Shown here: positions 1 through 64,000 of the stretch, piece after piece
Position numbering within the stretch: the first letter of the stretch is position 1
How the letters are laid out: each line of letters opens with the position of its first letter
NCBI GenBank assembly: GCA_964016885.1
Contig: OZ024740.1
Coordinates: 178,622,001-178,686,000, forward strand
Direction of reading: 5' to 3'
DNA: 64,000 nucleotides
Origin: Eledone cirrhosa
Taxonomy: Eukaryota
The notes under the pieces: generated by a model
Databases searched by the model: none
Told to the model about the DNA's origin: nothing
Seen by the model: only the letters and a program-made list of their open reading frames with translations
Position numbers and translations under genes: made by a program

Positions 1-2652
1 TAATGGGCTGCACCCATTTTTTATTATGTTGGCTTGGTAATTTTTTGTTGGCAGACACTGATCTTGTGCGGATATAATCAGTCCTTCAGTCTCCGATTTC
101 AGTCCAGAGGATGCCAACCACTGATGGGTTAAAGTTTTGTCAACATCAGGATTGTTAGCTCGCTCTGGGTATTTTCCATACAGAGGCATTTCTTGCCATT
201 TCTTAGCCAGTTTCTGTAGCAGTTCTTTCTTTGCAGTTACTTTTACCTGCTTTGCTTTTTCTGTGTTTTCCATTTCAGCAGTAAATGGGACTTCTGAAAT
301 TTGTAGTCCATTACTGTATCTTTGTGCATCTTTTGTAATGGAATATGATCTTTTGGTGCTTTCGTGTTTTAAAACGAGTTTGATCATCCAATCATGTGAT
401 TCCCTTAGATATGTGGATAATCCAATTGTTGCAGTTTTCAACGCAATGTCTAACTGGATTAACCCACGTCCTCCTTCTTTCCTAGGGAGATATATTCTAT
501 CTATGTCTGCCTTAGGGTGATGCATTCTGTGCATGGTTAAGAATTTTCGGATTTTTGTATCGAGCCTACGGATCTCTGTGCTTGACCAGTTGATGACATT
601 GTAACTGTAGGTTACTACTGGTATGGCAAGCGTGTTTATGGCATCGATCCTATTCCTTGCATTCAATTCCGTTCTTAAGATTGCTCTTACTCTGCGGTAA
701 CATTCCTTCCTTATCCTTTCCCTCATTGTCGAGTGCTTGATTCCGTCTCCTTCACAAACACCTAGATATTTGTAAGTTTGTTCTTGATCAAGCTCTCTTA
801 TCACGTTCCCCCGATCAAGATTAATGTCTGAACTCTTCAGCAGCTTTCCTCTGGTGAACGTTGCTTTGGCGCATTTATCCAGTCCAAACTCCATTTTAAT
901 GTCATCACTGAACTGCTTCACAGTGGATAATAGCCCTTGCAATTGTTCATCATTTTTTGCAAATAGTTTCAGGTCATCCATGTAGAACAGGTGATTAATG
1001 GTTTTGTCATAGACTCTATATCCATGTTTTGTTTCATTGAGCATTTTACTTAATGGTATAAGTGCGATGCAGAATAAAAGCGGTGATAAAGAGTCACCCT
1101 GAAAAATTCCACAATTAATGTTAACTTCTCCAGCTTCCAGTGATTTTGTTTCACTATTCAAAAGGAGTGTCGTTCTCCATGTCCTCATACTGAATGACAA
1201 AAACCTCCTGATAACGGGGGATATTTTGAAAATCTCTAAACATTTTTCAATCCAACTGTGTGGCAAACTATCAAATGCTTTTTTATAATCTATCCAAGCG
1301 ATCGATAGATTTTTGTGTCTATTATGACAATCTTCCAGTATCATTTTGTTAACCAGAAGCTGATCCTTACAGCCATATGAGCCTCGTTTACACCCTTTCT
1401 GCTCAATGGGAAATAGGTCATTTGTTATCAGGTGGTCATATGTGTATTCAGTTAGGACTGATGTTAAAATTTTATACATTGTGGTCAAGCAGGTTATCGG
1501 TCTGTAATTTTTGGGATTGTTTGTCTCATCATTCTTCGGTAGCAGGAATGTAATGCCGTTAACTAGCCATGATGGTATCTTTTCTGGCTCCTTAACTATT
1601 TCATTGTAAAGTTGGGCTAACAGCTCATGAGACTCTGTGAAGGCATTTATCCAAAAGTTTTGTATTTTGTCTTTTCCTGGGGATTTCCATTTGCTGGTTT
1701 TTCTTAGAGCCAAGCGCAGCTGTTCAACTGTTATATTTTCCCATGTTTGTTCTTCAAGGTGAGCTGTTTCTTTCATTTGTCTGTCTATCCATGGGGCATG
1801 TATGTTATGAACTTTTTCTTCGGCCCAGATCTTTTCCCAGAATTCTTGCACTTCCTCCTTGGGTGGTATTGATTTAGCAGTTATTGTTGACTTACCAATT
1901 TTTCTGTAGAAGTTTCTTTGGTTGTTTTTGAACATATTATTGTCCTTATAGAATCTAGATCGTTTTTCAAAGCGCCTTATACGAGCAGCTTTGGCCGACA
2001 CTTTTTGCTTGATTGTTTCTATCAGCATGTCTATGTCACATGTTGATCTTATACTGTACTTTTTTTTCAATTTTCTAAGTTTAGTTTGTTTAACATGTTC
2101 ACCTACTTTATAGTTTGTTAAAATTTCTATGTCAGATCGGAGAAGGTTTATTTGGCGATTGATGTTATCTTGCCAAGTAGATTTCTTGTGGGAATTCCTT
2201 TGTTTTTTCATCTTCACTCCACATAAGTGAGTGGTGACTTTAGCCGATGCATAATAGAGATGATTTAAGTCAGTAATGCTTAGTTTGTTTGTGATGATAA
2301 TGTTTTTGAGAATTATGTTAGTCTTGTGTATTATCTTTTGGTTCTGTTTGGAGTTCTGGATCTTAGGGAGGGTGTCTCGTTCCCCCATGTCAGATTCTTT
2401 CATTTTCATCCATTCGATCATAATTTCATCCTTCAAGTTGGCAAGTTCATTTTCATTCATTTCTTTATCATTTACGATCTCATTATTTTCATTTGGAGTT
2501 TCATCCTGAGCATGCACTCCCTCCACTTTTTCGCTCCTTTCTTTAATTTGTTCTGTTGCCAGTGATTCCGCCCCAACTCTGGGATTCGAAGTGTTACAGT
2601 TTACCTCGTTTTCACTGACACATGCTTCATTTTCCCTTCGCTGACTTTGTGC
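1..2652 (-). CDS. Partial RT-containing ORF of R4/Dong copy A, apparently stop-free and running off the window edge
   Basis: The frame starting at 2652 (AQSQRRENEACV...) is the same frame as the RT ORF in copy B. It has TCA where copy B has TGA. It is absent from the ORF track, as expected for a frame with no stop inside the window. Confidence 0.75.
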
Positions 2653-2654
2653 TA
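1..2654 (-). mobile_element. R4/Dong-type RLE non-LTR retrotransposon, family D1, copy A (5'-truncated; 3' part beyond the window edge)
   Basis: Positions 1-2022 are near-identical to 3385-5406 (offset 3384). Homologous in reverse orientation to about 58325-60905. 5' end abuts the (TAA)n tail of copy B. Confidence 0.9.
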
Positions 2655-2655
2655 C

Positions 2656-2678
2656 TATTATTATTATTATTATTATTT
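2656..2678. repeat. (TTA)n tract, tail of copy B and junction to copy A
   Basis: tattattatt... run. Confidence 0.9.
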
Positions 2679-5406
2679 GCATTTATCTTGCTTTATGTTT
2701 ATACGAGTTATCACCAAGTCACAACCAGTGACCTCAAGAGACAACAAGGTCCGCCATGTTCAAGAAAGAACACACATATTCACACATGCATCCTTAGTGT
2801 TTAGACTTGTGATGTACTTATATTGACAGGATCTTCCTTAGTATATGGGCAGTTCCCATTAGTACTATCTTTTGTATTTCTCCTATACGCGGGTTTCCTG
2901 GGATTTGCGATAAGTAGTCGTTAGACCCCTTAGGTATCATTCCCAGAGCGCCTACAACCACTGGTATTGTTTTAGTTCTCAATTTCCACATTTTTCCAAT
3001 TTCTATCTCCAGGTCCTTATACTTGCTCAATTTTTCAAATGTTTTTATAGATACATTCTTGTCTATTGGAACAGACATATCAATTAGCAGGCATACCCTC
3101 CTTTGAAAGTCCTTCAATATTATATCAGGTCTATTTGCATCTATTTTTCGGTCTGTTTGGATGCTAAAGTTCCACAAGATTGAGATGTGATCTTTTTCAA
3201 GTATGGGAGGTGGTTGATGCTCCCACCAATTCTTTTGATGGGGCAGGTCAAAATGCTTACACATTATCCAATGTATGTATTGTGCAGCTCTGTCATGCCT
3301 GTTTAGGTATTCGGTTGGAGCTATAGGACTGCACATTGAAATTATATGGTCAATGGTCTCTGGTTGTTTTTTGCATACACGGCATAATGGGCTGCACCCA
3401 TTTTTTATTATGTTGGCTTGGTAATTTTTTGTTGGCAGACACTGATCTTGTGCGGAGATAATCAGTCCTTCAGTCTCCGATTTCAGTCCAGAGGATGCCA
3501 ACCACTGATGGGTTAAAGTTTTGTCAACATCAGGATTGTTAGCTCGCTCTGGGTATTTTCCATACAGAGGCTTTTCTTGCCATTTCTTAGCCAGTTTCTG
3601 TAGCAGTTCTTTCTTTGCAGTTACTTTTACCTGCTTTGCTTTTTCTGTGTTTTCCATTTCAGCAGTAAATGGGACTTCTGAAATTTGTAGTCCATTACTG
3701 TATCTTTGTGCATCTTTTGTAATGGAATATGATCTTTTGGTGCTTTCGTGTTTCAAAACGAGTTTGATCATCCAATCATGTGATTCCCTTAGATATGTGG
3801 ATAATCCAATTGTTGCAGTTTTCAACGCAATGTCTAACTGGATTAACCCACGTCCTCCTTCTTTCCTAGGGAGATATATTCTATCTATGTCTGCCTTAGG
3901 GTGATGCATTCTGTGCATGGTTAAGAATTTTCGGATTTTTGTATCGAGCCTACGGATCTCTGTGCTTGACCAGTTGATGACATTGTAACTGTAGGTTACT
4001 ACTGGTATGGCAAGCGTGTTTATGGCATCGATCCTATTCCTTGCATTCAATTCCGTTCTTAAGATTGCTCTGACTCTGCGGTAACATTCCTTCCTTATCC
4101 TTTCCCTCATTGTCGAGTGCTTGATTCCGTCTCCTTCACAAACACCTAGATATTTGTAAGTTTGTTCTTGATCAAGCTCTCTTATCACGTTCCCCCGATC
4201 AAGATTAATGTCTCAACTCTTCAGCAGCTTTCCTCTGGTGAACGTTGCTTTGGCGCATTTATCCAGTCCAAACTCCATTTTAATGTCATCACTGAACTGC
4301 TTCACAGTGGATAATAGCCCTTGCAATTGTTCATCATTTTTTGCGAATAGTTTCAGGTCATCCATGTAGAACAGGTGATTAATGGTTTTGTCATAGACTC
4401 TATATCCATGTTTTGTTTCATTGAGCATTTTACTTAATGGTATAAGTGCGATGCAGAATAAAAGCGGTGATAAAGAGTCACCCTGAAAAATTCCACAATT
4501 AATGTTAACTTCTCCAGCTTCCAGTGATTTTGTTTCACTATTCAAAAAGAGTGTCGTTCTCCATGTCCTCATACTGAATGACAAAAACCTCCTGACAACG
4601 GGGGATATTTTGAAAATCTCTAAACATTTTTCAATCCAACTGTGTGGCAAACTATCAAATGCTTTTTTATAATCTATCCAAGCAATCGATAGATTTTTGT
4701 GTCTATTATGACAATCTTCCAGTATCATTTTGTTAACCAGAAGCTGATCCTTACAGCCATATGAGCCTCGTTTACACCCTTTCTGCTCAACGGGAAATAG
4801 GTCATTTGTTATCAGGTGGTCATATGTGTATTCAGTTAGGACTGATGTTAAAATTTTATACATTGTGGTCAAGCAGGTTATCGGTCTGTAATTTTTGGGA
4901 TTGTTTGTCTCATCATTCTTCGGTAGCAGGAATGTAATGCCGTTAACTAGCCATGATGGTATCTTTTCTGGCTCCTTAACTATTTCATTGTAAAGTTGGG
5001 CCAACAGCTCATGAGACTCTGTGAAGGCATTTATCCAAAAGTTTTGTATTTTGTCTTTTCCTGGGGATTTCCATTTGCTGGTTTTTCTTAGAGCCAAGCG
5101 CAGCTGTTCAACTGTTATATTTTCCCATGTTTGTTCTTCAAGGTGAGCTGTTTCTTTCATTTGTCTGTCTATCCATGGGGCATGTATGTTATGAACTTTT
5201 TCTTCGGCCCAGATCTTTTCCCAGAATTCTTGCACTTCCTCCTTGGGTGGTATTGATTTAGCAGTTATTGTTGACTTACCAATTTTTCTGTAGAAGTTTC
5301 TTTGGTTGTTTTTGAACATATTATTGTCCTTATAGAATCTAGATCGTTTTTCAAAGCGCCTTATACGAGCAGCTTTGGCCGACACTTTTTGCTTGATTGT
5401 TTCTAT
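2677..5406 (-). mobile_element. R4/Dong-type element family D1, copy B (5'-truncated, complete 3' UTR)
   Basis: RT motifs (KSPGKD, NYRPITCL, DYKKAFD, GIFQGDSLSP, FYMDD), CCHC finger CRVC..ETIDHIISMC, RHD and RPD..LID RLE motifs. 3' UTR matches 61480-61616 in reverse. Confidence 0.92.
2818..5406 (-). pseudogene. RT-RLE ORF split by a single nonsense codon at 4213-4215
   Basis: ORFs 4213..5481 and 2818..4188 are in the same frame. TGA here versus TCA in copy A. Confidence 0.85.
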
Positions 5407-5408
5407 TG

Positions 5409-5409
<1 letters not shown>

Positions 5410-5472
<63 letters not shown>
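5410..5472. repeat. (TTA)n microsatellite between head-to-head Dong and Tx1 elements
   Basis: Perfect trinucleotide run. Confidence 0.95.
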
Positions 5473-5685
5473 GAATGCCATGGTTGACGGAGGCTCGGCT
5501 CTGTAAGGTATAGTAATTTTTAACCGTTAAAACAATTGTAAATTGTTTAAAACTTGAACCAAATTGTTGATAAAGACACCCTCCTCCTCGTGAGAGGGGT
5601 CTTTCTGTCCGTTATTTGGCCCTTCGGGGTTAAATAACCAGTTATTGGGGTTTTGTACCCAAAATTTCATTTTAAACAAAAAAAC

Positions 5686-7785
5686 ATGGCTACCAAAAAG
5701 AAATTTCATACGTCACTCCCACTCATTCCGTCTTCTTCTTCCTCAATCATCACTACAGCAGAGAGAAGATTGTCTCTCTCCCTCCCTTCTTTAAATGTGT
5801 CTCTCTCCCTCCCTTCTCTTTCGCAAGCGACGAAAGAAAAGAAAAGTCTCGTGCAAAGCGTGCAAGGTTTCTCCACGACGACGACGACAGCGACGAAACA
5901 GGTGTGCGGGAAATACGAAAACCCAGTTCATTCGTCTGACGTCAGGAATAATAGCAGTAGCAGCCGTAATAACAACAGCAACAGTGACAATGAAAACAAC
6001 AGTAGCAGCCGCAACAGCATCACCAGCAGCATAAACAACAACAGCATAAACAACAACAGCATTAGCAGCAACACCAACAACAACCACAGCAACAGCGGCG
6101 GAGGCAGTAGTCGTAGTACCTGCAGCAACAAAAGTACCAGCAGCTCTGACGACAACAACAACAGCAGAGAAAAACCAATCTCATTTGCAGGTATTGCGAA
6201 AAACTTGGAAACAATCCTCATAACAAATGAGGAATTAGAGGAAGCGAAGAAGATGGTGACAAAGAACGGACACCGAGCAATCTGCAAGGCAGCGAAAAAT
6301 TTTTTCGAAACCCAAGAGCACTGTACGGTCACGTACCGTACTGTAAGTACAAAATCCCGTAGGGTGGAAAGAGCCACAGAGGCCCAAATACAAAAAGCCT
6401 TGGGGTCTGTGTGGCAGAGGAAAACGCACATCACCCGAGGCAAAAAATACGCCACCGTAGACGTACTTTTTGCCACACCCCAGGAGGCAAAGGCCCAATC
6501 AGTAGTGACCCTAAGGAGCGAGGAAATGGTGTTGGTGCCCTCCTACTGCGGGCAAAAAATTGTGAGGGTCAAACTGACCCACGTCCCCCCCGGAATGACC
6601 CCTTCTTGGCTGGCCGCGTCTGTCCTCGTCGGAATCGAGGACAAAACAACTGTACTGCAAGTACAGAAAAAAGTAAGAGAAGATTGGGTCGGCTCCTCCA
6701 TTGAGATGCTAATCCAAACCAACCAGGAGTGCATCGAAGCTATCCCGGATGTGATAGACTTCGATAACGGCACTCAACTGCCCATAAGTGTTGAGGGCAA
6801 ACGCCCGAAATGCTTTCGCTGTGGATCGAAGACTCACCTCAGGGCCTTCTGCAACGAGAAGACCCTGAGAAAGGAGAAAACCCCCCTCCTTCCGAATCCG
6901 GCTCCACGGCTACCAGCAACAGGACAAGCGGCAACCAGGAACGATAGGTCCGTGGCACCCATACCCACTCCACGGAAATCAAAGACAGCAGCAGCAGTGG
7001 AAATATTAACAACAACAACAGCAATACCAAATGCAGCTGCAACAGAGACTCCAGTGCAAACATCACCAACAACAACAAGTGAAAGAGTGGAGCTGGTACC
7101 CCTCCCCGACCTTACAGAATCAGACATGGAGTGTGAGGTGGGAGAGGGATGGCAAAAGGTCTCAAGAAGGCACAAACGCAGAAGCAGCGCATCGTCGCCT
7201 TTGAAAAGGGAGGAAAGAAATGAGAAAAGGGTAAAGTCTACTGCAAAGAGACCCACAGCAGCAACACCACCAACACCATCACCACCCACACCAGCACCAC
7301 CATCACCACCGGCGACAACCCCACCGCCAACAACACCTTCAACACCACAAGCACCAACATCGCAAACACAACAACAAAACACACACACCCAGCAACAACG
7401 ACAAGAAAATAGCAGAACCACACCCCACCCCCAGAAAAACAAATGCACGGCAATAAACACACACAACAAGAAACTAATGACTTACATAATTGAACACACA
7501 GACATTTCACAACAGGACTACATAATACCAGCACCAATCAAAACGCCAACTAACATAAGACTGCTAAAAATAGCACAGAAACAATACACAAACATTAAAA
7601 CGAAATTCCCCAACGCAGTTGGTGATTTCAGGGACCTAGGAGGAACCATTAATCGAAGAGTATATTCAGACATTCTCTTAGAAGAGCCGACGACCAGCCG
7701 AAGGGACGATTCAACGGTCCCTTCACCAGACGATCAAGTGAAAAGGGATGTAAAAACCATCCCTCCTCTACCAAAAGTACGGTAA
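5686..7785 (+). CDS. ORF1 gag-like nucleic-acid-binding protein (Asn/Ser-rich N-terminus, one CCHC knuckle, Pro/Thr-rich C-terminus)
   Basis: First ATG at 5686 (MATKKK). Contains CFRCGSKTHLRAFC (CX2CX4HX4C). Lies upstream of APE-RT. Confidence 0.88.
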   Translation: MATKKKFHTSLPLIPSSSSSIITTAERRLSLSLPSLNVSLSLPSLSQATKEKKSLVQSVQGFSTTTTTATKQVCGKYENPVHSSDVRNNSSSSRNNNSNSDNENNSSSRNSITSSINNNSINNNSISSNTNNNHSNSGGGSSRSTCSNKSTSSSDDNNNSREKPISFAGIAKNLETILITNEELEEAKKMVTKNGHRAICKAAKNFFETQEHCTVTYRTVSTKSRRVERATEAQIQKALGSVWQRKTHITRGKKYATVDVLFATPQEAKAQSVVTLRSEEMVLVPSYCGQKIVRVKLTHVPPGMTPSWLAASVLVGIEDKTTVLQVQKKVREDWVGSSIEMLIQTNQECIEAIPDVIDFDNGTQLPISVEGKRPKCFRCGSKTHLRAFCNEKTLRKEKTPLLPNPAPRLPATGQAATRNDRSVAPIPTPRKSKTAAAVEILTTTTAIPNAAATETPVQTSPTTTSERVELVPLPDLTESDMECEVGEGWQKVSRRHKRRSSASSPLKREERNEKRVKSTAKRPTAATPPTPSPPTPAPPSPPATTPPPTTPSTPQAPTSQTQQQNTHTQQQRQENSRTTPHPQKNKCTAINTHNKKLMTYIIEHTDISQQDYIIPAPIKTPTNIRLLKIAQKQYTNIKTKFPNAVGDFRDLGGTINRRVYSDILLEEPTTSRRDDSTVPSPDDQVKRDVKTIPPLPKVR

Positions 7786-7820
7786 GTGGTCTTTCCCATC
7801 TTTTCCACTCTATTTTAAAC

Positions 7821-10800
7821 ATGACCTCACTCAGAATAGGCAGCATAAATGCGCGTGGCTTGGGGTCGTCATGGAAGCAGGGTCACCTGCTCAACGACCT
7901 CAGGTCACTAAACATAGATGTAGTGGCCATCAGCGAGACCAGAATCTCCGAAGCACGGGCCTTCGCACCGATCTTCGGCGGCTACGATGTGTACGCATCT
8001 CCCAGCCGTCCTGGATCGGGTGGAGGAGTTGCTGTGCTTTTTCGGAGAGGTTTGGATCTCGCCATACGGGCCATCTTCCTGGACCCAGAGGGTAAGCTGG
8101 TGGTGCTGGACGTGACCAGCGGAGACGGGCAAGCTTTCAGGCTAGTGGCCGTCTATGCCCCGACAGGAGCAGGGCGGCCTGATTTCTTCCGGCGTCTGGA
8201 GACCTTTCTTGGAACGTCCCGCTCTTTAGTGTTAGTGGGCGACTGGAACGGGATCTTAGATGCACGCTGGGACTGTGTGGGATTAGCGGATAGGGGTGGA
8301 GGGTGCAAGAGCCTCACCAACCTGCTCAGGCGTTTTGAACTGTCTGACAGGTACCGATTGGATTTCCCGAATGTGCCAATGTGGACTTGGACAAACCGCA
8401 TAGGGTCATCCAGATCATATCTAGATAGAGTATTTTGTAGGGAAATAGATAGGTCTAGCATAGGCTGTCCACAATTCAAGATAGTCAGCTACACGGACCA
8501 CAAATTCGTGATCTGTGTGCTTGACTTAGATAGGCTTCATAGACGAGGACCCGGCTACTGGAAGCTAAACGCGTCCTTACCAGCGCGCAAGGCCTACAGA
8601 GACCGGATTAGCGAACTAGTTAAGCGGGCGTTGACGGGGGCCATCGTCAACAACAAGTGGTGGTTTGCTCTGAAAAGAGCGATTAGAATAGAATCGATTA
8701 GGTTTAGTAAGGCTTTAGCAATAGAGAAAAATAGAGCAGAGGGAGAACTAGTTAGAAAATTAGACGAGGCGCTTAGCAAAGGCATTGCGACCGACGTGCT
8801 TGCGGCGAAATTGGCCCTTGACCAATTCTTCAATGCAAAGCACGAAGGCTGCGTTGTCAGAGCTAGGGTGCGTGCTCTCAGACACGAGGGGACGAAAGCC
8901 GTTCAATGGGCCCGAGTGGCGGAGGCGCGTCGTGGCAACAAAGCCACGATCCGGTCTTTGGTGGACCACGACGGGCGCATGCTACTCGATCCCGGGCAAA
9001 TGTGTGAAGCTTTTCAGCGACACTTCACTCAGCTGTTCGGGGGCAGCGGGGGGCCGGGTAGAGGGATGGACTTTAGTGTCTACCTCGACGGACTGCCGCG
9101 GCTCTCGGCCACTGAGGCGAAGTGTTGCGAAAAGCCGATAACAGCCGCTGAAGTACGGGAGGCAATGACTGGCTGCACAAGGGGTAAATCGCCTGGTTTG
9201 GATGGTCTGCCCTATGAACTTTACGTACAGATGCCAGACTTGTTCGGAGGCCTCTTGGCGGACGTCTACTGCAACTGGCAACAGAACGGGAGAATTCCCA
9301 GTTCTGTGAGCCGAGGAGCGGTGGCACTGCTGAGAAAGGATCCGAACAAGGGGGATAACATAGACAATTTCCGGCCCATAACTCTGCTAAACACAGAGTT
9401 TAAGATTTTGGCCAAGGTGCTAGCAAAGAGGTTGGCGCTTGTCGTTGGTGGTCTGGTGGGAGAGGCGCAGACATGCGCCATTCCCGACAGATCCATCCAC
9501 GACAACCTCCACCTCATGCGATACATCGTAGAGAGGGTAGCTAGGGAACCTGGCACGGGTGGGTCCTTGATCAATTTAGATCAGTCGAAAGCTTTCGATA
9601 GGGTCGACCATCGTTACCTAGCGGCAGTCCTGAGGGCGGCTGGCTTTGGGCCCGTCTTCAGAGGCTGGATCGCTGCCATGCACAGCGACATCTGCTCTGT
9701 GGTGAGAGTGAACGGTCACCTGTCGGAACCGTTCAACATCATGCGCTCGGTCCGCCAAGGATGTCCCCTCTCGTCCCTCTTGTACGTATTGACTCTCGAG
9801 CCATTACTGCACAAACTGGAGACGTTGAGGGGAGTCCCGCGCGAACTAGGATGCGGAAGATCCGTGTCAGCATATGCGGACGATGTCACCGTAGTGGTGT
9901 CGAACGCCAAACACATCGAGGCGATCGGCACTACACTAAGAGAATACGAAGCGGTGACAGGAGCAATGATCAACCAGGAAAAGTCAGTGGGCCTGCAGCT
10001 CGGCACCTGGAGAGGCAGGTCCATGCCGTCCAACAGCGTCGTCGGGCGCTGGACGGACGGACCGGTTAAATTGCTAGGGGTCTGGTTCGGTCCGGACCTC
10101 CAGACGGACAAAAACTGGGACGAGGTGACGAGCAGGGTGGCTTCTCTCACCCAGAAATGGGCGGAGAGGAAGCTATCCCTGAAAGGTCGAGCGGAGGTGG
10201 CTAACGCGTACATCGCGTCTGTCATCTGCTACCGCCTAACCGTCGTACCTTGTCCTAAGCCTCGCCTGACTGCGCTGGAGCGTTTGCTCTTTCGCTTTTT
10301 GTGGAAGGGACGTGCTCCGATGGTCAGGCGGTCCATCTGTTGTCAACACCCGCTACGTGGAGGGCTGGGCATGCCGTGGCTGATGATGCGCAGGCACGCG
10401 CTCAGGCTACGACATCTCCACCTCTTCCTCGACGGTGATCAGGTGTGGTCGCCGTTTGCTAGACGCGTTTTTCCCCAGCTCGTTTCCTTGACGGAGCTGC
10501 AGTCCTGGGTCAAGCGAAGACCGAGAGGGAGCGCCTGGAGACTGGAATGTCTTCAGGCGCTCACAGCCCTCGACCAATCGGGCAATGTGATCGGTGGAAA
10601 CTCCACCTCGGCGTTCTATAGAGGATTAGTGGAGGGGAAGAGCGACGACGTACTTGGGGAAACTCTAGGCGTCGACGAAAATCAACTAGCCAATCTCTTC
10701 GGAAGAACTTTCGGGCCGGGGCCTATGGACAACTTCCAGAAATCTCTGGCCTGGCAGTGCTACCGAGGAGCCTTGCCAGTTCGGGATAAACTCTACAGGC

Positions 10801-11240
10801 ATGGAGGTGCCGTCAGCCGGGCATGTCCGAGATGCGCGCAGGGCGACGAAACCGTCCTGCACGCACTCGTCCAGTGTCCGAAAATTGCTGACTTGTGGGT
10901 TTATGTCGAACACCTGCTGTCGCGTTTAGGACGGATCCAGCTATCATCTGAGTCTATCGTGAGGATTGCCCCGCCCTCCTCCTTTAGCCGGGAAGGGCAG
11001 GCAGTTTTTATCTGTCTGGTGGCCATGGCGAAAGAGATAGTATGGTGGACACGTTTGAAAGGGCTGAAGACGAGCACTTACCTCTTCGGTGATGCTCTGA
11101 TTGACTTTTTCAAATTTCATTTGAAAAGGAAAATCAGAGTAGAGAAGGAAGTGCTCTCTTCCCAGCATTTTGTTGAAAGATGGGTGAGAGAAGCAAGAAT
11201 GGCCCGAGTGAATGGGCCGACTCTGAGTATATATCTGTAA
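7821..11240 (+). CDS. ORF2: APE endonuclease - reverse transcriptase - C-terminal zinc finger, 1139 aa
   Basis: SINARGL, ISET, VGDWN, SYLDRVF and TDH (APE); GYWKLN, KSPGLDG, FRPITLLN, DQSKAFD, RQGCPLS and YADD (RT); CPRC..ETVLHALVQC. Confidence 0.95.
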   Translation: MTSLRIGSINARGLGSSWKQGHLLNDLRSLNIDVVAISETRISEARAFAPIFGGYDVYASPSRPGSGGGVAVLFRRGLDLAIRAIFLDPEGKLVVLDVTSGDGQAFRLVAVYAPTGAGRPDFFRRLETFLGTSRSLVLVGDWNGILDARWDCVGLADRGGGCKSLTNLLRRFELSDRYRLDFPNVPMWTWTNRIGSSRSYLDRVFCREIDRSSIGCPQFKIVSYTDHKFVICVLDLDRLHRRGPGYWKLNASLPARKAYRDRISELVKRALTGAIVNNKWWFALKRAIRIESIRFSKALAIEKNRAEGELVRKLDEALSKGIATDVLAAKLALDQFFNAKHEGCVVRARVRALRHEGTKAVQWARVAEARRGNKATIRSLVDHDGRMLLDPGQMCEAFQRHFTQLFGGSGGPGRGMDFSVYLDGLPRLSATEAKCCEKPITAAEVREAMTGCTRGKSPGLDGLPYELYVQMPDLFGGLLADVYCNWQQNGRIPSSVSRGAVALLRKDPNKGDNIDNFRPITLLNTEFKILAKVLAKRLALVVGGLVGEAQTCAIPDRSIHDNLHLMRYIVERVAREPGTGGSLINLDQSKAFDRVDHRYLAAVLRAAGFGPVFRGWIAAMHSDICSVVRVNGHLSEPFNIMRSVRQGCPLSSLLYVLTLEPLLHKLETLRGVPRELGCGRSVSAYADDVTVVVSNAKHIEAIGTTLREYEAVTGAMINQEKSVGLQLGTWRGRSMPSNSVVGRWTDGPVKLLGVWFGPDLQTDKNWDEVTSRVASLTQKWAERKLSLKGRAEVANAYIASVICYRLTVVPCPKPRLTALERLLFRFLWKGRAPMVRRSICCQHPLRGGLGMPWLMMRRHALRLRHLHLFLDGDQVWSPFARRVFPQLVSLTELQSWVKRRPRGSAWRLECLQALTALDQSGNVIGGNSTSAFYRGLVEGKSDDVLGETLGVDENQLANLFGRTFGPGPMDNFQKSLAWQCYRGALPVRDKLYRHGGAVSRACPRCAQGDETVLHALVQCPKIADLWVYVEHLLSRLGRIQLSSESIVRIAPPSSFSREGQAVFICLVAMAKEIVWWTRLKGLKTSTYLFGDALIDFFKFHLKRKIRVEKEVLSSQHFVERWVREARMARVNGPTLSIYL

Positions 11241-11501
11241 ACTAAAGGTGGAAAACTGGGAGAGGGCACTTGCCTTGGTGGTCAGGGTCATTGTGGCTTT
11301 TTACTGGGCTTTCTCCACAAATGTCCCTCCGAAGTCTCCCCCCTATTGGGGAATTTTTCATTGTTATTTTCATTGTTATTTTTGTTACATCCTCTGTTTT
11401 TGTTTTTTTTACACGCAGAAATGCCCATTTGTACCGTCCTGCATTGTCCTGCACTGTCCTTAATGTCTACTTTATGTAAACCCTTGTGGTTAATAAAGAA
11501 A

Positions 11502-11503
<2 letters not shown>

Positions 11504-11542
<39 letters not shown>
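11504..11542. repeat. (ATT)n spacer between tandem Tx1 copies
   Basis: Perfect run. Confidence 0.95.
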
Positions 11543-11755
11543 GAATGCCATGGTTGACGGAGGCTCGGCTCTGTAAGGTATAGTAATTTTTAACCGTTAA
11601 AACAATTGTAAATTGTTTAAAACTTGAACCAAATTGTTGATAAAGACACCCTCCTCCTCGTGAGAGGGGTCTTTCTGTCCGTTATTTGGCCCTTCGGGGT
11701 TAAATAACCAGTTATTGGGGTTTTGTACCCAAAATTTCATTTTAAACAAAAAAAC

Positions 11756-13861
11756 ATGGCTACCAAAAAGAAATTTCATACGTCACTCCCACTCATTCCG
11801 TCTTCTTCTTCCTCAATCATCACTACAGCAGAGAGAAGATTGTCTCTCTCCCTCCCTTCTTTAAATGTGTCTCTCTCCCTCCCTTCTCTTTCGCAAGCGA
11901 CGAAAGAAAAGAAAAGTCTCGTGCAAAGCGTGCAAGGTTTCTCCACGACGACGACGACAGCGACGAAACAGGTGTGCGGGAAATACGAAAACCCAGTTCA
12001 TTCGTCTGACGTCAGGAATAATAGCAGTAGCAGCCGTAATAACAACAGCAACAGTGACAATGAAAACAACAGTAGCAGCCGCAACAGCATCACCAGCAGC
12101 ATAAACAACAACAGCATAAACAACAACAGCATTAGCAGCAACACCAACAACAACCACAGCAACAGCGGCGGAGGCAGTAGTCGTAGTACCTGCAGCAACA
12201 AAAGTACCAGCAGCTCTGACGACAACAACAACAGCAGAGAAAAACCAATCTCATTTGCAGGTATTGCGAAAAACTTGGAAACAATCCTCATAACAAATGA
12301 GGAATTAGAGGAAGCGAAGAAGATGGTGACAAAGAACGGACACCGAGCAATCTGCAAGGCAGCGAAAAATTTTTTCGAAACCCAAGAGCACTGTACGGTC
12401 ACGTACCGTACTGTAAGTACAAAATCCCGTAGGGTGGAAAGAGCCACAGAGGCCCAAATACAAAAAGCCTTGGGGTCTGTGTGGCAGAGGAAAACGCACA
12501 TCACCCGAGGCAAAAAATACGCCACCGTAGACGTACTTTTTGCCACACCCCAGGAGGCAAAGGCCCAATCAGTAGTGACCCTAAGGAGCGAGGAAATGGT
12601 GTTGGTGCCCTCCTACTGCGGGCAAAAAATTGTGAGGGTCAAACTGACCCACGTCCCCCCCGGAATGACCCCTTCTTGGCTGGCCGCGTCTGTCCTCGTC
12701 GGAATCGAGGACAAAACAACTGTACTGCAAGTACAGAAAAAAGTAAGAGAAGATTGGGTCGGCTCCTCCATTGAGATGCTAATCCAAACCAACCAGGAGT
12801 GCATCGAAGCTATCCCGGATGTGATAGACTTCGATAACGGCACTCAACTGCCCATAAGTGTTGAGGGCAAACGCCCGAAATGCTTTCGCTGTGGATCGAA
12901 GACTCACCTCAGGGCCTTCTGCAACGAGAAGACCCTGAGAAAGGAGAAAACCCCCCTCCTTCCGAATCCGGCTCCACGGCTACCAGCAACAGGACAAGCG
13001 GCAACCAGGAACGATAGGTCCGTGGCACCCATACCCACTCCACGGAAATCAAAGACAGCAGCAGCAGTGGAAATATTAACAACAACAACAGCAATACCAA
13101 ATGCAGCTGCAACAGAGACTCCAGTGCAAACATCACCAACAACAACAAGTGAAAGAGTGGAGCTGGTACCCCTCCCCGACCTTACAGAATCAGACATGGA
13201 GTGTGAGGTGGGAGAGGGATGGCAAAAGGTCGCAAGAAGGCACAAACGCAGAAGCAGCGCATCGTCGCCTTTGAAAAGGGAGGAAAGAAATGAGAAAAGG
13301 GTAAAGTCTACTGCAAAGAGACCCACAGCAGCAACACCACCAACACCATCACCACCCACACCAGCACCACCATCACCACCGGCGACAACCCCACCGCCAA
13401 CAACACCTTCAACACCACCACCACAAGCACCAACATCGCAAACACAACAACAAAACACACACACCCAGCAACAACGACAAGAAAATAGCAGAACCACACC
13501 CCACCCCCAGAAAAACAAATGCACGGCAATAAACACACACAACAAGAAACTAATGACTTACATAATTGAACACACAGACATTTCACAACAGGACTACATA
13601 ATACCAGCACCAATCAAAACGCCAACTAACATAAGACTGCTAAAAATAGCACAGAAACAATACACAAACATTAAAACGAAATTCCCCAACGCAGTTGGTG
13701 ATTTCAGGGACCTAGGAGGAACCATTAATCGAAGAGTATATTCAGACATTCTCTTAGAAGAGCCGACGACCAGCCGAAGGGACGATTCAACGGTCCCTTC
13801 ACCAGACGATCAAGTGAAAAGGGATGTAAAAACCATCCCTCCTCTACCAAAAGTACGGTAA
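11756..13861 (+). CDS. ORF1 gag-like protein, copy 2
   Basis: As copy 1, with two extra Pro and one S>A change. Confidence 0.88.
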   Translation: MATKKKFHTSLPLIPSSSSSIITTAERRLSLSLPSLNVSLSLPSLSQATKEKKSLVQSVQGFSTTTTTATKQVCGKYENPVHSSDVRNNSSSSRNNNSNSDNENNSSSRNSITSSINNNSINNNSISSNTNNNHSNSGGGSSRSTCSNKSTSSSDDNNNSREKPISFAGIAKNLETILITNEELEEAKKMVTKNGHRAICKAAKNFFETQEHCTVTYRTVSTKSRRVERATEAQIQKALGSVWQRKTHITRGKKYATVDVLFATPQEAKAQSVVTLRSEEMVLVPSYCGQKIVRVKLTHVPPGMTPSWLAASVLVGIEDKTTVLQVQKKVREDWVGSSIEMLIQTNQECIEAIPDVIDFDNGTQLPISVEGKRPKCFRCGSKTHLRAFCNEKTLRKEKTPLLPNPAPRLPATGQAATRNDRSVAPIPTPRKSKTAAAVEILTTTTAIPNAAATETPVQTSPTTTSERVELVPLPDLTESDMECEVGEGWQKVARRHKRRSSASSPLKREERNEKRVKSTAKRPTAATPPTPSPPTPAPPSPPATTPPPTTPSTPPPQAPTSQTQQQNTHTQQQRQENSRTTPHPQKNKCTAINTHNKKLMTYIIEHTDISQQDYIIPAPIKTPTNIRLLKIAQKQYTNIKTKFPNAVGDFRDLGGTINRRVYSDILLEEPTTSRRDDSTVPSPDDQVKRDVKTIPPLPKVR

Positions 13862-13896
13862 GTGGTCTTTCCCATCTTTTCCACTCTATTTTAAAC

Positions 13897-16800
13897 ATGA
13901 CCTCACTCAGAATAGGCAGCATAAATGCGCGTGGCTTGGGGTCGTCATGGAAGCAGGGTCACCTGCTCAACGACCTCAGGTCACTAAACATAGATGTAGT
14001 GGCCATCAGCGAGACCAGAATCTCCGAAGCACGGGCCTTCGCACCGATCTTCGGCGGCTACGATGTGTACGCATCTCCCAGCCGTCCTGGATCCGGTGGA
14101 GGAGTTGCTGTACTTTTTCGGAGAGGTTTGGATCTCGCCATACGGGCCATCTTCCTGGACCCAGAGGGTAAGCTGGTGGTGCTGGACGTGACCAGCGGAG
14201 ACGGGCAAGCTTTCAGGCTAGTGGCCGTCTATGCCCCGACAGGAGCAGGGCGGCCTGATTTCTTCCGGCGTCTGGAGACCTTTCTTGGAACGTCCCGCTC
14301 TTTAGTGTTAGTGGGCGACTGGAACGGGATCTTAGATGCACGCTGGGACTGTGTGGGATTAGCGGATAGGGGTGGAGGGTGCAAGAGCCTCACCAACCTG
14401 CTCAGGCGTTTTGAACTGTCTGACAGGTACCGATTGGATTTCCCGAATGTGCCAATGTGGACTTGGACAAACCGCATAGGGTCATCCAGATCATATCTAG
14501 ATAGAGTATTTTGTAGGGAAATAGATAGGTCTAGCATAGGCTGTCCACAATTCAAGATAGTCAGCTACACGGACCACAAATTCGTGATCTGTGTGCTTGA
14601 CTTAGATAGGCTTCATAGACGAGGACCCGGCTACTGGAAGCTAAACGCGTCCTTACCAGCGCGCAAGGCCTACAGAGACCGGATTAGCGAACTAGTTAAG
14701 CGGGCGTTGACGGGGGCCATCGTCAACAACAAGTGGTGGTTTGCTCTGAAAAGAGCGATTAGAATAGAATCGATTAGGTTTAGTAAGGCTTTAGCAATAG
14801 AGAAAAATAGAGCAGAGGGAGAACTAGTTAGAAAATTAGACGAGGCGCTTAGCAAAGGCATTGCGACCGACGTGCTTGCGGCGAAATTGGCCCTTGACCA
14901 ATTCTTCAATGCAAAGCACGAAGGCTGCGTTGTCAGAGCTAGGGTGCGTGCTCTCAGACACGAGGGGACGAAAGCCGTTCAATGGGCCCGAGTGGCGGAG
15001 GCGCGTCGTGGCAACAAAGCCACGATCCGGTCTTTGGTGGACCACGACGGGCGCATGCTACTCGATCCCGGGCAAATGTGTGAAGCTTTTCAGCGACACT
15101 TCACTCAGCTGTTCGGGGGCAGCGGGGGGCCGGGTAGAGGGATGGACTTTAGTGTCTACCTCGACGGACTGCCGCGGCTCTCGGCCACTGAGGCGAAGTG
15201 TTGCGAAAAGCCGATAACAGCCGCTGAAGTACGGGAGGCAATGACTGGCTGCACAAGGGGTAAATCGCCTGGTTTGGATGGTCTGCCCTATGAACTTTAC
15301 GTACAGATGCCAGACTTGTTCGGAGGCCTCTTGGCGGACGTCTACTGCAACTGGCAACAGAACGGGAGAATTCCCAGTTCTGTGAGCCGAGGAGCGGTGG
15401 CACTGCTGAGAAAGGATCCGAACAAGGGGGATAACATAGACAATTTCCGGCCCATAACTCTGCTAAACACAGAGTTTAAGATTTTGGCCAAGGTGCTAGC
15501 AAAGAGGTTGGCGCTTGTCGTTGGTGGTCTGGTGGGAGAGGCGCAGACATGCGCCATTCCCGACAGATCCATCCACGACAACCTCCACCTCATGCGATAC
15601 ATCGTAGAGAGGGTAGCTAGGGAACCTGGCACGGGTGGGTCCTTGATCAATTTAGATCAGTCGAAAGCTTTCGATAGGGTCGACCATCGTTACCTAGCGG
15701 CAGTCCTGAGGGCGGCTGGCTTTGGGCCCGTCTTCAGAGGCTGGATCGCTGCCATGCACAGCGACATCTGCTCTGTGGTGAGAGTGAACGGTCACCTGTC
15801 GGAACCGTTCAACATCATGCGCTCGGTCCGCCAAGGATGTCCCCTCTCGTCCCTCTTGTACGTATTGACTCTCGAGCCATTACTGCACAAACTGGAGACG
15901 TTGAGGGGAGTCCCGCGCGAACTAGGATGCGGAAGATCCGTGTCAGCATATGCGGACGATGTCACCGTAGTGGTGTCGAACGCCAAACACATCGAGGCGA
16001 TCGGCACTACACTAAGAGAATACGAAGCGGTGACAGGAGCAATGATCAACCAGGAAAAGTCAGTGGGCCTGCAGCTCGGCACCTGGAGAGGCAGGTCCAT
16101 GCCGTCCAACAGCGTCGTCGGGCGCTGGACGGACGGACCGGTTAAATTGCTAGGGGTCTGGTTCGGTCCGGACCTCCAGACGGACAAAAACTGGGACGAG
16201 GTGACGAGCAGGGTGGCTTCTCTCACCCAGAAATGGGCGGAGAGGAAGCTATCCCTGAAAGGTCGAGCGGAGGTGGCTAACGCGTACATCGCGTCTGTCA
16301 TCTGCTACCGCCTAACCGTCGTACCTTGTCCTAAGCCTCGCCTGACTGCGCTGGAGCGTTTGCTCTTTCGCTTTTTGTGGAAGGGACGTGCTCCGATGGT
16401 CAGGCGGTCCATCTGTTGTCAACACCCGCTACGTGGAGGGCTGGGCATGCCGTGGCTGATGATGCGCAGGCACGCGCTCAGGCTACGACATCTCCACCTC
16501 TTCCTCGACGGTGATCAGGTGTGGTCGCCGTTTGCTAGACGCGTTTTTCCCCAGCTCGTTTCCTTGACGGAGCTGCAGTCCTGGGTCAAGCGAAGACCGA
16601 GAGGGAGCGCCTGGAGACTGGAATGTCTTCAGGCGCTCACAGCCCTCGACCAATCGGGCAATGTGATCGGTGGAAACTCCACCTCGGCGTTCTATAGAGG
16701 ATTAGTGGAGGGGAAGAGCGACGACGTACTTGGGGAAACTCTAGGCGTCGACGAAAATCAACTAGCCAATCTCTTCGGAAGAACTTTCGGGCCAGGGCCT

Positions 16801-17316
16801 ATGGACAACTTCCAGAAATCTCTGGCCTGGCAGTGCTACCGAGGAGCCTTGCCAGTTCGGGATAAACTCTACAGGCATGGAGGTGCCGTCAGCCGGGCAT
16901 GTCCGAGATGCGCGCAGGGCGACGAAACCGTCCTGCACGCACTCGTCCAGTGTCCGAAAATTGCTGACTTGTGGGTTTATGTCGAACACCTGCTGTCGCG
17001 TTTAGGACGGATCCGGCTATCATCTGAGTCCATCGTGAGGATTGCCCCGCCCTCCTCCTTTAGCCGGGAAGGGCAGGCAGTTTTTATCTGCCTGGTGGCC
17101 ATGGCGAAAGAGATAGTATGGTGGACACGTTTGAAAGGGCTGAAGACGAGCACTTACCTCTTCGGTGATGCTCTGATTGACTTTTTCAAATTTCATTTGA
17201 AAAGGAAAATCAGAGTAGAGAGGGAAGTGCTCTCTTCCCAGCATTTTGTTGAAAGATGGGTGAGAGAAGCAAGAATGGCCCGAGTGAATGGGCCTACTCT
17301 GAGTATATATCTGTAA
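13897..17316 (+). CDS. ORF2 APE-RT-ZnF, copy 2, 1139 aa
   Basis: As copy 1, with Q>R and K>R changes near the C-terminus. Confidence 0.95.
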   Translation: MTSLRIGSINARGLGSSWKQGHLLNDLRSLNIDVVAISETRISEARAFAPIFGGYDVYASPSRPGSGGGVAVLFRRGLDLAIRAIFLDPEGKLVVLDVTSGDGQAFRLVAVYAPTGAGRPDFFRRLETFLGTSRSLVLVGDWNGILDARWDCVGLADRGGGCKSLTNLLRRFELSDRYRLDFPNVPMWTWTNRIGSSRSYLDRVFCREIDRSSIGCPQFKIVSYTDHKFVICVLDLDRLHRRGPGYWKLNASLPARKAYRDRISELVKRALTGAIVNNKWWFALKRAIRIESIRFSKALAIEKNRAEGELVRKLDEALSKGIATDVLAAKLALDQFFNAKHEGCVVRARVRALRHEGTKAVQWARVAEARRGNKATIRSLVDHDGRMLLDPGQMCEAFQRHFTQLFGGSGGPGRGMDFSVYLDGLPRLSATEAKCCEKPITAAEVREAMTGCTRGKSPGLDGLPYELYVQMPDLFGGLLADVYCNWQQNGRIPSSVSRGAVALLRKDPNKGDNIDNFRPITLLNTEFKILAKVLAKRLALVVGGLVGEAQTCAIPDRSIHDNLHLMRYIVERVAREPGTGGSLINLDQSKAFDRVDHRYLAAVLRAAGFGPVFRGWIAAMHSDICSVVRVNGHLSEPFNIMRSVRQGCPLSSLLYVLTLEPLLHKLETLRGVPRELGCGRSVSAYADDVTVVVSNAKHIEAIGTTLREYEAVTGAMINQEKSVGLQLGTWRGRSMPSNSVVGRWTDGPVKLLGVWFGPDLQTDKNWDEVTSRVASLTQKWAERKLSLKGRAEVANAYIASVICYRLTVVPCPKPRLTALERLLFRFLWKGRAPMVRRSICCQHPLRGGLGMPWLMMRRHALRLRHLHLFLDGDQVWSPFARRVFPQLVSLTELQSWVKRRPRGSAWRLECLQALTALDQSGNVIGGNSTSAFYRGLVEGKSDDVLGETLGVDENQLANLFGRTFGPGPMDNFQKSLAWQCYRGALPVRDKLYRHGGAVSRACPRCAQGDETVLHALVQCPKIADLWVYVEHLLSRLGRIRLSSESIVRIAPPSSFSREGQAVFICLVAMAKEIVWWTRLKGLKTSTYLFGDALIDFFKFHLKRKIRVEREVLSSQHFVERWVREARMARVNGPTLSIYL

Positions 17317-17576
17317 ATTAAAGGTGGAAAACTGGGAGAGGGCACTTGCCTTGGTGGTCAGGGTCATTGTGGCTTTTTACTGGACTTTCTCCACAAATGT
17401 CCCTCCGAAGTCTCCCCCCTATTGGGGAATTTTTCATTGTTATTTTCATTGTTATTTTTGTTACATCCTCTATTTTTGTTTTTTTACACGCAGAAATGCC
17501 CATTTGTACCGTCCTGCATTGTCCTGCACTGTCCTTAATGTCTACTTTATGTAAACCCTTGTGGTTAATAAAGAAA

Positions 17577-17578
<2 letters not shown>

Positions 17579-17662
<84 letters not shown>
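17579..17662. repeat. (ATT)n tract
   Basis: Perfect run. Confidence 0.95.
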
Positions 17663-17665
<3 letters not shown>

Positions 17666-17819
17666 CAGTATCGGTAGAGCGTCAGACTCCAAGCATTGAA
17701 GCATAGAATTACGGCCCTTTATGATCTGAGTTCAAATGCTGCCGAGGTTAACTTTATCTTTCATCCTTACGGGGTCGATAAAATAAAGTACCAGTAATGC
17801 ACTGGTGTAATTGCTGGCC

Positions 17820-17822
<3 letters not shown>
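17663..17822 (+). mobile_element. tRNA-derived SINE family S1, truncated copy between (ATT)n tracts
   Basis: A-box-like TATCGGTAGAGCG, B-box-like GAGTTCAAAT, central TTTCATCCTTACGGGGTCGATAAAATAAAGTACCAG (resembles the MetaSINE-type domain). Three more copies in the window. Confidence 0.8.
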
Positions 17823-17884
<62 letters not shown>

Positions 17885-17885
<1 letters not shown>

Positions 17886-18117
17886 TCTCCCTGGGTGCCC
17901 TAGAAGCGCAGAGTGGTTCAGGATTGGTGGGGTACCCGAGTCACCCCAGGGGAATTTATTTTGTTATATTTATGCATAGTTTATTTTATATTTTTATATT
18001 TTAATTGTTAAATTAGTCTTGCCATTGTGCACTTTTACTCAACCTTATTGTAAACCCCCACTGTCCCTGTCTTTGTATTGTCCCCTACTTGTCGGCCCTT
18101 GTGGCTAATAAATGAAA

Positions 18118-18119
<2 letters not shown>
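17885..18119 (+). mobile_element. 3' UTR-only fragment of a Tx1 element related to family T3
   Basis: GTTCAGGATTGGTGGGGTAC and CCCTTGTGGCTAATAAATGAAATC match the reverse complement of 61666-61910. Flanked by (ATT)n. Confidence 0.8.
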
Positions 18120-18158
<39 letters not shown>

Positions 18159-18160
<2 letters not shown>

Positions 18161-18374
18161 AGGGCGGTGTATCAGTAGAGCGTCGGACAACATGCCTTAT
18201 GGCATTGAACTACGGCCCTTTGCGTTATGAGTTCAAATCCGGCTGTGGTTAACTTTGCCTTTCATCCTTACCGGGTCGATAAAATCAAGTACCAGTCAGG
18301 CACTGGGGTCGATTTAATCGACTTTCCCCTCCCCCCCAAAAAAAATTGCTGGCCTTGTGCCTATATAAGAAATC
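18159..18374 (+). mobile_element. SINE S1 copy
   Basis: AAAGGGCGGTG head, GAGTTCAAATCC, central domain, tail GGCCTTGTGCCTATATAAGAAATC + ATT. Confidence 0.82.
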
Positions 18375-18383
18375 ATTATCATT

Positions 18384-18599
18384 AAAGGGCGGTGTATTGT
18401 CTGTATCGGTAGAGCGTCGGACATGCATTATGGCATATAGTTACATCCCTTTACGCTCTGAGTTCAAATTCCGCCGAAGTTAGCTTTGACTTTCTTTCTT
18501 AAGGGTTCTATAAAATAAAGTACCAGTCACGCGCTGAGGTCGATTTTATCGACTTTCCTGTCCCGCAAAATTACTGGCTATGTGTCTAAACCAGAGACC
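18384..18599 (+). mobile_element. SINE S1 copy (tandem, more diverged)
   Basis: Homologous to 18159-18374; ends in ATTATT. Confidence 0.78.
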
Positions 18600-18989
18600 A
18601 TTATTATTTTAATAAGTATTATCACCATTAATGCTTATTGTTGCTACCAACGTTACTCAAATATATATTTATAATTATTTATTTATGGTTGTTTGAATTT
18701 TATTTCATTACTTACGTTATCTTTTAATCTGTTGACGGGCAATCAAATAAAGAATAAATAACCAAAATCAAAATATTCAATATTTTCTTCCATTCTTATT
18801 GATTGGAAGACAGATTTACCATGTTTTATTCGATATATTTCCATGATTATTACTACGAAAATACCAAAGACAAAAGATGGAAAAAATGGAAGATGAAGCG
18901 AAAGAGAAAATGTTGAATGAATAAAAACAATATTAATAGCATTCAATTATTTATTTTTATCGGCATTTGTATGTCTTGTATTATTAGTT

Positions 18990-19059
<70 letters not shown>

Positions 19060-19202
19060 ATTGTGCATTTCTTTACATGTATATGTATATATATATATAT
19101 ATTATTCAAAATATTAACAAATGAAAAATATTCTCATAATATCAAAATATATACTTTATTATACTTCATTGAGTAATCCACGAACCATACTAATCTTTGG
19201 TC

Positions 19203-19233
<31 letters not shown>

Positions 19234-19291
19234 TTTATATGGATATTTATCTTTGTATGTGTAAGTCTGTTTGTCTGTGTGGGTGAGTGTG

Positions 19292-19339
<48 letters not shown>

Positions 19340-20074
19340 CGTTTATCATGTATTTCTTAGCTACTATTTTTGTTTGTCTATTGACAATTATTATTCCTTT
19401 TTCCATCATATATTTTCTTGTAATATCGCTTATAATTGTGGTTGTCTGCTACCAATGAAAACTATATTGACTAATCAAAGCTATTATATCATCTAAATTG
19501 GGACCATAAATCGAAGCGGACAGTAAAGACAGTAAAAGTTTTCATTCTTGCAATTTCTATCCGTCTCTCTATTTCAGTTCCTTAAAATTTAACCACATTT
19601 GTTTGCCTATCTATCAGTTATTTCTGTTCCAGACTCTGCACTAATCTTTTCATATTCCTTATTGTACTTATACATACAAAACTTAGTTAACATAAGGCAA
19701 ATAGAAATAAGAAATAAACACGAAACAGCTAAAGGCACAGACTCATACAGAGTAAGGTGGGTCAGAGAATCATACACAAAGGCAGGTTTATACAGTGTAT
19801 AAATAATAGAAGACATAAATATTTGGTGGATTCTCCGCTGGTGTTGATTATAGGTATTCATGCGTATGATAAACAGATTTGTTACTACATAAGTAAAAGG
19901 AAATATCTGAAGTTTTTCATGTCTGCTATTCGTCCATTATATCACCTTGATCTCCTTGACGGACCAATCTGTCGGGCGACATTCGGCGCCACTGGTCACA
20001 GCGCGTGCTGTTTTAGCCATACGATGACGCCATCCCACTGGCTGGGTGGGCAGGCCGTAAATCTCAAGTCTGTC

Positions 20075-20348
20075 TTAAGCCAGAAGGCTCATTTGGCCGG
20101 TGCTTATCCCGGCTTCATGGCGTGAGGCAACTGGGAGCACAAGACTCCCACCTGGACAGGACGCCAGTCCATCGCAGGTTTAAACCTCCAGCTATATCTG
20201 GTACTCATTTTCAGCTGAGTAAACTGGAGCAACGTGAAATAAAGTGTCTTGCTCAAGGAAACAACACATCACCGGGTCCGAGAATTGAACGCAGAACCTT
20301 TCGATTGCAAGCCTACTGCTCTAACCACTAAGACCTGCGCCTTCACAC
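20075..20348 (-). mobile_element. tRNA-derived SINE family S2 with CORE-like central region
   Basis: Minus strand reads GGCGCA..TTAGTGGTTAGAGC (A box), CGTTCAATTC (B box), CCTTGAGCAAGACACTTTATTTCAC and GCGATGGACTGGCGTCCTGTCCAGG. Related copies at 27376 and 41700. Confidence 0.78.
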
Positions 20349-20356
20349 TCGTCCAT

Positions 20357-21192
<836 letters not shown>

Positions 21193-21370
21193 ATAAATAC
21201 AATATCGGAGAAAGCTTTTTAGCGATACTCCGGCCAAATTTCAACTCACTCAACAAACAGTAGGTAATAAGTGATTATATTCTTAATTATGCGTTCGGAG
21301 TGCTAACTAAAAGTATTGCGTGGAAAATTGGCTGTATTATTTCATAGGAGACATATCGAATATATCTCTT

Positions 21371-21497
21371 CCCAGACGGACGTCTCGTTTCATTATAGGA
21401 TTCCTACAATTTGGGTGAAATTATACCAATTTATGTAGGAGCTTGTATACCATCAATAGATATATATTCAAGTGGGCTCCTATAATTCATCAGTGGG
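21371..21497 (-). ncRNA. Type I hammerhead motif with long stem II
   Basis: Minus strand: ccca CTGATGA attatagga...tcctataat GAA ACG agacgtc CGT C tggg. Confidence 0.75.
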
Positions 21498-21676
21498 TGC
21501 CCCAATAATACTAATATTGATACTCTAACCAACATCAGTATTTAGCGATAATCATCATCAGTGCCTGTATATATGTATATATATATACATATATATATAT
21601 ATATACATATATAATGGACGAGTGTGAAGGCGCATGGCTTAGTGGTTAGAGCAGTAGGCTTGCAATCGAAAGGTAT

Positions 21677-21719
21677 ACGTTACTGACGATAGCTAAAAAG
21701 CTTGAAACTAGTACAGCGT
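21677..21719 (+). ncRNA. Minimal type I hammerhead motif
   Basis: acgtta CTGACGA t-agc-taaaaa-gct-t GAA ACTAGT A cagcgt; palindromic stem III. Confidence 0.7.
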
Positions 21720-22099
21720 TCCTTTGTCAGTGCTGAACAAACGAACAACGATGGTTGCTAGACACTACGGCTTAATACGGGATGTTTGTTTACAAACACA
21801 CCGAGCATTATAATAAATGTTCGGTGAATCCATACGTACATATATATATGTGTGGTATGTATGTATATATATATACATACTACTGTACGTCTGTATACAT
21901 ATATGTATGTACGTGTACATACTTATATTTAAGTAACAGCCGTACTAAGCGTGAGAAATGAAATTTCGTTTCATTTTTTCCGTTTATCGTTTTCGGTGCA
22001 CCCGGCCGTTTAACCCACTCGATATGCAAATTGGGCTACTCAGCCGTTAATATTCATAAGGTAAGTATATATACGTTCAGCAATCTGACAGGAAGGTAT

Positions 22100-22142
22100 A
22101 CGTTGCTGACGATAGCTAATAAGCTTGAAACTTGTACAGGGT
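22100..22142 (+). ncRNA. Minimal type I hammerhead motif, second copy
   Basis: acgttg CTGACGA tagctaataagctt GAAAC tt GTA cagggt. Confidence 0.68.
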
Positions 22143-22397
22143 TCCTTTGTCAGTGTTGAACAAACGAGCAACGATGGTTGCTAGACACTACGGCTTAATA
22201 CGGGATGTTTGTTTACAAACACACCGAGCATTATAATAAATGTTCGGTGAATCCATACGTACATATATATATGTGTGCATGTATGTATATATACATACTA
22301 CTGTACGTCTGTATACATATATGTATGTACGTGTACATACTTATATTTAAATAACAGCCGTGGTAAATGAAATTTCGTTTCATTTTTCCGTTTATAC

Positions 22398-22429
<32 letters not shown>

Positions 22430-22634
22430 TAGTAAAGGGAAAAGAAAATGCTGATAAAATTTTCCCGGTAAAAAATAGTTTAATTACGAATAAGTATAAA
22501 TTAGTAAGTATTTGTTAGTATTCAGTTTTAGTTTTAAGTTTTTACCGGTTGCGCATTTCTAATGCTTTTCAAAAATAATTTTGAGACAGAGCGCTCGTGA
22601 TGTTAGCTCTAATATATATATATACTTGTATATA

Positions 22635-23026
22635 ATGGTAGATATGGTGCTTCCATAGGCGGTATGCTAAAATTAGCACTCAATATTCATACAGAGTAGA
22701 GTGTGGATAGTATAAAAACGAAAAATCAGTGTTGCATCTGGACTCAGTTTATTACGTGTTACAATGGTTTCGCCAGCAGGTAGCTCGAGACATTATCACT
22801 GCATGGATATGGCTGATTCTACGGCTGCAGAGGTGTTTTTTTTACGATAACACCCCAGTGAGAAAATTTACTCCGAACGAACTACCTGTGTACGAAGGAA
22901 CCTGCAGCCGTAGAATCAGCCAGATCCATGCAGTGATCATGTCTCGGGCTACCTGCCGGCGAAACAATTGTAACACGCAATAAACTGAGTTCCAGATGCA
23001 TCACTGATTTTTCGTTTTTATACTAT
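22635..23026. mobile_element. Fold-back Penelope-like remnant in (TA)n with a degenerate long-stem-II hammerhead
   Basis: Inverted arms about 22707-22830 / 22902-23026; tgtgt..GAAACAATTGTA acacg then AATAAA. Confidence 0.62.
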
Positions 23027-23146
23027 ATATATATATATATATTTATTAAAATAACAGATTAAAGTTTAAACCAAGAATCGCTGCTTAATATATATATATA
23101 TATATATAATATATAAGATCAAAAGATGGTTAAAAGAGTTCCATGT

Positions 23147-23215
23147 ATTTTATTATGCGCATTTCAAAAACAAATATCATCATGCAATAACATTTGCATT
23201 TTCGTCAGATAAAAT
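23147..23215 (-). ncRNA. Type I hammerhead motif in a short TA-flanked insert
   Basis: Minus strand: attttat CTGACGA ... GAA ATGCGCAT A ataaaat; 7-bp stem I and palindromic stem III. Confidence 0.62.
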
Positions 23216-23225
23216 ATATATATAT

Positions 23226-23671
23226 ACTAGACCTGAAAAATGCGCAAGCTCAAAAGAGCCACAGAATGTTATAATAAACCTTCAAAAGTGTGGGACTAGA
23301 GTTGTTGCTCAAAAATATTGTAATCATTATCTATCGTACACTCTCTGGCATCCTTTCATAAAAAAGAGTCTCATAACGAACTCAAGACGATACGATTATT
23401 ATCTAAGCTAATGTTCAATATCTCCTATTAGATGTTTAGTAATGATTAATACGAAATGCACTTAAACCGAATTCTATATTATAAATTCACTTAAATAATT
23501 ATTCTGTCGTTTTGAGTTCGTTATGAGTCTCGTTTTTATAAAAGGATGCCACAGAGTGTACGATAGATAATGATTACAATATTTTTGAGCAACAACTCTA
23601 GTCCCACACTTTTGAAGGTTTATTACAACATTCTCTGGCTCTTTTGAGCTTGCGCATTTTTCAGGTCTAGT
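23226..23671. mobile_element. MITE / non-autonomous DNA transposon with about 165-bp terminal inverted repeats
   Basis: ACTAGACCTGAAAAATGCGCAAGCTCAAAAGAGCC... is mirrored by ...GGCTCTTTTGAGCTTGCGCATTTTTCAGGTCTAGT; non-coding core; no hammerhead seen. Confidence 0.75.
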
Positions 23672-24414
23672 TTAATATTTTTTTTAAGGCAACGCTTGTA
23701 ATAACTCTAGTTAAACATGATATGTATTAATAATAAAGTATCGTTGTAATGTAATTAGATTATATAATTGTTATTTTATAAATGATCTTATAAATATTAT
23801 TGTAAGATGTATACAAATATTTTCAGACTTTTAATATAAACAACTACAAAAAACAATCAATATTAAATAAATATATTTTACATAATAATTGTTATAGTTG
23901 AATTAATAAAAATTAAATATTACATACAAATAGTCTAACATAATAATAAAAAATATAATCTAACATAATAATAATAAAATAATGTAACATAAAACGAACA
24001 ATAATATGGACAAATATACAAGTAAATATGATACAACCAATATTATAAGCACGTTATCACGAACTGAAAAAAAATAGTTAATATAAATTTAAAAAATCAT
24101 ATATAAATTAACAATATAACTTACCAAAACGAGAAAACTATTTTTATGATTAACGACGAAATAGAGGGAAAGATTCGAAAGTGAAACAAATAAACGTGCA
24201 AACAAAATGGCGGATGCTTTTGAGCAACAATTACTCTCATTGGTTGATTAGCCAATAAGACGATGAAATTAGCCAATAAGATTACAAAACATGTTTGGCA
24301 GCGACCTTCACCACGGCCAGCGACAACCCTTGAATTTTTTATTCACAAGCTACGCATATATGTCAGACACTCAGACTTAAAACATTCTGTTGTTAGTCAC
24401 TGCGTGTCTAACAG

Positions 24415-24445
<31 letters not shown>

Positions 24446-24566
24446 TATATATATGTAAAAATATTTCGTATCTCCAAAGAAATACGGTTTTAGGAAGCCG
24501 TAGCTATGCAAACAACGGGGGGTTGACGCCCTCTGGTGATGTCCAGCAGAAGCAAGGGTGACAACC

Positions 24567-24604
24567 ATCTATGCATTTCAGGCTTAACTGGCCTTCATCA
24601 GGAC
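24567..24604 (-). ncRNA. Minimal type I hammerhead motif
   Basis: gtc CTGATGA aggc-cagttaa-gcct GAA ATGCAT A gat. Confidence 0.75.
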
Positions 24605-24889
24605 GATCCCTCCCACCGCTCGCGACTGCTGGACTAGAAGACAGGCGAGAATATATAGTTTTCTCGTCTGTGTAAATGAGGTGATTAATCTCATTTGCAT
24701 ATGAAGCTGCATAAGTTGGCTCAACTTATAATAAAAAAGAAATAGGATTTCGCTTCAAGTATAGCTTCATACAATATGTATAAATATTTCGTATCTCCAA
24801 AGAAATACGGTTTTAGGAAGCCGTAGCTATGGAAACACCGAGTTGGTAACGCCCTCTGGTGATGTCCAGCAGAAGAAAGGAGGACAACC

Positions 24890-24927
24890 GTCTATGCATT
24901 TCAGGCTTAACTGGCCTTCATCAGGAC
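24890..24927 (-). ncRNA. Minimal type I hammerhead motif, second copy
   Basis: gtc CTGATGA aggc-cagttaa-gcct GAA ATGCAT A gac. Confidence 0.78.
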
Positions 24928-25699
24928 CGTCCCTCCCACCTTGGAGATACGAAATATTTATACATATTGTATAAAGCTATGCTTGAAGCGAAATCCTATT
25001 TCTTATATATATATATATAAAGTAAGAGAAACACAAAGACAAATCCCGCTCATCGGCTGTCTTTTGTGGACCACTGATCTTTCGAACGCAATAAAGACAG
25101 TACATCTCACCACTGTGCCTTGGTAACTAAAGCGATAGCTAACCGGGGAACAAAAAACAGACGACAATAATGAGAACGACAAAAACAGAAAACAAAAAAG
25201 GAAGACATACCAATAGAGACAGATTTACATATAAGTTGCAGTAACCGGGGGCAGAGAAGTTAATACAGAGACGGAACAGAAGTCCTGAACCCGTACTAAC
25301 AGCACGAGGGAGAGCGAAGAAAAAAAAACGTCTCATCATAGCGAGAACAGGTGCAAGGAGGCAGAGACGAACGAAAATGGGAGTAGGGGGAAGTGGTAAG
25401 GGATCATAGAGAGGCGGAGAAAGGAGATAGATGTTAAGAGAAAGAGAGAGAGAGAATAAGTGTGTTGGAACGAGACAAAAAGAGAGAAAGAAAGAGAAAG
25501 ATAGAGAAAGGAAGAAGGAAAAGAGTTAATCGAAATTGGCTGAACTTCAGTTCAAACCCGAATTAAATACAAGCGAGAGAGGGAGAATAGAGAGGAGAGA
25601 AGGGATGTCACAGCAATAAATCAGTATGGATTAAAAGGTGACAAAGGCGCTATATATATTATATATGTGTGGGTGGCTGTGTGTGTGGGTGGGTGGGGG

Positions 25700-26230
25700 T
25701 TGTTATTCTTCTCTGTCAGGCTCCAGTATGCATTTGGAGACTTAGACACTGGTTTCAGATTTGAATTCCGTACATCAGGTGGGTTATCCGACCACCAGCG
25801 ATCACCCTTTAAGGCTAAAATCTTTACACAAACAAGTGTTATTCGTTATTTGCTGTTCGCTGGTGATACAGCATTTGTTCAACATCCGTGGATGTGTCAC
25901 TATAACTGATGCATCGCTCCTCGCTTGCCTGTAAAGCATTTAGTTTAGCAATCACTGTTAAGAAGACCAAGGCCAACAATTCCCAGAGAGTTAGAAGATG
26001 TTGGACAAAGACAGCCGGGGCACGAGCATCCCCATTTTCCAATCACTGTTGATGATAAGGTTCTGAAGTATGTGAACTCCTTTACTTACCTATGCAGCAA
26101 GGTGAACCGCTTTGCATCCCTTGCTGATGAGATCGTCAATCGCAACACTAACACAACTGACGCCTTTACCAAATTATATCATCGTCTATGGGGTGTCAGA
26201 GGTATATCCCTGAAAACGAAAGTTGCATTA
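25700..26230 (+). pseudogene. Degenerate RTE-clade LINE reverse transcriptase fragment
   Basis: FRFEFRTSGGL...IRYLLFAGDTAF resembles the RTE/BovB RT region around LLFADD. Downstream frames give F(S/G)L.I.VKKTK- and V..FTYL-like remnants. Confidence 0.6.
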
Positions 26231-26239
26231 TTTTTTGTG

Positions 26240-26410
26240 CCGAGCTACTGAAAATACACTTATATGGCTCGTAGTCGATGTGGTTAGCTCTAAGTTTACA
26301 TCAACGAAATTTACATTTGTAAGATTCGTACAAATAATTTTAAGTCCCAATGTGTGAAAGGTGTCAATTAAATTTACGAAATCTGTCCAGAGTGTGGCCG
26401 TTATAATCAT
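26240..26410 (-). pseudogene. Penelope-like RT C-terminal fragment
   Basis: FHTLGLKIICTNLTNVNFVDVNLEL resembles the PLE motif GLKIT...VNFLDVTL.L. Confidence 0.55.
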
Positions 26411-27375
26411 GTGAAATCAAAAGACCATTGTCTCGGTATAGACCGAATAAGTGGATGGGGAATTTAGACGTTAGTGTGTGAGAAATGTATAAGACAATAA
26501 GATTACAAACGTCAGCACTGGCTAAATAGGAGGAGGATTATTGGTCACACTAAAGGATAAAAATCTAAACTCGACAAAAGGCAGTGGAACTCGGGAGAGT
26601 CAATGGCCATCTAATAGTGTATAGATATGTTTATATGTATATATCGTGAGGGTGTATACATAGAGACGTGTGGGATTGATTGCGTATGTAAAAGTCGGGG
26701 AAATGATTACATTCTTCAATGAATAATGCTATTTTGATTATTCTAACGACTACGGGAGACAACTCGTTACATATGTTGTATAGTTTGTTATGAAGCCGTA
26801 TTTCCCCAACCTAGGTTCTCTGGAAAATTCTATTTGGATGTACAATATTATACAACGTTCAGTAAGATATTTATCATATTTTTGAGAATAAGGCACTTAA
26901 AAATCTTACTCATATACGCCATTCGCAAAACATACAATAAGGAATTTTGTGTTACCATATGTAATGCAGTTAGCAGTTGAAACCTACTTAGAAATAATTA
27001 TATAGTGATGCTGAATAGGAAATATTCACTTTTGACCAAAATCGCAATAATTATGCTGCTGAGTACGAAAGACAACTCAGGATCTCTTTATGTCTTATGA
27101 GATACTCGACACGAAGAATATTTCAATATTTTTTTCAGGAAGCGGAGGTTTTAATATATTGTCAAAATTTTATATTTTCATGAATCAATATAATATGCAA
27201 GAACTTTCTCCAGTTTGGTATACAACTGCATACAATTTTTGAAGTCTGTTCTCGAGCCAAGACTTCACACAAAGGAACATACCTATTTAAAAGATTCAAT
27301 TTATAAAGAGAATAATGAAATAATCAATTTATTATTATTTTTTAAATTTTGTTTTGTCTCCGCATATGAACTAAC

Positions 27376-27512
27376 GTGGGGGCGCGTGACCTAGAGGTGG
27401 ACTTGCGATCGTATTGGGATTACGATCATAAATGTCGTGGGTTCGATTCCTGGACTGGCCTGTTTGTTCAGCTCTTGAGCAAAGCACTTCATTTCACGTT
27501 GCTCCAGCTGAA
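27376..27512 (+). mobile_element. SINE S2-related copy, 3'-truncated
   Basis: GGCGCGTGACCTAG head, GGTTCGATTCC B box, CTTGAGCAAAGCACTTCATTTCACGTTGCTCCAG. Confidence 0.7.
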
Positions 27513-27952
27513 AACAATGGTCTCCGAGTCCTTCATAATAGAATATCATTGTGTATAGATATGTTAAATTTAGTTGTTGTAATATTTTAAAAAACATTTA
27601 TAATCAACGAATCATAAACCCAATTATTATTGTTTTTTATTATCAATCATATGTTTTAAACAACTATCATCAGAAATTTGAGTCGGTAATTTCAACAAAC
27701 TCAGTCGTCACACAGCATTATTCTCTGTTATCATCAGTTAAATATAGAAAGTAGAGAAGTATATAGTCTAGTGTCTTCGAGTGGCAAAATCTGACCGTAC
27801 TTTTTCAACTTGTTTTGTATTTTTCTTCTTATTTTCTAAAATCTATGTAATATATTAGCTTATACCTTGCTTATACCTCTGTAACATATTTGCTTATACT
27901 TTACATCGGTAATTTCGATGAATACGTGGCATGTCTCTCTATTCCAAAGTTG

Positions 27953-28050
27953 CAAGATATGTACGCATATGTAAGCAAATGCTACTAAAACCAAGATATG
28001 TACGCTAAAGTAAGCAAATGCTACTAAAACCAGTCGTAAGCAAATGCAAA
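27953..28050. repeat. Short tandem repeat, about 39-bp unit
   Basis: CAAGATATGTACGC...GTAAGCAAATGCTACTAAAAC twice plus a partial unit. Confidence 0.7.
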
Positions 28051-28567
28051 TAAAAATAGTCGAAAAATTCTATTTTACTGAACATCAAATTCATACCACG
28101 TGGCATGAAGAAAAAACCACGAGTTGCATTCTAAGATTTTGTCTTTTTAACCTTGGACAAAGTTTTAGCTGATTATATCACTGAAGGTATAATTCTATGT
28201 TTAACCTTTGCATAAGAAAGAAATGAATTTTGCTCGTGACAAATCATTTTGAAATGACCTTTGATGTCCAGCAGCATTAATGCCGAATTGGTCCTTTTGT
28301 TCACTTTAAGCGTCCTTTTATTTCTAAGCAGCGAACGTTTATATTTCCTCGATAAAAGCTGTATTGAGCAGTATGACGAATGATGTCCAGATATAACTAT
28401 CGGATGAACCAGATTTTATTAAGGAAAGAGTATTAGTTAGCAGCAATGAAAGTAACCTATGACATAAAGGAAATTATGAATAGAAGGGAATCTGAAAAAT
28501 ATAGAAAGAAAAGAGAGAAAACAGGCGAGGACGGAACATTATACATTTGTGAGATTTAGCATGTGTA

Positions 28568-28892
<325 letters not shown>

Positions 28893-29092
28893 TAGATAAT
28901 AGATATTTAAATAGATATGAAGAACACAAATCCATACAGAAATATCTATATATATTCCTAACTTAGTTTCACAATCATTCAAATATCTTTACGCCTGCCT
29001 AGTGTGTCTAGGTATGTACAAAATTGTATCTCCTCATACAATGTACCTTTACGCTTGCGCACAACACACACATGGGCACGCAACGACCTCTC

Positions 29093-29138
<46 letters not shown>

Positions 29139-29432
29139 AAGCAAAAGTACAAAATGTAGAGAAACGTATAGTCGAATGTAAAAATTCACTTTGAGATGAC
29201 AGACACAAAGCATTTCTGTTCTGAACATCAGACATATGTAGAAACTTAATAGATCACAAGATGTCAAGGGCTGAAAGAAAAATGTGTAACAGGGAGGTAA
29301 TATAAATGACTTCACATCAATAAAACTGACACCTGTAACAAAAGTTTCCATGTTACAATCTGTATTTGTGGTACACTCGATTCTTAGTTAAACATTCAAT
29401 GACAATTCACATTCACACCCACCCACTCACAC

Positions 29433-29504
<72 letters not shown>

Positions 29505-30247
29505 TAGAAATATATAGATAAGCAAATTAGATGATTTTCGATTTATCAGACGCCGATTGTCTTTATGACATGAAAATGTCTAATAGGTGATATATTTCGT
29601 AATTGAAATGAATTAAGGAGCTACTATTGGCGAAACACATGATGACAAAATTAGATTGATTTTACTATATAATATATGAGATAACGTATTTGAGCCTGCA
29701 ACAATCTGCTGCTCTGAAAATAGACGTTTTGATGTTTTTACGTTCTTTTACATGTTCTTAAATTTGATCCTTAATTTATATCATTTTTACAGGAAAAGGT
29801 TTGAATGCCTTTTAATAAACCTGTTATTAGCATGATTATAATTTATTACGTAATTTCTTTTTAGATGATCAATTATACACATAAGCTCTCAGGTGGGTAG
29901 GTGGGTCTCTATCCTACTTCGACATTAATCTAACTTACAGGGAGTTACATCTATGATTAGTTATATGAAATATGTTGTTGTGTAGATTAATGCAATTACG
30001 CACTAGCAAAATATATATGACACTGGTGGTCATAAATACTTTTTTTCATGTATTCCTGCATGTTGAACCCAATGTGTTTTCAGAGATTTTCTGTCATCAA
30101 TCTTGCTCCAACGTACGCGCTTATGAAAGGAACATGTATATATATTGACCGATTATCAGAATCAACAAACTGGCCGATAATATCGACACCTATTATTTGC
30201 CGATTAATCCCCCCCCTCCATCCTCCCTCCCTCTTTCTCAATCCCCC

Positions 30248-30339
<92 letters not shown>

Positions 30340-31249
30340 GGAGGTGCACGTTTCTAGGGAGGAGTTTTTTTTTTCTTTCTAGTATACATTATCCATACGA
30401 TTATTTGCAAATTGAATTGTTTGCGATTTAGTGTTGTGGCCTCCTGATTGGGGTGTGCCTTGATTTACGTTATTTTTGTTATGTTTATTTCCATAGTATT
30501 TGCCCCTCTCATTTTTCCCCTTGTGTTTTTCCTTCGTCATTGACTAAACAATGGTTTCTTTAATTTTCCTACTTTTTTCTTATGATGTTTGTTTGGCTTC
30601 TAATATTGCTACATGAGTAGAGCTGAGTGAGTACTAACTTTTCTTCGTAATTGCAACGTATTCTGGTTGGTGCATATGTTGCATGGTATGTCCTGATTAT
30701 GTTGATATTCTTTTCTGCTTAAATTATATCTACGAAGATCAAATTCAATGTTTTGGCTATCGTATTATTAAATTTTATTGGACTGGTACTTCATTTATCC
30801 ACAAGGAGATCTGTCTATTTACATCCAAAGTTATTTGCACCTATAGATTATTGCCTTATTTGTATTCTCTATCATTTTAGTTGTTCTGGTTAGAATGGTC
30901 CTGATTGTTTATATTTTGTAGGTTTTCTAATGTTCCACTTTAATCTGTTTTTTTTTAAATTTTGTATGTGGTTTCCTTTCTGAATGATTTTAGCATGAAG
31001 GATTTTATTTCTCTTTGATTGTGTTTTTATTTGCTTATTTTATATCGATAACTCAGCTAATAAGTAACTGTGTGTCTCATGAAGTTTCCAGAAGCGGCAG
31101 TACACTTCTAGCCACAACTGTGCGCATACATATTTGTGTCGTCTCTACGCACATTATCCTGTCCATAATAAAGGCAAGCAGAGGAATTTAAACTTCTTCA
31201 GCATCACATGTTATGTCTGTCTAATATAAAGTTATATCAAAATGTCCGA

Positions 31250-31470
31250 CTGAATACGCACGAGTGTCTTTTTCACCTCATGTTACCTTCATTTTCCCTG
31301 TTCCTTCTTTGTATCATTCTTTACTTTCTATTTATGTTATATTTCTTACACTATCTTCTGATGAAATACTAGTGCCCGAAACGTTAAGACTCTCTTCCTA
31401 CTGTTTCAAGCGTTAAACTAATATATTTCTTCCATGTACTGTGCCGTTTGTTTTGTTATTACTGTCCACC
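31250..31470 (+). mobile_element. Short hammerhead-carrying repeat; related copy at 37215-37422
   Basis: tctt CTGATGA aatactagtgccc GAA ACGT T aaga. Downstream AAGACTCT..CAAGCGTT.AACTAA is shared with 37347-37383. Confidence 0.6.
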
Positions 31471-31484
31471 TTTTACACACACAC

Positions 31485-31870
<386 letters not shown>

Positions 31871-32753
31871 GTATCTTCACATACTTGTAACTTATTGTAT
31901 GACATCATTTCTATTAAGATATGGCCCTTAAGACCAATAAAGAATGGATAGTTGTAGTTATTTTGTTGTTGCTACATTTATTATTGTTGCAATTGGAGCT
32001 TTTATTAATTGTGCTGTTGTTGTTCTCATGTTCACCACATTGAGCGAAAACATGAGAATGGAGACAAATAGATTATAAACAAAATATAGTAAAAAGTAAA
32101 ATAGATTACAAGAATTATTAAACTTACATAAATTACATGAAATTTTGGTAAAGCTCCTTAGGACCATGAAAATAGTAAATGTAGCTGTATAAAATATTTC
32201 TTTTAAAATATTTAAAATTAACTAACAAAGCTTTGAGAGAATTTTGTTAAGAATTTTTGTCGACATAAAATATGGTGACATTTTTTGTATTCATTTTCTC
32301 TTTCAGTTTTCAGGTTTGTTTTCGTTTTTTCAGACATCCATAAATTACAATAAAGAAATTAAAAATGAGTAGCTTCCTTTTATGTCCAACATTTATTCCC
32401 GATTTTCTTTAAAATTCCATCTAGAGTAATTAGTATTGTCTGAGATATGTTCCCTTTGCGTTTTTATAAAGTTGCATTCGCTTTACTATTGAACCAGGTC
32501 TTATAAAAAAGAGTTAATATATTGCTTTCATTAAAATTGCCATTCCTACAAAATCGACATCTGAAACAAAAGTTGAAAATAAATGAATAAAAATAAGGAA
32601 ATAAAATATTTTGATTCTTTGATAGTTTAACTAATATGAGAAAAATAAAAACAAAAAGAGAAATCCTTATTTCATGAACATTAATTTCGTGATATCTTAA
32701 GATACTTGTTAACCACAATCATTTACGACTTGAATTGAAACTTTGAATGATTA

Positions 32754-32843
<90 letters not shown>

Positions 32844-34289
32844 GCATACGCGCAAGTAATTAGTGGGTAATTAACAACTTAACATTTAGAAACGATTTGA
32901 AGTTGTGTAGCACACTACACATTATTATCTCAAAAAAATATGACATTCTGAAAATTAAATCATATGCATTTAAATAAAAAGTTAGTAAATTACTGATAGT
33001 AATACGTTATAACTATTAAAATATATTTCTATATAATTTCCTTATTCGTGTAATCTTCAATGAATTAAAAAAATCACGTTTTGCATGACATCATATTAAA
33101 CAGATGTTATGATGGCTTCAAGCAAAGAATTATCATTCGTTGATTTGTTATGAGAAATTTTATATTTTAAATCTGCTGTTGGAAGATAAAGTATTTTTAA
33201 CTTTGAAGAATGATGTTAATATTTATTTCTATAGGTTTTTATAATGTGTATATTTCATGTTTTCTATGTATTTTGTGCATATATAACCTCATCTAGTAAT
33301 TTCGTTTTCACATTTCTTTATATTGTTGTGAATTCGTTGCAATAATAATAATTTAAAACAATTTTCTCTGTTTCCTATCATTTAACCAGAATTCCAAATA
33401 CAAAGATTTAAAGGCAAATTAATAAAAGATTGATTCATTTTTGACATTAACAAAAAATCGAATTGAAATAATCAATTTTTTTTTCAAATATCAGTCTATG
33501 ATTAAATGTTCAGGAAAATATTTTAGTGTTTGTATTTTATCATTAATTTACATGATTCCAAACATTTAAAATTATTTTTCTTTCACCACAGCTTGAATAC
33601 CAAACTTTCCCTTCTATTTCAACGAGTGAATATTCAAGTTATGCAATCAACAGCACTATCAACTTAATGAGTTACAGGAGCAATGATTAAATATTCCTCA
33701 GCCAATTGTACCCTTACATTAATACACAGTTTGAGCTCGCGAATTCCAATTAGAGTTGATCAAACGATTTTCCATGCAGCTCACATCTACCCAATTAAAG
33801 TTTAGATTTTTTTTTCACTTGTTATCGGATAAATTATTGCAAATAGAGAATGCTTTGTTTAATTGGTTTTCTGTTCATCTGAACACGGATGTTTTAATTC
33901 ATTATTTGGGTCTGTGGGAGAGAACAGTAAAGTTATATAGTCCCCGAGATCGGGGAGTTTGATGCAATTAATGTTTCACTTAATCTATTACAAGTCCTCC
34001 TCTTTTGGAACTTACTTGAAAATTGAAGGTGCAATAGGGCCGATGTACTGGGCAGAAATAACTAGGCGTAATATATATATATATGTGTGTGTGTATGTGT
34101 GTGTGTGTGTGTGTGTAATTATGTACGTATATGTATATATATATTATATATATATATATAAAGTATTTCATGCACAAACACTAACCGTATATTTTATATT
34201 ATTCTCAACGGTCTAATCTATTTTTTTATTTATATTATTTTTCCTCTCTTCTTTGACTTCCCAACTCCCACTATAGTTACCACCACTAA

Positions 34290-34480
34290 ACTCTCCATTT
34301 CACAGTGGAGACTTCTGGTATCCTTGGCCCCAGGGCTACTTCCCTACGCATCACCATAGGCGCTGAGTTGGCCAGCTGCAGGTGTGAGCCTCGTGAGATG
34401 GAATGGCTTTTCCAGCTCATCTCTCTTACTATCCTCCAGAGAAACGCCTTCTCCATTCTGTCCGCCGCGGCTGTGGGGCG
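34290..34480 (+). pseudogene. 3' fragment of a CRE-type RLE non-LTR retrotransposon
   Basis: VETSGILGPRA...EPREMEWLFQLISLTILQRNAFSIL resembles the CRE-clade C-terminus (VET.G..GP.A...PRE..FL.QRLS.AIQRGNA..IL). Confidence 0.6.
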
Positions 34481-36165
34481 GCCAGCATGTGGGATCCAAT
34501 TTGATCACAATACAGAAAGATTGGGAGGGCGAGAGAGATGGACAGTGGGAATTTGGCTCTTCCGTGTTCGGACACATTGCACCTGTCATGTGTAGAAATT
34601 CCTCTCGCCCTACTTTTTCCATTGTTCCATGTATACGAGTTCTCATTCTCATTATGGGTGGACATATGAATTTTCCGCGTCACGCCAAACTAGTTAATTT
34701 ACTTACTCATATATATGTATGTATCATTATTCATAGCTTCTAATATTCTACGCAGTTAAAAATACTAGCCTTTTATCAAACATCGAAGTAACTTCCATCA
34801 TATTGATAAGAAATGTTTACCTTTATCTTGTAATGTCTCATATCATCAGTTAAAGCTAGTTTTTGATTTTTACAAAAAATAAATAATAAAGAAAATCCTG
34901 ATATTTTCTGGCCTTTTTCTGAACTCTATATATTGTGAACTATATTGAGCTCAATCACGAGACATTGCTCAGAGGATGATGATAATAGAAACATATTTTT
35001 GCATTCACCAGTATTATTTCATTATAACCTCATATGCCTCGAGTTCTGATTCTTAAATAAAGCTCTATATGCATTTTGATAATTATAAGAAAGCACCGTT
35101 TTATTGTGCAATAAACATTTTTAATATATCAATAAAATTAACTATATATTTTGTCTTTTCCATGAATTATTTCCTAAATTCTCAAAAGAGGAAATGTTTC
35201 TTATTATTCTGTGAAATTATATGTTCAAAATTGAACTTGAATTGTTTTATTGTCAATTTTATGATTTGAGGTCTGACTCTTGCAATTTGCATCGGAGACT
35301 TAAATATGATTACATAGGAGGAATTTTCGGTTCAATATACTCGTGTAACGGGATTTAGTTCATCACAACAATTAGTCGAATGACTTTATGTAGGTAGTTC
35401 AAAACTGGCCAGAATCTATTACTCTCTCACACGCTGATGTTAGGTATATATAAACATCGGTTTATATATACCGAACATCTAAAACACTGTATTTTTTTCT
35501 GAATCACCAGTCTGAATAGCAGATCGATAATAGAGTCGGTTTCATAAAACATATGGGCGACCTTGAGCCAATCCTCTGCGAAACGAGCGTAAAACGTCGA
35601 TACACATAAAAAAACACTATATACATGTGAATGGAACTTCATCGTTTTTCTTTATATATATATATACATATGTATGTATATATAAATGTGTGTGTGTGTG
35701 TGTATGTGTGTGTGTGAGTTTATGAGTGTGTGTGTATGTGTGTGCGTGTGTTTCTGTGTGCTTGTATGTGGAAAAAGCAAACAGAAATAACAAAGCAAAC
35801 AATGAATATAATATTAGTTTTACGCTTGGTATCAGAAAATAGATTTAGAAATTGAAGAACAAATAGAAAGGTAGAGGAGACGAAGTCTGGGCAGTGGCAA
35901 ACACGAGAGAAAATTCTTAGAGAAAAAATCTGTCTGTTAAAGTTACCATCTCTTGGAAAACTGTTGATTTTGGCGTTGGTGTATAAGAGAATCAGTTGGT
36001 CTTTTTTTAAAAGGCGGTGATCGAACGCGTCTAGCTGAAAAGGAAAATAACATCGTTTTGGATATAGAAATATGCTTTCGCGCGTCTCTGTGTGTTTGCT
36101 GTTTGTCTTTACAAAGCTAAGAGAGTATATATATCTATATAAGTGTAAGAGTATGTGTTTGTAAG

Positions 36166-36203
<38 letters not shown>

Positions 36204-36440
36204 TTAATTGTTGTCGGTCTGTTCAAACCATATGAGTCAGTGTTTCTGACCGTAACAGATCCATGGGAACCTAGGGTGTGAATGCGCGTCCGCATTCTAT
36301 ATATATATATAATCAATTTATATAAATAATGGTGTGTTCATGCTATAATATATATATAACTTTGATAGGTTTCTGGCAATATTGACCCAGGCCATGTCTA
36401 ACTAAATAGCACCACTATATATATATGTATATATATATAT

Positions 36441-36917
36441 CCAGGGAGTATAACTTGGAGTTACTGTAATTTCACCCGTGTGAGCACTCGATGTTTAGGT
36501 TCATTTCTGTGTCGAGGTGTAGAGCTAGACAGAGTGTATTATATATATATATATCGCAGAAAAGAAGAGAACCAGTGTTGCGACGAATGGAATTTATTGG
36601 ACATATTACAATCGTTTCTTTGGCGACCGGCTCGAGGGACGATCGATGTGATGATCAAACCTGACTCTGAAAATCAAGAAGAATCAAGAAGAATCAAGAC
36701 GTATCTGAGGACCTTGCCATTTTCAGAGTCAGGTTTGATCATCACATCGATCGTGCCTCCAGCTGGTCACCAGAGAAACGATTGTAATATGTCCAATAAA
36801 TTCCATTTGTCGCAACACTGATTCTCTTTTTTTCTGTGATATCATACTCTGCTCTATTAGAGCATCGAGTGCTCATACGGCCTACCGCATACGGACGCTT
36901 TAAGCATCCAACACCAA
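36441..36917. mobile_element. Fold-back Penelope-like remnant in (TA)n with a long-stem-II hammerhead
   Basis: Arms about 36555-36672 / 36719-36840, extending to 36476-36493 / 36863-36880; acgtat CTGAGGA ... GAAAC gatt GTA atatgt then AATAAA. Confidence 0.68.
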
Positions 36918-36939
36918 TTATATATATATATATATATAT

Positions 36940-36972
<33 letters not shown>

Positions 36973-37214
36973 GAGAGAGAAAGAGAGAAAGAGAGAGAGA
37001 GAGAGAGATGTTTGAACGTGTGCCAACAAAGTGTGAGATGAAATTGTATAAAGTGCATACATGTAATGAGGACCCTGTTGTCTGCGTATGGAAAATAACG
37101 AAAAAAGTCCAATCAATCTACGCTACCCTCGCAATGACATGACCGGCCATGAAAGCAAGCAAGGGAAATAGTTGTGATAGCCCGTGTTTTTCTGCAGTGA
37201 CCTCAACATTGCTG

Positions 37215-37596
<382 letters not shown>

Positions 37597-37915
37597 CTCA
37601 TCCATTATGTACTATTATCTGTTTTTCTAAAGCAGTTCAATGAGCTTTCAAAGATAAATGCCTGCTATTTCTAGCCGGATAGTCATCCACTTAGACAATA
37701 TCTTAGTTGTTAAGGCAACTACGTTTTTAGAATATATATAACCTATGTTTCTGGTTACAATGGTCTTGAAAATTCCCTAATAGGATTATTGTATTTTATA
37801 TTCATATATAATGCAATCTCAGGTTCTGGGACCTGGAAATTTTCAGTGGAAATGAAAAAGAATTTAGTAGCAAAACGCACACACCCATAAACACGCACAC
37901 ACACACACGCACATT

Positions 37916-37947
<32 letters not shown>

Positions 37948-37982
37948 TACACACATATATATATATATATTTATGTGTGTGT

Positions 37983-38013
<31 letters not shown>

Positions 38014-38717
38014 GATACATATCAAATCTGCTTATACGAAGTAAATCGTGTAAATTAACCCCGGCAACATACAAATAAAAATGCCAGAGTGCATGGGTGA
38101 ATATCTGTGGCAAATATCTTATCGCCCTGTTTTTCGCTAATTGGTTATTTGGTTTGCCGTGTATCATTTTCTTCCAATTTAGCGATAATGCTACGGACTA
38201 CTGCACGATTTGTTCCAGTTAATGTTAGTAAGGAAATAAAATTCGTATATATATATGGTTGATAATTGGCTTTACTGCAGAACACTCAGTACAAAGAGAA
38301 AGACGTTTGAAAGCTAATAAGTTTCTGAGGAACGTAAACCTTTCGTAATTGTGTTCTTATGATACAGACCTGTCAGATTTGTGTATAGTAAAACCATGTT
38401 TTTACAAGGGATCCTGCCATAGGATTTCTTGTCGAAAAATAACAATCTATAATGTTGGCTCCATGTAAAAATTCAATAATTCTATAAATCTCGATACCTG
38501 CTAATGTTAGATTGCAAACATATCTTCAGAAGCTGAAATTTATAGATAATAGATAATAATCGGGATATTACGTTTACTTCAATATATGCAGAGCTGCGAA
38601 AAACCACTAATCAAATTAGTACTCGATGGATAATGGGATGCAGAGTTGGTATATTTAGGAAGAATATAATCCGCATAGTGCTCCATGCCACGAGCAGAAA
38701 TCCTAAGATCTCACGGT

Positions 38718-38785
<68 letters not shown>

Positions 38786-39107
38786 TTATGGGTGAATTTG
38801 CATATTCACCCATAAGTTTGAAAAATCCCTAATATATTTCCACTATCCAGAGAATATCCAACCGATAATGTATGATTTTCATGGGTATGTCTCTATTTAT
38901 ACAAACTTTGTATTTTATCCGAGGAAAGCGTACCAACGTGTTTTGGTACCCTTGAAATATCTATAATAAAATAAATATGGTTTCATAAATATAGTGTCCA
39001 TTTATTTAATATCATTGAATATTTACTCCATTAAACTGTTGAGTGCTCTAAATCAGTTATAAACATTTATATTTGTCGGACTTCCAACAAATTAAATACC
39101 TCTTCTA

Positions 39108-39158
<51 letters not shown>

Positions 39159-41057
39159 TATGTATTTATGTTCATACACGGAACAAAAGCGCTACCTAAG
39201 GTTTCACGGTAACATTTTTCCATCTCTCCAAATTGTGAGAGGGATCAAATTTGTGACCTAGTCACCAGGCTCTTGGGCGAGTGTGAAAATATCATTAAAA
39301 AAACAGTGTTAAACGCTTCCTGATGAAAATGTAATATAACAAAAGGAAATAACTCAAGTTGAATTCGTTAGGTGTTTCCACTTAGCAATTGGTTTTGAGA
39401 TGTAGACATCATATAAAATTTTGCACATATATACTCGCATATAGAGATGAGATCTCGAAGCATAGTCGGGCATCGGGCATTATGATCGTATCCTGAGTTG
39501 ATCGATATTGAAACGATTACAATATGCCAATAAAGTTAATATATATACGTTGCAGCATTGACTTCGAACCTACATACGTTTGTGTACACTCTGCACGCTA
39601 CAACCAATTTAACTCTGTAATACAACCAAACACAAGACGGGCCATTGTAACTGCATCGAGTTCTTAAAGGGAGAACCGCCTATAACTGTGGTTAAGCACA
39701 TAACTAACACACACAGGCACACACACACTCATACATATATATACAAACACACACACACACATATATATATATGTGTGTATGTGTGTATATATATATTAGC
39801 CTGCATATTTAAACAAACGTACATATTGAACGTACATATTTATATATGCAGCGAACGTACTTTCTTTTAGATGTGTGTTGATCAAGATGCTGAGATTGAT
39901 TAGATTTTTCTCATGTTTTCTAATAAGTATTTTGCAGCATCTTTAGAAAGGCAAATTCCTAAATCCATATTTAATCAACGTCTTTCTCACACATCGCTCT
40001 CTCTCTCTCGATTTATCTTTTATTGTATACACATATGCATGTATAAATGCATATATGTATATGTGCACATAGATATATAATTCATACATACATGCACATA
40101 CATATATAAACACACACGCATATATATATATGCGTGTACTTATATGAATATATAAATACACATATATGAATCAGAAAAGTCATCGCTAGAACATCCATTA
40201 AAACAGCTAAGTGCTGTCTAAGACAACGATGGGCAAAAATCCCTTGAAGGACAGAAACCAGCAGCCAACGGTAACAGAGACACAACCCACAGGCTGGGTG
40301 CCAAGCAGATGTAACACAAAAAAAGATTGAATGAAGGGGAGGAGAAGGAGAAACGCGTTTGCGCATCGGAATAAACAGAAGGAAAATGGTTTTACATTAT
40401 TTAATTGAGAGTACCATTTTCAAATGCTGGATCGTGCAACAGAAAAATCAATCTTTCTGCTGATATGATGTGTGTATGTGATAAAAGAAACTGCACAGAC
40501 ATGTTCTTCTGTCTGTGCTATTTGAAATATAAGAAATGAGAAGTAATCCAGCTTCCTATCGTGTTGCAAAATGCAGCTTTCTTTATGGTGTGATATACAA
40601 ATCATGTTTTGAACAATTGTCAGCAACCTATAGGCTGTCAGAAGAGATTCATTAAAGTAGTGCCAGGGAGGGTGTCTTTACACGTCAAATGAAGAACTAA
40701 TAGCCAGCATTACTAATACCATTCTATTTCTAACTCGCTTATAGGTATCTCTTTCACACGGATGTTGAAATAACTTCAAGAGAGTATCGAAACTTAGATA
40801 CTGAAATCATTCAATATTGGTACATTTTTATAAAATTCTATACACAACTTTTAAAATATTTGCTTTCGGCGAAGTGCTTTCGTAATGGATAAGGTTTAAA
40901 TACAGTTTTGCTGTGCATCTTTCCTTATTTTTTTCTTCTTTGGAATAACTGATGAGATTTTCTCTCGGCTTAAGGCTATATTAAAACCAGAAATTAAACT
41001 TTCTAAAATTAAATTCCTTAACAGATATTATAAATAATTCTAACGGTTTAAAATTCC

Positions 41058-41059
<2 letters not shown>

Positions 41060-41122
<63 letters not shown>

Positions 41123-41215
41123 CGTGTGTGCTTGTGCGTGTGTCTGTGTGTGTCTGTCTGTGTGTATGTGTATGTATGTGTATGTGTGCGTGTATATATA
41201 TATATATATACACGC

Positions 41216-41246
<31 letters not shown>

Positions 41247-41251
41247 CGCAT

Positions 41252-41307
<56 letters not shown>

Positions 41308-41348
41308 CACACACATACACATATATATATTTATATATGTGTGTGTGT
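41060..41348. repeat. Compound (TA)/(TG)/(CA) microsatellite
   Basis: Direct reading. Confidence 0.9.
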
Positions 41349-41699
41349 TTCTCTATATATTTAAACTGCTATATTTCGTGAAAATATTTTAATTTCGAAA
41401 GTCTTACACATTTCTCTTCCAGTGAAAATAAAATATAACTGAATCATTGCATCTCACGTCTTAATATTTTTGAAAAATTAACTAAATAAACTGCAATCGT
41501 TACATCTACCACTCAACAATATGCTACGTTTAATAACACTTTGAAATTGCATATCTTTTTCTTTAACTTTGTCTTAAAATTTTCTTTAACTTTCTCATTT
41601 CTGTTATAGTTATTTTACTTTGTTGCTTGCTAATACCAACATTATAATTTTCCTTGTTACGCTTAAACGTCTGAAGCCTTTCTCTAGACCGGTTGTTAA

Positions 41700-41910
41700 T
41701 CAGGCCGGTGCTTATCCCGTTTTCCGTGGTGTGAAACAACTGTGAGTACATGACATCCCACTGGACAGGAACCAGTCCATTGCAGTGTTAAATATCCAGC
41801 TGAGTATACTGGAGCAACGTAAAGTGAAGTGTTTTTCTCAAGGCGGCAACTCATAAACCAGCCAAGGAATCGAACCTACGACATTATGATCGTAAGTCCA
41901 GCCTTTAAAC
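41700..41910 (-). mobile_element. SINE S2 copy, diverged
   Basis: GGCCGGTGCTTATCCCG, CTGGACAGG..CCAGTCCAT and CTGGAGCAACGT match 20094-20260; GGAATCGAACC is the reversed B box. Confidence 0.72.
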
Positions 41911-42830
41911 AATACATGATTGTTTGATTAGATATATTTCGTAGACTGTCATTTTGTCTTCCCTTTCCTCTCCTTTATTACTTGTATATTTAGCTTCTTT
42001 TCTGTTTCCAGGCCAAAGTTTCCAAACGTGGGCTCAGTGTGAGTCTCGGGATTTTGTGTAAAGATACTGGATTTCCATGTGAAGATGGCTTTTAAAATAA
42101 TTCAATAAAAAATTACGATATTAAATTTATTTATTTATCTTAAAAAGTATTATATATATTATGTGGAGGACCCCTCTGTCTAAAATAAGATTTGTTTCAT
42201 TTATATTCTCTTTAAATATTAAAATGTTAGGAGTTGTCCATAAAATATAAATATTGTTCCTACGATTTTCTAAAAATTGTATAAGGATACCGAAATAAAA
42301 TAAATATAGCAATCGGCTAAATAGACTATCAACGATAACAAGAGCAACATCAACAACTAAAACTGCAACAACAGAAACAGGAATTAGAAGGTTGAAGAAA
42401 AATAAAAAAAAAGAATAAGAAAAAACATGTGGAAAACCTCACAAGTTCTCACAACATAATACTTTGACAAGATGAGATACACAGAAATATGAAGACAGGA
42501 ACACATTCAACCACAAACACACATACACAGTGACACATACATACACACACATACACTCACGCACACATACAAACACACATACAATAACGTACACACTCGC
42601 GCGCACACGTAAACGTATGGAAATAAAAATAATTGTCCGAACAATCGTTTATGTTGAAGAAATAACACGAGCAAAACATTTAAAAGGAATATAAGTACAT
42701 AATTGAATTAAGTACATAGGAAACTCCTCAGGTATGTAGAGATTAACGATGTACACAAATAGGCCAGTGTTGAAAGGATAATGTAGAAAACATTACGAGA
42801 GAAAAAAATTAGTATTAATAATAATAATAA

Positions 42831-43010
42831 TTGTTTCTACTTTAGGCACAAGGCCAGCAATTATCCAGTGCATTACTGGTACTTTATTTTATCGACCCCG
42901 TAAGGATGAAAGGCAAAGTCAACCTCGGCGGGATTTGAACTCAGATCGTAAAGGGACGTAACTATGCTGGAAAGCATGGCGTCCGACCCTCTACCGATAC
43001 TGCCTATCCA
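42831..43010 (-). mobile_element. SINE S1 copy between (TAA)n tracts
   Basis: Reverse complement of the 17663/18159 SINE. Confidence 0.82.
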
Positions 43011-43028
43011 AATAATAATAATAATAAT

Positions 43029-46000
43029 ACACCGGAGGTGATGAAATCACCGGTGGTTATGTAACCATACATTCGCCAATCCTCGATAAGAGTGTTTAAA
43101 TGTCGAACCTAAACAGTTCGAATAACGGTGAAATGGAGACTAGAATGTCATGTGACAGACTCTCACCCAACAGGTGCTCCCTGGCTCAACAGCAGGGACC
43201 TGGCTCTCAACCAAATACTGCTGGTGTCGGAGGAAGAAGAAGAAGGAAAGGGACAAGAACCAACTGGACGAAAGAATTGAATAGAACTGTTATGCAATGT
43301 TACCTGAAGAGTAACCCCAAGGAGAAAGGCTATAGGAAACGGATGCATAACATCTGGAACGAGATCGGTCTATTTAAATTAGATGAACAAAAATAGGCCG
43401 GGCAGGCTCGGGTAATAAAAACTAATGGGTGGATAAGCGAGCTGGAACTGGAGGAACTGAGCAGAGAGATTAGCTTGGAGATGGAGAGTAGAGTATGCCA
43501 GGCAAACGATCCAGTGGGAAATGAAGGTGAAGAGGTTGAGAGAACGGAGGAACCATCCGAAGCAGACAATGATCTGAATGCTGAGATAAATAATACCTGG
43601 AACAGAGATACGGCCACTGAGGAGATGAATACTGATGGGCTAGGAGAAGATTTGGTTGATATACTAAACTAAGTGGTAGATGAATTGAACAATGATAGTG
43701 GGAGACCTATGAACCTAAGATTTGTAGACAGGAACAAGTTAAAAGAAACAACAGCTACGGTAAACAAAGTCATCCCATACCTTGAGGCGAGGAGCCTTCA
43801 CCAGTGCAACAATATCCTCAAAGCAACAGCAAATACGGTGAGGAAACTACTTGGTATAAAAGGGAGAGGAAACAACATACAAGAAAGAGCAGAGCCTTGG
43901 TGGAAGAAATGACTGAGTGGTCAAATCGGGGAAATGAGAAATGACATTGGAAAGCTTGAGTCCCTACTGAATGGGACACTAAAAAACATAGACACTAAAA
44001 ATAGACTGGAAATAAAGTACAAAACTAGGAGGAAAAAGCTAAATATTATCATAGAGGAACTGAAGCAATGCATTGTAGCAAAGAGTGCAAAAATCAGGCG
44101 ATACGAGAACAGAGTCAGTCAGTATAGACAGAACCGCATGTTCAACAACAACCAGAAGATGCTGTTTGGACAGCTTGAAGGGAAAGAAAGAGGCAACGAC
44201 TTGATCCCTGAGGCGGAACAAACTAAAACATTCTGGAGAGGAATATGGGAGCAAGATGTTAAACATAATGACCAGGCAGTGTGGTTTGAGACAGTACAGA
44301 AGGAGATTAGTGAACAGGCACACCAACAAACTGATTTGAGTATTACAGTTGAAACTCTTAAGAGGCAGGCCAAAAAACTAACCAACTGGAAGTCACCAGG
44401 CCCAGATGGTGTGCAGGGGTATTGGATTAAAAATATAACATCCCTCCACACGAAACTGACAACCATGTTCAATGACTGCTTGATGTCAGGTGAGGTAACA
44501 GAGTGGTTGACAAAAGGTACCACAGTTCTGATAATGAAAGACCGAATCAAGGGTAATGATGTTACCAACTATAGACCTATCACATGTCTGTCTGTAATGT
44601 GGAAACTGGTGACAAGCTTTATGTCTGAGGAAATATACCATCACCTCCACACAAACAACTTGTTACCGGACGAACAGAAAGGATGCCGAAAGAAATCACC
44701 TGGTACAAAGGACCAGTTACTTATTGATAAGATGGTAATGAGGAATTGCAAGAGGAGACACACTGGTCTTGCCATGGGATGGATAGACTACAAAAAGGCA
44801 TTTGACATGGTGCCTCATACTTGGATCACCAAAAGCCTGGAGATCTTCAAGGTGGCAGATAACATCAGATAGTTGTTGGGCAAAAGTATGAAGTCCTGGG
44901 AAACAGAGTTAACATCAACTGGAGAATCCTTGGGAATCGTGAAGATCAAGAGAGGTAACTTCCAGGGAGATAGTCTGTCCCCTCTGTTGTTTGTCCTTTC
45001 CCTGATGCCCCTGACCAGTGTACTGCGAAAAGTGAGAGCAGGATACAGGTTGGGAAAGGGAGGGCTTACCATCAATCACCTCCTCTTCATGGACGATCTT
45101 AAGCTCTTCGGGAAGAGTGAGAAGTAGTTGGATGTGCTTGTTGACACTGTCCGTATTTTCAGCAATGATATATGTATGCAATTTGGAATTAGTAAGTGTG
45201 GAGTCATTGTGATGAAGATGGGTAAGTTCAGCAGAAGTAACGGAATCCAGGTACCAACAGGTGAGATGATAAAGGAAATTGACTCTGAAGAAGGATACAG
45301 TAAATTCCCGAGCTGTGTCTATTATTAGGTACAGTGCTGGAATTCTGAGATGGAATGTTGCTGAACAAAAAGAAATGGATAGGAAGACTAGGAAGCTATT
45401 GACTATCTACAACCTGTTCCACAAAAGGAGTGATGTCGATAGACTCTACTTAAGGAGATCTGAAGGTGGAAGAGGTCTTATCAGCATAGAGGACTGTGTT
45501 CAGATGGAGAAAAACAACCTACACAAATACGTGACTGATAGTAGGGAGCCAATGCTCAGAACTGTACTGAAGGAGGGGACAATAGGCCAGGGGATGTCCA
45601 AGGAGGAAATAACATCAAGGAGAAAGAGCAGCCTTCAGGAAATATCCCTTCATAGTACCTTCTTTGAGAAAACTGAATTTAGAAATCCACAGGCATGAAA
45701 CTGGTTGAAAAGAGGAGACCTTAAAAAGGCTACAGAAGGAATGTTAATGGCTGCGCAGGAGCAGGCCCTCAAGACGAAGTGGTTGAAACACCATATTCAC
45801 AAGGAGGAGGCTAGCCCACTGTGCAGGATCTGTGGAGAGAGAGAGGAGACTGTGGCTCACATTGTATCCGAGTGTAAACATTTAGCCCAGTCTCACTATA
45901 AGGGCTGGAAACATGATGTGATGGGCAGGGTGATCCACAGGCACCTATGCAAAGTAAACAATTTACCACATTCTGAGAAGTGGTATGAGCATAAGCCAGA

Positions 46001-46470
46001 GGCGGTGATAGAAAACGATCAGGTGAAGGTGCTGTGGGATTTTAGGATACAGACGGACAAGAAACTGGAACACAATAGACCTGACCTGGTGGTTGTAAAC
46101 AAAGAAAAAAGATCGTGCCTGATTGTGGATGTGGCCTGCCCATTCGACACGAGAGTGCAAGAGAAGGAGAGGTAAAAAATTAACCGATACCAGGACTTAA
46201 AGTGGGAGGTAAAAAGGATTTGGAACTGCCATGAAGTCAAAGTGATCCCGATTGTCATAGGCGCACTAGGGACTATCTCAAAAAGTTTCCAGGGATGGTT
46301 AAAGAAAATTGGCCCCTTCACGCTTTTTGGAACGCTTCAAAAGGCATGCTTGCTGGGAACAGCAAGAACACTCCGATACGTCTTGAATATCTGAGGCTGC
46401 AGGTAGTGGCTTGATATTCAATTTAACAAACTTTCCAGTTAACTAACATCAATGACTGAGACTCAAAGAG
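43029..46470 (+). mobile_element. R4/Dong-type element family D2, full-length but degenerate
   Basis: R4-type N-terminus (WTKELN..VMQCY...GYRKRM..IW), RT and RLE fragments separated by stops, an internal deletion near 45300, (TAA)n on both sides. Confidence 0.9.
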
Positions 46471-46495
46471 TAATAACAATAATAATAATAATAAT

Positions 46496-49400
46496 GATTT
46501 CTTTATTGGCGACAAGGCCTGACATCATGAAAAACATCACAGACGGAACAGAACGGTACGATGTGGGTTTTGTGCGTGTAAATATTTTTATTATTTATAT
46601 AAGAAAAGAAAAAAGACATAAAACATATATATATATAAACAATAAAATGAAAATTGAAACAATGAAAATTCCCCAATAGGGCGAAAACCACACAAAATAC
46701 CACGGCCACCCTGGCAACCAGGGCAAGAGCCCTCTCTCAATTTTTCCATCTCTCAAACTACAGACGTATATTCAGAGTGGTCCCGTTCACTCGGACCATT
46801 ATCGCTACATTCACCCACCTTTCAACAAACTTGCTAGAAGGCAGCACTTGCTTCTCCACCCTGATTTTCCTCTTCAAGTGAAACTTGAAAAAGTTAATTA
46901 GGGATTCGCCGAAGAAGAAAGTGTTTGTCTTTAATCCTTTTAACCTTGTCCACCACACAATCTCTTTCACCATGGCCACCAGGCAGATGAAAACCGCCTG
47001 CCCTTCCTCCTCAAAGGAAGACGGCGAGACCATCTGCACAATGGACTCAGTCAACAACCGGTCAGTCCCACACGTGACAGCAACTGTTCGACATAGCTCC
47101 ACAAGTCAGCAATGCTCGGGCACTGAACGAGTGCGTGCACAACGGTTTCATCGCTATGCGCGCATCTCGGATAGGCTCGGCTGAAGGCACTTCCGTGCCT
47201 GTAGATCTTATCGCGAACCGGCAGCGCTCCCCGGTAGCACTGCCAGGCCAGGTATTTTTAGAAGTTATCCATAGTCCCCGGGCTGAAAGTTCTCCGAAAG
47301 AGAGCAAACAGCTGATCTTCTTCGACGCCCAGGATCTCTCCGAGAATGTCGTCGCTCTTCCCCTCCACTAGTCCTCTATAGAACGCCGAGGTGGATGTTC
47401 CACCGATACTGGTTCCCAACTGGGAGAGGGCAGTGAGCGCCTGGAGACATTCCAGTTTCCAAGAGCTATCCCTCGGTCTTTTTCTCACCCAGGACTGCAG
47501 CTCCGTCAAGGAGACGAGCTGTGGCAAAATGTGCCTGGCGAACGGCGACCACACTCGTTCACCATCAAGGAAGCACCAGAGATGTCGCAGCCTCAGCGCA
47601 TGTTTGCGCATCATCAGCCATGGCATGCCCAGTCCTCCACGCAACGGGTGTTGACAGCAGATGGATCGTCTGACCATGGGAGCGCGTCCCTTCCACAAAA
47701 AGCGGAAGAGGAGGCGCTCCATTTTGGTGAGAGTTGGGCTGGAGCAAGGGACGATGGTGAAGCGGTAGCAGATGACGGATGCGATGTACGCATTCGCCAC
47801 TTCCGCCCGGCCTTTCAGGGACAGCTTCCTCTCAGCCCATTTCTGGGTGAGGGAGGCCAACCTGCTCGTCACCTCGTTCCAGTTTTTCTCCATCTGGAGG
47901 TCCTGTCCGAACCAGACCCCGAGCAATTTAACCGGTCCGTCTGTCCATCGCCCCACGACGCTGTCGGACGGCATGGACTTGCCTCTCCAGGTGCCTAGCT
48001 GCAAGCCCACCGACTTTTCCTGGTTTATCTTTGCTCCTGTCACCGCTTCGTATTCCTTGAGAGCGGTGCCGAGCATCTGGACGTGTCTGGTGCTCGGCAC
48101 CACCACGGTGACGTCGTCAGCGTAAGCCGACTCGGATTTCCCACATCCTAGTTCGCGTGGGACACCCCTCATCGCCCCCAGTTTGTGCAGTAACGGCTCG
48201 AGAGCCAATACGTACAAGTGGGTCGAGAGGGGACAACCCTGGCGGACTGAGCGCATGATGCTGAACGGCTGCGACAGGTGACCGTTCACCCTCACAACTG
48301 AGCAGATGTCGCTGTACATTGCTGCGACCCAACGCCTGAAAACGGGCCCGAAACCGGCTGCCTCGAGGACCGCCGCCAGGTACCGATGGTCGACCCTATC
48401 GAATGCTTTGGATTGATCCAAGTTGATCAGGGCTCCACCCTTGCCAGGTTCGTTAACCACCCTCTCTATGATGTATCGCATGAGGTGGAGGTTGTCGTGT
48501 ATGGATTTGTCCGGAATGGCGCATGTCTGCGCCTCTCCTACCAGACCCTTGACGACAAGCGCCAACCTCGTTGCTAACACCTTCGCCAAAATCTTGAACT
48601 CTGTGTTTAGCAGGGTTATGGGCCTGAAATTATCAATAACATCCCCCTTGTTCGGGTCTTTTCTCAGCAGCACCACTGCTCCCCGGCTCACAAAACTGGG
48701 AATGCTCCCGTTCTGCTGCTAGTTGCAGTAGACGTCTGCCAAGAGGTCACCGAACAAGTCTGGCATAAATGCATAAAGCTCGTAGGGCAGACCATCTAAT
48801 CCTGGCGATTTACCTCTTGTGCAGTTAGCCATCGCTTCCCGTATTTCACCGGCTGTTATTGGCTTTTCGCAACACTGTGTTGCGGTCGTCGAGAGCCGAG
48901 GCAGTCCGTCGAGGTATGCACTGAAGTCCATGCCCCGATCCGGGCCGCCGCCGCTCCCAATCAGTTCAGCAAAGTGCTGCTGAAAAGCTTCACACATCCA
49001 CTCGGGTTCGAGCATCACACCCGTTTTGGTCAGACAAAGACCGAATTGTGGCTTTATTGCCACGTCGCGCCTCTGCCACCCGAGCCCATTGGACGGCTTT
49101 TGTCCCCTCGTGTTTCAGAGCACGCGCTCTAGCTCTGACAACGCAGCCTTCGTGTTTTGCGTTGAAGAATTGGTCGAGTGCCAATCTCGCCGCAAGCACG
49201 TCGGTTGCGATGCCTGTCCTAAGCGCCTCTTCTAGCTTTCTGACTAGCTCTCCCTCTACTCTATTTTCCTCTATCACTACTCCTTTGCTAAACTTAATCG
49301 ACTCTACTTTAATTGCCCTTATCAGGGCGAATCACCACCTGTTGTTGACGACCGCTCCCGTCAACGCCTGCTTAACTAATACGCTAATCCGGTCTCTGTA

Positions 49401-52031
49401 GGCCTTGCGCGCCGGGAAAGACGCGTTCAGCTTCCACTAACCAGGCTCTTGTCTATGAAGTCTGTCTATGTCGATCTCACAGATCACAAATTTGTGGTCT
49501 GTGTAGTCGACTATTTTAAATTGTGGACAACTTATACTAGCCTTATCTAGTTTCCTGCAGAATACCCTATCGAGATACGATCTGGATGACTCGATGCGGT
49601 TTGTCCATGTCCACATTGGCACATTCAGGTGATCCAGTCGATACCTGTCAGACAGTTCAAAATGTCTGAGCAGGTTGGTGAGGCTCTTGCACCCTCCTCC
49701 CCTATCCACTAGCCCCACACGATCTCAGCGTGCATCCAAGATACCGTTCCAGTCGCCCACTAACACTAAAGAGCGGGACGTCTGAAGAAATCTGGCCGTC
49801 ATGCCCCTGTTGGGGCGTAGACGGCTACTAGCCTGAAAGGATTGCCTTCGCTGCCGGTCACGTCCAGCACCACCGACTTACCTTCTGGGTCCAGGAAGAT
49901 GGCCCGTATCGCGAGATCCAAGCCTCTCCGAAAAAGGACGGCAACGCCTCCCCCCGATCCTGGACGGCTGGGAGATGTTGGTGGGATGTAGTAGTTTTTT
50001 TCCGTGATGTCTGTGTGCTGCTTTATATATTTTATGAGTTCTTTTTTTGCTATGTTTATGGCTGTGTACTTTTTGGGGGGAGGGGTGATTTTGTTGCCGT
50101 TTTCTTCTTCTTGCTGTTTGGTGTGTGTCTTGTTGTGTTTGCGTTGTTGGTGTTTGTGGTGGTGTTGCTGCAAGTTTCCTTGCTGCCTTTACCCCTCTTT
50201 GTATGCCTTCGCTTTTGGAGGGTGAATCTAAGGTTTTTTTTTGTTTTTTGTTTTTTGTGGCAGACTGTTTGCCACGTCACTCCCGCCTCAAACTCCATGT
50301 CGGATTCTGTGGCGTCTGGGAGGGGTATGTGCTCCACGGCTGTTGGTGGTGGTAGTGGAGCCCTCTTCGGCAATTTTGTTGCAGTTGTAGCTATTTCAAA
50401 TGTAGCTATTGGTGTTCCCGCTACTGATGATGCTGCTTTAGTTATCCGTGGCCTTGGTACGGGTGCTACGGACGTTGCCCTCCTACTCACCGTGGAAGGG
50501 GCTTCTTCGTTTGTTGCCTGTCCTGCTCTTGGTAGCAGCGGACCAGGTATTGGAAGGAGAGTGGCCCTCTTCGGTGTCTTCTGCGGGCAAAAGGCCCTGA
50601 GGTGACCTTTCGACCCACAGAGATAACATTTTGGCCGTCTTCCTTCTACACTTATAGGGAGTTGGAGTCCTTCCTCGAAGTCTATGATATCTGGGATAGC
50701 CTCGATACATTCCTGGTCAGTTTGTATAAGCATTTGCATGCCTATACCTTACCAGTTCTCTCTCCCTATTTTTTCTACTTGCAGCATGGTCGCCCTATTC
50801 TCAATTCCAGCAAGGACAGACGCGGCCAGCCAAGGTATGGGCACGTCGGGTGGGACCTGGGTCACTTTGACCCTCACAATTTTCTGCCCTCAGCAGGAGG
50901 GCACCAAGACTAACTCCTCACTCTTTAGGGTTTCCAAAGAGTGAGACTTTGCTTCCTGGGGTTGGAGAAAAGTACGTCTACTGTGGCGTACTTTCTGCCA
51001 CGGGTGATGTGGGTTTTGCGTGCCCAGTCGCACCCCAAGGCCTTTTGGATTTGAGCCTCCGTGGCTCTCTCCACTCGAATTGAGATTTTGCTTACGGCGC
51101 GGTAAGTCACCGTCCGTAGCTGCTGGTCCTTGAAAAAATCGGGTGGAGGTTTCAGGGAAACTCTATTTCCGCTTCTTGTCACCGTGGCCCTTGCGACTGC
51201 CATCTCCTCCTCTGTGACTAACACTGTCTCGATATTTCGGGCGACACCTGCAAAAGAAGTGGTCCCTTTTTCAGCAGCACCACTATTGCTGTCGCTACTG
51301 GTCTTACTGGTGGTGCTGAGGTCGCTATTACAGGTATCGGTGTCATTGTTGTTCTTTTCGCTGGTACAGTTGTTGGTGTTGTTTTCGTTGATACTGTTGC
51401 TGCTGTTACTGTTATTGTGGCTGTTGTTATTATTGTTGTTTTTGTTGATACTGTTCCTACTATTATTGTTGTTGTGGCTGTTGTTATTGTCATTGTTATT
51501 GTCGTTCTCGACTTTACCGCTGTTACTTTTGTTATTGTCGTTCTCAACTTTACCGCTGTTATTTTTGTTATTGTCGTTCTCGACTTTACCGCTGTTATTT
51601 TTGGTGTTGTTGTTGGTGATGTTGTTGGTGTTATTGTTGGTGTTGTTTGTGTTAGAAATATATGGTAATTTTAAATCTGTAGCAATCTTTTTTTCCTTTG
51701 TAAATTTTTCGTTTCTATTTACCTCCGCTGGAACGCTGTCTTGTTGACATGCTGATAAGGTCTCCCTCTCTCTGTGTTGTCTGACAGCGCTCTCTCTCTT
51801 TTTTGTGTTATCCATGTTGAAATTTTCCAAAAAAATATTTTTACACAAATACGAATATGACACCCCGTAAAGGGGTGCCGTATTATTTACTAGTGAATAC
51901 CTGTATTAGGTGGGTCACTTATTTTATCAAATTCTTTTATCAAATTTAAAACTTGAATAAAAGGTTTAGAACGGTTGAAAAAGAGGTAAAACGTTGAAAA
52001 AGACTGGAGGCGATAAGAAGCGTGGTTCACC
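46496..52031 (-). mobile_element. Tx1/L1-clade element family T2, near full-length, degenerate
   Basis: ORF1 pieces (50925..51863, 50056..50739 with CYLCGSKGHLRAFC) and ORF2 pieces homologous to T1. Internal deletion at about 49977 removes the ORF1/ORF2 boundary. (TAA)n on both sides. Confidence 0.9.
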
Positions 52032-52037
52032 AACAAC

Positions 52038-52094
<57 letters not shown>
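52032..52094. repeat. (AAC/AAT)n tract between head-to-head T2 and D2
   Basis: Direct reading. Confidence 0.93.
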
Positions 52095-52095
<1 letters not shown>

Positions 52096-55000
52096 CCAGA
52101 CAAGCGAGCCGGCGGGAAATGACGGTGAGGAGGTCCTGAGAACGGAGGAACCACCCGAAGCAGACAATGATCTGAATACTGAGATAAATAATACCTGGAA
52201 CAGAGATACGGCCACTGAGGAGATGAATGCTGACGGGCTAGGACAAGATTCGGTTGACATCCTAAATTTAGTGGTAGATGAGTTGAACAATGATAGTGGG
52301 AGACCTATGAACCTAAGATTTGTAGACAGGAAAAAGTTAAAAGAAACAACAGCTAAGGTAAACAAAGTCATCCCATACCTTGAGGCGAGGAGCCTTCACC
52401 AGTGCAACAATATCCTCAAAGCAACAGCAAATACGGTGAGGAAACTACTTGGTATAAAAGCGAGAGGAAACAACAGACAAGAAAGAGCAGAGCCGTGGTG
52501 GAAGAAGCGACTGAGTGGGCAAATCGGGGAAATGAGAAATGACATAGGAAAGCTTGAGTCACTACTGAATGGGACACTAAAAAACATAGGCACTAAAAAT
52601 AGACTGGAAATAAAGTACAAAACTAGGAGGAAAAAGCTAAATATTATCATAGAGGAATTGAAGCAACGCATTGTAGCAAAGAGTGCCAAAATCAGGCGAT
52701 ACGAGAACAGAGTCAGTCAGTATAAACAGAACCGCATGTTCGACAACAACCAGAAGATGCTGTTTGGACAGCTTGAGGGGAAAGAAAGAGGCAACGACTT
52801 GATCCCTGGGGCGGAACAAGCTAAAACATTCTGGAGAGGAATATGGGAGCAGGATGTTAGACACAATGCCCAGGCAGGGTGGATTGAGACAGTACAGAGG
52901 GAGATCGGTGAGCAGGCACAACAACAGACTGATTTGAGTATCACAGTTGAAACTCTTAAGGGGCAAGCCAAAAAACTAACCAACTGGAAATCACCAGGCC
53001 CAGATGGTGTGCAGGGGTATTGGATTAAACATTTAACATCCCTCCACCCGAAGCTGACGGCCATGTTCAATGACTGCTTGGTGTCGGGTGAGGTGCCAGA
53101 GTGGTTGACAAAAGGTACCACAGTTCTGATAATGAAAGACCGAATCAAGGGTAATGATGTTACCAACTATAGACCTATCACATGTCTGCCCGTAATGTGG
53201 AAACTGTTGACGAGCATTGTGTCTGAGGAAATCTACCATCACCTCCACACAAACAACTTGTTACCGGACGAACAGAAAGGATGCCGAAAGAAGTCACGTG
53301 GTACAAAGGACCAGTTGCTTATTGATAAGATGGTAATGGGGAATTGCAGGAGGAGACACACTGATCTTGCCATGGGATGGATAGACTACAGAAAGGCATT
53401 TGACATGGTGCCTCATTCCTGGATCACCAAAAGCCTGGAGATCTTCAGGGTGGCAGATAACATCAGACAGTTGCTGGGCAGGAGTATGGGGTCCTGGGAG
53501 ACAGAGTTGACATCAACTGGAGTATCCTTGGGAAGCGTGAAGATCAAGAGAGGTATCTTCCAGGGAGATAGCCTGTCCCCTCTGTTGTTTGTCCTTGCCC
53601 TGATGCCCTTGACCATTATGCTGCGAAAAGTGAGAGCAGGATACAAGTTGGGAAGGGGAGAGCTTACCATCAATCACCTCCTCTTCATGGACGATCTTAA
53701 GCTCTTCGGGAAAAGTGAGAAGGAGTTGGATGTGCTTGTTGACACTGTCCGTATTTTCAGCAGTGATATATGTATGCAGTTTGGTATTGGTAAATGTGGA
53801 GTCATTGTGATGAAGAGGGGTAGGTTGAGCAGAAGTAACGGGATCCAGATACCAACAGGTGAGATGATAAAGGAAATTGACTCTGAGGAGGGATACAAGT
53901 ATTTGGGCGTTCTGGAGGCTGATGGCATAAAGAACAAAAAAATGAAGGAATTGTTAAGAACTGAATACATTCGGAGAGTAAGGAGCGTATTGAAGTCACA
54001 TCTGAACAGCAGAAATGCCATAAGCGCAGTAAATTCCCGAGCTGTGTCTATTATTAGGTACAGTGCGGGAATTCTGAGATGGAATGTTGCTGAACAAAAA
54101 GAAATGGATAGGAAGACTAGGAAGCTATTGACTATCTACAACATGTTCCACAAGAGGAGTGATGTCGATAGACTCTACCTAAGGAGATCTGAGGGTGGAA
54201 GAGGTCTTATCAGCATAGAGGACTGTGTTCAGATGGAGAAAAACAACCTATACAAATACGTGACCTATAGTAAGGAGCCAATGCTCAGAGCTGTACTGAA
54301 GGAGGGGACAGTAGGCCAGGGGATATCCAAGGAGGAAATAACATCAAGGAGGAAGAGCAGCCTTAAGGGAAAATCCCTTCATAGTACCTTCTTTGAGAAA
54401 ACTGAATTTAGAGATCCACAGACATGGAACTGGTTGAGAAGAGGAGACCTCAAAAAGGCTACAGAAGGAATGCTAATGGCTGCGCAGGAGCAGGCCCTCA
54501 AAACGAAGTGGTTGAAGCACCATATCTACAAGGAGGAGGCTAGCCCACTGTGCAGGATCTGTGGAGAGAGAGAGGAGACTGTGGCTCACATTGTGTCCGA
54601 GTGTAAACACCTAGCCCAGACCCACTATAAGGGCTGGAGACACGATGTGATGGGCAGGGTGATCCACTGGCACCTGTGCAAAGTAAACAATCTACCACAT
54701 TCTGAGAAATGGTATGAGCATAGGCCAGAGGCGGTGATGGAGAACAGTCAGGTGAAGGTGCTGTGGGATTTTAGGATACAGACGGACAAAAAACTGGAAC
54801 ACAATAGACCTGACCTGGTGGTGGTGGACAAAGAAAAAAGATCGTGCCTGATTGTGGATGTGGCCTGCCCGTTCGACACGAGAGTGCAAGAGAAGGAGAG
54901 GGAGAAAATTAACCGATACCAGGACCTAAAGTGGGAGGTGAAAAGGATTTGGAACTGCCATGAAGTCAAAGTGATCCCGATTGTCATAGGCGCACTGGGG

Positions 55001-55199
55001 ACTATCTCCAAAGGTTTCCAGGGATGGTTAAAGAAAATCGGCCCCTTCACGCTTTTTGGAACGCTTCAAAAGGCATGCTTGCTTGGAACAGCTAGAACCC
55101 TCCGATACGTCCTGAATATCTGAGGCTGCAGGTAGTGGCTTGATATTCAATCCAACGGACTTTCCAGTTAACCAACATCAATGACTGAGATTCAAGGAA
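52094..55199 (+). mobile_element. R4/Dong-type element family D2, young 5'-truncated copy
   Basis: Starts at the position equivalent to about 43496 of the full-length copy; uninterrupted ORF; (TAA)n tail. Confidence 0.93.
52223..55123 (+). CDS. RT - CCHC - restriction-like endonuclease polyprotein (N-terminally truncated), 966 aa
   Basis: KSPGPDG, NYRPITCL, DYRKAFD, GIFQGDSLSP, FMDD, CRIC..ETVAHIVSEC, RHD, RPDLVV..IVDVACP, K..RY.DL. Confidence 0.93.
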   Translation: MNADGLGQDSVDILNLVVDELNNDSGRPMNLRFVDRKKLKETTAKVNKVIPYLEARSLHQCNNILKATANTVRKLLGIKARGNNRQERAEPWWKKRLSGQIGEMRNDIGKLESLLNGTLKNIGTKNRLEIKYKTRRKKLNIIIEELKQRIVAKSAKIRRYENRVSQYKQNRMFDNNQKMLFGQLEGKERGNDLIPGAEQAKTFWRGIWEQDVRHNAQAGWIETVQREIGEQAQQQTDLSITVETLKGQAKKLTNWKSPGPDGVQGYWIKHLTSLHPKLTAMFNDCLVSGEVPEWLTKGTTVLIMKDRIKGNDVTNYRPITCLPVMWKLLTSIVSEEIYHHLHTNNLLPDEQKGCRKKSRGTKDQLLIDKMVMGNCRRRHTDLAMGWIDYRKAFDMVPHSWITKSLEIFRVADNIRQLLGRSMGSWETELTSTGVSLGSVKIKRGIFQGDSLSPLLFVLALMPLTIMLRKVRAGYKLGRGELTINHLLFMDDLKLFGKSEKELDVLVDTVRIFSSDICMQFGIGKCGVIVMKRGRLSRSNGIQIPTGEMIKEIDSEEGYKYLGVLEADGIKNKKMKELLRTEYIRRVRSVLKSHLNSRNAISAVNSRAVSIIRYSAGILRWNVAEQKEMDRKTRKLLTIYNMFHKRSDVDRLYLRRSEGGRGLISIEDCVQMEKNNLYKYVTYSKEPMLRAVLKEGTVGQGISKEEITSRRKSSLKGKSLHSTFFEKTEFRDPQTWNWLRRGDLKKATEGMLMAAQEQALKTKWLKHHIYKEEASPLCRICGEREETVAHIVSECKHLAQTHYKGWRHDVMGRVIHWHLCKVNNLPHSEKWYEHRPEAVMENSQVKVLWDFRIQTDKKLEHNRPDLVVVDKEKRSCLIVDVACPFDTRVQEKEREKINRYQDLKWEVKRIWNCHEVKVIPIVIGALGTISKGFQGWLKKIGPFTLFGTLQKACLLGTARTLRYVLNI

Positions 55200-55209
55200 T
55201 AACAATAAC

Positions 55210-55250
<41 letters not shown>

Positions 55251-55252
<2 letters not shown>

Positions 55253-55843
55253 CCTAGCCCAGACCCACCATTAGGGCTGGAGACATGATGTGATGGGCAG
55301 GGTGATCCACTGGCACCTGTGCAAAGTAAACAATTTACCACATTCTGAGAAGTGGTATGAGCATAAGCCATAGGGGGTGATAGAAAACGATCAGGTAAAG
55401 GTGCTGTGGGATTTTAGGATACAGACGGACAAGAAACTGGAACACAATAGACCTGACCTGGTGGTTGTGGACAAAGAAAAAAGATCGTGCCTGATTGTGG
55501 ATGTGGCCTGCCCATTCGACACGAGAGTGCAAGAGAAGGAGAGGGAGAAAATTAACCGATACCAGGACTTAAAGTGGGAGGTAAAAAGGATTTGGAACTG
55601 CCATGAAGTCAAAGTGATCCCGATTGTCATAGGCGCACTGGGGACTATCTCCAAAAGTTTCCAGGGATGGTTAAAGAAAATCGGCCCCTTTCACGCTTTT
55701 TCGAACGCTTCAAAAGGCATGCTTGCTGGGAACAGCAAGAACCCTCCGATACGTCCTGAATGTCTGAGGCTGCAGGTAGTGGCTTGATATTCATTCCAAC
55801 AAACTTTCCAGTTAACTAACATCAATGACTGAGACTCAAGGAG
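55251..55843 (+). mobile_element. Short 3' fragment of D2
   Basis: Matches 54608-55199 and 45880-46470; (TAA)n on both sides. Confidence 0.88.
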
Positions 55844-55890
55844 TAATAACAATAATAATAATAATAATAAAAAATTATTATTATTATTAT

Positions 55891-56970
55891 GATTTCTTTA
55901 TTGGCCACAAGGGCTGACATCAAGAAAAACATTACAGACGGCACAGGACGGTACAGGACGGTACGATGTGGGTTTTGTCCGTGTAAATATTTTTATTATT
56001 TATATAATAAAAAAAAAATAGAAACATATATATAAACAATAAAAATGAAAATTGAAACAATGAAAAATTCCCCAATAGGGGGGAAACCTCCGAGGGTTAC
56101 TCGTGGCGAAAACCACACAAAAGACCACGGCCACCCTGACCACCAGGGCAAGCGCCCTCTCTCAATTTTTCCATTTCTGAAACTATTCAGAGTGGTCCCG
56201 TTCACTCGGACCATTATCGCTACATTCACTCACCTTTCAACAAACTTGCTAGAAGGCAGCACTTGCTTCTCCACCCTGATTTTCCTCTTCAAGTGAAACT
56301 TGAAAAAGTTAATTAGGGATTCGCCGAAGAGGAAAGTGTTTGTCTTTAATCCTTTTAACCTTGTCCACCACACAATCTCTTTCACCATGGCCACCAGGCA
56401 GATGAAAACCGCCTGCCCTTCCTCCTCAAAGGAATACGGCGAGACCATCTGCACAATGGACTCAGTCAACAACCGGTCAGTCCCACACGTGACAGCAACT
56501 GTTCGACATAGCTCCACAAGTCAGCAATGCTCGGGCACTGAACGAGTGCGTGCACAACGGTTTCATCGCTATGCGCGCATCTCGGATAGGCTCGGCTGAA
56601 GGCACTTCCGTGCCTGTAGATCTTATCTCGAACCGACAGCGCTCCCCGGTAGCACTGCCAGGCCAGAGATTTTGGAAGTTATCCCTAAGCCCTGGGATGA
56701 AATTTCTCCGGAAGAGAGCAAACAGTTGATCTTCGACGCCCAGGATCTCTCCGAGAACGTCGTCCCTCTTCCCCTCCATTAGTCTTCTATTGAACGCCGA
56801 GGTGGATGTTCCACCGATACTGGTGCCGAACTGGGAGAGGGCAGTGAGCGCCTGGAGACATTCCAGTTTCCAAGCGCTTTCAAATGGTCTTTTTCTCTTT
56901 TTTTGACTCAGGACTGCAGCTCCGTCAAAGAGACGAGCTGTGGGAAAACGTGCCTGGCGAACGGCGACCA
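55891..56970 (-). mobile_element. 3' fragment of Tx1 family T2
   Basis: Matches 46496-47550. Confidence 0.88.
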
Positions 56971-57324
56971 TACCTCTATTATTATGAAAAGAAAATGGTT
57001 ATAAATGGAAGAAAACCCCTCTGTCTACACTATATAGAACAGCCAAATAAAGCAATTTAACAAACACCACAAACTAGATACACCACCTATCCCATCACCC
57101 CTCTGTGTACACTAAATACAAAAGCCAGATAACGGCATTTTCACCACCACCACCACCACCAATCCCAGCATAATAATATTAATTGTATCTCAAGTTTTCT
57201 CAAAATGTTTAATTCAAATATTAAAGAAATATGTCAACACATATATTAAACATACGCGACAAACCGCATAGATACACAGATCAAACAAACTACAGTCTAT
57301 TCAATAAAACTCAGTAACGACAAC

Positions 57325-57470
57325 GCCATCACTATAGTCACCGCCGCCGCCACTCCATCATTGCTACCACTATCCCATCACTATAGTCACCGCCGCCACC
57401 ACTCCATCATTGCTACCACTATCCCATCAGCGCCACCACCACTCCTTCATTGCTACCACCACTATTCCCC
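57325..57470. repeat. Minisatellite, about 49-bp unit
   Basis: CCATCACTATAGTCACCGCCGCC.CCACTCCATCATTGCTACCACTATC twice plus a partial unit. Confidence 0.75.
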
Positions 57471-57692
57471 CACTACCTTCTGTTAACTTAAGAAAGGGGT
57501 ATCATTAGACAAGGGAGAGTCTAGCAAAAGATATAAATAGACTGACTTAGTGACTCTGTCAAACGTCAACGACTATGGCACTGCTGGCTCCCCCCTTCCC
57601 CATGAACAATAGAAAAAGCCCCAGCACCTCTACCGACATAGCCAACAACAATAACAGGCAACTTCAACAAAAAGTATATTATATTATTAATA

Positions 57693-60600
57693 ATTTCATT
57701 CTTAAGCTACGCAATGCTCACATTAGGGAACTACTCATGATAATAACAATTTAAAAAATCAACAAAAAAGAAAACCCCGTGACCAAGAAATACCGGGATG
57801 GCGGCCTGCAGGGAATAGCCGTGTCTCTAGGAGAGGACGACCCCTCTAGTCTTGGTTGACACTAGTCCTAGAAGTGGTAACACGAAATGATTACCCCTTG
57901 GCGGTTAAGGATAAAACGCGACAAAATAAAGTAAATGTGAAATGATAAAATCTCATGATCGACCGTCACCCGGGTCAAAAAGGGCCGCGTCCCTCAGAGA
58001 GGAACCAGACTGGGGTCGAATAATCAGCTAATAGTTCAAACCTTCCCATCACTTCGGAGCTGGAGACTTCCCATAACCGGAATATCGTACTGTTGGCCCT
58101 CCATGCCCACCACCAAGAAATCCAAAGAAAAAGAGAGAAAATGGTCAAGGGAAGACAATTAAGAAGTTCTTGAGGCTTTCTACACTGCCATGTACTACCC
58201 ATCAAATACATCGAATACAGAACAGACATATATCAACTGGAAAAAGAAATAGAGGCTATATTGACAGTAACAAACTAGCCAATATACGAAGACATATTGT
58301 TAAAAAAAAGTTACTACTGATATAGAAATTAGCACAAAGTCAGCGAAGGGAAAATGAAACATGTGTCAGTGAAAACGAGGGAAATTGTAACACTTCGAAT
58401 CCCCGGGTTGGGGCGGAATCCGCTGACAACAGAACAAATTAAAGAAAGGATCGAAAAGGGGGAGGGAGTGCATGCTCATGATGAAACTCAAAATGAAAAT
58501 AATGAGATCGTAAATGATAAAGATATGAATGAGAATGAACTCGCCAACTTGAAGGATGAAATTATGATCGAATGGATGAAAATGAAAGAATCTGACATGG
58601 GGGACCGAGACACTCTCCCTAAGATCCAGAACTCCAAAAAGAACCAAAGGATAATACACAAGACTAACATAATTCTCAAAATCATTATCATCACAAACAA
58701 ACTAAACATTACTGATTTAAATCATCTCTATTATGCATCGGCTAAAGTCACCACTCACATATGTGGAGTGAACATGACAAAACAAAGGAATTCCCACAAT
58801 AAATCTACTTGGCAAGAGAACATCAATCGCCAAATAAACCTTCTCCAATCTGACATACAGGAAATACAGTATAAAATCAACAAGTGACATAGACATGCTG
58901 ATAGAAATAATCAAGCAAAAACTGTCGGCCAAAGCTGCTCGTATAAGGCGCTTTGAAAAACGATCTAGATTCTATAAAGACAATAATATGTTAAAAAACA
59001 ACCAAAGAAACTACTACAGAAAAAAATGGCAAGTCAACAATAACTGCTAAATCAATACCACCCAAGGAGGAAGTGCAAGAATTCTGGGAAAAGATCTGGG
59101 CCGAAGAAAAAGTTCATAATATACATGCCCCATGGATAGACAGACAAATGAAAGATACAGCTCACCTTGAGGAACAATATGGGAAAATATAACAGTTGAA
59201 CAGTTGCGTTTGCAAAAGGAAATCCCCACGAAAAGACAAAATACCAAAAATTTAGATAAATGTCTTCACAGAGTCTCATGAGCTGTTAGCCCAACTTTAC
59301 AATGAAATAGTTAAGGAGCCAGAAAAGATACCATCATGGCTAGTTAACGGCATTACATTCCTGCCTCTGAAGAATGATGAGACAAACAATCCTAAAAATT
59401 ACAGACCGATAACTTGCTTGACCACAATTTATACAATTTTAACATCAGTCCTAACTGAATATACATATGACCACCTGATAACAAATGATCTATTTTCCAA
59501 TGAGCAGAAAGGGTGTAAACGAGGCTCATATGGCTGTAAGGATCAGCTTTTGGTTAACAAAATGATACTGGAAGATTGTCATAATAAACACAAAAATCTA
59601 TCAATTGCTTGGATAGATTATGAAAAAGCATTCGATAGTTTGCCACACAGTTGGATTGCAAAATGTTTAAAGATTTTCAAAATATCTCCCGTTGTCAGGA
59701 GGTTCTTGTCATTCAGTATGAAGACATGGAAAACGACACTCCCTTTGAATAGTGAAAAAAAAATCACTAGAAGCTGGAGAAGTTAATATTAATTGTGGAA
59801 ACTTTCAGGGTGACTCTTTATCACCGCTTTTATTCTGCATCGCACTTATACCATTAAGTAAAATGCTCAATGAAACAAAACATGGAAGTAAAGTCTATGA
59901 CAAAACCATTAATAACTTGTTCTACATGAATGACCTGAAACTAGTTGCAAAAAATGATGAACAATTGCAAGGGTTATTATCCACTGTGGGGCAGTTCAGT
60001 GATGACATTAAAATGTAGTTTGGACTAGATAAATGCTCCAAAGCAACATTCACCAGAGGAAAGCTGCTGAAAAGTTCAGACATTAATCTTGATCGGAGGA
60101 ATGTGATAAGAGAACTTGATCAAGAGGAAACTAACAAATATCTAGGTGTTTGTGAAGGAGACGGAATCAAGTACTCGACAATGAGGTAAAGGATAAGGAA
60201 GGAATGTTACCGCAGAGTAAGAGCAATCTTAAGAACGGAATTGAATGCAAGGAATATGGTTGATGCCATAAACACGCTTACCATACCATTAGTAACCTAC
60301 AGTTACAATGTTATCAACTGGTCAAGCACAGAGATCCGTAGGCTCGATACAAAAATTAGAAAATTCTTAACCATGCACAGAATGCATCACCCTAAGGCAG
60401 ATACAGATAGAATATATCTCCCTAGGAAAGAAGGAGGACGTGGGAAAATCCAGTTAGATATTGCATTGAAAACTGCAACAATTGGATTATCTACATATCT
60501 AAGGGAATCACATGATTGGATGATCAAACTGGTTTTGAAACACGAAAGCATCAAAAGATCATACTCCATTACAAAAGATGCTCAAAAATACAGTAATGGA

Positions 60601-61616
60601 CTATAAATTTCAGAAGTCCCATTTACTGCTGAACTCGAAAACACAGAAAAAGCAAAGCAGGTAAAAGTAACTGCAAAGAAAGAACTGCTACAGAAACTGG
60701 CTAAGAAATGGCAAGAAAAGCCTCTGTATGGAAAATACCCAGAAAGAGCTAACAATCCTGATGTTGACAAAACTTTAACCCATCAGTGGTTGGCATCCTC
60801 TGGACTGAAATCGGAGACTGAAGGACTGATTATATCAGCACAAGATCAGTGTCTGCCAACAAAATATTACAAAGCCAACATAATGAAAAATGGATGCAAC
60901 CCATTATACCGTGTATGTAAAAAACAACCAGAGACCATTGATCATTTAATTTCAAATATGCAGTCCTATAGCTCCAACCGAATACCTAAACAGGCATGAA
61001 AGAGCTGCACAACACATACATTGGATAATGTGTAAGCATTTTGACCTGCCCCATCAAAAGAATTGGTGGGATTATCAACCACCTCCCATACTTGAAAAAG
61101 ATCACATCTCAATCTTGTGGAACTTTAGCATCCAAACATACCGAAAAATAGATGCAAATAGACCTGATATAATACTGAAGGACATTAAAAAGAGGGTATG
61201 CCTGCTAATTGATATGTCTGTTCCAAGAGACAAGAATGTATCTATAAAAACATTTGAAAAATTGAGCAAGTACAAGGACCGGGAGATAGAAATTGGAAAA
61301 TTGTGGAGATTGAGAACTAAAACAATACCAGTCGTTGTAGGCGCTGTAGGAATCATACCTAAGGGGTCTAATGATTACTTATCACAAATCCCAGGAAACC
61401 CGCGTATAGGAGAAATACAAAATATAGTACTAATTGGAACTGCCCATATACTAAGGAAGATTATGTCAATATATTTACATCAAAAGTCTAAACACCTAAA
61501 GATGCATGAGTGTGTATGTATGTTCTTTCTTGAACATGGCGGAACTTGTTGTTTCTTGAGGTCACTGGTTGTGACTTGGTGATAACTCGTATGAACATAA
61601 AGCAAGATAAATGCAA
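57693..61616 (+). mobile_element. R4/Dong-type element family D1, probably full-length, degenerate (5' boundary approximate)
   Basis: Homologous to copies A and B with stops, frameshifts and deletions; extra 5' sequence; (TAA)n tail at 61618-61665. Confidence 0.85.
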
Positions 61617-61617
61617 C

Positions 61618-61665
<48 letters not shown>

Positions 61666-61667
<2 letters not shown>

Positions 61668-64000
61668 TTTCATTTATTGGCCACAAGCGCCGACATATAG
61701 GGGACAATACAAAAGACTGGGACAGTGAGGTTTTACAGAAAAATTGAGTAAACAATATGAATAAACAAAGTAACAATAACAAAGTAACAGTAAAGTAACA
61801 ATAAAATTACAACAAGAAAAAAATTCCCCATAGGGGGGATGACCACCTAGGGTTCGCTCAAGTACCCCACCAGTCCTGAACGACCCGACGCTTCGAGAGC
61901 ACTCTGGAAGGGCACCCCTCTCCTCTTCAAATTTACCTACCTACAGCCGCATGACCAGAGTAGACCCACTCACACGGGCCATTCTCGCCACATTCACCCA
62001 CCTTTCAGCAAATGTACTGGGGGGCAGCACTTCTCTCTCCACCCTCACCTTCCTTTCCAAGTGAAACTTGAAAAAGTTCATGAGGGATTGGCCGAAGAGA
62101 AAAGTGTCTGTCTTCAGTCCTTTCTACCTCGTCCACCATACAACCTCTTTCGCTACTGCCACCAGACAGAGGAAAATTGCCTGACCTTCCTGGCCAAAAG
62201 AAGGCGGTGGGTCGATCTTCACTATGGACTCGGCCGATAGCCGGATCCGTTCTACACGCGACAACAGCTCTTCAACATAACTCCACAAGTCAGTAATGCA
62301 CGGACACTGGACGAGTGCGTGCAGAACGGTTTCGTCGCTCTGCGCGCATCTCGGGCAGGTCCGTCTGACAGCACTTCCGTGCCTGTAGAGATTATCTCGA
62401 ACCGGCAGTGTCCCCCGGTAGCACTGCCAAGCGAGGGATTTTTGGAAATTATCCATCGTCCCCGGCTCGAAAGTCCTCCGGTACAGACTGGTTAGTTCGA
62501 CTTCGTTGACTCCCAGAGCCTCTCCGAGTGCGTCGTCGCACTTGCCCATCACTAATCCTCTATAGAACTCGAGAGTGGAAGTTCCACTGACCGCATTGCC
62601 CGCCTGGTAGAGGGCAGTAGTGCCTGGCAACATTCCAGATGCCAGTCACCCAGTCTCGGTCTCTTCTTGACCCAGGACTGCAACTCAGTCAAAGAAACGA
62701 GCTGCGGAAAGGCCCGTCTGACAAACGGCGACCACACCTATTCACCGATTAGGCAGAATATCTGGAGATGCCGCAGCCTCAGCGCGTGCCTGCGCATCAT
62801 TAGCCACGGCATGCCCAGCCCACCACGTAGAGGTTGCTGGCAGCAGATGGACCGCCTCACCAGCGGAACCTGACCCCTCCACAAGAATTTGAAGAGGAGC
62901 CGCTCCAAGATGGCGAGGCGCGAACGTGGGCAAGGGACGACAGTCAGACGGTAGTAGATGACGGACGCGATGTACGTGTTCGCCACCTCCGCCCGACCTT
63001 TCAGTGACAGCTTCATCCCAGCCCATTTCTGGGTGAGACTGACTACCCTGCCCGTCACCTCGTCCCAATTCTTATCCACCTGTAGGTCTGGCCCGAACCA
63101 AACCCCTAGCAACTTTACCGGTCCGTCCGTCCAGCGCCTAACGACGCTGCTGGACGGCATGGACTTGCCTCTCCAGGTGCCGAGTTGCAAGCCTACTGAC
63201 TTTTCCGGGTTAAGTTTTGCTCCCGTCAACCATTCATATTCCTTCAATAAGTTGCCGACCACCTCGATTTCTGAGGTGTCCGACACCATCACGGTGATGT
63301 CGTCCGCATAAGCCGACACAGCCTTTCCGCGTCCCGATTCGAGTGGGATGCCCTGCAACAGCTCCAGCTTCCGCAGTAAAGGCTCGAGAGTCAATACGTA
63401 CAGAAGGGAGGAGAGAGGGCACCCTTGACGGACCGATCGGGAGACCTGAAACGGTTCCGAGAGGTGGCCATTAATTTTGACCATCGAGCAGGTGCCGCTG
63501 TGCATTGCAGCGATCCAGCTTCTGAAGACGGGACCGAAGCCAGCCGCCTTGAGGACAGCCTCCAGGTACCGATGGTCGACCCTATCGAATGCTTTCGATT
63601 GATCTAAATTGATCAGAGCCCCACCGAAGCGAGGTTTACACCCTACCCTCTCTATGATGTATCGCATTAGGTGGAGGTTGTCATGTATGGACCTGGTTGG
63701 GATTGCGCAAGTTGCGCCTCCCCAACCAAATCCCCGACGACAAGCGCCAACCTCTTCGCTAACACCTTGGCCAAAATCTTAAACTCTGTTTTGAGCAGAG
63801 TTATGGGCCTGAAATTGTCTAATGTGTCCCTCTTATTCTCGTCTTTCCTTATCAGCGTCACTAAGCCACGGCTCACAGAACTGGGAATACTCCCGTTTTG
63901 CTGCCAGTTGCAGTAGAGGGCTTCGAGGAGATTGGAGAACAAGTCTGACATATTTAGGGCAGACCATCCAAACCGGGTGACTTGCGCCTCATGCAGCCTA
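61666..64000 (-). mobile_element. Tx1/L1-clade element family T3, 3' part, degenerate
   Basis: ORF2 RT fragments (63667..63951, 62738..63667 with YADD, 62124..62633 with CPRC..HALVQC); 3' end CTTGTGGCCAATAAATGAAATC(ATT)n. Confidence 0.9.

Follow-up and report, generated by a model that had tools for sequence, protein, structure and literature searches.

ATT sites as the probable target of a young, likely Tx1-group retrotransposon in the cephalopod Eledone cirrhosa

Layout and coding capacity of the tandem pair

The window analyzed here is a stretch of 64,000 nucleotides of Eledone cirrhosa DNA (assembly GCA_964016885.1, contig OZ024740.1, positions 178,622,001 to 178,686,000, forward strand). 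It contains two copies of a LINE, A and B, together with several other mobile elements (Table 1). As proposed in an initial annotation, both copies are full-length at about 6.03 kb, have intact ORF1 and ORF2 and identical termini, and are bounded by (ATT)n at both ends. AATAAA is followed in each by 6 nt and then ATT, and poly(A) is absent. The terminal motif of the 3′ UTR is kept in sister families. An Rfam scan of the 5′ junction and 5′ UTR returned sub-threshold matches only and no ribozyme, the 3′ UTR folded no more strongly than its shuffles (z 0.02), and ARAGORN detected no tRNA in the window.

Table 1. Features of the tandem pair and its neighbors (window coordinates)
Feature	Position	Strand	Remarks
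5′-truncated RLE-type (Dong/R4-like) LINE	2678..5412	-	head abuts the (ATT)20 tract of copy A
(ATT)20 tract, 5′ of copy A	5413..5472	+	junction ATT|GAATG
Copy A, full-length LINE, 6031 bp	5473..11503	+	haplotype H1 at 21/21 diagnostic sites
Copy A 5′ UTR, 213 nt	5473..5685	+	GC hairpins; fold z -2.35
Copy A ORF1, 699 aa	5686..7785	+	uninterrupted
Copy A ORF2, 1139 aa	7821..11240	+	uninterrupted
Copy A 3′ UTR	11241..11503	+	AATAAA (11492-11497), then 6 nt
(ATT)13 spacer separating A and B	11504..11542	+	
Copy B, full-length, 6036 bp	11543..17578	+	H1 5′ part; H2 in last ~600-800 bp
Copy B ORF1, 701 aa	11756..13861	+	
Copy B ORF2, 1139 aa	13897..17316	+	99.8% identity to copy A ORF2
(ATT)28 tract, 3′ of copy B	17579..17662	+	
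Truncated copy of ~190-bp SINE	17663..17822	+	ATT-starting duplication signature like that of the element
3′ fragment of sister family	17885..18119	+	flanked by (ATT)20 and (ATT)13
T2, decayed full-length sister element	about 46496..52031	-	ORF2 ~82% identical; bounded by ATT tracts on either side

Copies A and B, each other's nearest relatives at 99.7% identity, are separated by 12 substitutions, one 6-bp indel, and one 1-bp indel. No difference occurs over the first 1689 bp; the copies differ at 1690-2564 and match at 3001-5225 (element coordinates), and nine of the 12 substitutions fall within the last 800 bp. Both share private variants and, judged by these, are not two independent insertions. 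The head-to-tail arrangement described initially stands. T2 had been counted as a further full-length copy with (ATT)n at its 5′ end; the tract is there, as (ATT)19 followed by two GTT units, but T2 is a decayed sister with broken ORFs. Each of the two ATT tracts of T2 is shared by a Dong-like element that lies on the opposite strand. Such elements, which here possess a single ORF bearing a restriction-like nuclease motif at its C-terminal end and lie in opposite orientation, were found in the tracts of 25 of 156 sampled 3′ flanks of the element family.

Several observations support a young, abundant, and recently amplified family. A protein search of the genome returned at least 150 copies with a 100% identical endonuclease protein, both ORFs were intact in 43 of 86 sampled full-length copies, and shared ORF2 variants were synonymous in 24 cases vs non-synonymous in 9.

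ORF1 has low-complexity ends and one CCHC knuckle, recognized as a sequence motif, and a Pfam search with this protein gave no match. Its structure model (pLDDT 93) contains two ferredoxin-like domains, predicted to be RRM-like, at approximately aa 204-290 and 289-373; the best match was the nucleolin RRM, with a middling score (Z 8.4, rmsd 2.4, 77 aligned). ORF2 carries the residues of an APE endonuclease (N10, E39, Y112, D141, N143, D202, D226, and H227), a reverse transcriptase with YADD at 685-688, and a C-terminal CCHC at 1002-1019, and the Pfam families Exo_endo_phos, RVT_1, and zf-RVT each scored above cut-off. The ORF2 model (pLDDT 85) resembled human L1 ORF2p best, far above R2, and the same protein (PDB 9k6i and 8uw3) ranked first among PDB entries in both the sequence comparison (E 3e-52) and the structure comparison (E 8e-53). 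Matches in the ESM Atlas were unnamed APE-RT clusters with no taxa attached. In a quick tree of 57 rows, from which the named Tx1 references (Tx1, Keno, Kibi, Koshi, Mutsu, and Dewa) were absent, the element grouped with Argonauta and the sister elements of the window (SH 100); this clade fell within a larger one that also contained proteins from turtle and wrasse (SH 94, unstarred), away from the plant and algal rows, and the element lay far from the RLE elements of the window.

The element likely belongs to the Tx1 group, which its ORF1 and ORF2 anatomy fits. An ORF1 with RRM and CCHC instead of Transposase_22 is given as the Tx1 type (PMC5203782), and this combination is present here with predicted RRM-like domains. 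Further features of the L1/Tx1 group are an ORF2 with N-terminal APE, RT, C-terminal CCHC, and an L1-like fold, as well as 5′ truncation and target-site duplication. Other assignments were rejected: (i) Kibi or Koshi, since the target is ATT and not (TC)n or (TTC)n, (CTT)n occurring only as a neighbor inside compound tracts (e.g. L053, L055, and L265); (ii) Dong/R4, since the element has two ORFs and an APE domain and not a single ORF with a restriction-like endonuclease; and (iii) mammalian-type L1, since poly(A) and a Transposase_22 ORF1 are missing.

ATT at the ends of full-length as well as truncated copies

Exact termini were counted by a pattern search of the genome, which yielded 6294 3′ ends and 1604 5′ ends. 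Directly before 1564 of the 5′ termini stands (ATT)3 in a single phase, compared with a frequency of 0.00035 for (ATT)3 in phase at a random position (200 kb, evenly spaced sample); 30 of 30 sister-family 5′ ends also follow (ATT)3. On the other side, 2961 of 3568 3′ ends precede exact (ATT)3 (17% have no exact (ATT)3 next to them), and ATT starts the flank at 150 of 156 distinct sampled 3′ ends. A target preference has been taken to require more than 20% of flanks (PMC4494074); here, 97.5% of 5′ ends and 83% of 3′ ends lie at (ATT)3. A run of seven A's within 45 nt was seen at one of the 156 sampled 3′ ends, where it belongs to the flank. Four A's at the end position occur at only 16 ends genome-wide, and 11 of 12 inspected cases run into ATT tracts.

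Truncated copies were also found in ATT tracts. Those in non-repeat DNA (L123, L126, L145, L146, L148, and L266) have 13-18-bp duplications beginning at ATT and no tail, only the duplicated host sequence, and in L279, a paralogous locus that corresponds to the L126 site but is empty, the ATT site is already present. Because the duplications of truncated copies start at ATT, as confirmed for L126 by its empty paralog, ATT is the target and not a tail. A duplication was found automatically at 17 of 38 truncated junctions, a set in which one locus appears twice and about five entries are internal rearrangements. Among 15 unselected truncated junctions, (ATT)2 lay close to the 5′ junction in only seven.

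Full-length copies are less informative in this respect. In L252, L253, and L265, the 3′ flank exits the repeat at once, yet the ATT|GAATG junction is kept and the ~15-bp duplication is absent; (ATT)n at the 5′ ends of full-length copies, from which targeting had first been argued, is therefore weak proof of it. The 5′ tract may partly be carried on the RNA. ATT targeting as such was upheld by the 5′ and 3′ ends and the duplications of truncated copies.

The 3′ flank of the ~190-bp SINE begins with ATT in 17 of 17 cases, with 14-20-bp duplications in 11 of 17 and a location within (ATT)3 in only two of 17. It has in common with short-target LINE copies a sharp start at ATTAT/ATTAA and uniform duplications of 13-20 bp. 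The preference for long tracts is far stronger in the LINE than in the SINE. Judged against shuffles, the SINE tail is a poor match to the element family (531 of 2000) and a better one to sister families (2 to 43 of 2000). Overall, the footprint resembles a short ATTAT/ATTAA site, long tracts being preferred and not required. Of the (ATT)n specificity proposed initially, ATT was retained, and the need for (ATT)n was dropped because truncated copies and the SINE appear to use short sites.

Possibly, though we regard this as unlikely, targeting is led by the RNA: a loosely specific endonuclease would nick AT-rich DNA, and only nicks that pair with the AUU end of the RNA would be used. The position of AAUAAA, which implies read-through into AUU, is in line with this, as is the LINE's stronger liking for long tracts. 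Such a model has been proposed for RTE elements (PMC6007223), and pairing by 3′ read-through is described for R1 (PMC2718515). The sharp start and uniform duplications shared by SINE and short-target LINE copies argue against it, however, and target choice is attributed mainly to the endonuclease in PMC4494074. The contributions of endonuclease and RNA are not mutually exclusive, and nick position and RNA-DNA pairing are inseparable by sequence alone.

Tandem arrays and mosaic copies

Among the first 30 5′ termini, 11 lie directly downstream of the family's own 3′ end, compared with one of 13 random tracts. We compared 30 hand-picked tandem pairs, some with common members, with a background of 3616 other pairs. 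Identity over at least the first 1000 bp was observed for 10 of the 30 tandem pairs (A/B included) vs three of the 3616 others, and identity over the first 500 bp for 13 vs 26, leaving 17 tandem pairs without it. Sharing at the 3′ end was found in five of 30 tandem pairs vs 264 of 3616. Three pairs (L151/L152, L156/L157, and L164/L163) had the last 1000 bp in common, as would be expected if unequal crossing-over took place in some arrays. No tandem pair was identical throughout, the number of differences ranging from 5 to 379.

In L181/L180/L179 and L085/L084, the copies have an old 5′ part in common and the younger 3′ part lies in the upstream copy. L180 and L179 show 0 differences in 1275 bp, though L179 is old and the 3′ part of L180 young. 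Non-pure spacers of 34, 42, and 127 bp recur at successive junctions, and an ATTAA site beside the element end marks the exact start of the 127-bp one. In the window pair, the foreign 3′ haplotype sits in the downstream copy B and not in the upstream copy A; because of this and the patchy A/B differences, one simple event does not explain the pair.

Could the arrays be the product of ordinary recombination, with unequal crossing-over between flanking tracts or stacked copies, then gene conversion or 3′-end replacement, and no copying at insertion? The triples L156-L157-L158 and L151-L152-L153 show the pattern X, hybrid, Y, and the A/B difference profile is patchy, as this would predict. We nevertheless consider it improbable, given that none of the 30 tandem pairs is identical, that 5′ sharing far exceeds 3′ sharing, that L180 and L179 agree over 1275 bp despite their different ages, and that the 127-bp spacer begins so precisely. 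An assembly artefact, in which two haplotypes or the halves of a false duplication were strung together, is very improbable: it would account for the high identity of A and B as nearest relatives, but the sites at which they differ are polymorphic in the family and fall into haplotype blocks, unlike random errors, and 30 pairs show this arrangement. Hardly credible is an untargeted insertion with (ATT)n as an element-made tail (as in I-factor, L2, and RTE), since, although most 3′ ends bear the repeat and tails of this kind occur widely in other clades (PMC3747384), copies at non-repeat sites are tailless, the empty paralog L279 contradicts it, and truncated copies too occupy tracts.

Proposed insertion mechanism and related elements

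We think it probable that the element is a young L1/Tx1-group retrotransposon that inserts at ATT sites, mostly (ATT)n, nicks the AAT-reading strand just before ATT, and, where it lands beside a resident copy, has its 5′ part completed from that neighbor. ORF2p would nick the bottom strand (5′-AAT|-3′) and prime reverse transcription there. The RNA would extend beyond the element into AUU repeats, which pair with the primer. With AAUAAA 6 nt from the element end, RNA cleavage would fall inside the tract, and AUU-primer pairing would account for the lack of poly(A) as well as for the LINE preferring tracts more strongly than the SINE does. Truncated cDNAs would usually be joined after a second nick ~15 bp downstream, and full-length RNAs likely also start in AUU repeats, which would give the fixed ATT|GAATG junction. 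Each insertion would leave a tract on both sides, so that later copies could land alongside. By annealing to the homologous copy next to it, a truncated cDNA could then be extended along that copy's 5′ part and the spacer into a full-length mosaic. More tentatively, we suggest that a cephalopod Tx1 lineage may have independently evolved an ATT-specific APE that cuts the strand opposite to that cut by Dong in this microsatellite, with target repeats on both RNA ends and routine rescue of truncated cDNAs, by neighbor copying, as intact full-length mosaics; the arrays would form a recombination/repair system, and the same enzyme would drive a very large SINE family.

The domain order and fold of human L1 ORF2p are the same as those of the element's ORF2, whereas human L1 has poly(A) and a Transposase_22 ORF1, and the element has an RRM-like + CCHC ORF1 and no poly(A). 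L1 has a weak target preference, TTTT/AA, and in cell culture its cDNA recombines with homologous genomic L1, producing chimeras and duplications. Dong elements of the R4 lineage (Bombyx Dong, DongAg, and snail DongBg) use TAA repeats, the same microsatellite as the element's target, and Dong-R4 has been reported in octopus; unlike Dong-like elements, the element bears an N-terminal APE. Microsatellite-targeting Tx1 families comprise Kibi at (TC)n, Koshi at (TTC)n, and crocodilian families at (TTCC)n/(TTTC)n (PMC4494074, PMC3812793). Like these, the element is APE-type, has two ORFs, and is microsatellite-specific; unlike Kibi and Koshi, it has (ATT)n as target and a cephalopod as host. Drosophila R1 resembles it in its ~14-bp duplications, its tandem arrays, which form when a new copy enters the duplicated target on the 5′ side of a resident one, and the proposal that flanking target sequence on the RNA yields precise junctions (PMC2718515). 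R1 differs in its target, 28S rDNA, and its clade, and the available text of the same source does not describe copying of a neighbor's 5′ part.

For Octopus vulgaris, the L1-Tx1 families reported as recently active number 13, with 421 insertions (PMC13282606), and these may include a relative of the element; the available text of that paper gives no target-site analysis for these families. Repeat-targeting elements are already known, and our search, which covered the literature only, found no ATT- or TAA-specific Tx1 family, though earlier target lists could contain one.

Since ATT sites are so abundant (about 195,000 tracts of at least five units in the genome, a rough figure from the 200-kb sample), the value for genome engineering is limited. 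With this element, the small group of APE retrotransposons that are sequence-specific gains an apparently new target. The way in which APE domains recognize microsatellites is described as poorly understood (PMC3812793); the element offers an intact candidate enzyme, for which a cut site is predicted, and makes this recognition testable. Neighbor-templated completion of the 5′ part, if true, would explain the unusually high full-length share (1604 5′ vs 6294 3′ ends) and the mosaic lineages, and would bias ages derived from divergence to the consensus.

Insertion at ATT sequences

Genome-wide, an exact (ATT)3 in one phase precedes 1564 of the 1604 exact 5′ termini of the LINE family, while the frequency of in-phase (ATT)3 at random positions is 0.00035 (200 kb, 20 evenly spaced stretches). 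(ATT)3 also directly follows 2961 of 3568 3′ ends, and all 30 inspected termini of a sister family (1460 exact 5′ ends) likewise lie after (ATT)3. The 3′ ends lack poly(A); A7 occurred near one of 156 sampled ends, where it is located in the flank, and 11 of 12 inspected A-rich 3′ ends (16 in the genome) run on into ATT tracts. Repeat tail and target were distinguished using all 29 3′ ends at which ATTA is followed by a base other than T. Truncated copies in non-repeat DNA are flanked by duplications that start at ATT, i.e. 13-16 bp (sampled locus L123), 16-18 bp (L126), 15-17 bp (L145), 8-15 bp (L146), 15 bp (L148), and 13 bp (L266). At L279, which came from the random sample, the L126 site exists as an empty paralog that already carries the ATT sequence once. 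As counter-evidence, a duplication was called automatically in 17 of 38 truncated junctions (including one locus counted twice and about five internal rearrangements), and (ATT)2 lay near the 5′ junction in 7 of 15 unselected ones. The duplications and the empty paralog bear out the targeting proposed in the initial annotation: ATT is almost certainly the target site, and the endonuclease probably contributes this specificity.

The same annotation had relied on the 5′ (ATT)n of full-length copies. The tract is indeed present, also in T2, a sister element offered as a further full-length case but decayed. However, in three full-length copies (L252, L253, and L265) the repeat ends within the first 4 nt of the 3′ flank; they nevertheless start with the junction ATT|GAATG, and no duplication of about 15 bp was seen at these loci. 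Part of the 5′ tract may therefore be carried by the RNA, and the tract gives no independent proof of targeting. These precise junctions resemble those of melanogaster-type R1, for which the sections consulted of PMC2718515 propose that upstream target sequence on the RNA yields precise 5′ junctions. No ribozyme was found at the 5′ junction. On balance, we favor RNA ends that carry AUU.

Two further arrangements were observed. At rare 3′ ends (L320-L331), the last few bases are repeated ahead of the ATT tract, as if reverse transcription had re-initiated or slipped at its start. At L260, two family copies on opposite strands meet tail to tail at an ATT/AAT switch within one tract.

Copies A and B and the formation of tandems

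The initial annotation described the two full-length copies accurately. Tracts and copies follow each other in the order (ATT)20, copy A, (ATT)13, copy B, (ATT)28; ORF1 (699 aa in A, 701 aa in B) and ORF2 (1139 aa each) are unbroken, and AATAAA lies 6 nt before the element end, with poly(A) absent.

Elements in the window (contig C1)
Feature	Position	Strand	Remarks
Second RLE family, truncated copy	1-2656	-	Tandem with next copy, separated by (ATT)7; the two match 99.5% over 2022 bp; family ~40% identical to the ORF at 52223
Second RLE family, truncated copy	2678-5412	-	
Copy A	5473-11503	+	Full-length
Copy B	11543-17578	+	Full-length
(TA)n-rich tract	20357-20950		594 bp
Second Dong-like copy	43625-46391		Frameshifted; tail to tail with T2
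T2	46496-52031	-	
Dong-like (RLE-type) ORF	52223-55123	+	966 aa, uninterrupted; RT, CCHC, and PD..D motifs; ends in (TAA)n; head to head with T2 across (AAT)19
Second RLE family, older copy	58330-61642	+	

A and B differ by 12 substitutions, one 6-bp indel, and one 1-bp indel, and are mutual nearest relatives. No differences separate them over 1-1689, where both have a private 12-bp repeat expansion and a private base at 870, or over 3001-5225; at diagnostic sites, A is of haplotype H1 throughout and B of H2 at its 3′ end. Judging from these private shared variants and the haplotype difference, the pair is a local duplication-mosaic.

The family's own 3′ end lies directly upstream of 11 of the first 30 5′ termini, compared with 1 of 13 at random tracts. 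For 30 hand-picked tandem pairs and 3616 non-tandem pairs, identity over the first 1000 bp or more was found in 10 versus 3 pairs, over the first 500 bp in 13 versus 26, over the last 1000 bp in 3 versus 32, and over the last 500 bp in 5 versus 264; no tandem pair was fully identical. The three copies of the array L181/L180/L179 have in common an old 5′ end and an interrupted tract of 42 bp, and their 3′ parts become younger going upstream, a pattern also displayed by L085/L084. L086 and L172 are upstream mosaics beside lineage-coherent downstream copies, and at L250/L251 a 127-bp non-ATT spacer starting with ATTAA recurs between copies. The 5′ sharing, repeated spacers, and upstream mosaics are consistent with a mechanism in which the DNA upstream of a resident copy would be nicked, a truncated cDNA would anneal to that copy, and copying would proceed back to the nick. 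Plain insertion into a neighboring tract, as in R1 arrays (described in the sections consulted of PMC2718515), fits the 17 of 30 pairs that lack such 5′ identity, and two triples are also compatible with unequal crossing-over. It is fairly probable that copying from a neighbor accounts for at least a third of tandems.

Stacking of this kind may also occur in the second RLE family.

Proteins, affinity, and age of the family

ORF2 matched the APE, RT, and zf-RVT domains of Pfam, all above cut-off, and human L1 ORF2p is its closest solved relative in both sequence and fold. Catalytic motifs of APE and RT are present, with residue roles as in L1. A Pfam search of ORF1 gave no match. A model of its residues 183-395 (pLDDT 93) displays two ferredoxin-like, RRM-like domains ahead of a CCHC knuckle, with a middling best structural match for the RRM-like domain (Z 8.4); in non-mammalian animals, this ORF1 type is tied to Tx1 (PMC5203782, in part). 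The nearest named proteins of the RT region come from Argonauta hians (73%), sea turtles (37-43%), and a wrasse (38%), and a fragment of the element matches an Octopus sinensis protein. These matches point to an octopod as the likely host. In a quick tree, which contained no named Tx1 reference sequence, the element clusters with Argonauta, the window sisters, and 12 unnamed proteins, nested in a turtle and fish group (SH 94). Membership in the Tx1 clade is likely, and we hold it with good confidence.

In the sections consulted of the cited papers, Tx1 families specific to the microsatellites TC, TTC, TTCC, and TTTC are described (PMC4494074, PMC3812793), a TAA target is listed for Dong only (PMC3812793), octopus L1-Tx1 families are annotated without target analysis (PMC13282606), and only RTE and Dong are reported full-length (PMC9115989). 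An ATT-specific Tx1 was not found in the literature searched; Repbase, Dfam, Kojima and Fujiwara 2004, or supplements could hold one. The observation is real, and the element is probably of a known, microsatellite-targeting kind of Tx1, with an ATT target that is apparently new relative to that literature.

The whole 3.0-Gb genome contains 1604 exact 5′ 26-mers and 6294 exact 3′ 32-mers. The endonuclease was 100% identical in every scored protein match, at least 150 copies in all, and 135 of the 150 lie in frames of at least 1139 aa. Among 86 aligned full-length copies, ORF1 and ORF2 are both intact in 43. Variants of ORF2 common to at least three copies comprise 24 synonymous and 9 non-synonymous changes, and rare variants 70 and 98, respectively. 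If the octopus rate given in PMC13282606 (in part) is applied, the mean pairwise difference of 0.77% among the 35 copies within 1% of A corresponds to a time on the order of one million years. Activity is shown for the recent past only.

At least three sister families with differing 5′ UTRs (L038, L056, L042, L290-L319; ORF1 identity 34-56%) all begin with G directly after ATT. In several copies (L182, L184, L257, L258), the family's ORF2 has a different 5′ part joined to it at position 2265, which points to swaps of ORF1. Sequencing runs X6 and X7, labeled as other organisms, contained, at low depth, kilobase pieces nearly identical to the element, possibly carry-over or environmental DNA.

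Other elements at ATT sites

A SINE of about 190 bp (37,435 exact 30-mers in the genome, some within 45-bp arrays) has the same footprint as the LINE family. Its 3′ end was recognizable in 17 of 30 loci (two of the 17 being one element); all 17 3′ flanks start with ATT, 15 with ATTAT, 11 loci carry duplications of 14-20 bp, and only two lie within (ATT)3. The last 25 nt are closer to sister families (2, 10, 32, and 43 of 2000 shuffles) than to the A/B family (531 of 2000). On this sequence comparison, the SINE is likely mobilized by this LINE lineage, perhaps by a sister family. Its first 45 bp have also expanded into long head-to-tail minisatellite arrays (L201-L206; contig C1:10533752-10540122).

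Elements with a single ORF and with CCHC and PD..D motifs occupy the same tracts as the LINE on the opposite strand, and in 25 of 156 sampled LINE 3′ flanks the sequence continues into the 3′ end of such an element. They fit the description of Dong, an element of the R4 lineage known to specialize in TAA, which is reported in octopus (PMC9115989, PMC13282606, both in part).

In 200 kb of random DNA (L270-L289) there are 13 (ATT)5+ tracts, and roughly half of them adjoin an end of one of these LINE families. A large part of the genome's ATT microsatellites may thus be made or lengthened by the elements.

What the first reader, a model, noticed from the sequence alone, without database searches (positions are those of the whole stretch)
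17663..18599. SINE with a Tx1-like 3' end that follows the Tx1 target rule: candidate microsatellite-targeted SINE/Tx1 pair
The S1 tail GGCCTTGTGCCTATATAAGAAATC-ATT (and GGCCTTGTGCCTAAAGTAGAAAC-AATTATT at 42831, minus strand) resembles the Tx1 ends CCCTTGTGGTTAATAAAGAAATC-ATT (T1), GCCCTTGTGGCCAATAAAGAAATC (T2) and GGCCCTTGTGGCTAATAAATGAAATC-ATT (T3-like). All four SINE copies sit in ATT tracts in the Tx1 orientation. Known: many SINEs borrow their partner LINE's 3' end, but L1-clade partners mostly act through poly(A). Inference: a ~25-nt motif (CCTTGTG..YAA..GAAATC) is the recognition signal for this Tx1 RT, and the SINE inherits its target specificity.
Basis: partly seen in the sequence, partly recalled or inferred. 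Interest (0 to 1): 0.75.

Follow-up and report, generated by a model that had tools for sequence, protein, structure and literature searches.

The report
SINE borrows Tx1 tail and target
A short jumping repeat with over 200,000 copies in this likely octopod genome ends like a family of long Tx1-type jumping genes and sits at a short ATTAT landing site with a duplicated flank, so it likely borrows their copying enzyme, which is predicted to pick it by a small RNA hairpin.

Summary
The quoted ends are exact. S1 is a tRNA-type SINE with 207,084 exact tail matches genome-wide. Its last 32 nt match five Tx1-type ends and none of ten other LINE families scored. The shared signal is a 3-4-bp hairpin with a CUUGU loop, a 6-7-nt spacer and GAAAY. 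Its stem covaries but folds weakly. Targeting is real but short: 59 of 64 target-site duplications (10-20 bp) start ATTAT, and the base before is a pyrimidine in 56 of 57. At most 8.6% of tails precede (ATT)4, about what the motif alone predicts. So 'microsatellite-targeted' fits the young Tx1 (20 of 20 full-length copies) but not the SINE. Sister Tx1 families have a similar hairpin but (ATCT)n targets, and that junction follows 1 SINE tail genome-wide, so a second filter is likely. Older T2/T3 families fit better than T1. Recognition itself is untested. The scan noted this pairing before on other DNA of this genome. Verdict: a new variant of a known kind; nearest are SINEU/Tx1-Mar and plant stringent L1 pairs.

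The parts
11543..17578 (+). T1, full-length Tx1-type LINE (6,036 bp), second of two tandem copies (first 5473-11503, 99.7% identical)
11756..13861 (+). T1 ORF1, 701 aa, one CX2CX4HX4C knuckle, no Pfam hit
13897..17316 (+). T1 ORF2, 1,139 aa, open: APE endonuclease + RT + zf-RVT; nearest solved structure human L1 ORF2p
17554..17578 (+). T1 3' signal: 4-bp stem with CTTGT loop, AATAAA, GAAATC
17579..17662 (+). (ATT)28 array after T1
17666..17822 (+). S1 copy a, short subfamily; lacks a few 5' bases and breaks off inside the hairpin loop (no full motif)
17823..17884 (+). (ATT)20 array
17885..18119 (+). 5'-truncated T3-type Tx1 3' UTR (235 bp), ATT on both sides; hairpin + AATAAA + GAAATC at 18094-18119
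18120..18161 (+). (ATT)13 array; its last 12 nt are the upstream copy of the target-site duplication of S1 copy b
18162..18374 (+). S1 copy b, long subfamily, with tRNA-type head and intact tail (hairpin from 18351, GAAATC 18369-18374)
18375..18386 (+). 12-nt downstream target-site duplication of copy b (one mismatch to 18150-18161); also the 5' flank of copy c
   Evidence: read from the sequence
18387..18599 (+). S1 copy c, long subfamily, more diverged (77% to a full-length copy), decayed hairpin, 3 ATT units after it
42832..43010 (-). S1 copy d, short subfamily, intact tail, 6 ATT units upstream and 5 downstream
55891..56975 (-). 5'-truncated T2-type Tx1 with the same 3' signal
46496..52037 (-). 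Long, broken T2-type Tx1; 3' end at 46496 followed by ATT; 5' limit approximate
61666..64000 (-). T3-type Tx1, 3' part (runs off the window), followed by an ATT array

Best explanation
S1 is a tRNA-type SINE whose last ~30 bases match the 3' ends of this genome's Tx1-type LINEs and whose copies sit at Y|ATTAT sites between 10-20-bp duplications; it is likely copied by the ORF2 protein of the ATT-type Tx1 families, which is predicted to bind the shared hairpin + GAAAY end. Shown: the tail match, the covarying stem, the target motif, the duplication, the copy numbers. Inferred steps: (1) Pol III transcribes S1 from its A and B boxes and runs on into the copy's own downstream ATTAT. (2) Tx1 ORF2p binds the CUUGU hairpin placed 12-13 nt before the element end; the AATAAA between them is not needed by a Pol III transcript and has drifted in S1. 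(3) The endonuclease nicks the bottom strand at 5'-(A)ATAAT^R-3'. (4) The freed end pairs with the AUUAU right behind GAAAY and primes reverse transcription, so no tail is added. (5) A second nick 10-20 nt away (mode 16-17) gives the duplication. T2/T3-type families, rather than the young T1, likely made most copies.
For: Tail: S1 ends score 21-36 against 5 Tx1-type ends (0-169 of 30,000 background 32-mers reach these) and -2 to 16 against 10 other LINE families (at least 1,250 of 30,000). Structure: in a 10-row alignment 85% of stem cells pair (shuffles 69.4+/-4.7, 0 of 500; slid controls at most 65%); one pair is C-G in all 7 Tx1 rows and G-C/G-U in all 3 S1 rows; T1 has A-U where the rest have G-C. 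Among 168 of 190 body-anchored S1 tails, hairpin columns keep the majority base in 92-99% and AGAAA in 94-98%, while the five subfamily-variable columns (51-72%) all lie outside them. Target: 166,530 of 207,084 tails are followed by ATTAT. Duplications were found in 64 of 149 copies (shuffled pairs 0-5); 59 of 64 start ATTAT; only 3 of the other 85 have a later-starting repeat (shuffles 0-1), so ATTAT belongs to the target and is not an added tail. The base before the site is C 30, T 26, A 1 of 57 against 64% pyrimidine background (p=2e-10); this position lies outside any RNA-primer pairing, which points to the endonuclease. Tx1 uses the same register: 95 of 124 Tx1 ends are followed by ATTAT; 20 of 20 full-length T1 have at least 6 ATT upstream; three truncated Tx1 copies at non-array sites have 8-, 13- and 16-nt duplications starting ATTA (L154, L177; L249, read by eye). 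Age ranges overlap for T2/T3: S1 pairwise 89.5%, T2 93%, T3 81% with nearest neighbours 97%.
Against: The S1 stem is only 3-4 bp; folding z-scores are +0.21 and +0.86 for S1 and -0.65 and -0.84 for Tx1, so none beats shuffles. The covariation set is 10 hand-picked, related rows and the structure was read from them. Tx1 ends sit in long arrays far more often than S1 (67 of 124 before (ATT)4, against at most 8.6%); I have no tested reason. Only 19 of 43 Tx1 5' junctions have ATTATT within 40 nt (many of these boundaries are unreliable). 85 of 149 S1 copies show no duplication at my threshold. Sister Tx1 families score about as well against the short S1 tail (27 against 27-28). A T4 terminator lies within 12 nt of the end in only 23 of 149 copies. 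No biochemical or RNA evidence.
Confidence: 0.62

Rival explanations
1. Tx1 is the partner, but the hairpin is a relic of the template switch that gave S1 its tail; ORF2p takes any RNA that ends in AUUAU and can pair with the nicked target (relaxed recognition, ATT in place of poly(A)).
For: Weak folding. L1-clade proteins in mammals and most plants are relaxed (PMC3472496, passages). Sister Tx1 families carry a like hairpin, in single copies even the same loop, yet the ATCT-type junction follows only 1 S1 tail genome-wide, which shows that the hairpin does not suffice.
Against: A compensatory C-G to G-C swap separates S1 from Tx1. S1 subfamilies vary in the spacer but not in the hairpin or AGAAA. 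The hairpin-to-end distance is kept within 1 nt.
Confidence: 0.22
2. An unsampled or extinct LINE family (for example L2, Hero or another CR1) with a like tail and target made S1.
For: My survey is partial: ten non-Tx1 ends scored, one more seen by eye, and at least four endonuclease hits (L375, L376, L382, L390) without a 3' end seen. L2 is listed among coleoid LINEs (PMC8967140, passages) and I found no L2 to test.
Against: The S1-type hairpin followed by AATAAA occurs 8 times genome-wide and all 8 are S1 bodies. Of 156 tails sampled, 149 align to the S1 body; of the 7 dropped, 6 are partial S1 copies or tail-only pieces and 1 is a chance match.
Confidence: 0.08
3. The abundant CR1-type family that also ends in (ATT)n (2,741 exact 3' ends) mobilises S1.
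For: It has an (ATT)n tail and a terminal stem-loop; CR1 is a usual SINE partner in molluscs (PMC4824008, passages).
Against: Its end scores 6-15 against S1, within background. It adds an ATT run of 0-29 nt, and none of 23 copies with a visible 5' junction shows an ATTAT-starting duplication (30 loci examined; several boundaries uncertain). S1 adds no tail and has duplications.
Confidence: 0.05
4. The R2-like (Dong/R4-type, name recalled) elements that share these arrays carry S1.
For: They insert in the same arrays in this window; best PDB hits are R2 proteins.
Against: They lie in the opposite sense (AAT), and their two end types score 3-16 against S1.
Confidence: 0.02

Closest known systems
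SINEU with Tx1-Mar, crocodilians (Kojima 2015, PMC4494074; passages read)
   Same: A SINE assigned to Tx1 machinery because it shares the Tx1 family's target preference; tandem copies around a duplication.
   Different: SINEU has a U1/U2 head and a poly(A) tail, and the paper found no LINE sharing the SINEU-1 3' end; its target is a Mariner element. S1 has a tRNA-type head, shares a 3' hairpin end with Tx1, adds no tail and targets a 5-6-nt motif.
Stringent L1-clade pairs: maize LINE1-1_ZM with maize/sorghum SINEs, Chlamydomonas L1-1_CR with SINEX-3_CR (Ohshima 2012, PMC3472496; Ohshima 2013, PMC3747384; passages read)
   Same: L1-clade LINE and SINE share a 3' end with a hairpin of conserved loop, variable covarying stem and a conserved motif 3' of the stem.
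   Different: Green plants and algae; the algal pair is stated to end in poly(A); no sequence-specific target reported in the passages read. Here an animal, the Tx1 branch and a defined target.
Microsatellite-targeting Tx1 families Kibi (TC)n, Koshi (TTC)n and crocodilian (TTCC)n/(TTTC)n families (as described in PMC4494074)
   Same: APE-RT Tx1-type LINEs inserting in a simple repeat in a fixed sense; target switches within the group.
   Different: Targets here are (ATT)n, (ATCT)n and (AACT)n; no SINE partner is named for Kibi/Koshi in the passages read.
Octopus SINEs OR1, OR2, OK (Ohshima and Okada 1994; seen only as citations in PMC4824008 and PMC4758252; the name OK is recalled)
   Same: Abundant tRNA-derived SINEs of octopods.
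   Different: I could not see their sequences, so S1 may well be one of them or a relative; their partner LINE was not named in what I read.

Membership tests
tRNA-derived SINE | [quoted passage not shown] | tested here: met
   A-box-like 12-mer in 68 of 84 and B box in 67 of 84 full-length copies (box consensus recalled)
tRNA-derived SINE | Head alignable to a named tRNA | tested here: inconclusive
   No ARAGORN gene in the window; no Rfam tRNA match on the window stretch or two full-length loci; first and last bases of the head pair like an acceptor stem
tRNA-derived SINE | Short, non-coding, high copy, 5'-truncated copies, target-site duplications | tested here: met
   about 187 and 217 bp; 207,084 tails; 65 of 149 truncated; 64 of 149 with duplications
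L1 clade (L1 + Tx1) | Two ORFs; ORF2 = APE + RT + C-terminal zinc domain, nearest to L1 ORF2p | tested here: met
   Pfam Exo_endo_phos, RVT_1, zf-RVT; PDB best hit L1 ORF2p E 2.8e-52 against R2 1.3e-21
Tx1 group | RT groups with named Tx1 references (Tx1L, Keno, Kibi) apart from L1 | tested here: inconclusive
No named Tx1 reference was available. The RT forms a clade with an Argonauta hians protein (73%); fish and turtle proteins at 37-41% form a neighbouring clade.
Tx1 group | Sequence-specific insertion | tested here: met
   20 of 20 full-length T1 have at least 6 ATT upstream and ATT downstream; sister families precede (ATCT)n or (AACT)n
Stringent SINE/LINE pair | Shared 3'-terminal sequence, specific to that LINE group | tested here: met
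   (5 Tx1-type against 10 other ends); survey of LINE families incomplete
Stringent SINE/LINE pair | Conserved stem-loop with compensatory changes | tested here: met
   stability not above shuffles
Stringent SINE/LINE pair | 3' end required for retrotransposition and bound by ORF2p | not testable with these tools
   needs a trans-mobilisation or binding assay
Stringent SINE/LINE pair | Concurrent activity of SINE and LINE | tested here: inconclusive
   Identity ranges overlap for T2/T3 (small samples of 17 and 23 ends) but T1 (about 99.3%) is younger than most S1 (93.6% to majority, n=68)
   6 of 64 duplication-proven sites have (ATT)4; 17,817 tails precede (ATT)4, 10.7% of ATTAT-followed tails, against 5.0% of Y|ATTAT and 13.6% of Y|ATTATT sites in random DNA
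MetaSINE / V / CORE / Deu superfamilies | Shared central domain | tested here: inconclusive
   Compared by eye only with bivalve consensus sequences in parts 1 and 3 of 4 of the PMC4824008 supplement: no Meta, Deu or V likeness, a faint likeness to the 3' part of BivaCORE-SINE2; no alignment run

The most novel reading that the evidence does not exclude
An animal L1-clade enzyme uses stringent RNA recognition with two keys: the octopod Tx1 ORF2p picks its template by a CUUGU hairpin + GAAAY, and priming also needs an AUUAU end that the tailless SINE takes from its own target-site duplication by read-through. The landing motif thus hands itself on from copy to copy, locks S1 to the ATT-type families among sister Tx1s with the same hairpin, and drove one of the largest SINE bursts of this genome.
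Probability: 0.4. Interest if true: 0.68.

Novelty: new variant of a known kind. Interest (0 to 1): 0.52.

Why it matters
SINEs make up about 11.6% of the Octopus vulgaris assembly and 893 of 900 recently active SINE families there are unclassified (PMC13282606, passages); a partner for a 200,000-copy family would explain much of that burst and where it lands. Animal L1-clade enzymes are known as relaxed, poly(A)-reading; a tail-sharing Tx1 pair would extend the stringent mode proposed as ancestral from plants and algae (PMC3472496) to animals. An open T1 ORF2, a 25-nt signal and a 5-6-nt target make the question directly testable, and sister families with the same hairpin but other targets are built-in controls. 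It is an addition within known retrotransposon biology, not a new kind of system.

Tried and rejected
Rfam on the finding and on two full-length S1 loci: nothing above gathering scores. ARAGORN: no tRNA. Sequencing-run search with the T1 3' part: no RNA holder listed; no reads laid. Protein searches for a named Tx1 reference: none named Tx1. Whole-family RT search returned one CR1-type family in all 30 loci, so other families were reached by separate queries. Search for a LINE carrying the exact S1 hairpin plus AATAAA: 8 hits, all S1. Automatic 5'-junction calling for old Tx1 copies was unreliable: 16 of 59 abut other Tx1 sequence and many short ones belong to families without a reference, so Tx1 duplication lengths rest on three cases. 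Order of insertion between adjacent S1 and Tx1 copies cannot be read from adjacency, since a new copy can land at the upstream duplicate of an old one; I did not use it for dating. Literature searches that found no description of an octopod SINE-Tx1 tail pair; they do not cover Repbase, Dfam, SINEBase entries or subscription papers such as Ohshima and Okada 1994 and Kojima and Fujiwara 2004. One locus meant to show a further LINE end (L406) did not reach it.

Full report
Setting. The window lies on the largest contig of a 3.0-Gb animal assembly. The closest named relative of the window's main RT is an Argonauta hians protein (73% over the RT region), so the genome is likely an octopod. The window is a pile of retroelements around ATT arrays: two tandem full-length copies of an APE-RT LINE (T1, 5473-11503 and 11543-17578), broken relatives (T2, T3), R2-like elements on the opposite sense, and four SINE copies.

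Observation. Four S1 copies exist in the window, all in the ATT sense. Copy a (17666-17822) breaks off inside the loop; copy c (18387-18599) is decayed with short ATT flanks; copies b and d have the intact tail. Copy b is flanked by a 12-nt duplication with one mismatch.

What S1 is. It has two lengths, about 187 and 217 bp, begins with a tRNA-type head (A-box-like motif in 68 of 84 and B box in 67 of 84 full-length copies) and is non-coding. No tRNA model matched it. An exact tail pattern has 207,084 hits, its reversed control 0. Sixty-eight full-length short copies are 93.6% identical to their majority (75-99%) and 89.5% pairwise.

The tail. End-anchored alignment of the last 32 nt of three S1 copies scored 21-36 against five Tx1-type ends; 0-169 of 30,000 random genomic 32-mers (S1 and Tx1 tails removed) reach those scores. 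Ten other families (four CR1-type, two RTE-type, two R2-like, two RNase-H-bearing; clade names recalled from architecture) scored -2 to 16, reached by at least 1,250 of 30,000. A fifth CR1-type end was seen by eye and lacks the motif; at least four endonuclease hits were left without a 3' end. T2 and T3 score above T1 for all three S1 ends. The shared element is a hairpin with a 5-nt loop, then 6-7 nt, then GAAAY. Tx1 families differ in the stem: AACC/GGTT in 23 distinct contexts, AGCC/GGCC in 17, GGCC/GGCY in 26, while S1 has GGC/GCC (that scan required pairing). In ten hand-picked rows 85% of stem cells pair against 69.4+/-4.7 in shuffles (0 of 500) and at most 65% when slid; the second pair is C-G in all seven Tx1 rows and G-C or G-U in all three S1 rows. 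The rows are related, so this is not a probability. In 168 of 190 S1 tails anchored on the body and on bases before the hairpin (22 dropped for indels, truncation or decay), the hairpin and AGAAA columns keep their base in 92-99%, and the five columns that differ between subfamilies lie in the spacer or at the last base. Against this, no end folds better than shuffles (z -0.84 to +0.86). The S1 hairpin with AATAAA behind it occurs 8 times genome-wide, always in an S1 body, so no LINE with that exact end turned up.

The target. ATTAT follows 166,530 of 207,084 tails. I sampled 156 tails from 40 evenly spaced 10-kb stretches, 30 loci and 20 stretches at the first pattern hits of one contig, and 60 CR1 loci; 7 were dropped for low alignment score. 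Of 149, 64 have a duplication (48 of 84 full-length, 16 of 65 truncated; shuffled pairs 0-5). Lengths are 10-20 bp in 63 of 64, mode 16-17. Fifty-nine start ATTAT and 45 ATTATT. Only 3 of the other 85 have a repeat starting later (shuffles 0-1), so ATTAT is target, not added tail. After setting aside 7 copies that follow another element's end, the base before the site is C 30, T 26, A 1, against 64% pyrimidine before genomic ATTAT (p=2e-10). Since 53 of these 57 elements end in A themselves, RNA pairing cannot explain that base; the endonuclease likely does (inference).

Not a microsatellite-targeted SINE. Six of 64 proven sites contain (ATT)4 and 7 of 149 copies have it upstream. Genome-wide 17,817 tails precede (ATT)4 (pattern two letters shorter), at most 8.6% of tails and 10.7% of ATTAT-followed ones. 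In random DNA 5.0% of Y|ATTAT sites (71 of 1,407) and 13.6% of 522 Y|ATTATT sites do so. S1 therefore follows the short motif; this window's arrays are just dense targets.

Tx1 side. Of 20 T1 loci fetched as best hits, 18 held a full-length copy; with the window's two, 20 of 20 have at least 6 ATT upstream (median 9) and ATT downstream (median 14; paired p=0.024); several are in tandem with another Tx1. Of 124 distinct Tx1 ends, 95 precede ATTAT and 67 (ATT)4. Of 43 usable 5' junctions 19 have ATTATT within 40 nt; many are old and ill-defined. Three truncated copies at non-array sites show S1-like duplications of 8, 13 and 16 nt. The register is thus the same, but Tx1 favours long arrays much more than S1; this gap is unexplained. 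One reading is that Tx1 mRNA is cut after AAUAAA inside the array, ends in (AUU)n and pairs best with long arrays (inference).

Sister families. Tx1 copies before (ATCT)n and (AACT)n have a like hairpin, mostly with loops CTGGT, CTAGT or CCTGT, and single copies with CTTGT. In an RT tree they nest inside the octopod clade as sister to T3 (95/98, 36 rows, midpoint root). They are not rare: four such ends lay in the 400-kb random sample. Yet their junction follows just 1 S1 tail genome-wide. So the hairpin marks the lineage, and something else ties S1 to the ATT type; pairing of the nicked target with the AUUAU read from the copy's own duplication is the simplest candidate (inference).

Rivals. 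A young CR1-type family with an (ATT)n tail (2,741 exact ends) adds a variable tail, and none of 23 visible 5' junctions shows an ATTAT-starting duplication. R2-like elements face the other way. An unseen LINE remains possible. The strongest rival keeps Tx1 as partner but treats the hairpin as a relic.

Known kinds. SINEU of crocodilians shares a target with Tx1-Mar but has poly(A), and no LINE sharing the SINEU-1 end was found (PMC4494074, passages). Tail-sharing L1-clade pairs are described from maize and Chlamydomonas (PMC3472496 and PMC3747384, passages). Mollusc SINE papers name CR1, L2 or Nimb partners, or none, in the passages read (PMC4824008 passages, section 9 and supplement parts 1 and 3 of 4; PMC4758252 and PMC11481361 passages). 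Octopus repeat surveys list L1-Tx1 and abundant SINEs without pairing them in the passages read (PMC13282606, PMC8967140); their supplements were not read and may name S1. PMC3531059 gave only a citation. Nine searches found no such pair in print, but Repbase and the 1994 octopus SINE paper were out of reach, so S1 itself may be a named family. Eight earlier notes of this scan report the same pairing on other DNA of this genome; they were read after my tests and are not evidence.

Verdict. The pairing is well supported by sequence (about 0.84 for a Tx1 partner, 0.62 with hairpin recognition). The 'microsatellite-targeted SINE' label and T1 as the main driver are not. New variant of a known kind; interest 0.52.

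Noticed in passing
window 18084-18236: Weak Rfam match to U2 snRNA (20.6 bits, gathering 46, E 0.12): the T3-type 3' hairpin and flanks resemble U2 stem-loop I. Likely chance, but Keno-type Tx1 elements target U2 genes.
   Followed up: no
window 1-5410 (-), 43495-46477, 52094-55210, 58330-61618 (+): Two families of R2-like single-ORF elements (Dong/R4 type, name recalled) fill the same ATT arrays in the opposite sense, often tail to tail with Tx1; two unrelated clades compete for one microsatellite.
   Followed up: partly
L044, L046, L059, L014, L304, L337: Sister Tx1 families followed by (ATCT)n, (AACT)n or (CT)n: target switches within one octopod radiation, nested beside T3 in the RT tree.
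   Followed up: partly
window 5473-17578; L104, L108, L110: T1 forms head-to-tail tandem arrays; in L104 and L110 the same imperfect 39-42-nt ATT spacer recurs between units, which may mean duplication by recombination or long target duplications.
   Followed up: no
L144, L183, L207, L217: S1 copies inserted independently at one ATTATTCT site in the 3' UTR of the young CR1-type family, a hotspot that also shows S1 was active after those CR1 copies landed.
   Followed up: partly
L350-L361, L404-L407: Two CR1-type families end in short own repeats followed in most copies by long (TA)n tracts; a possible (TA)n preference or tract generation.
   Followed up: no
L013 (-) first 95 nt of the S1 head: The head folds as one long hairpin (-38.6 kcal/mol) rather than a cloverleaf; no shuffle control run.
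   Followed up: no
L209 near 1324: A tail-only S1 insertion of about 26 nt (hairpin to GAAAY) between apparent duplications; L177 is a 32-nt Tx1 equivalent.
   Followed up: no
L400: An RNase-H-bearing LINE followed by a long (CAA)n-rich tract.
   Followed up: no
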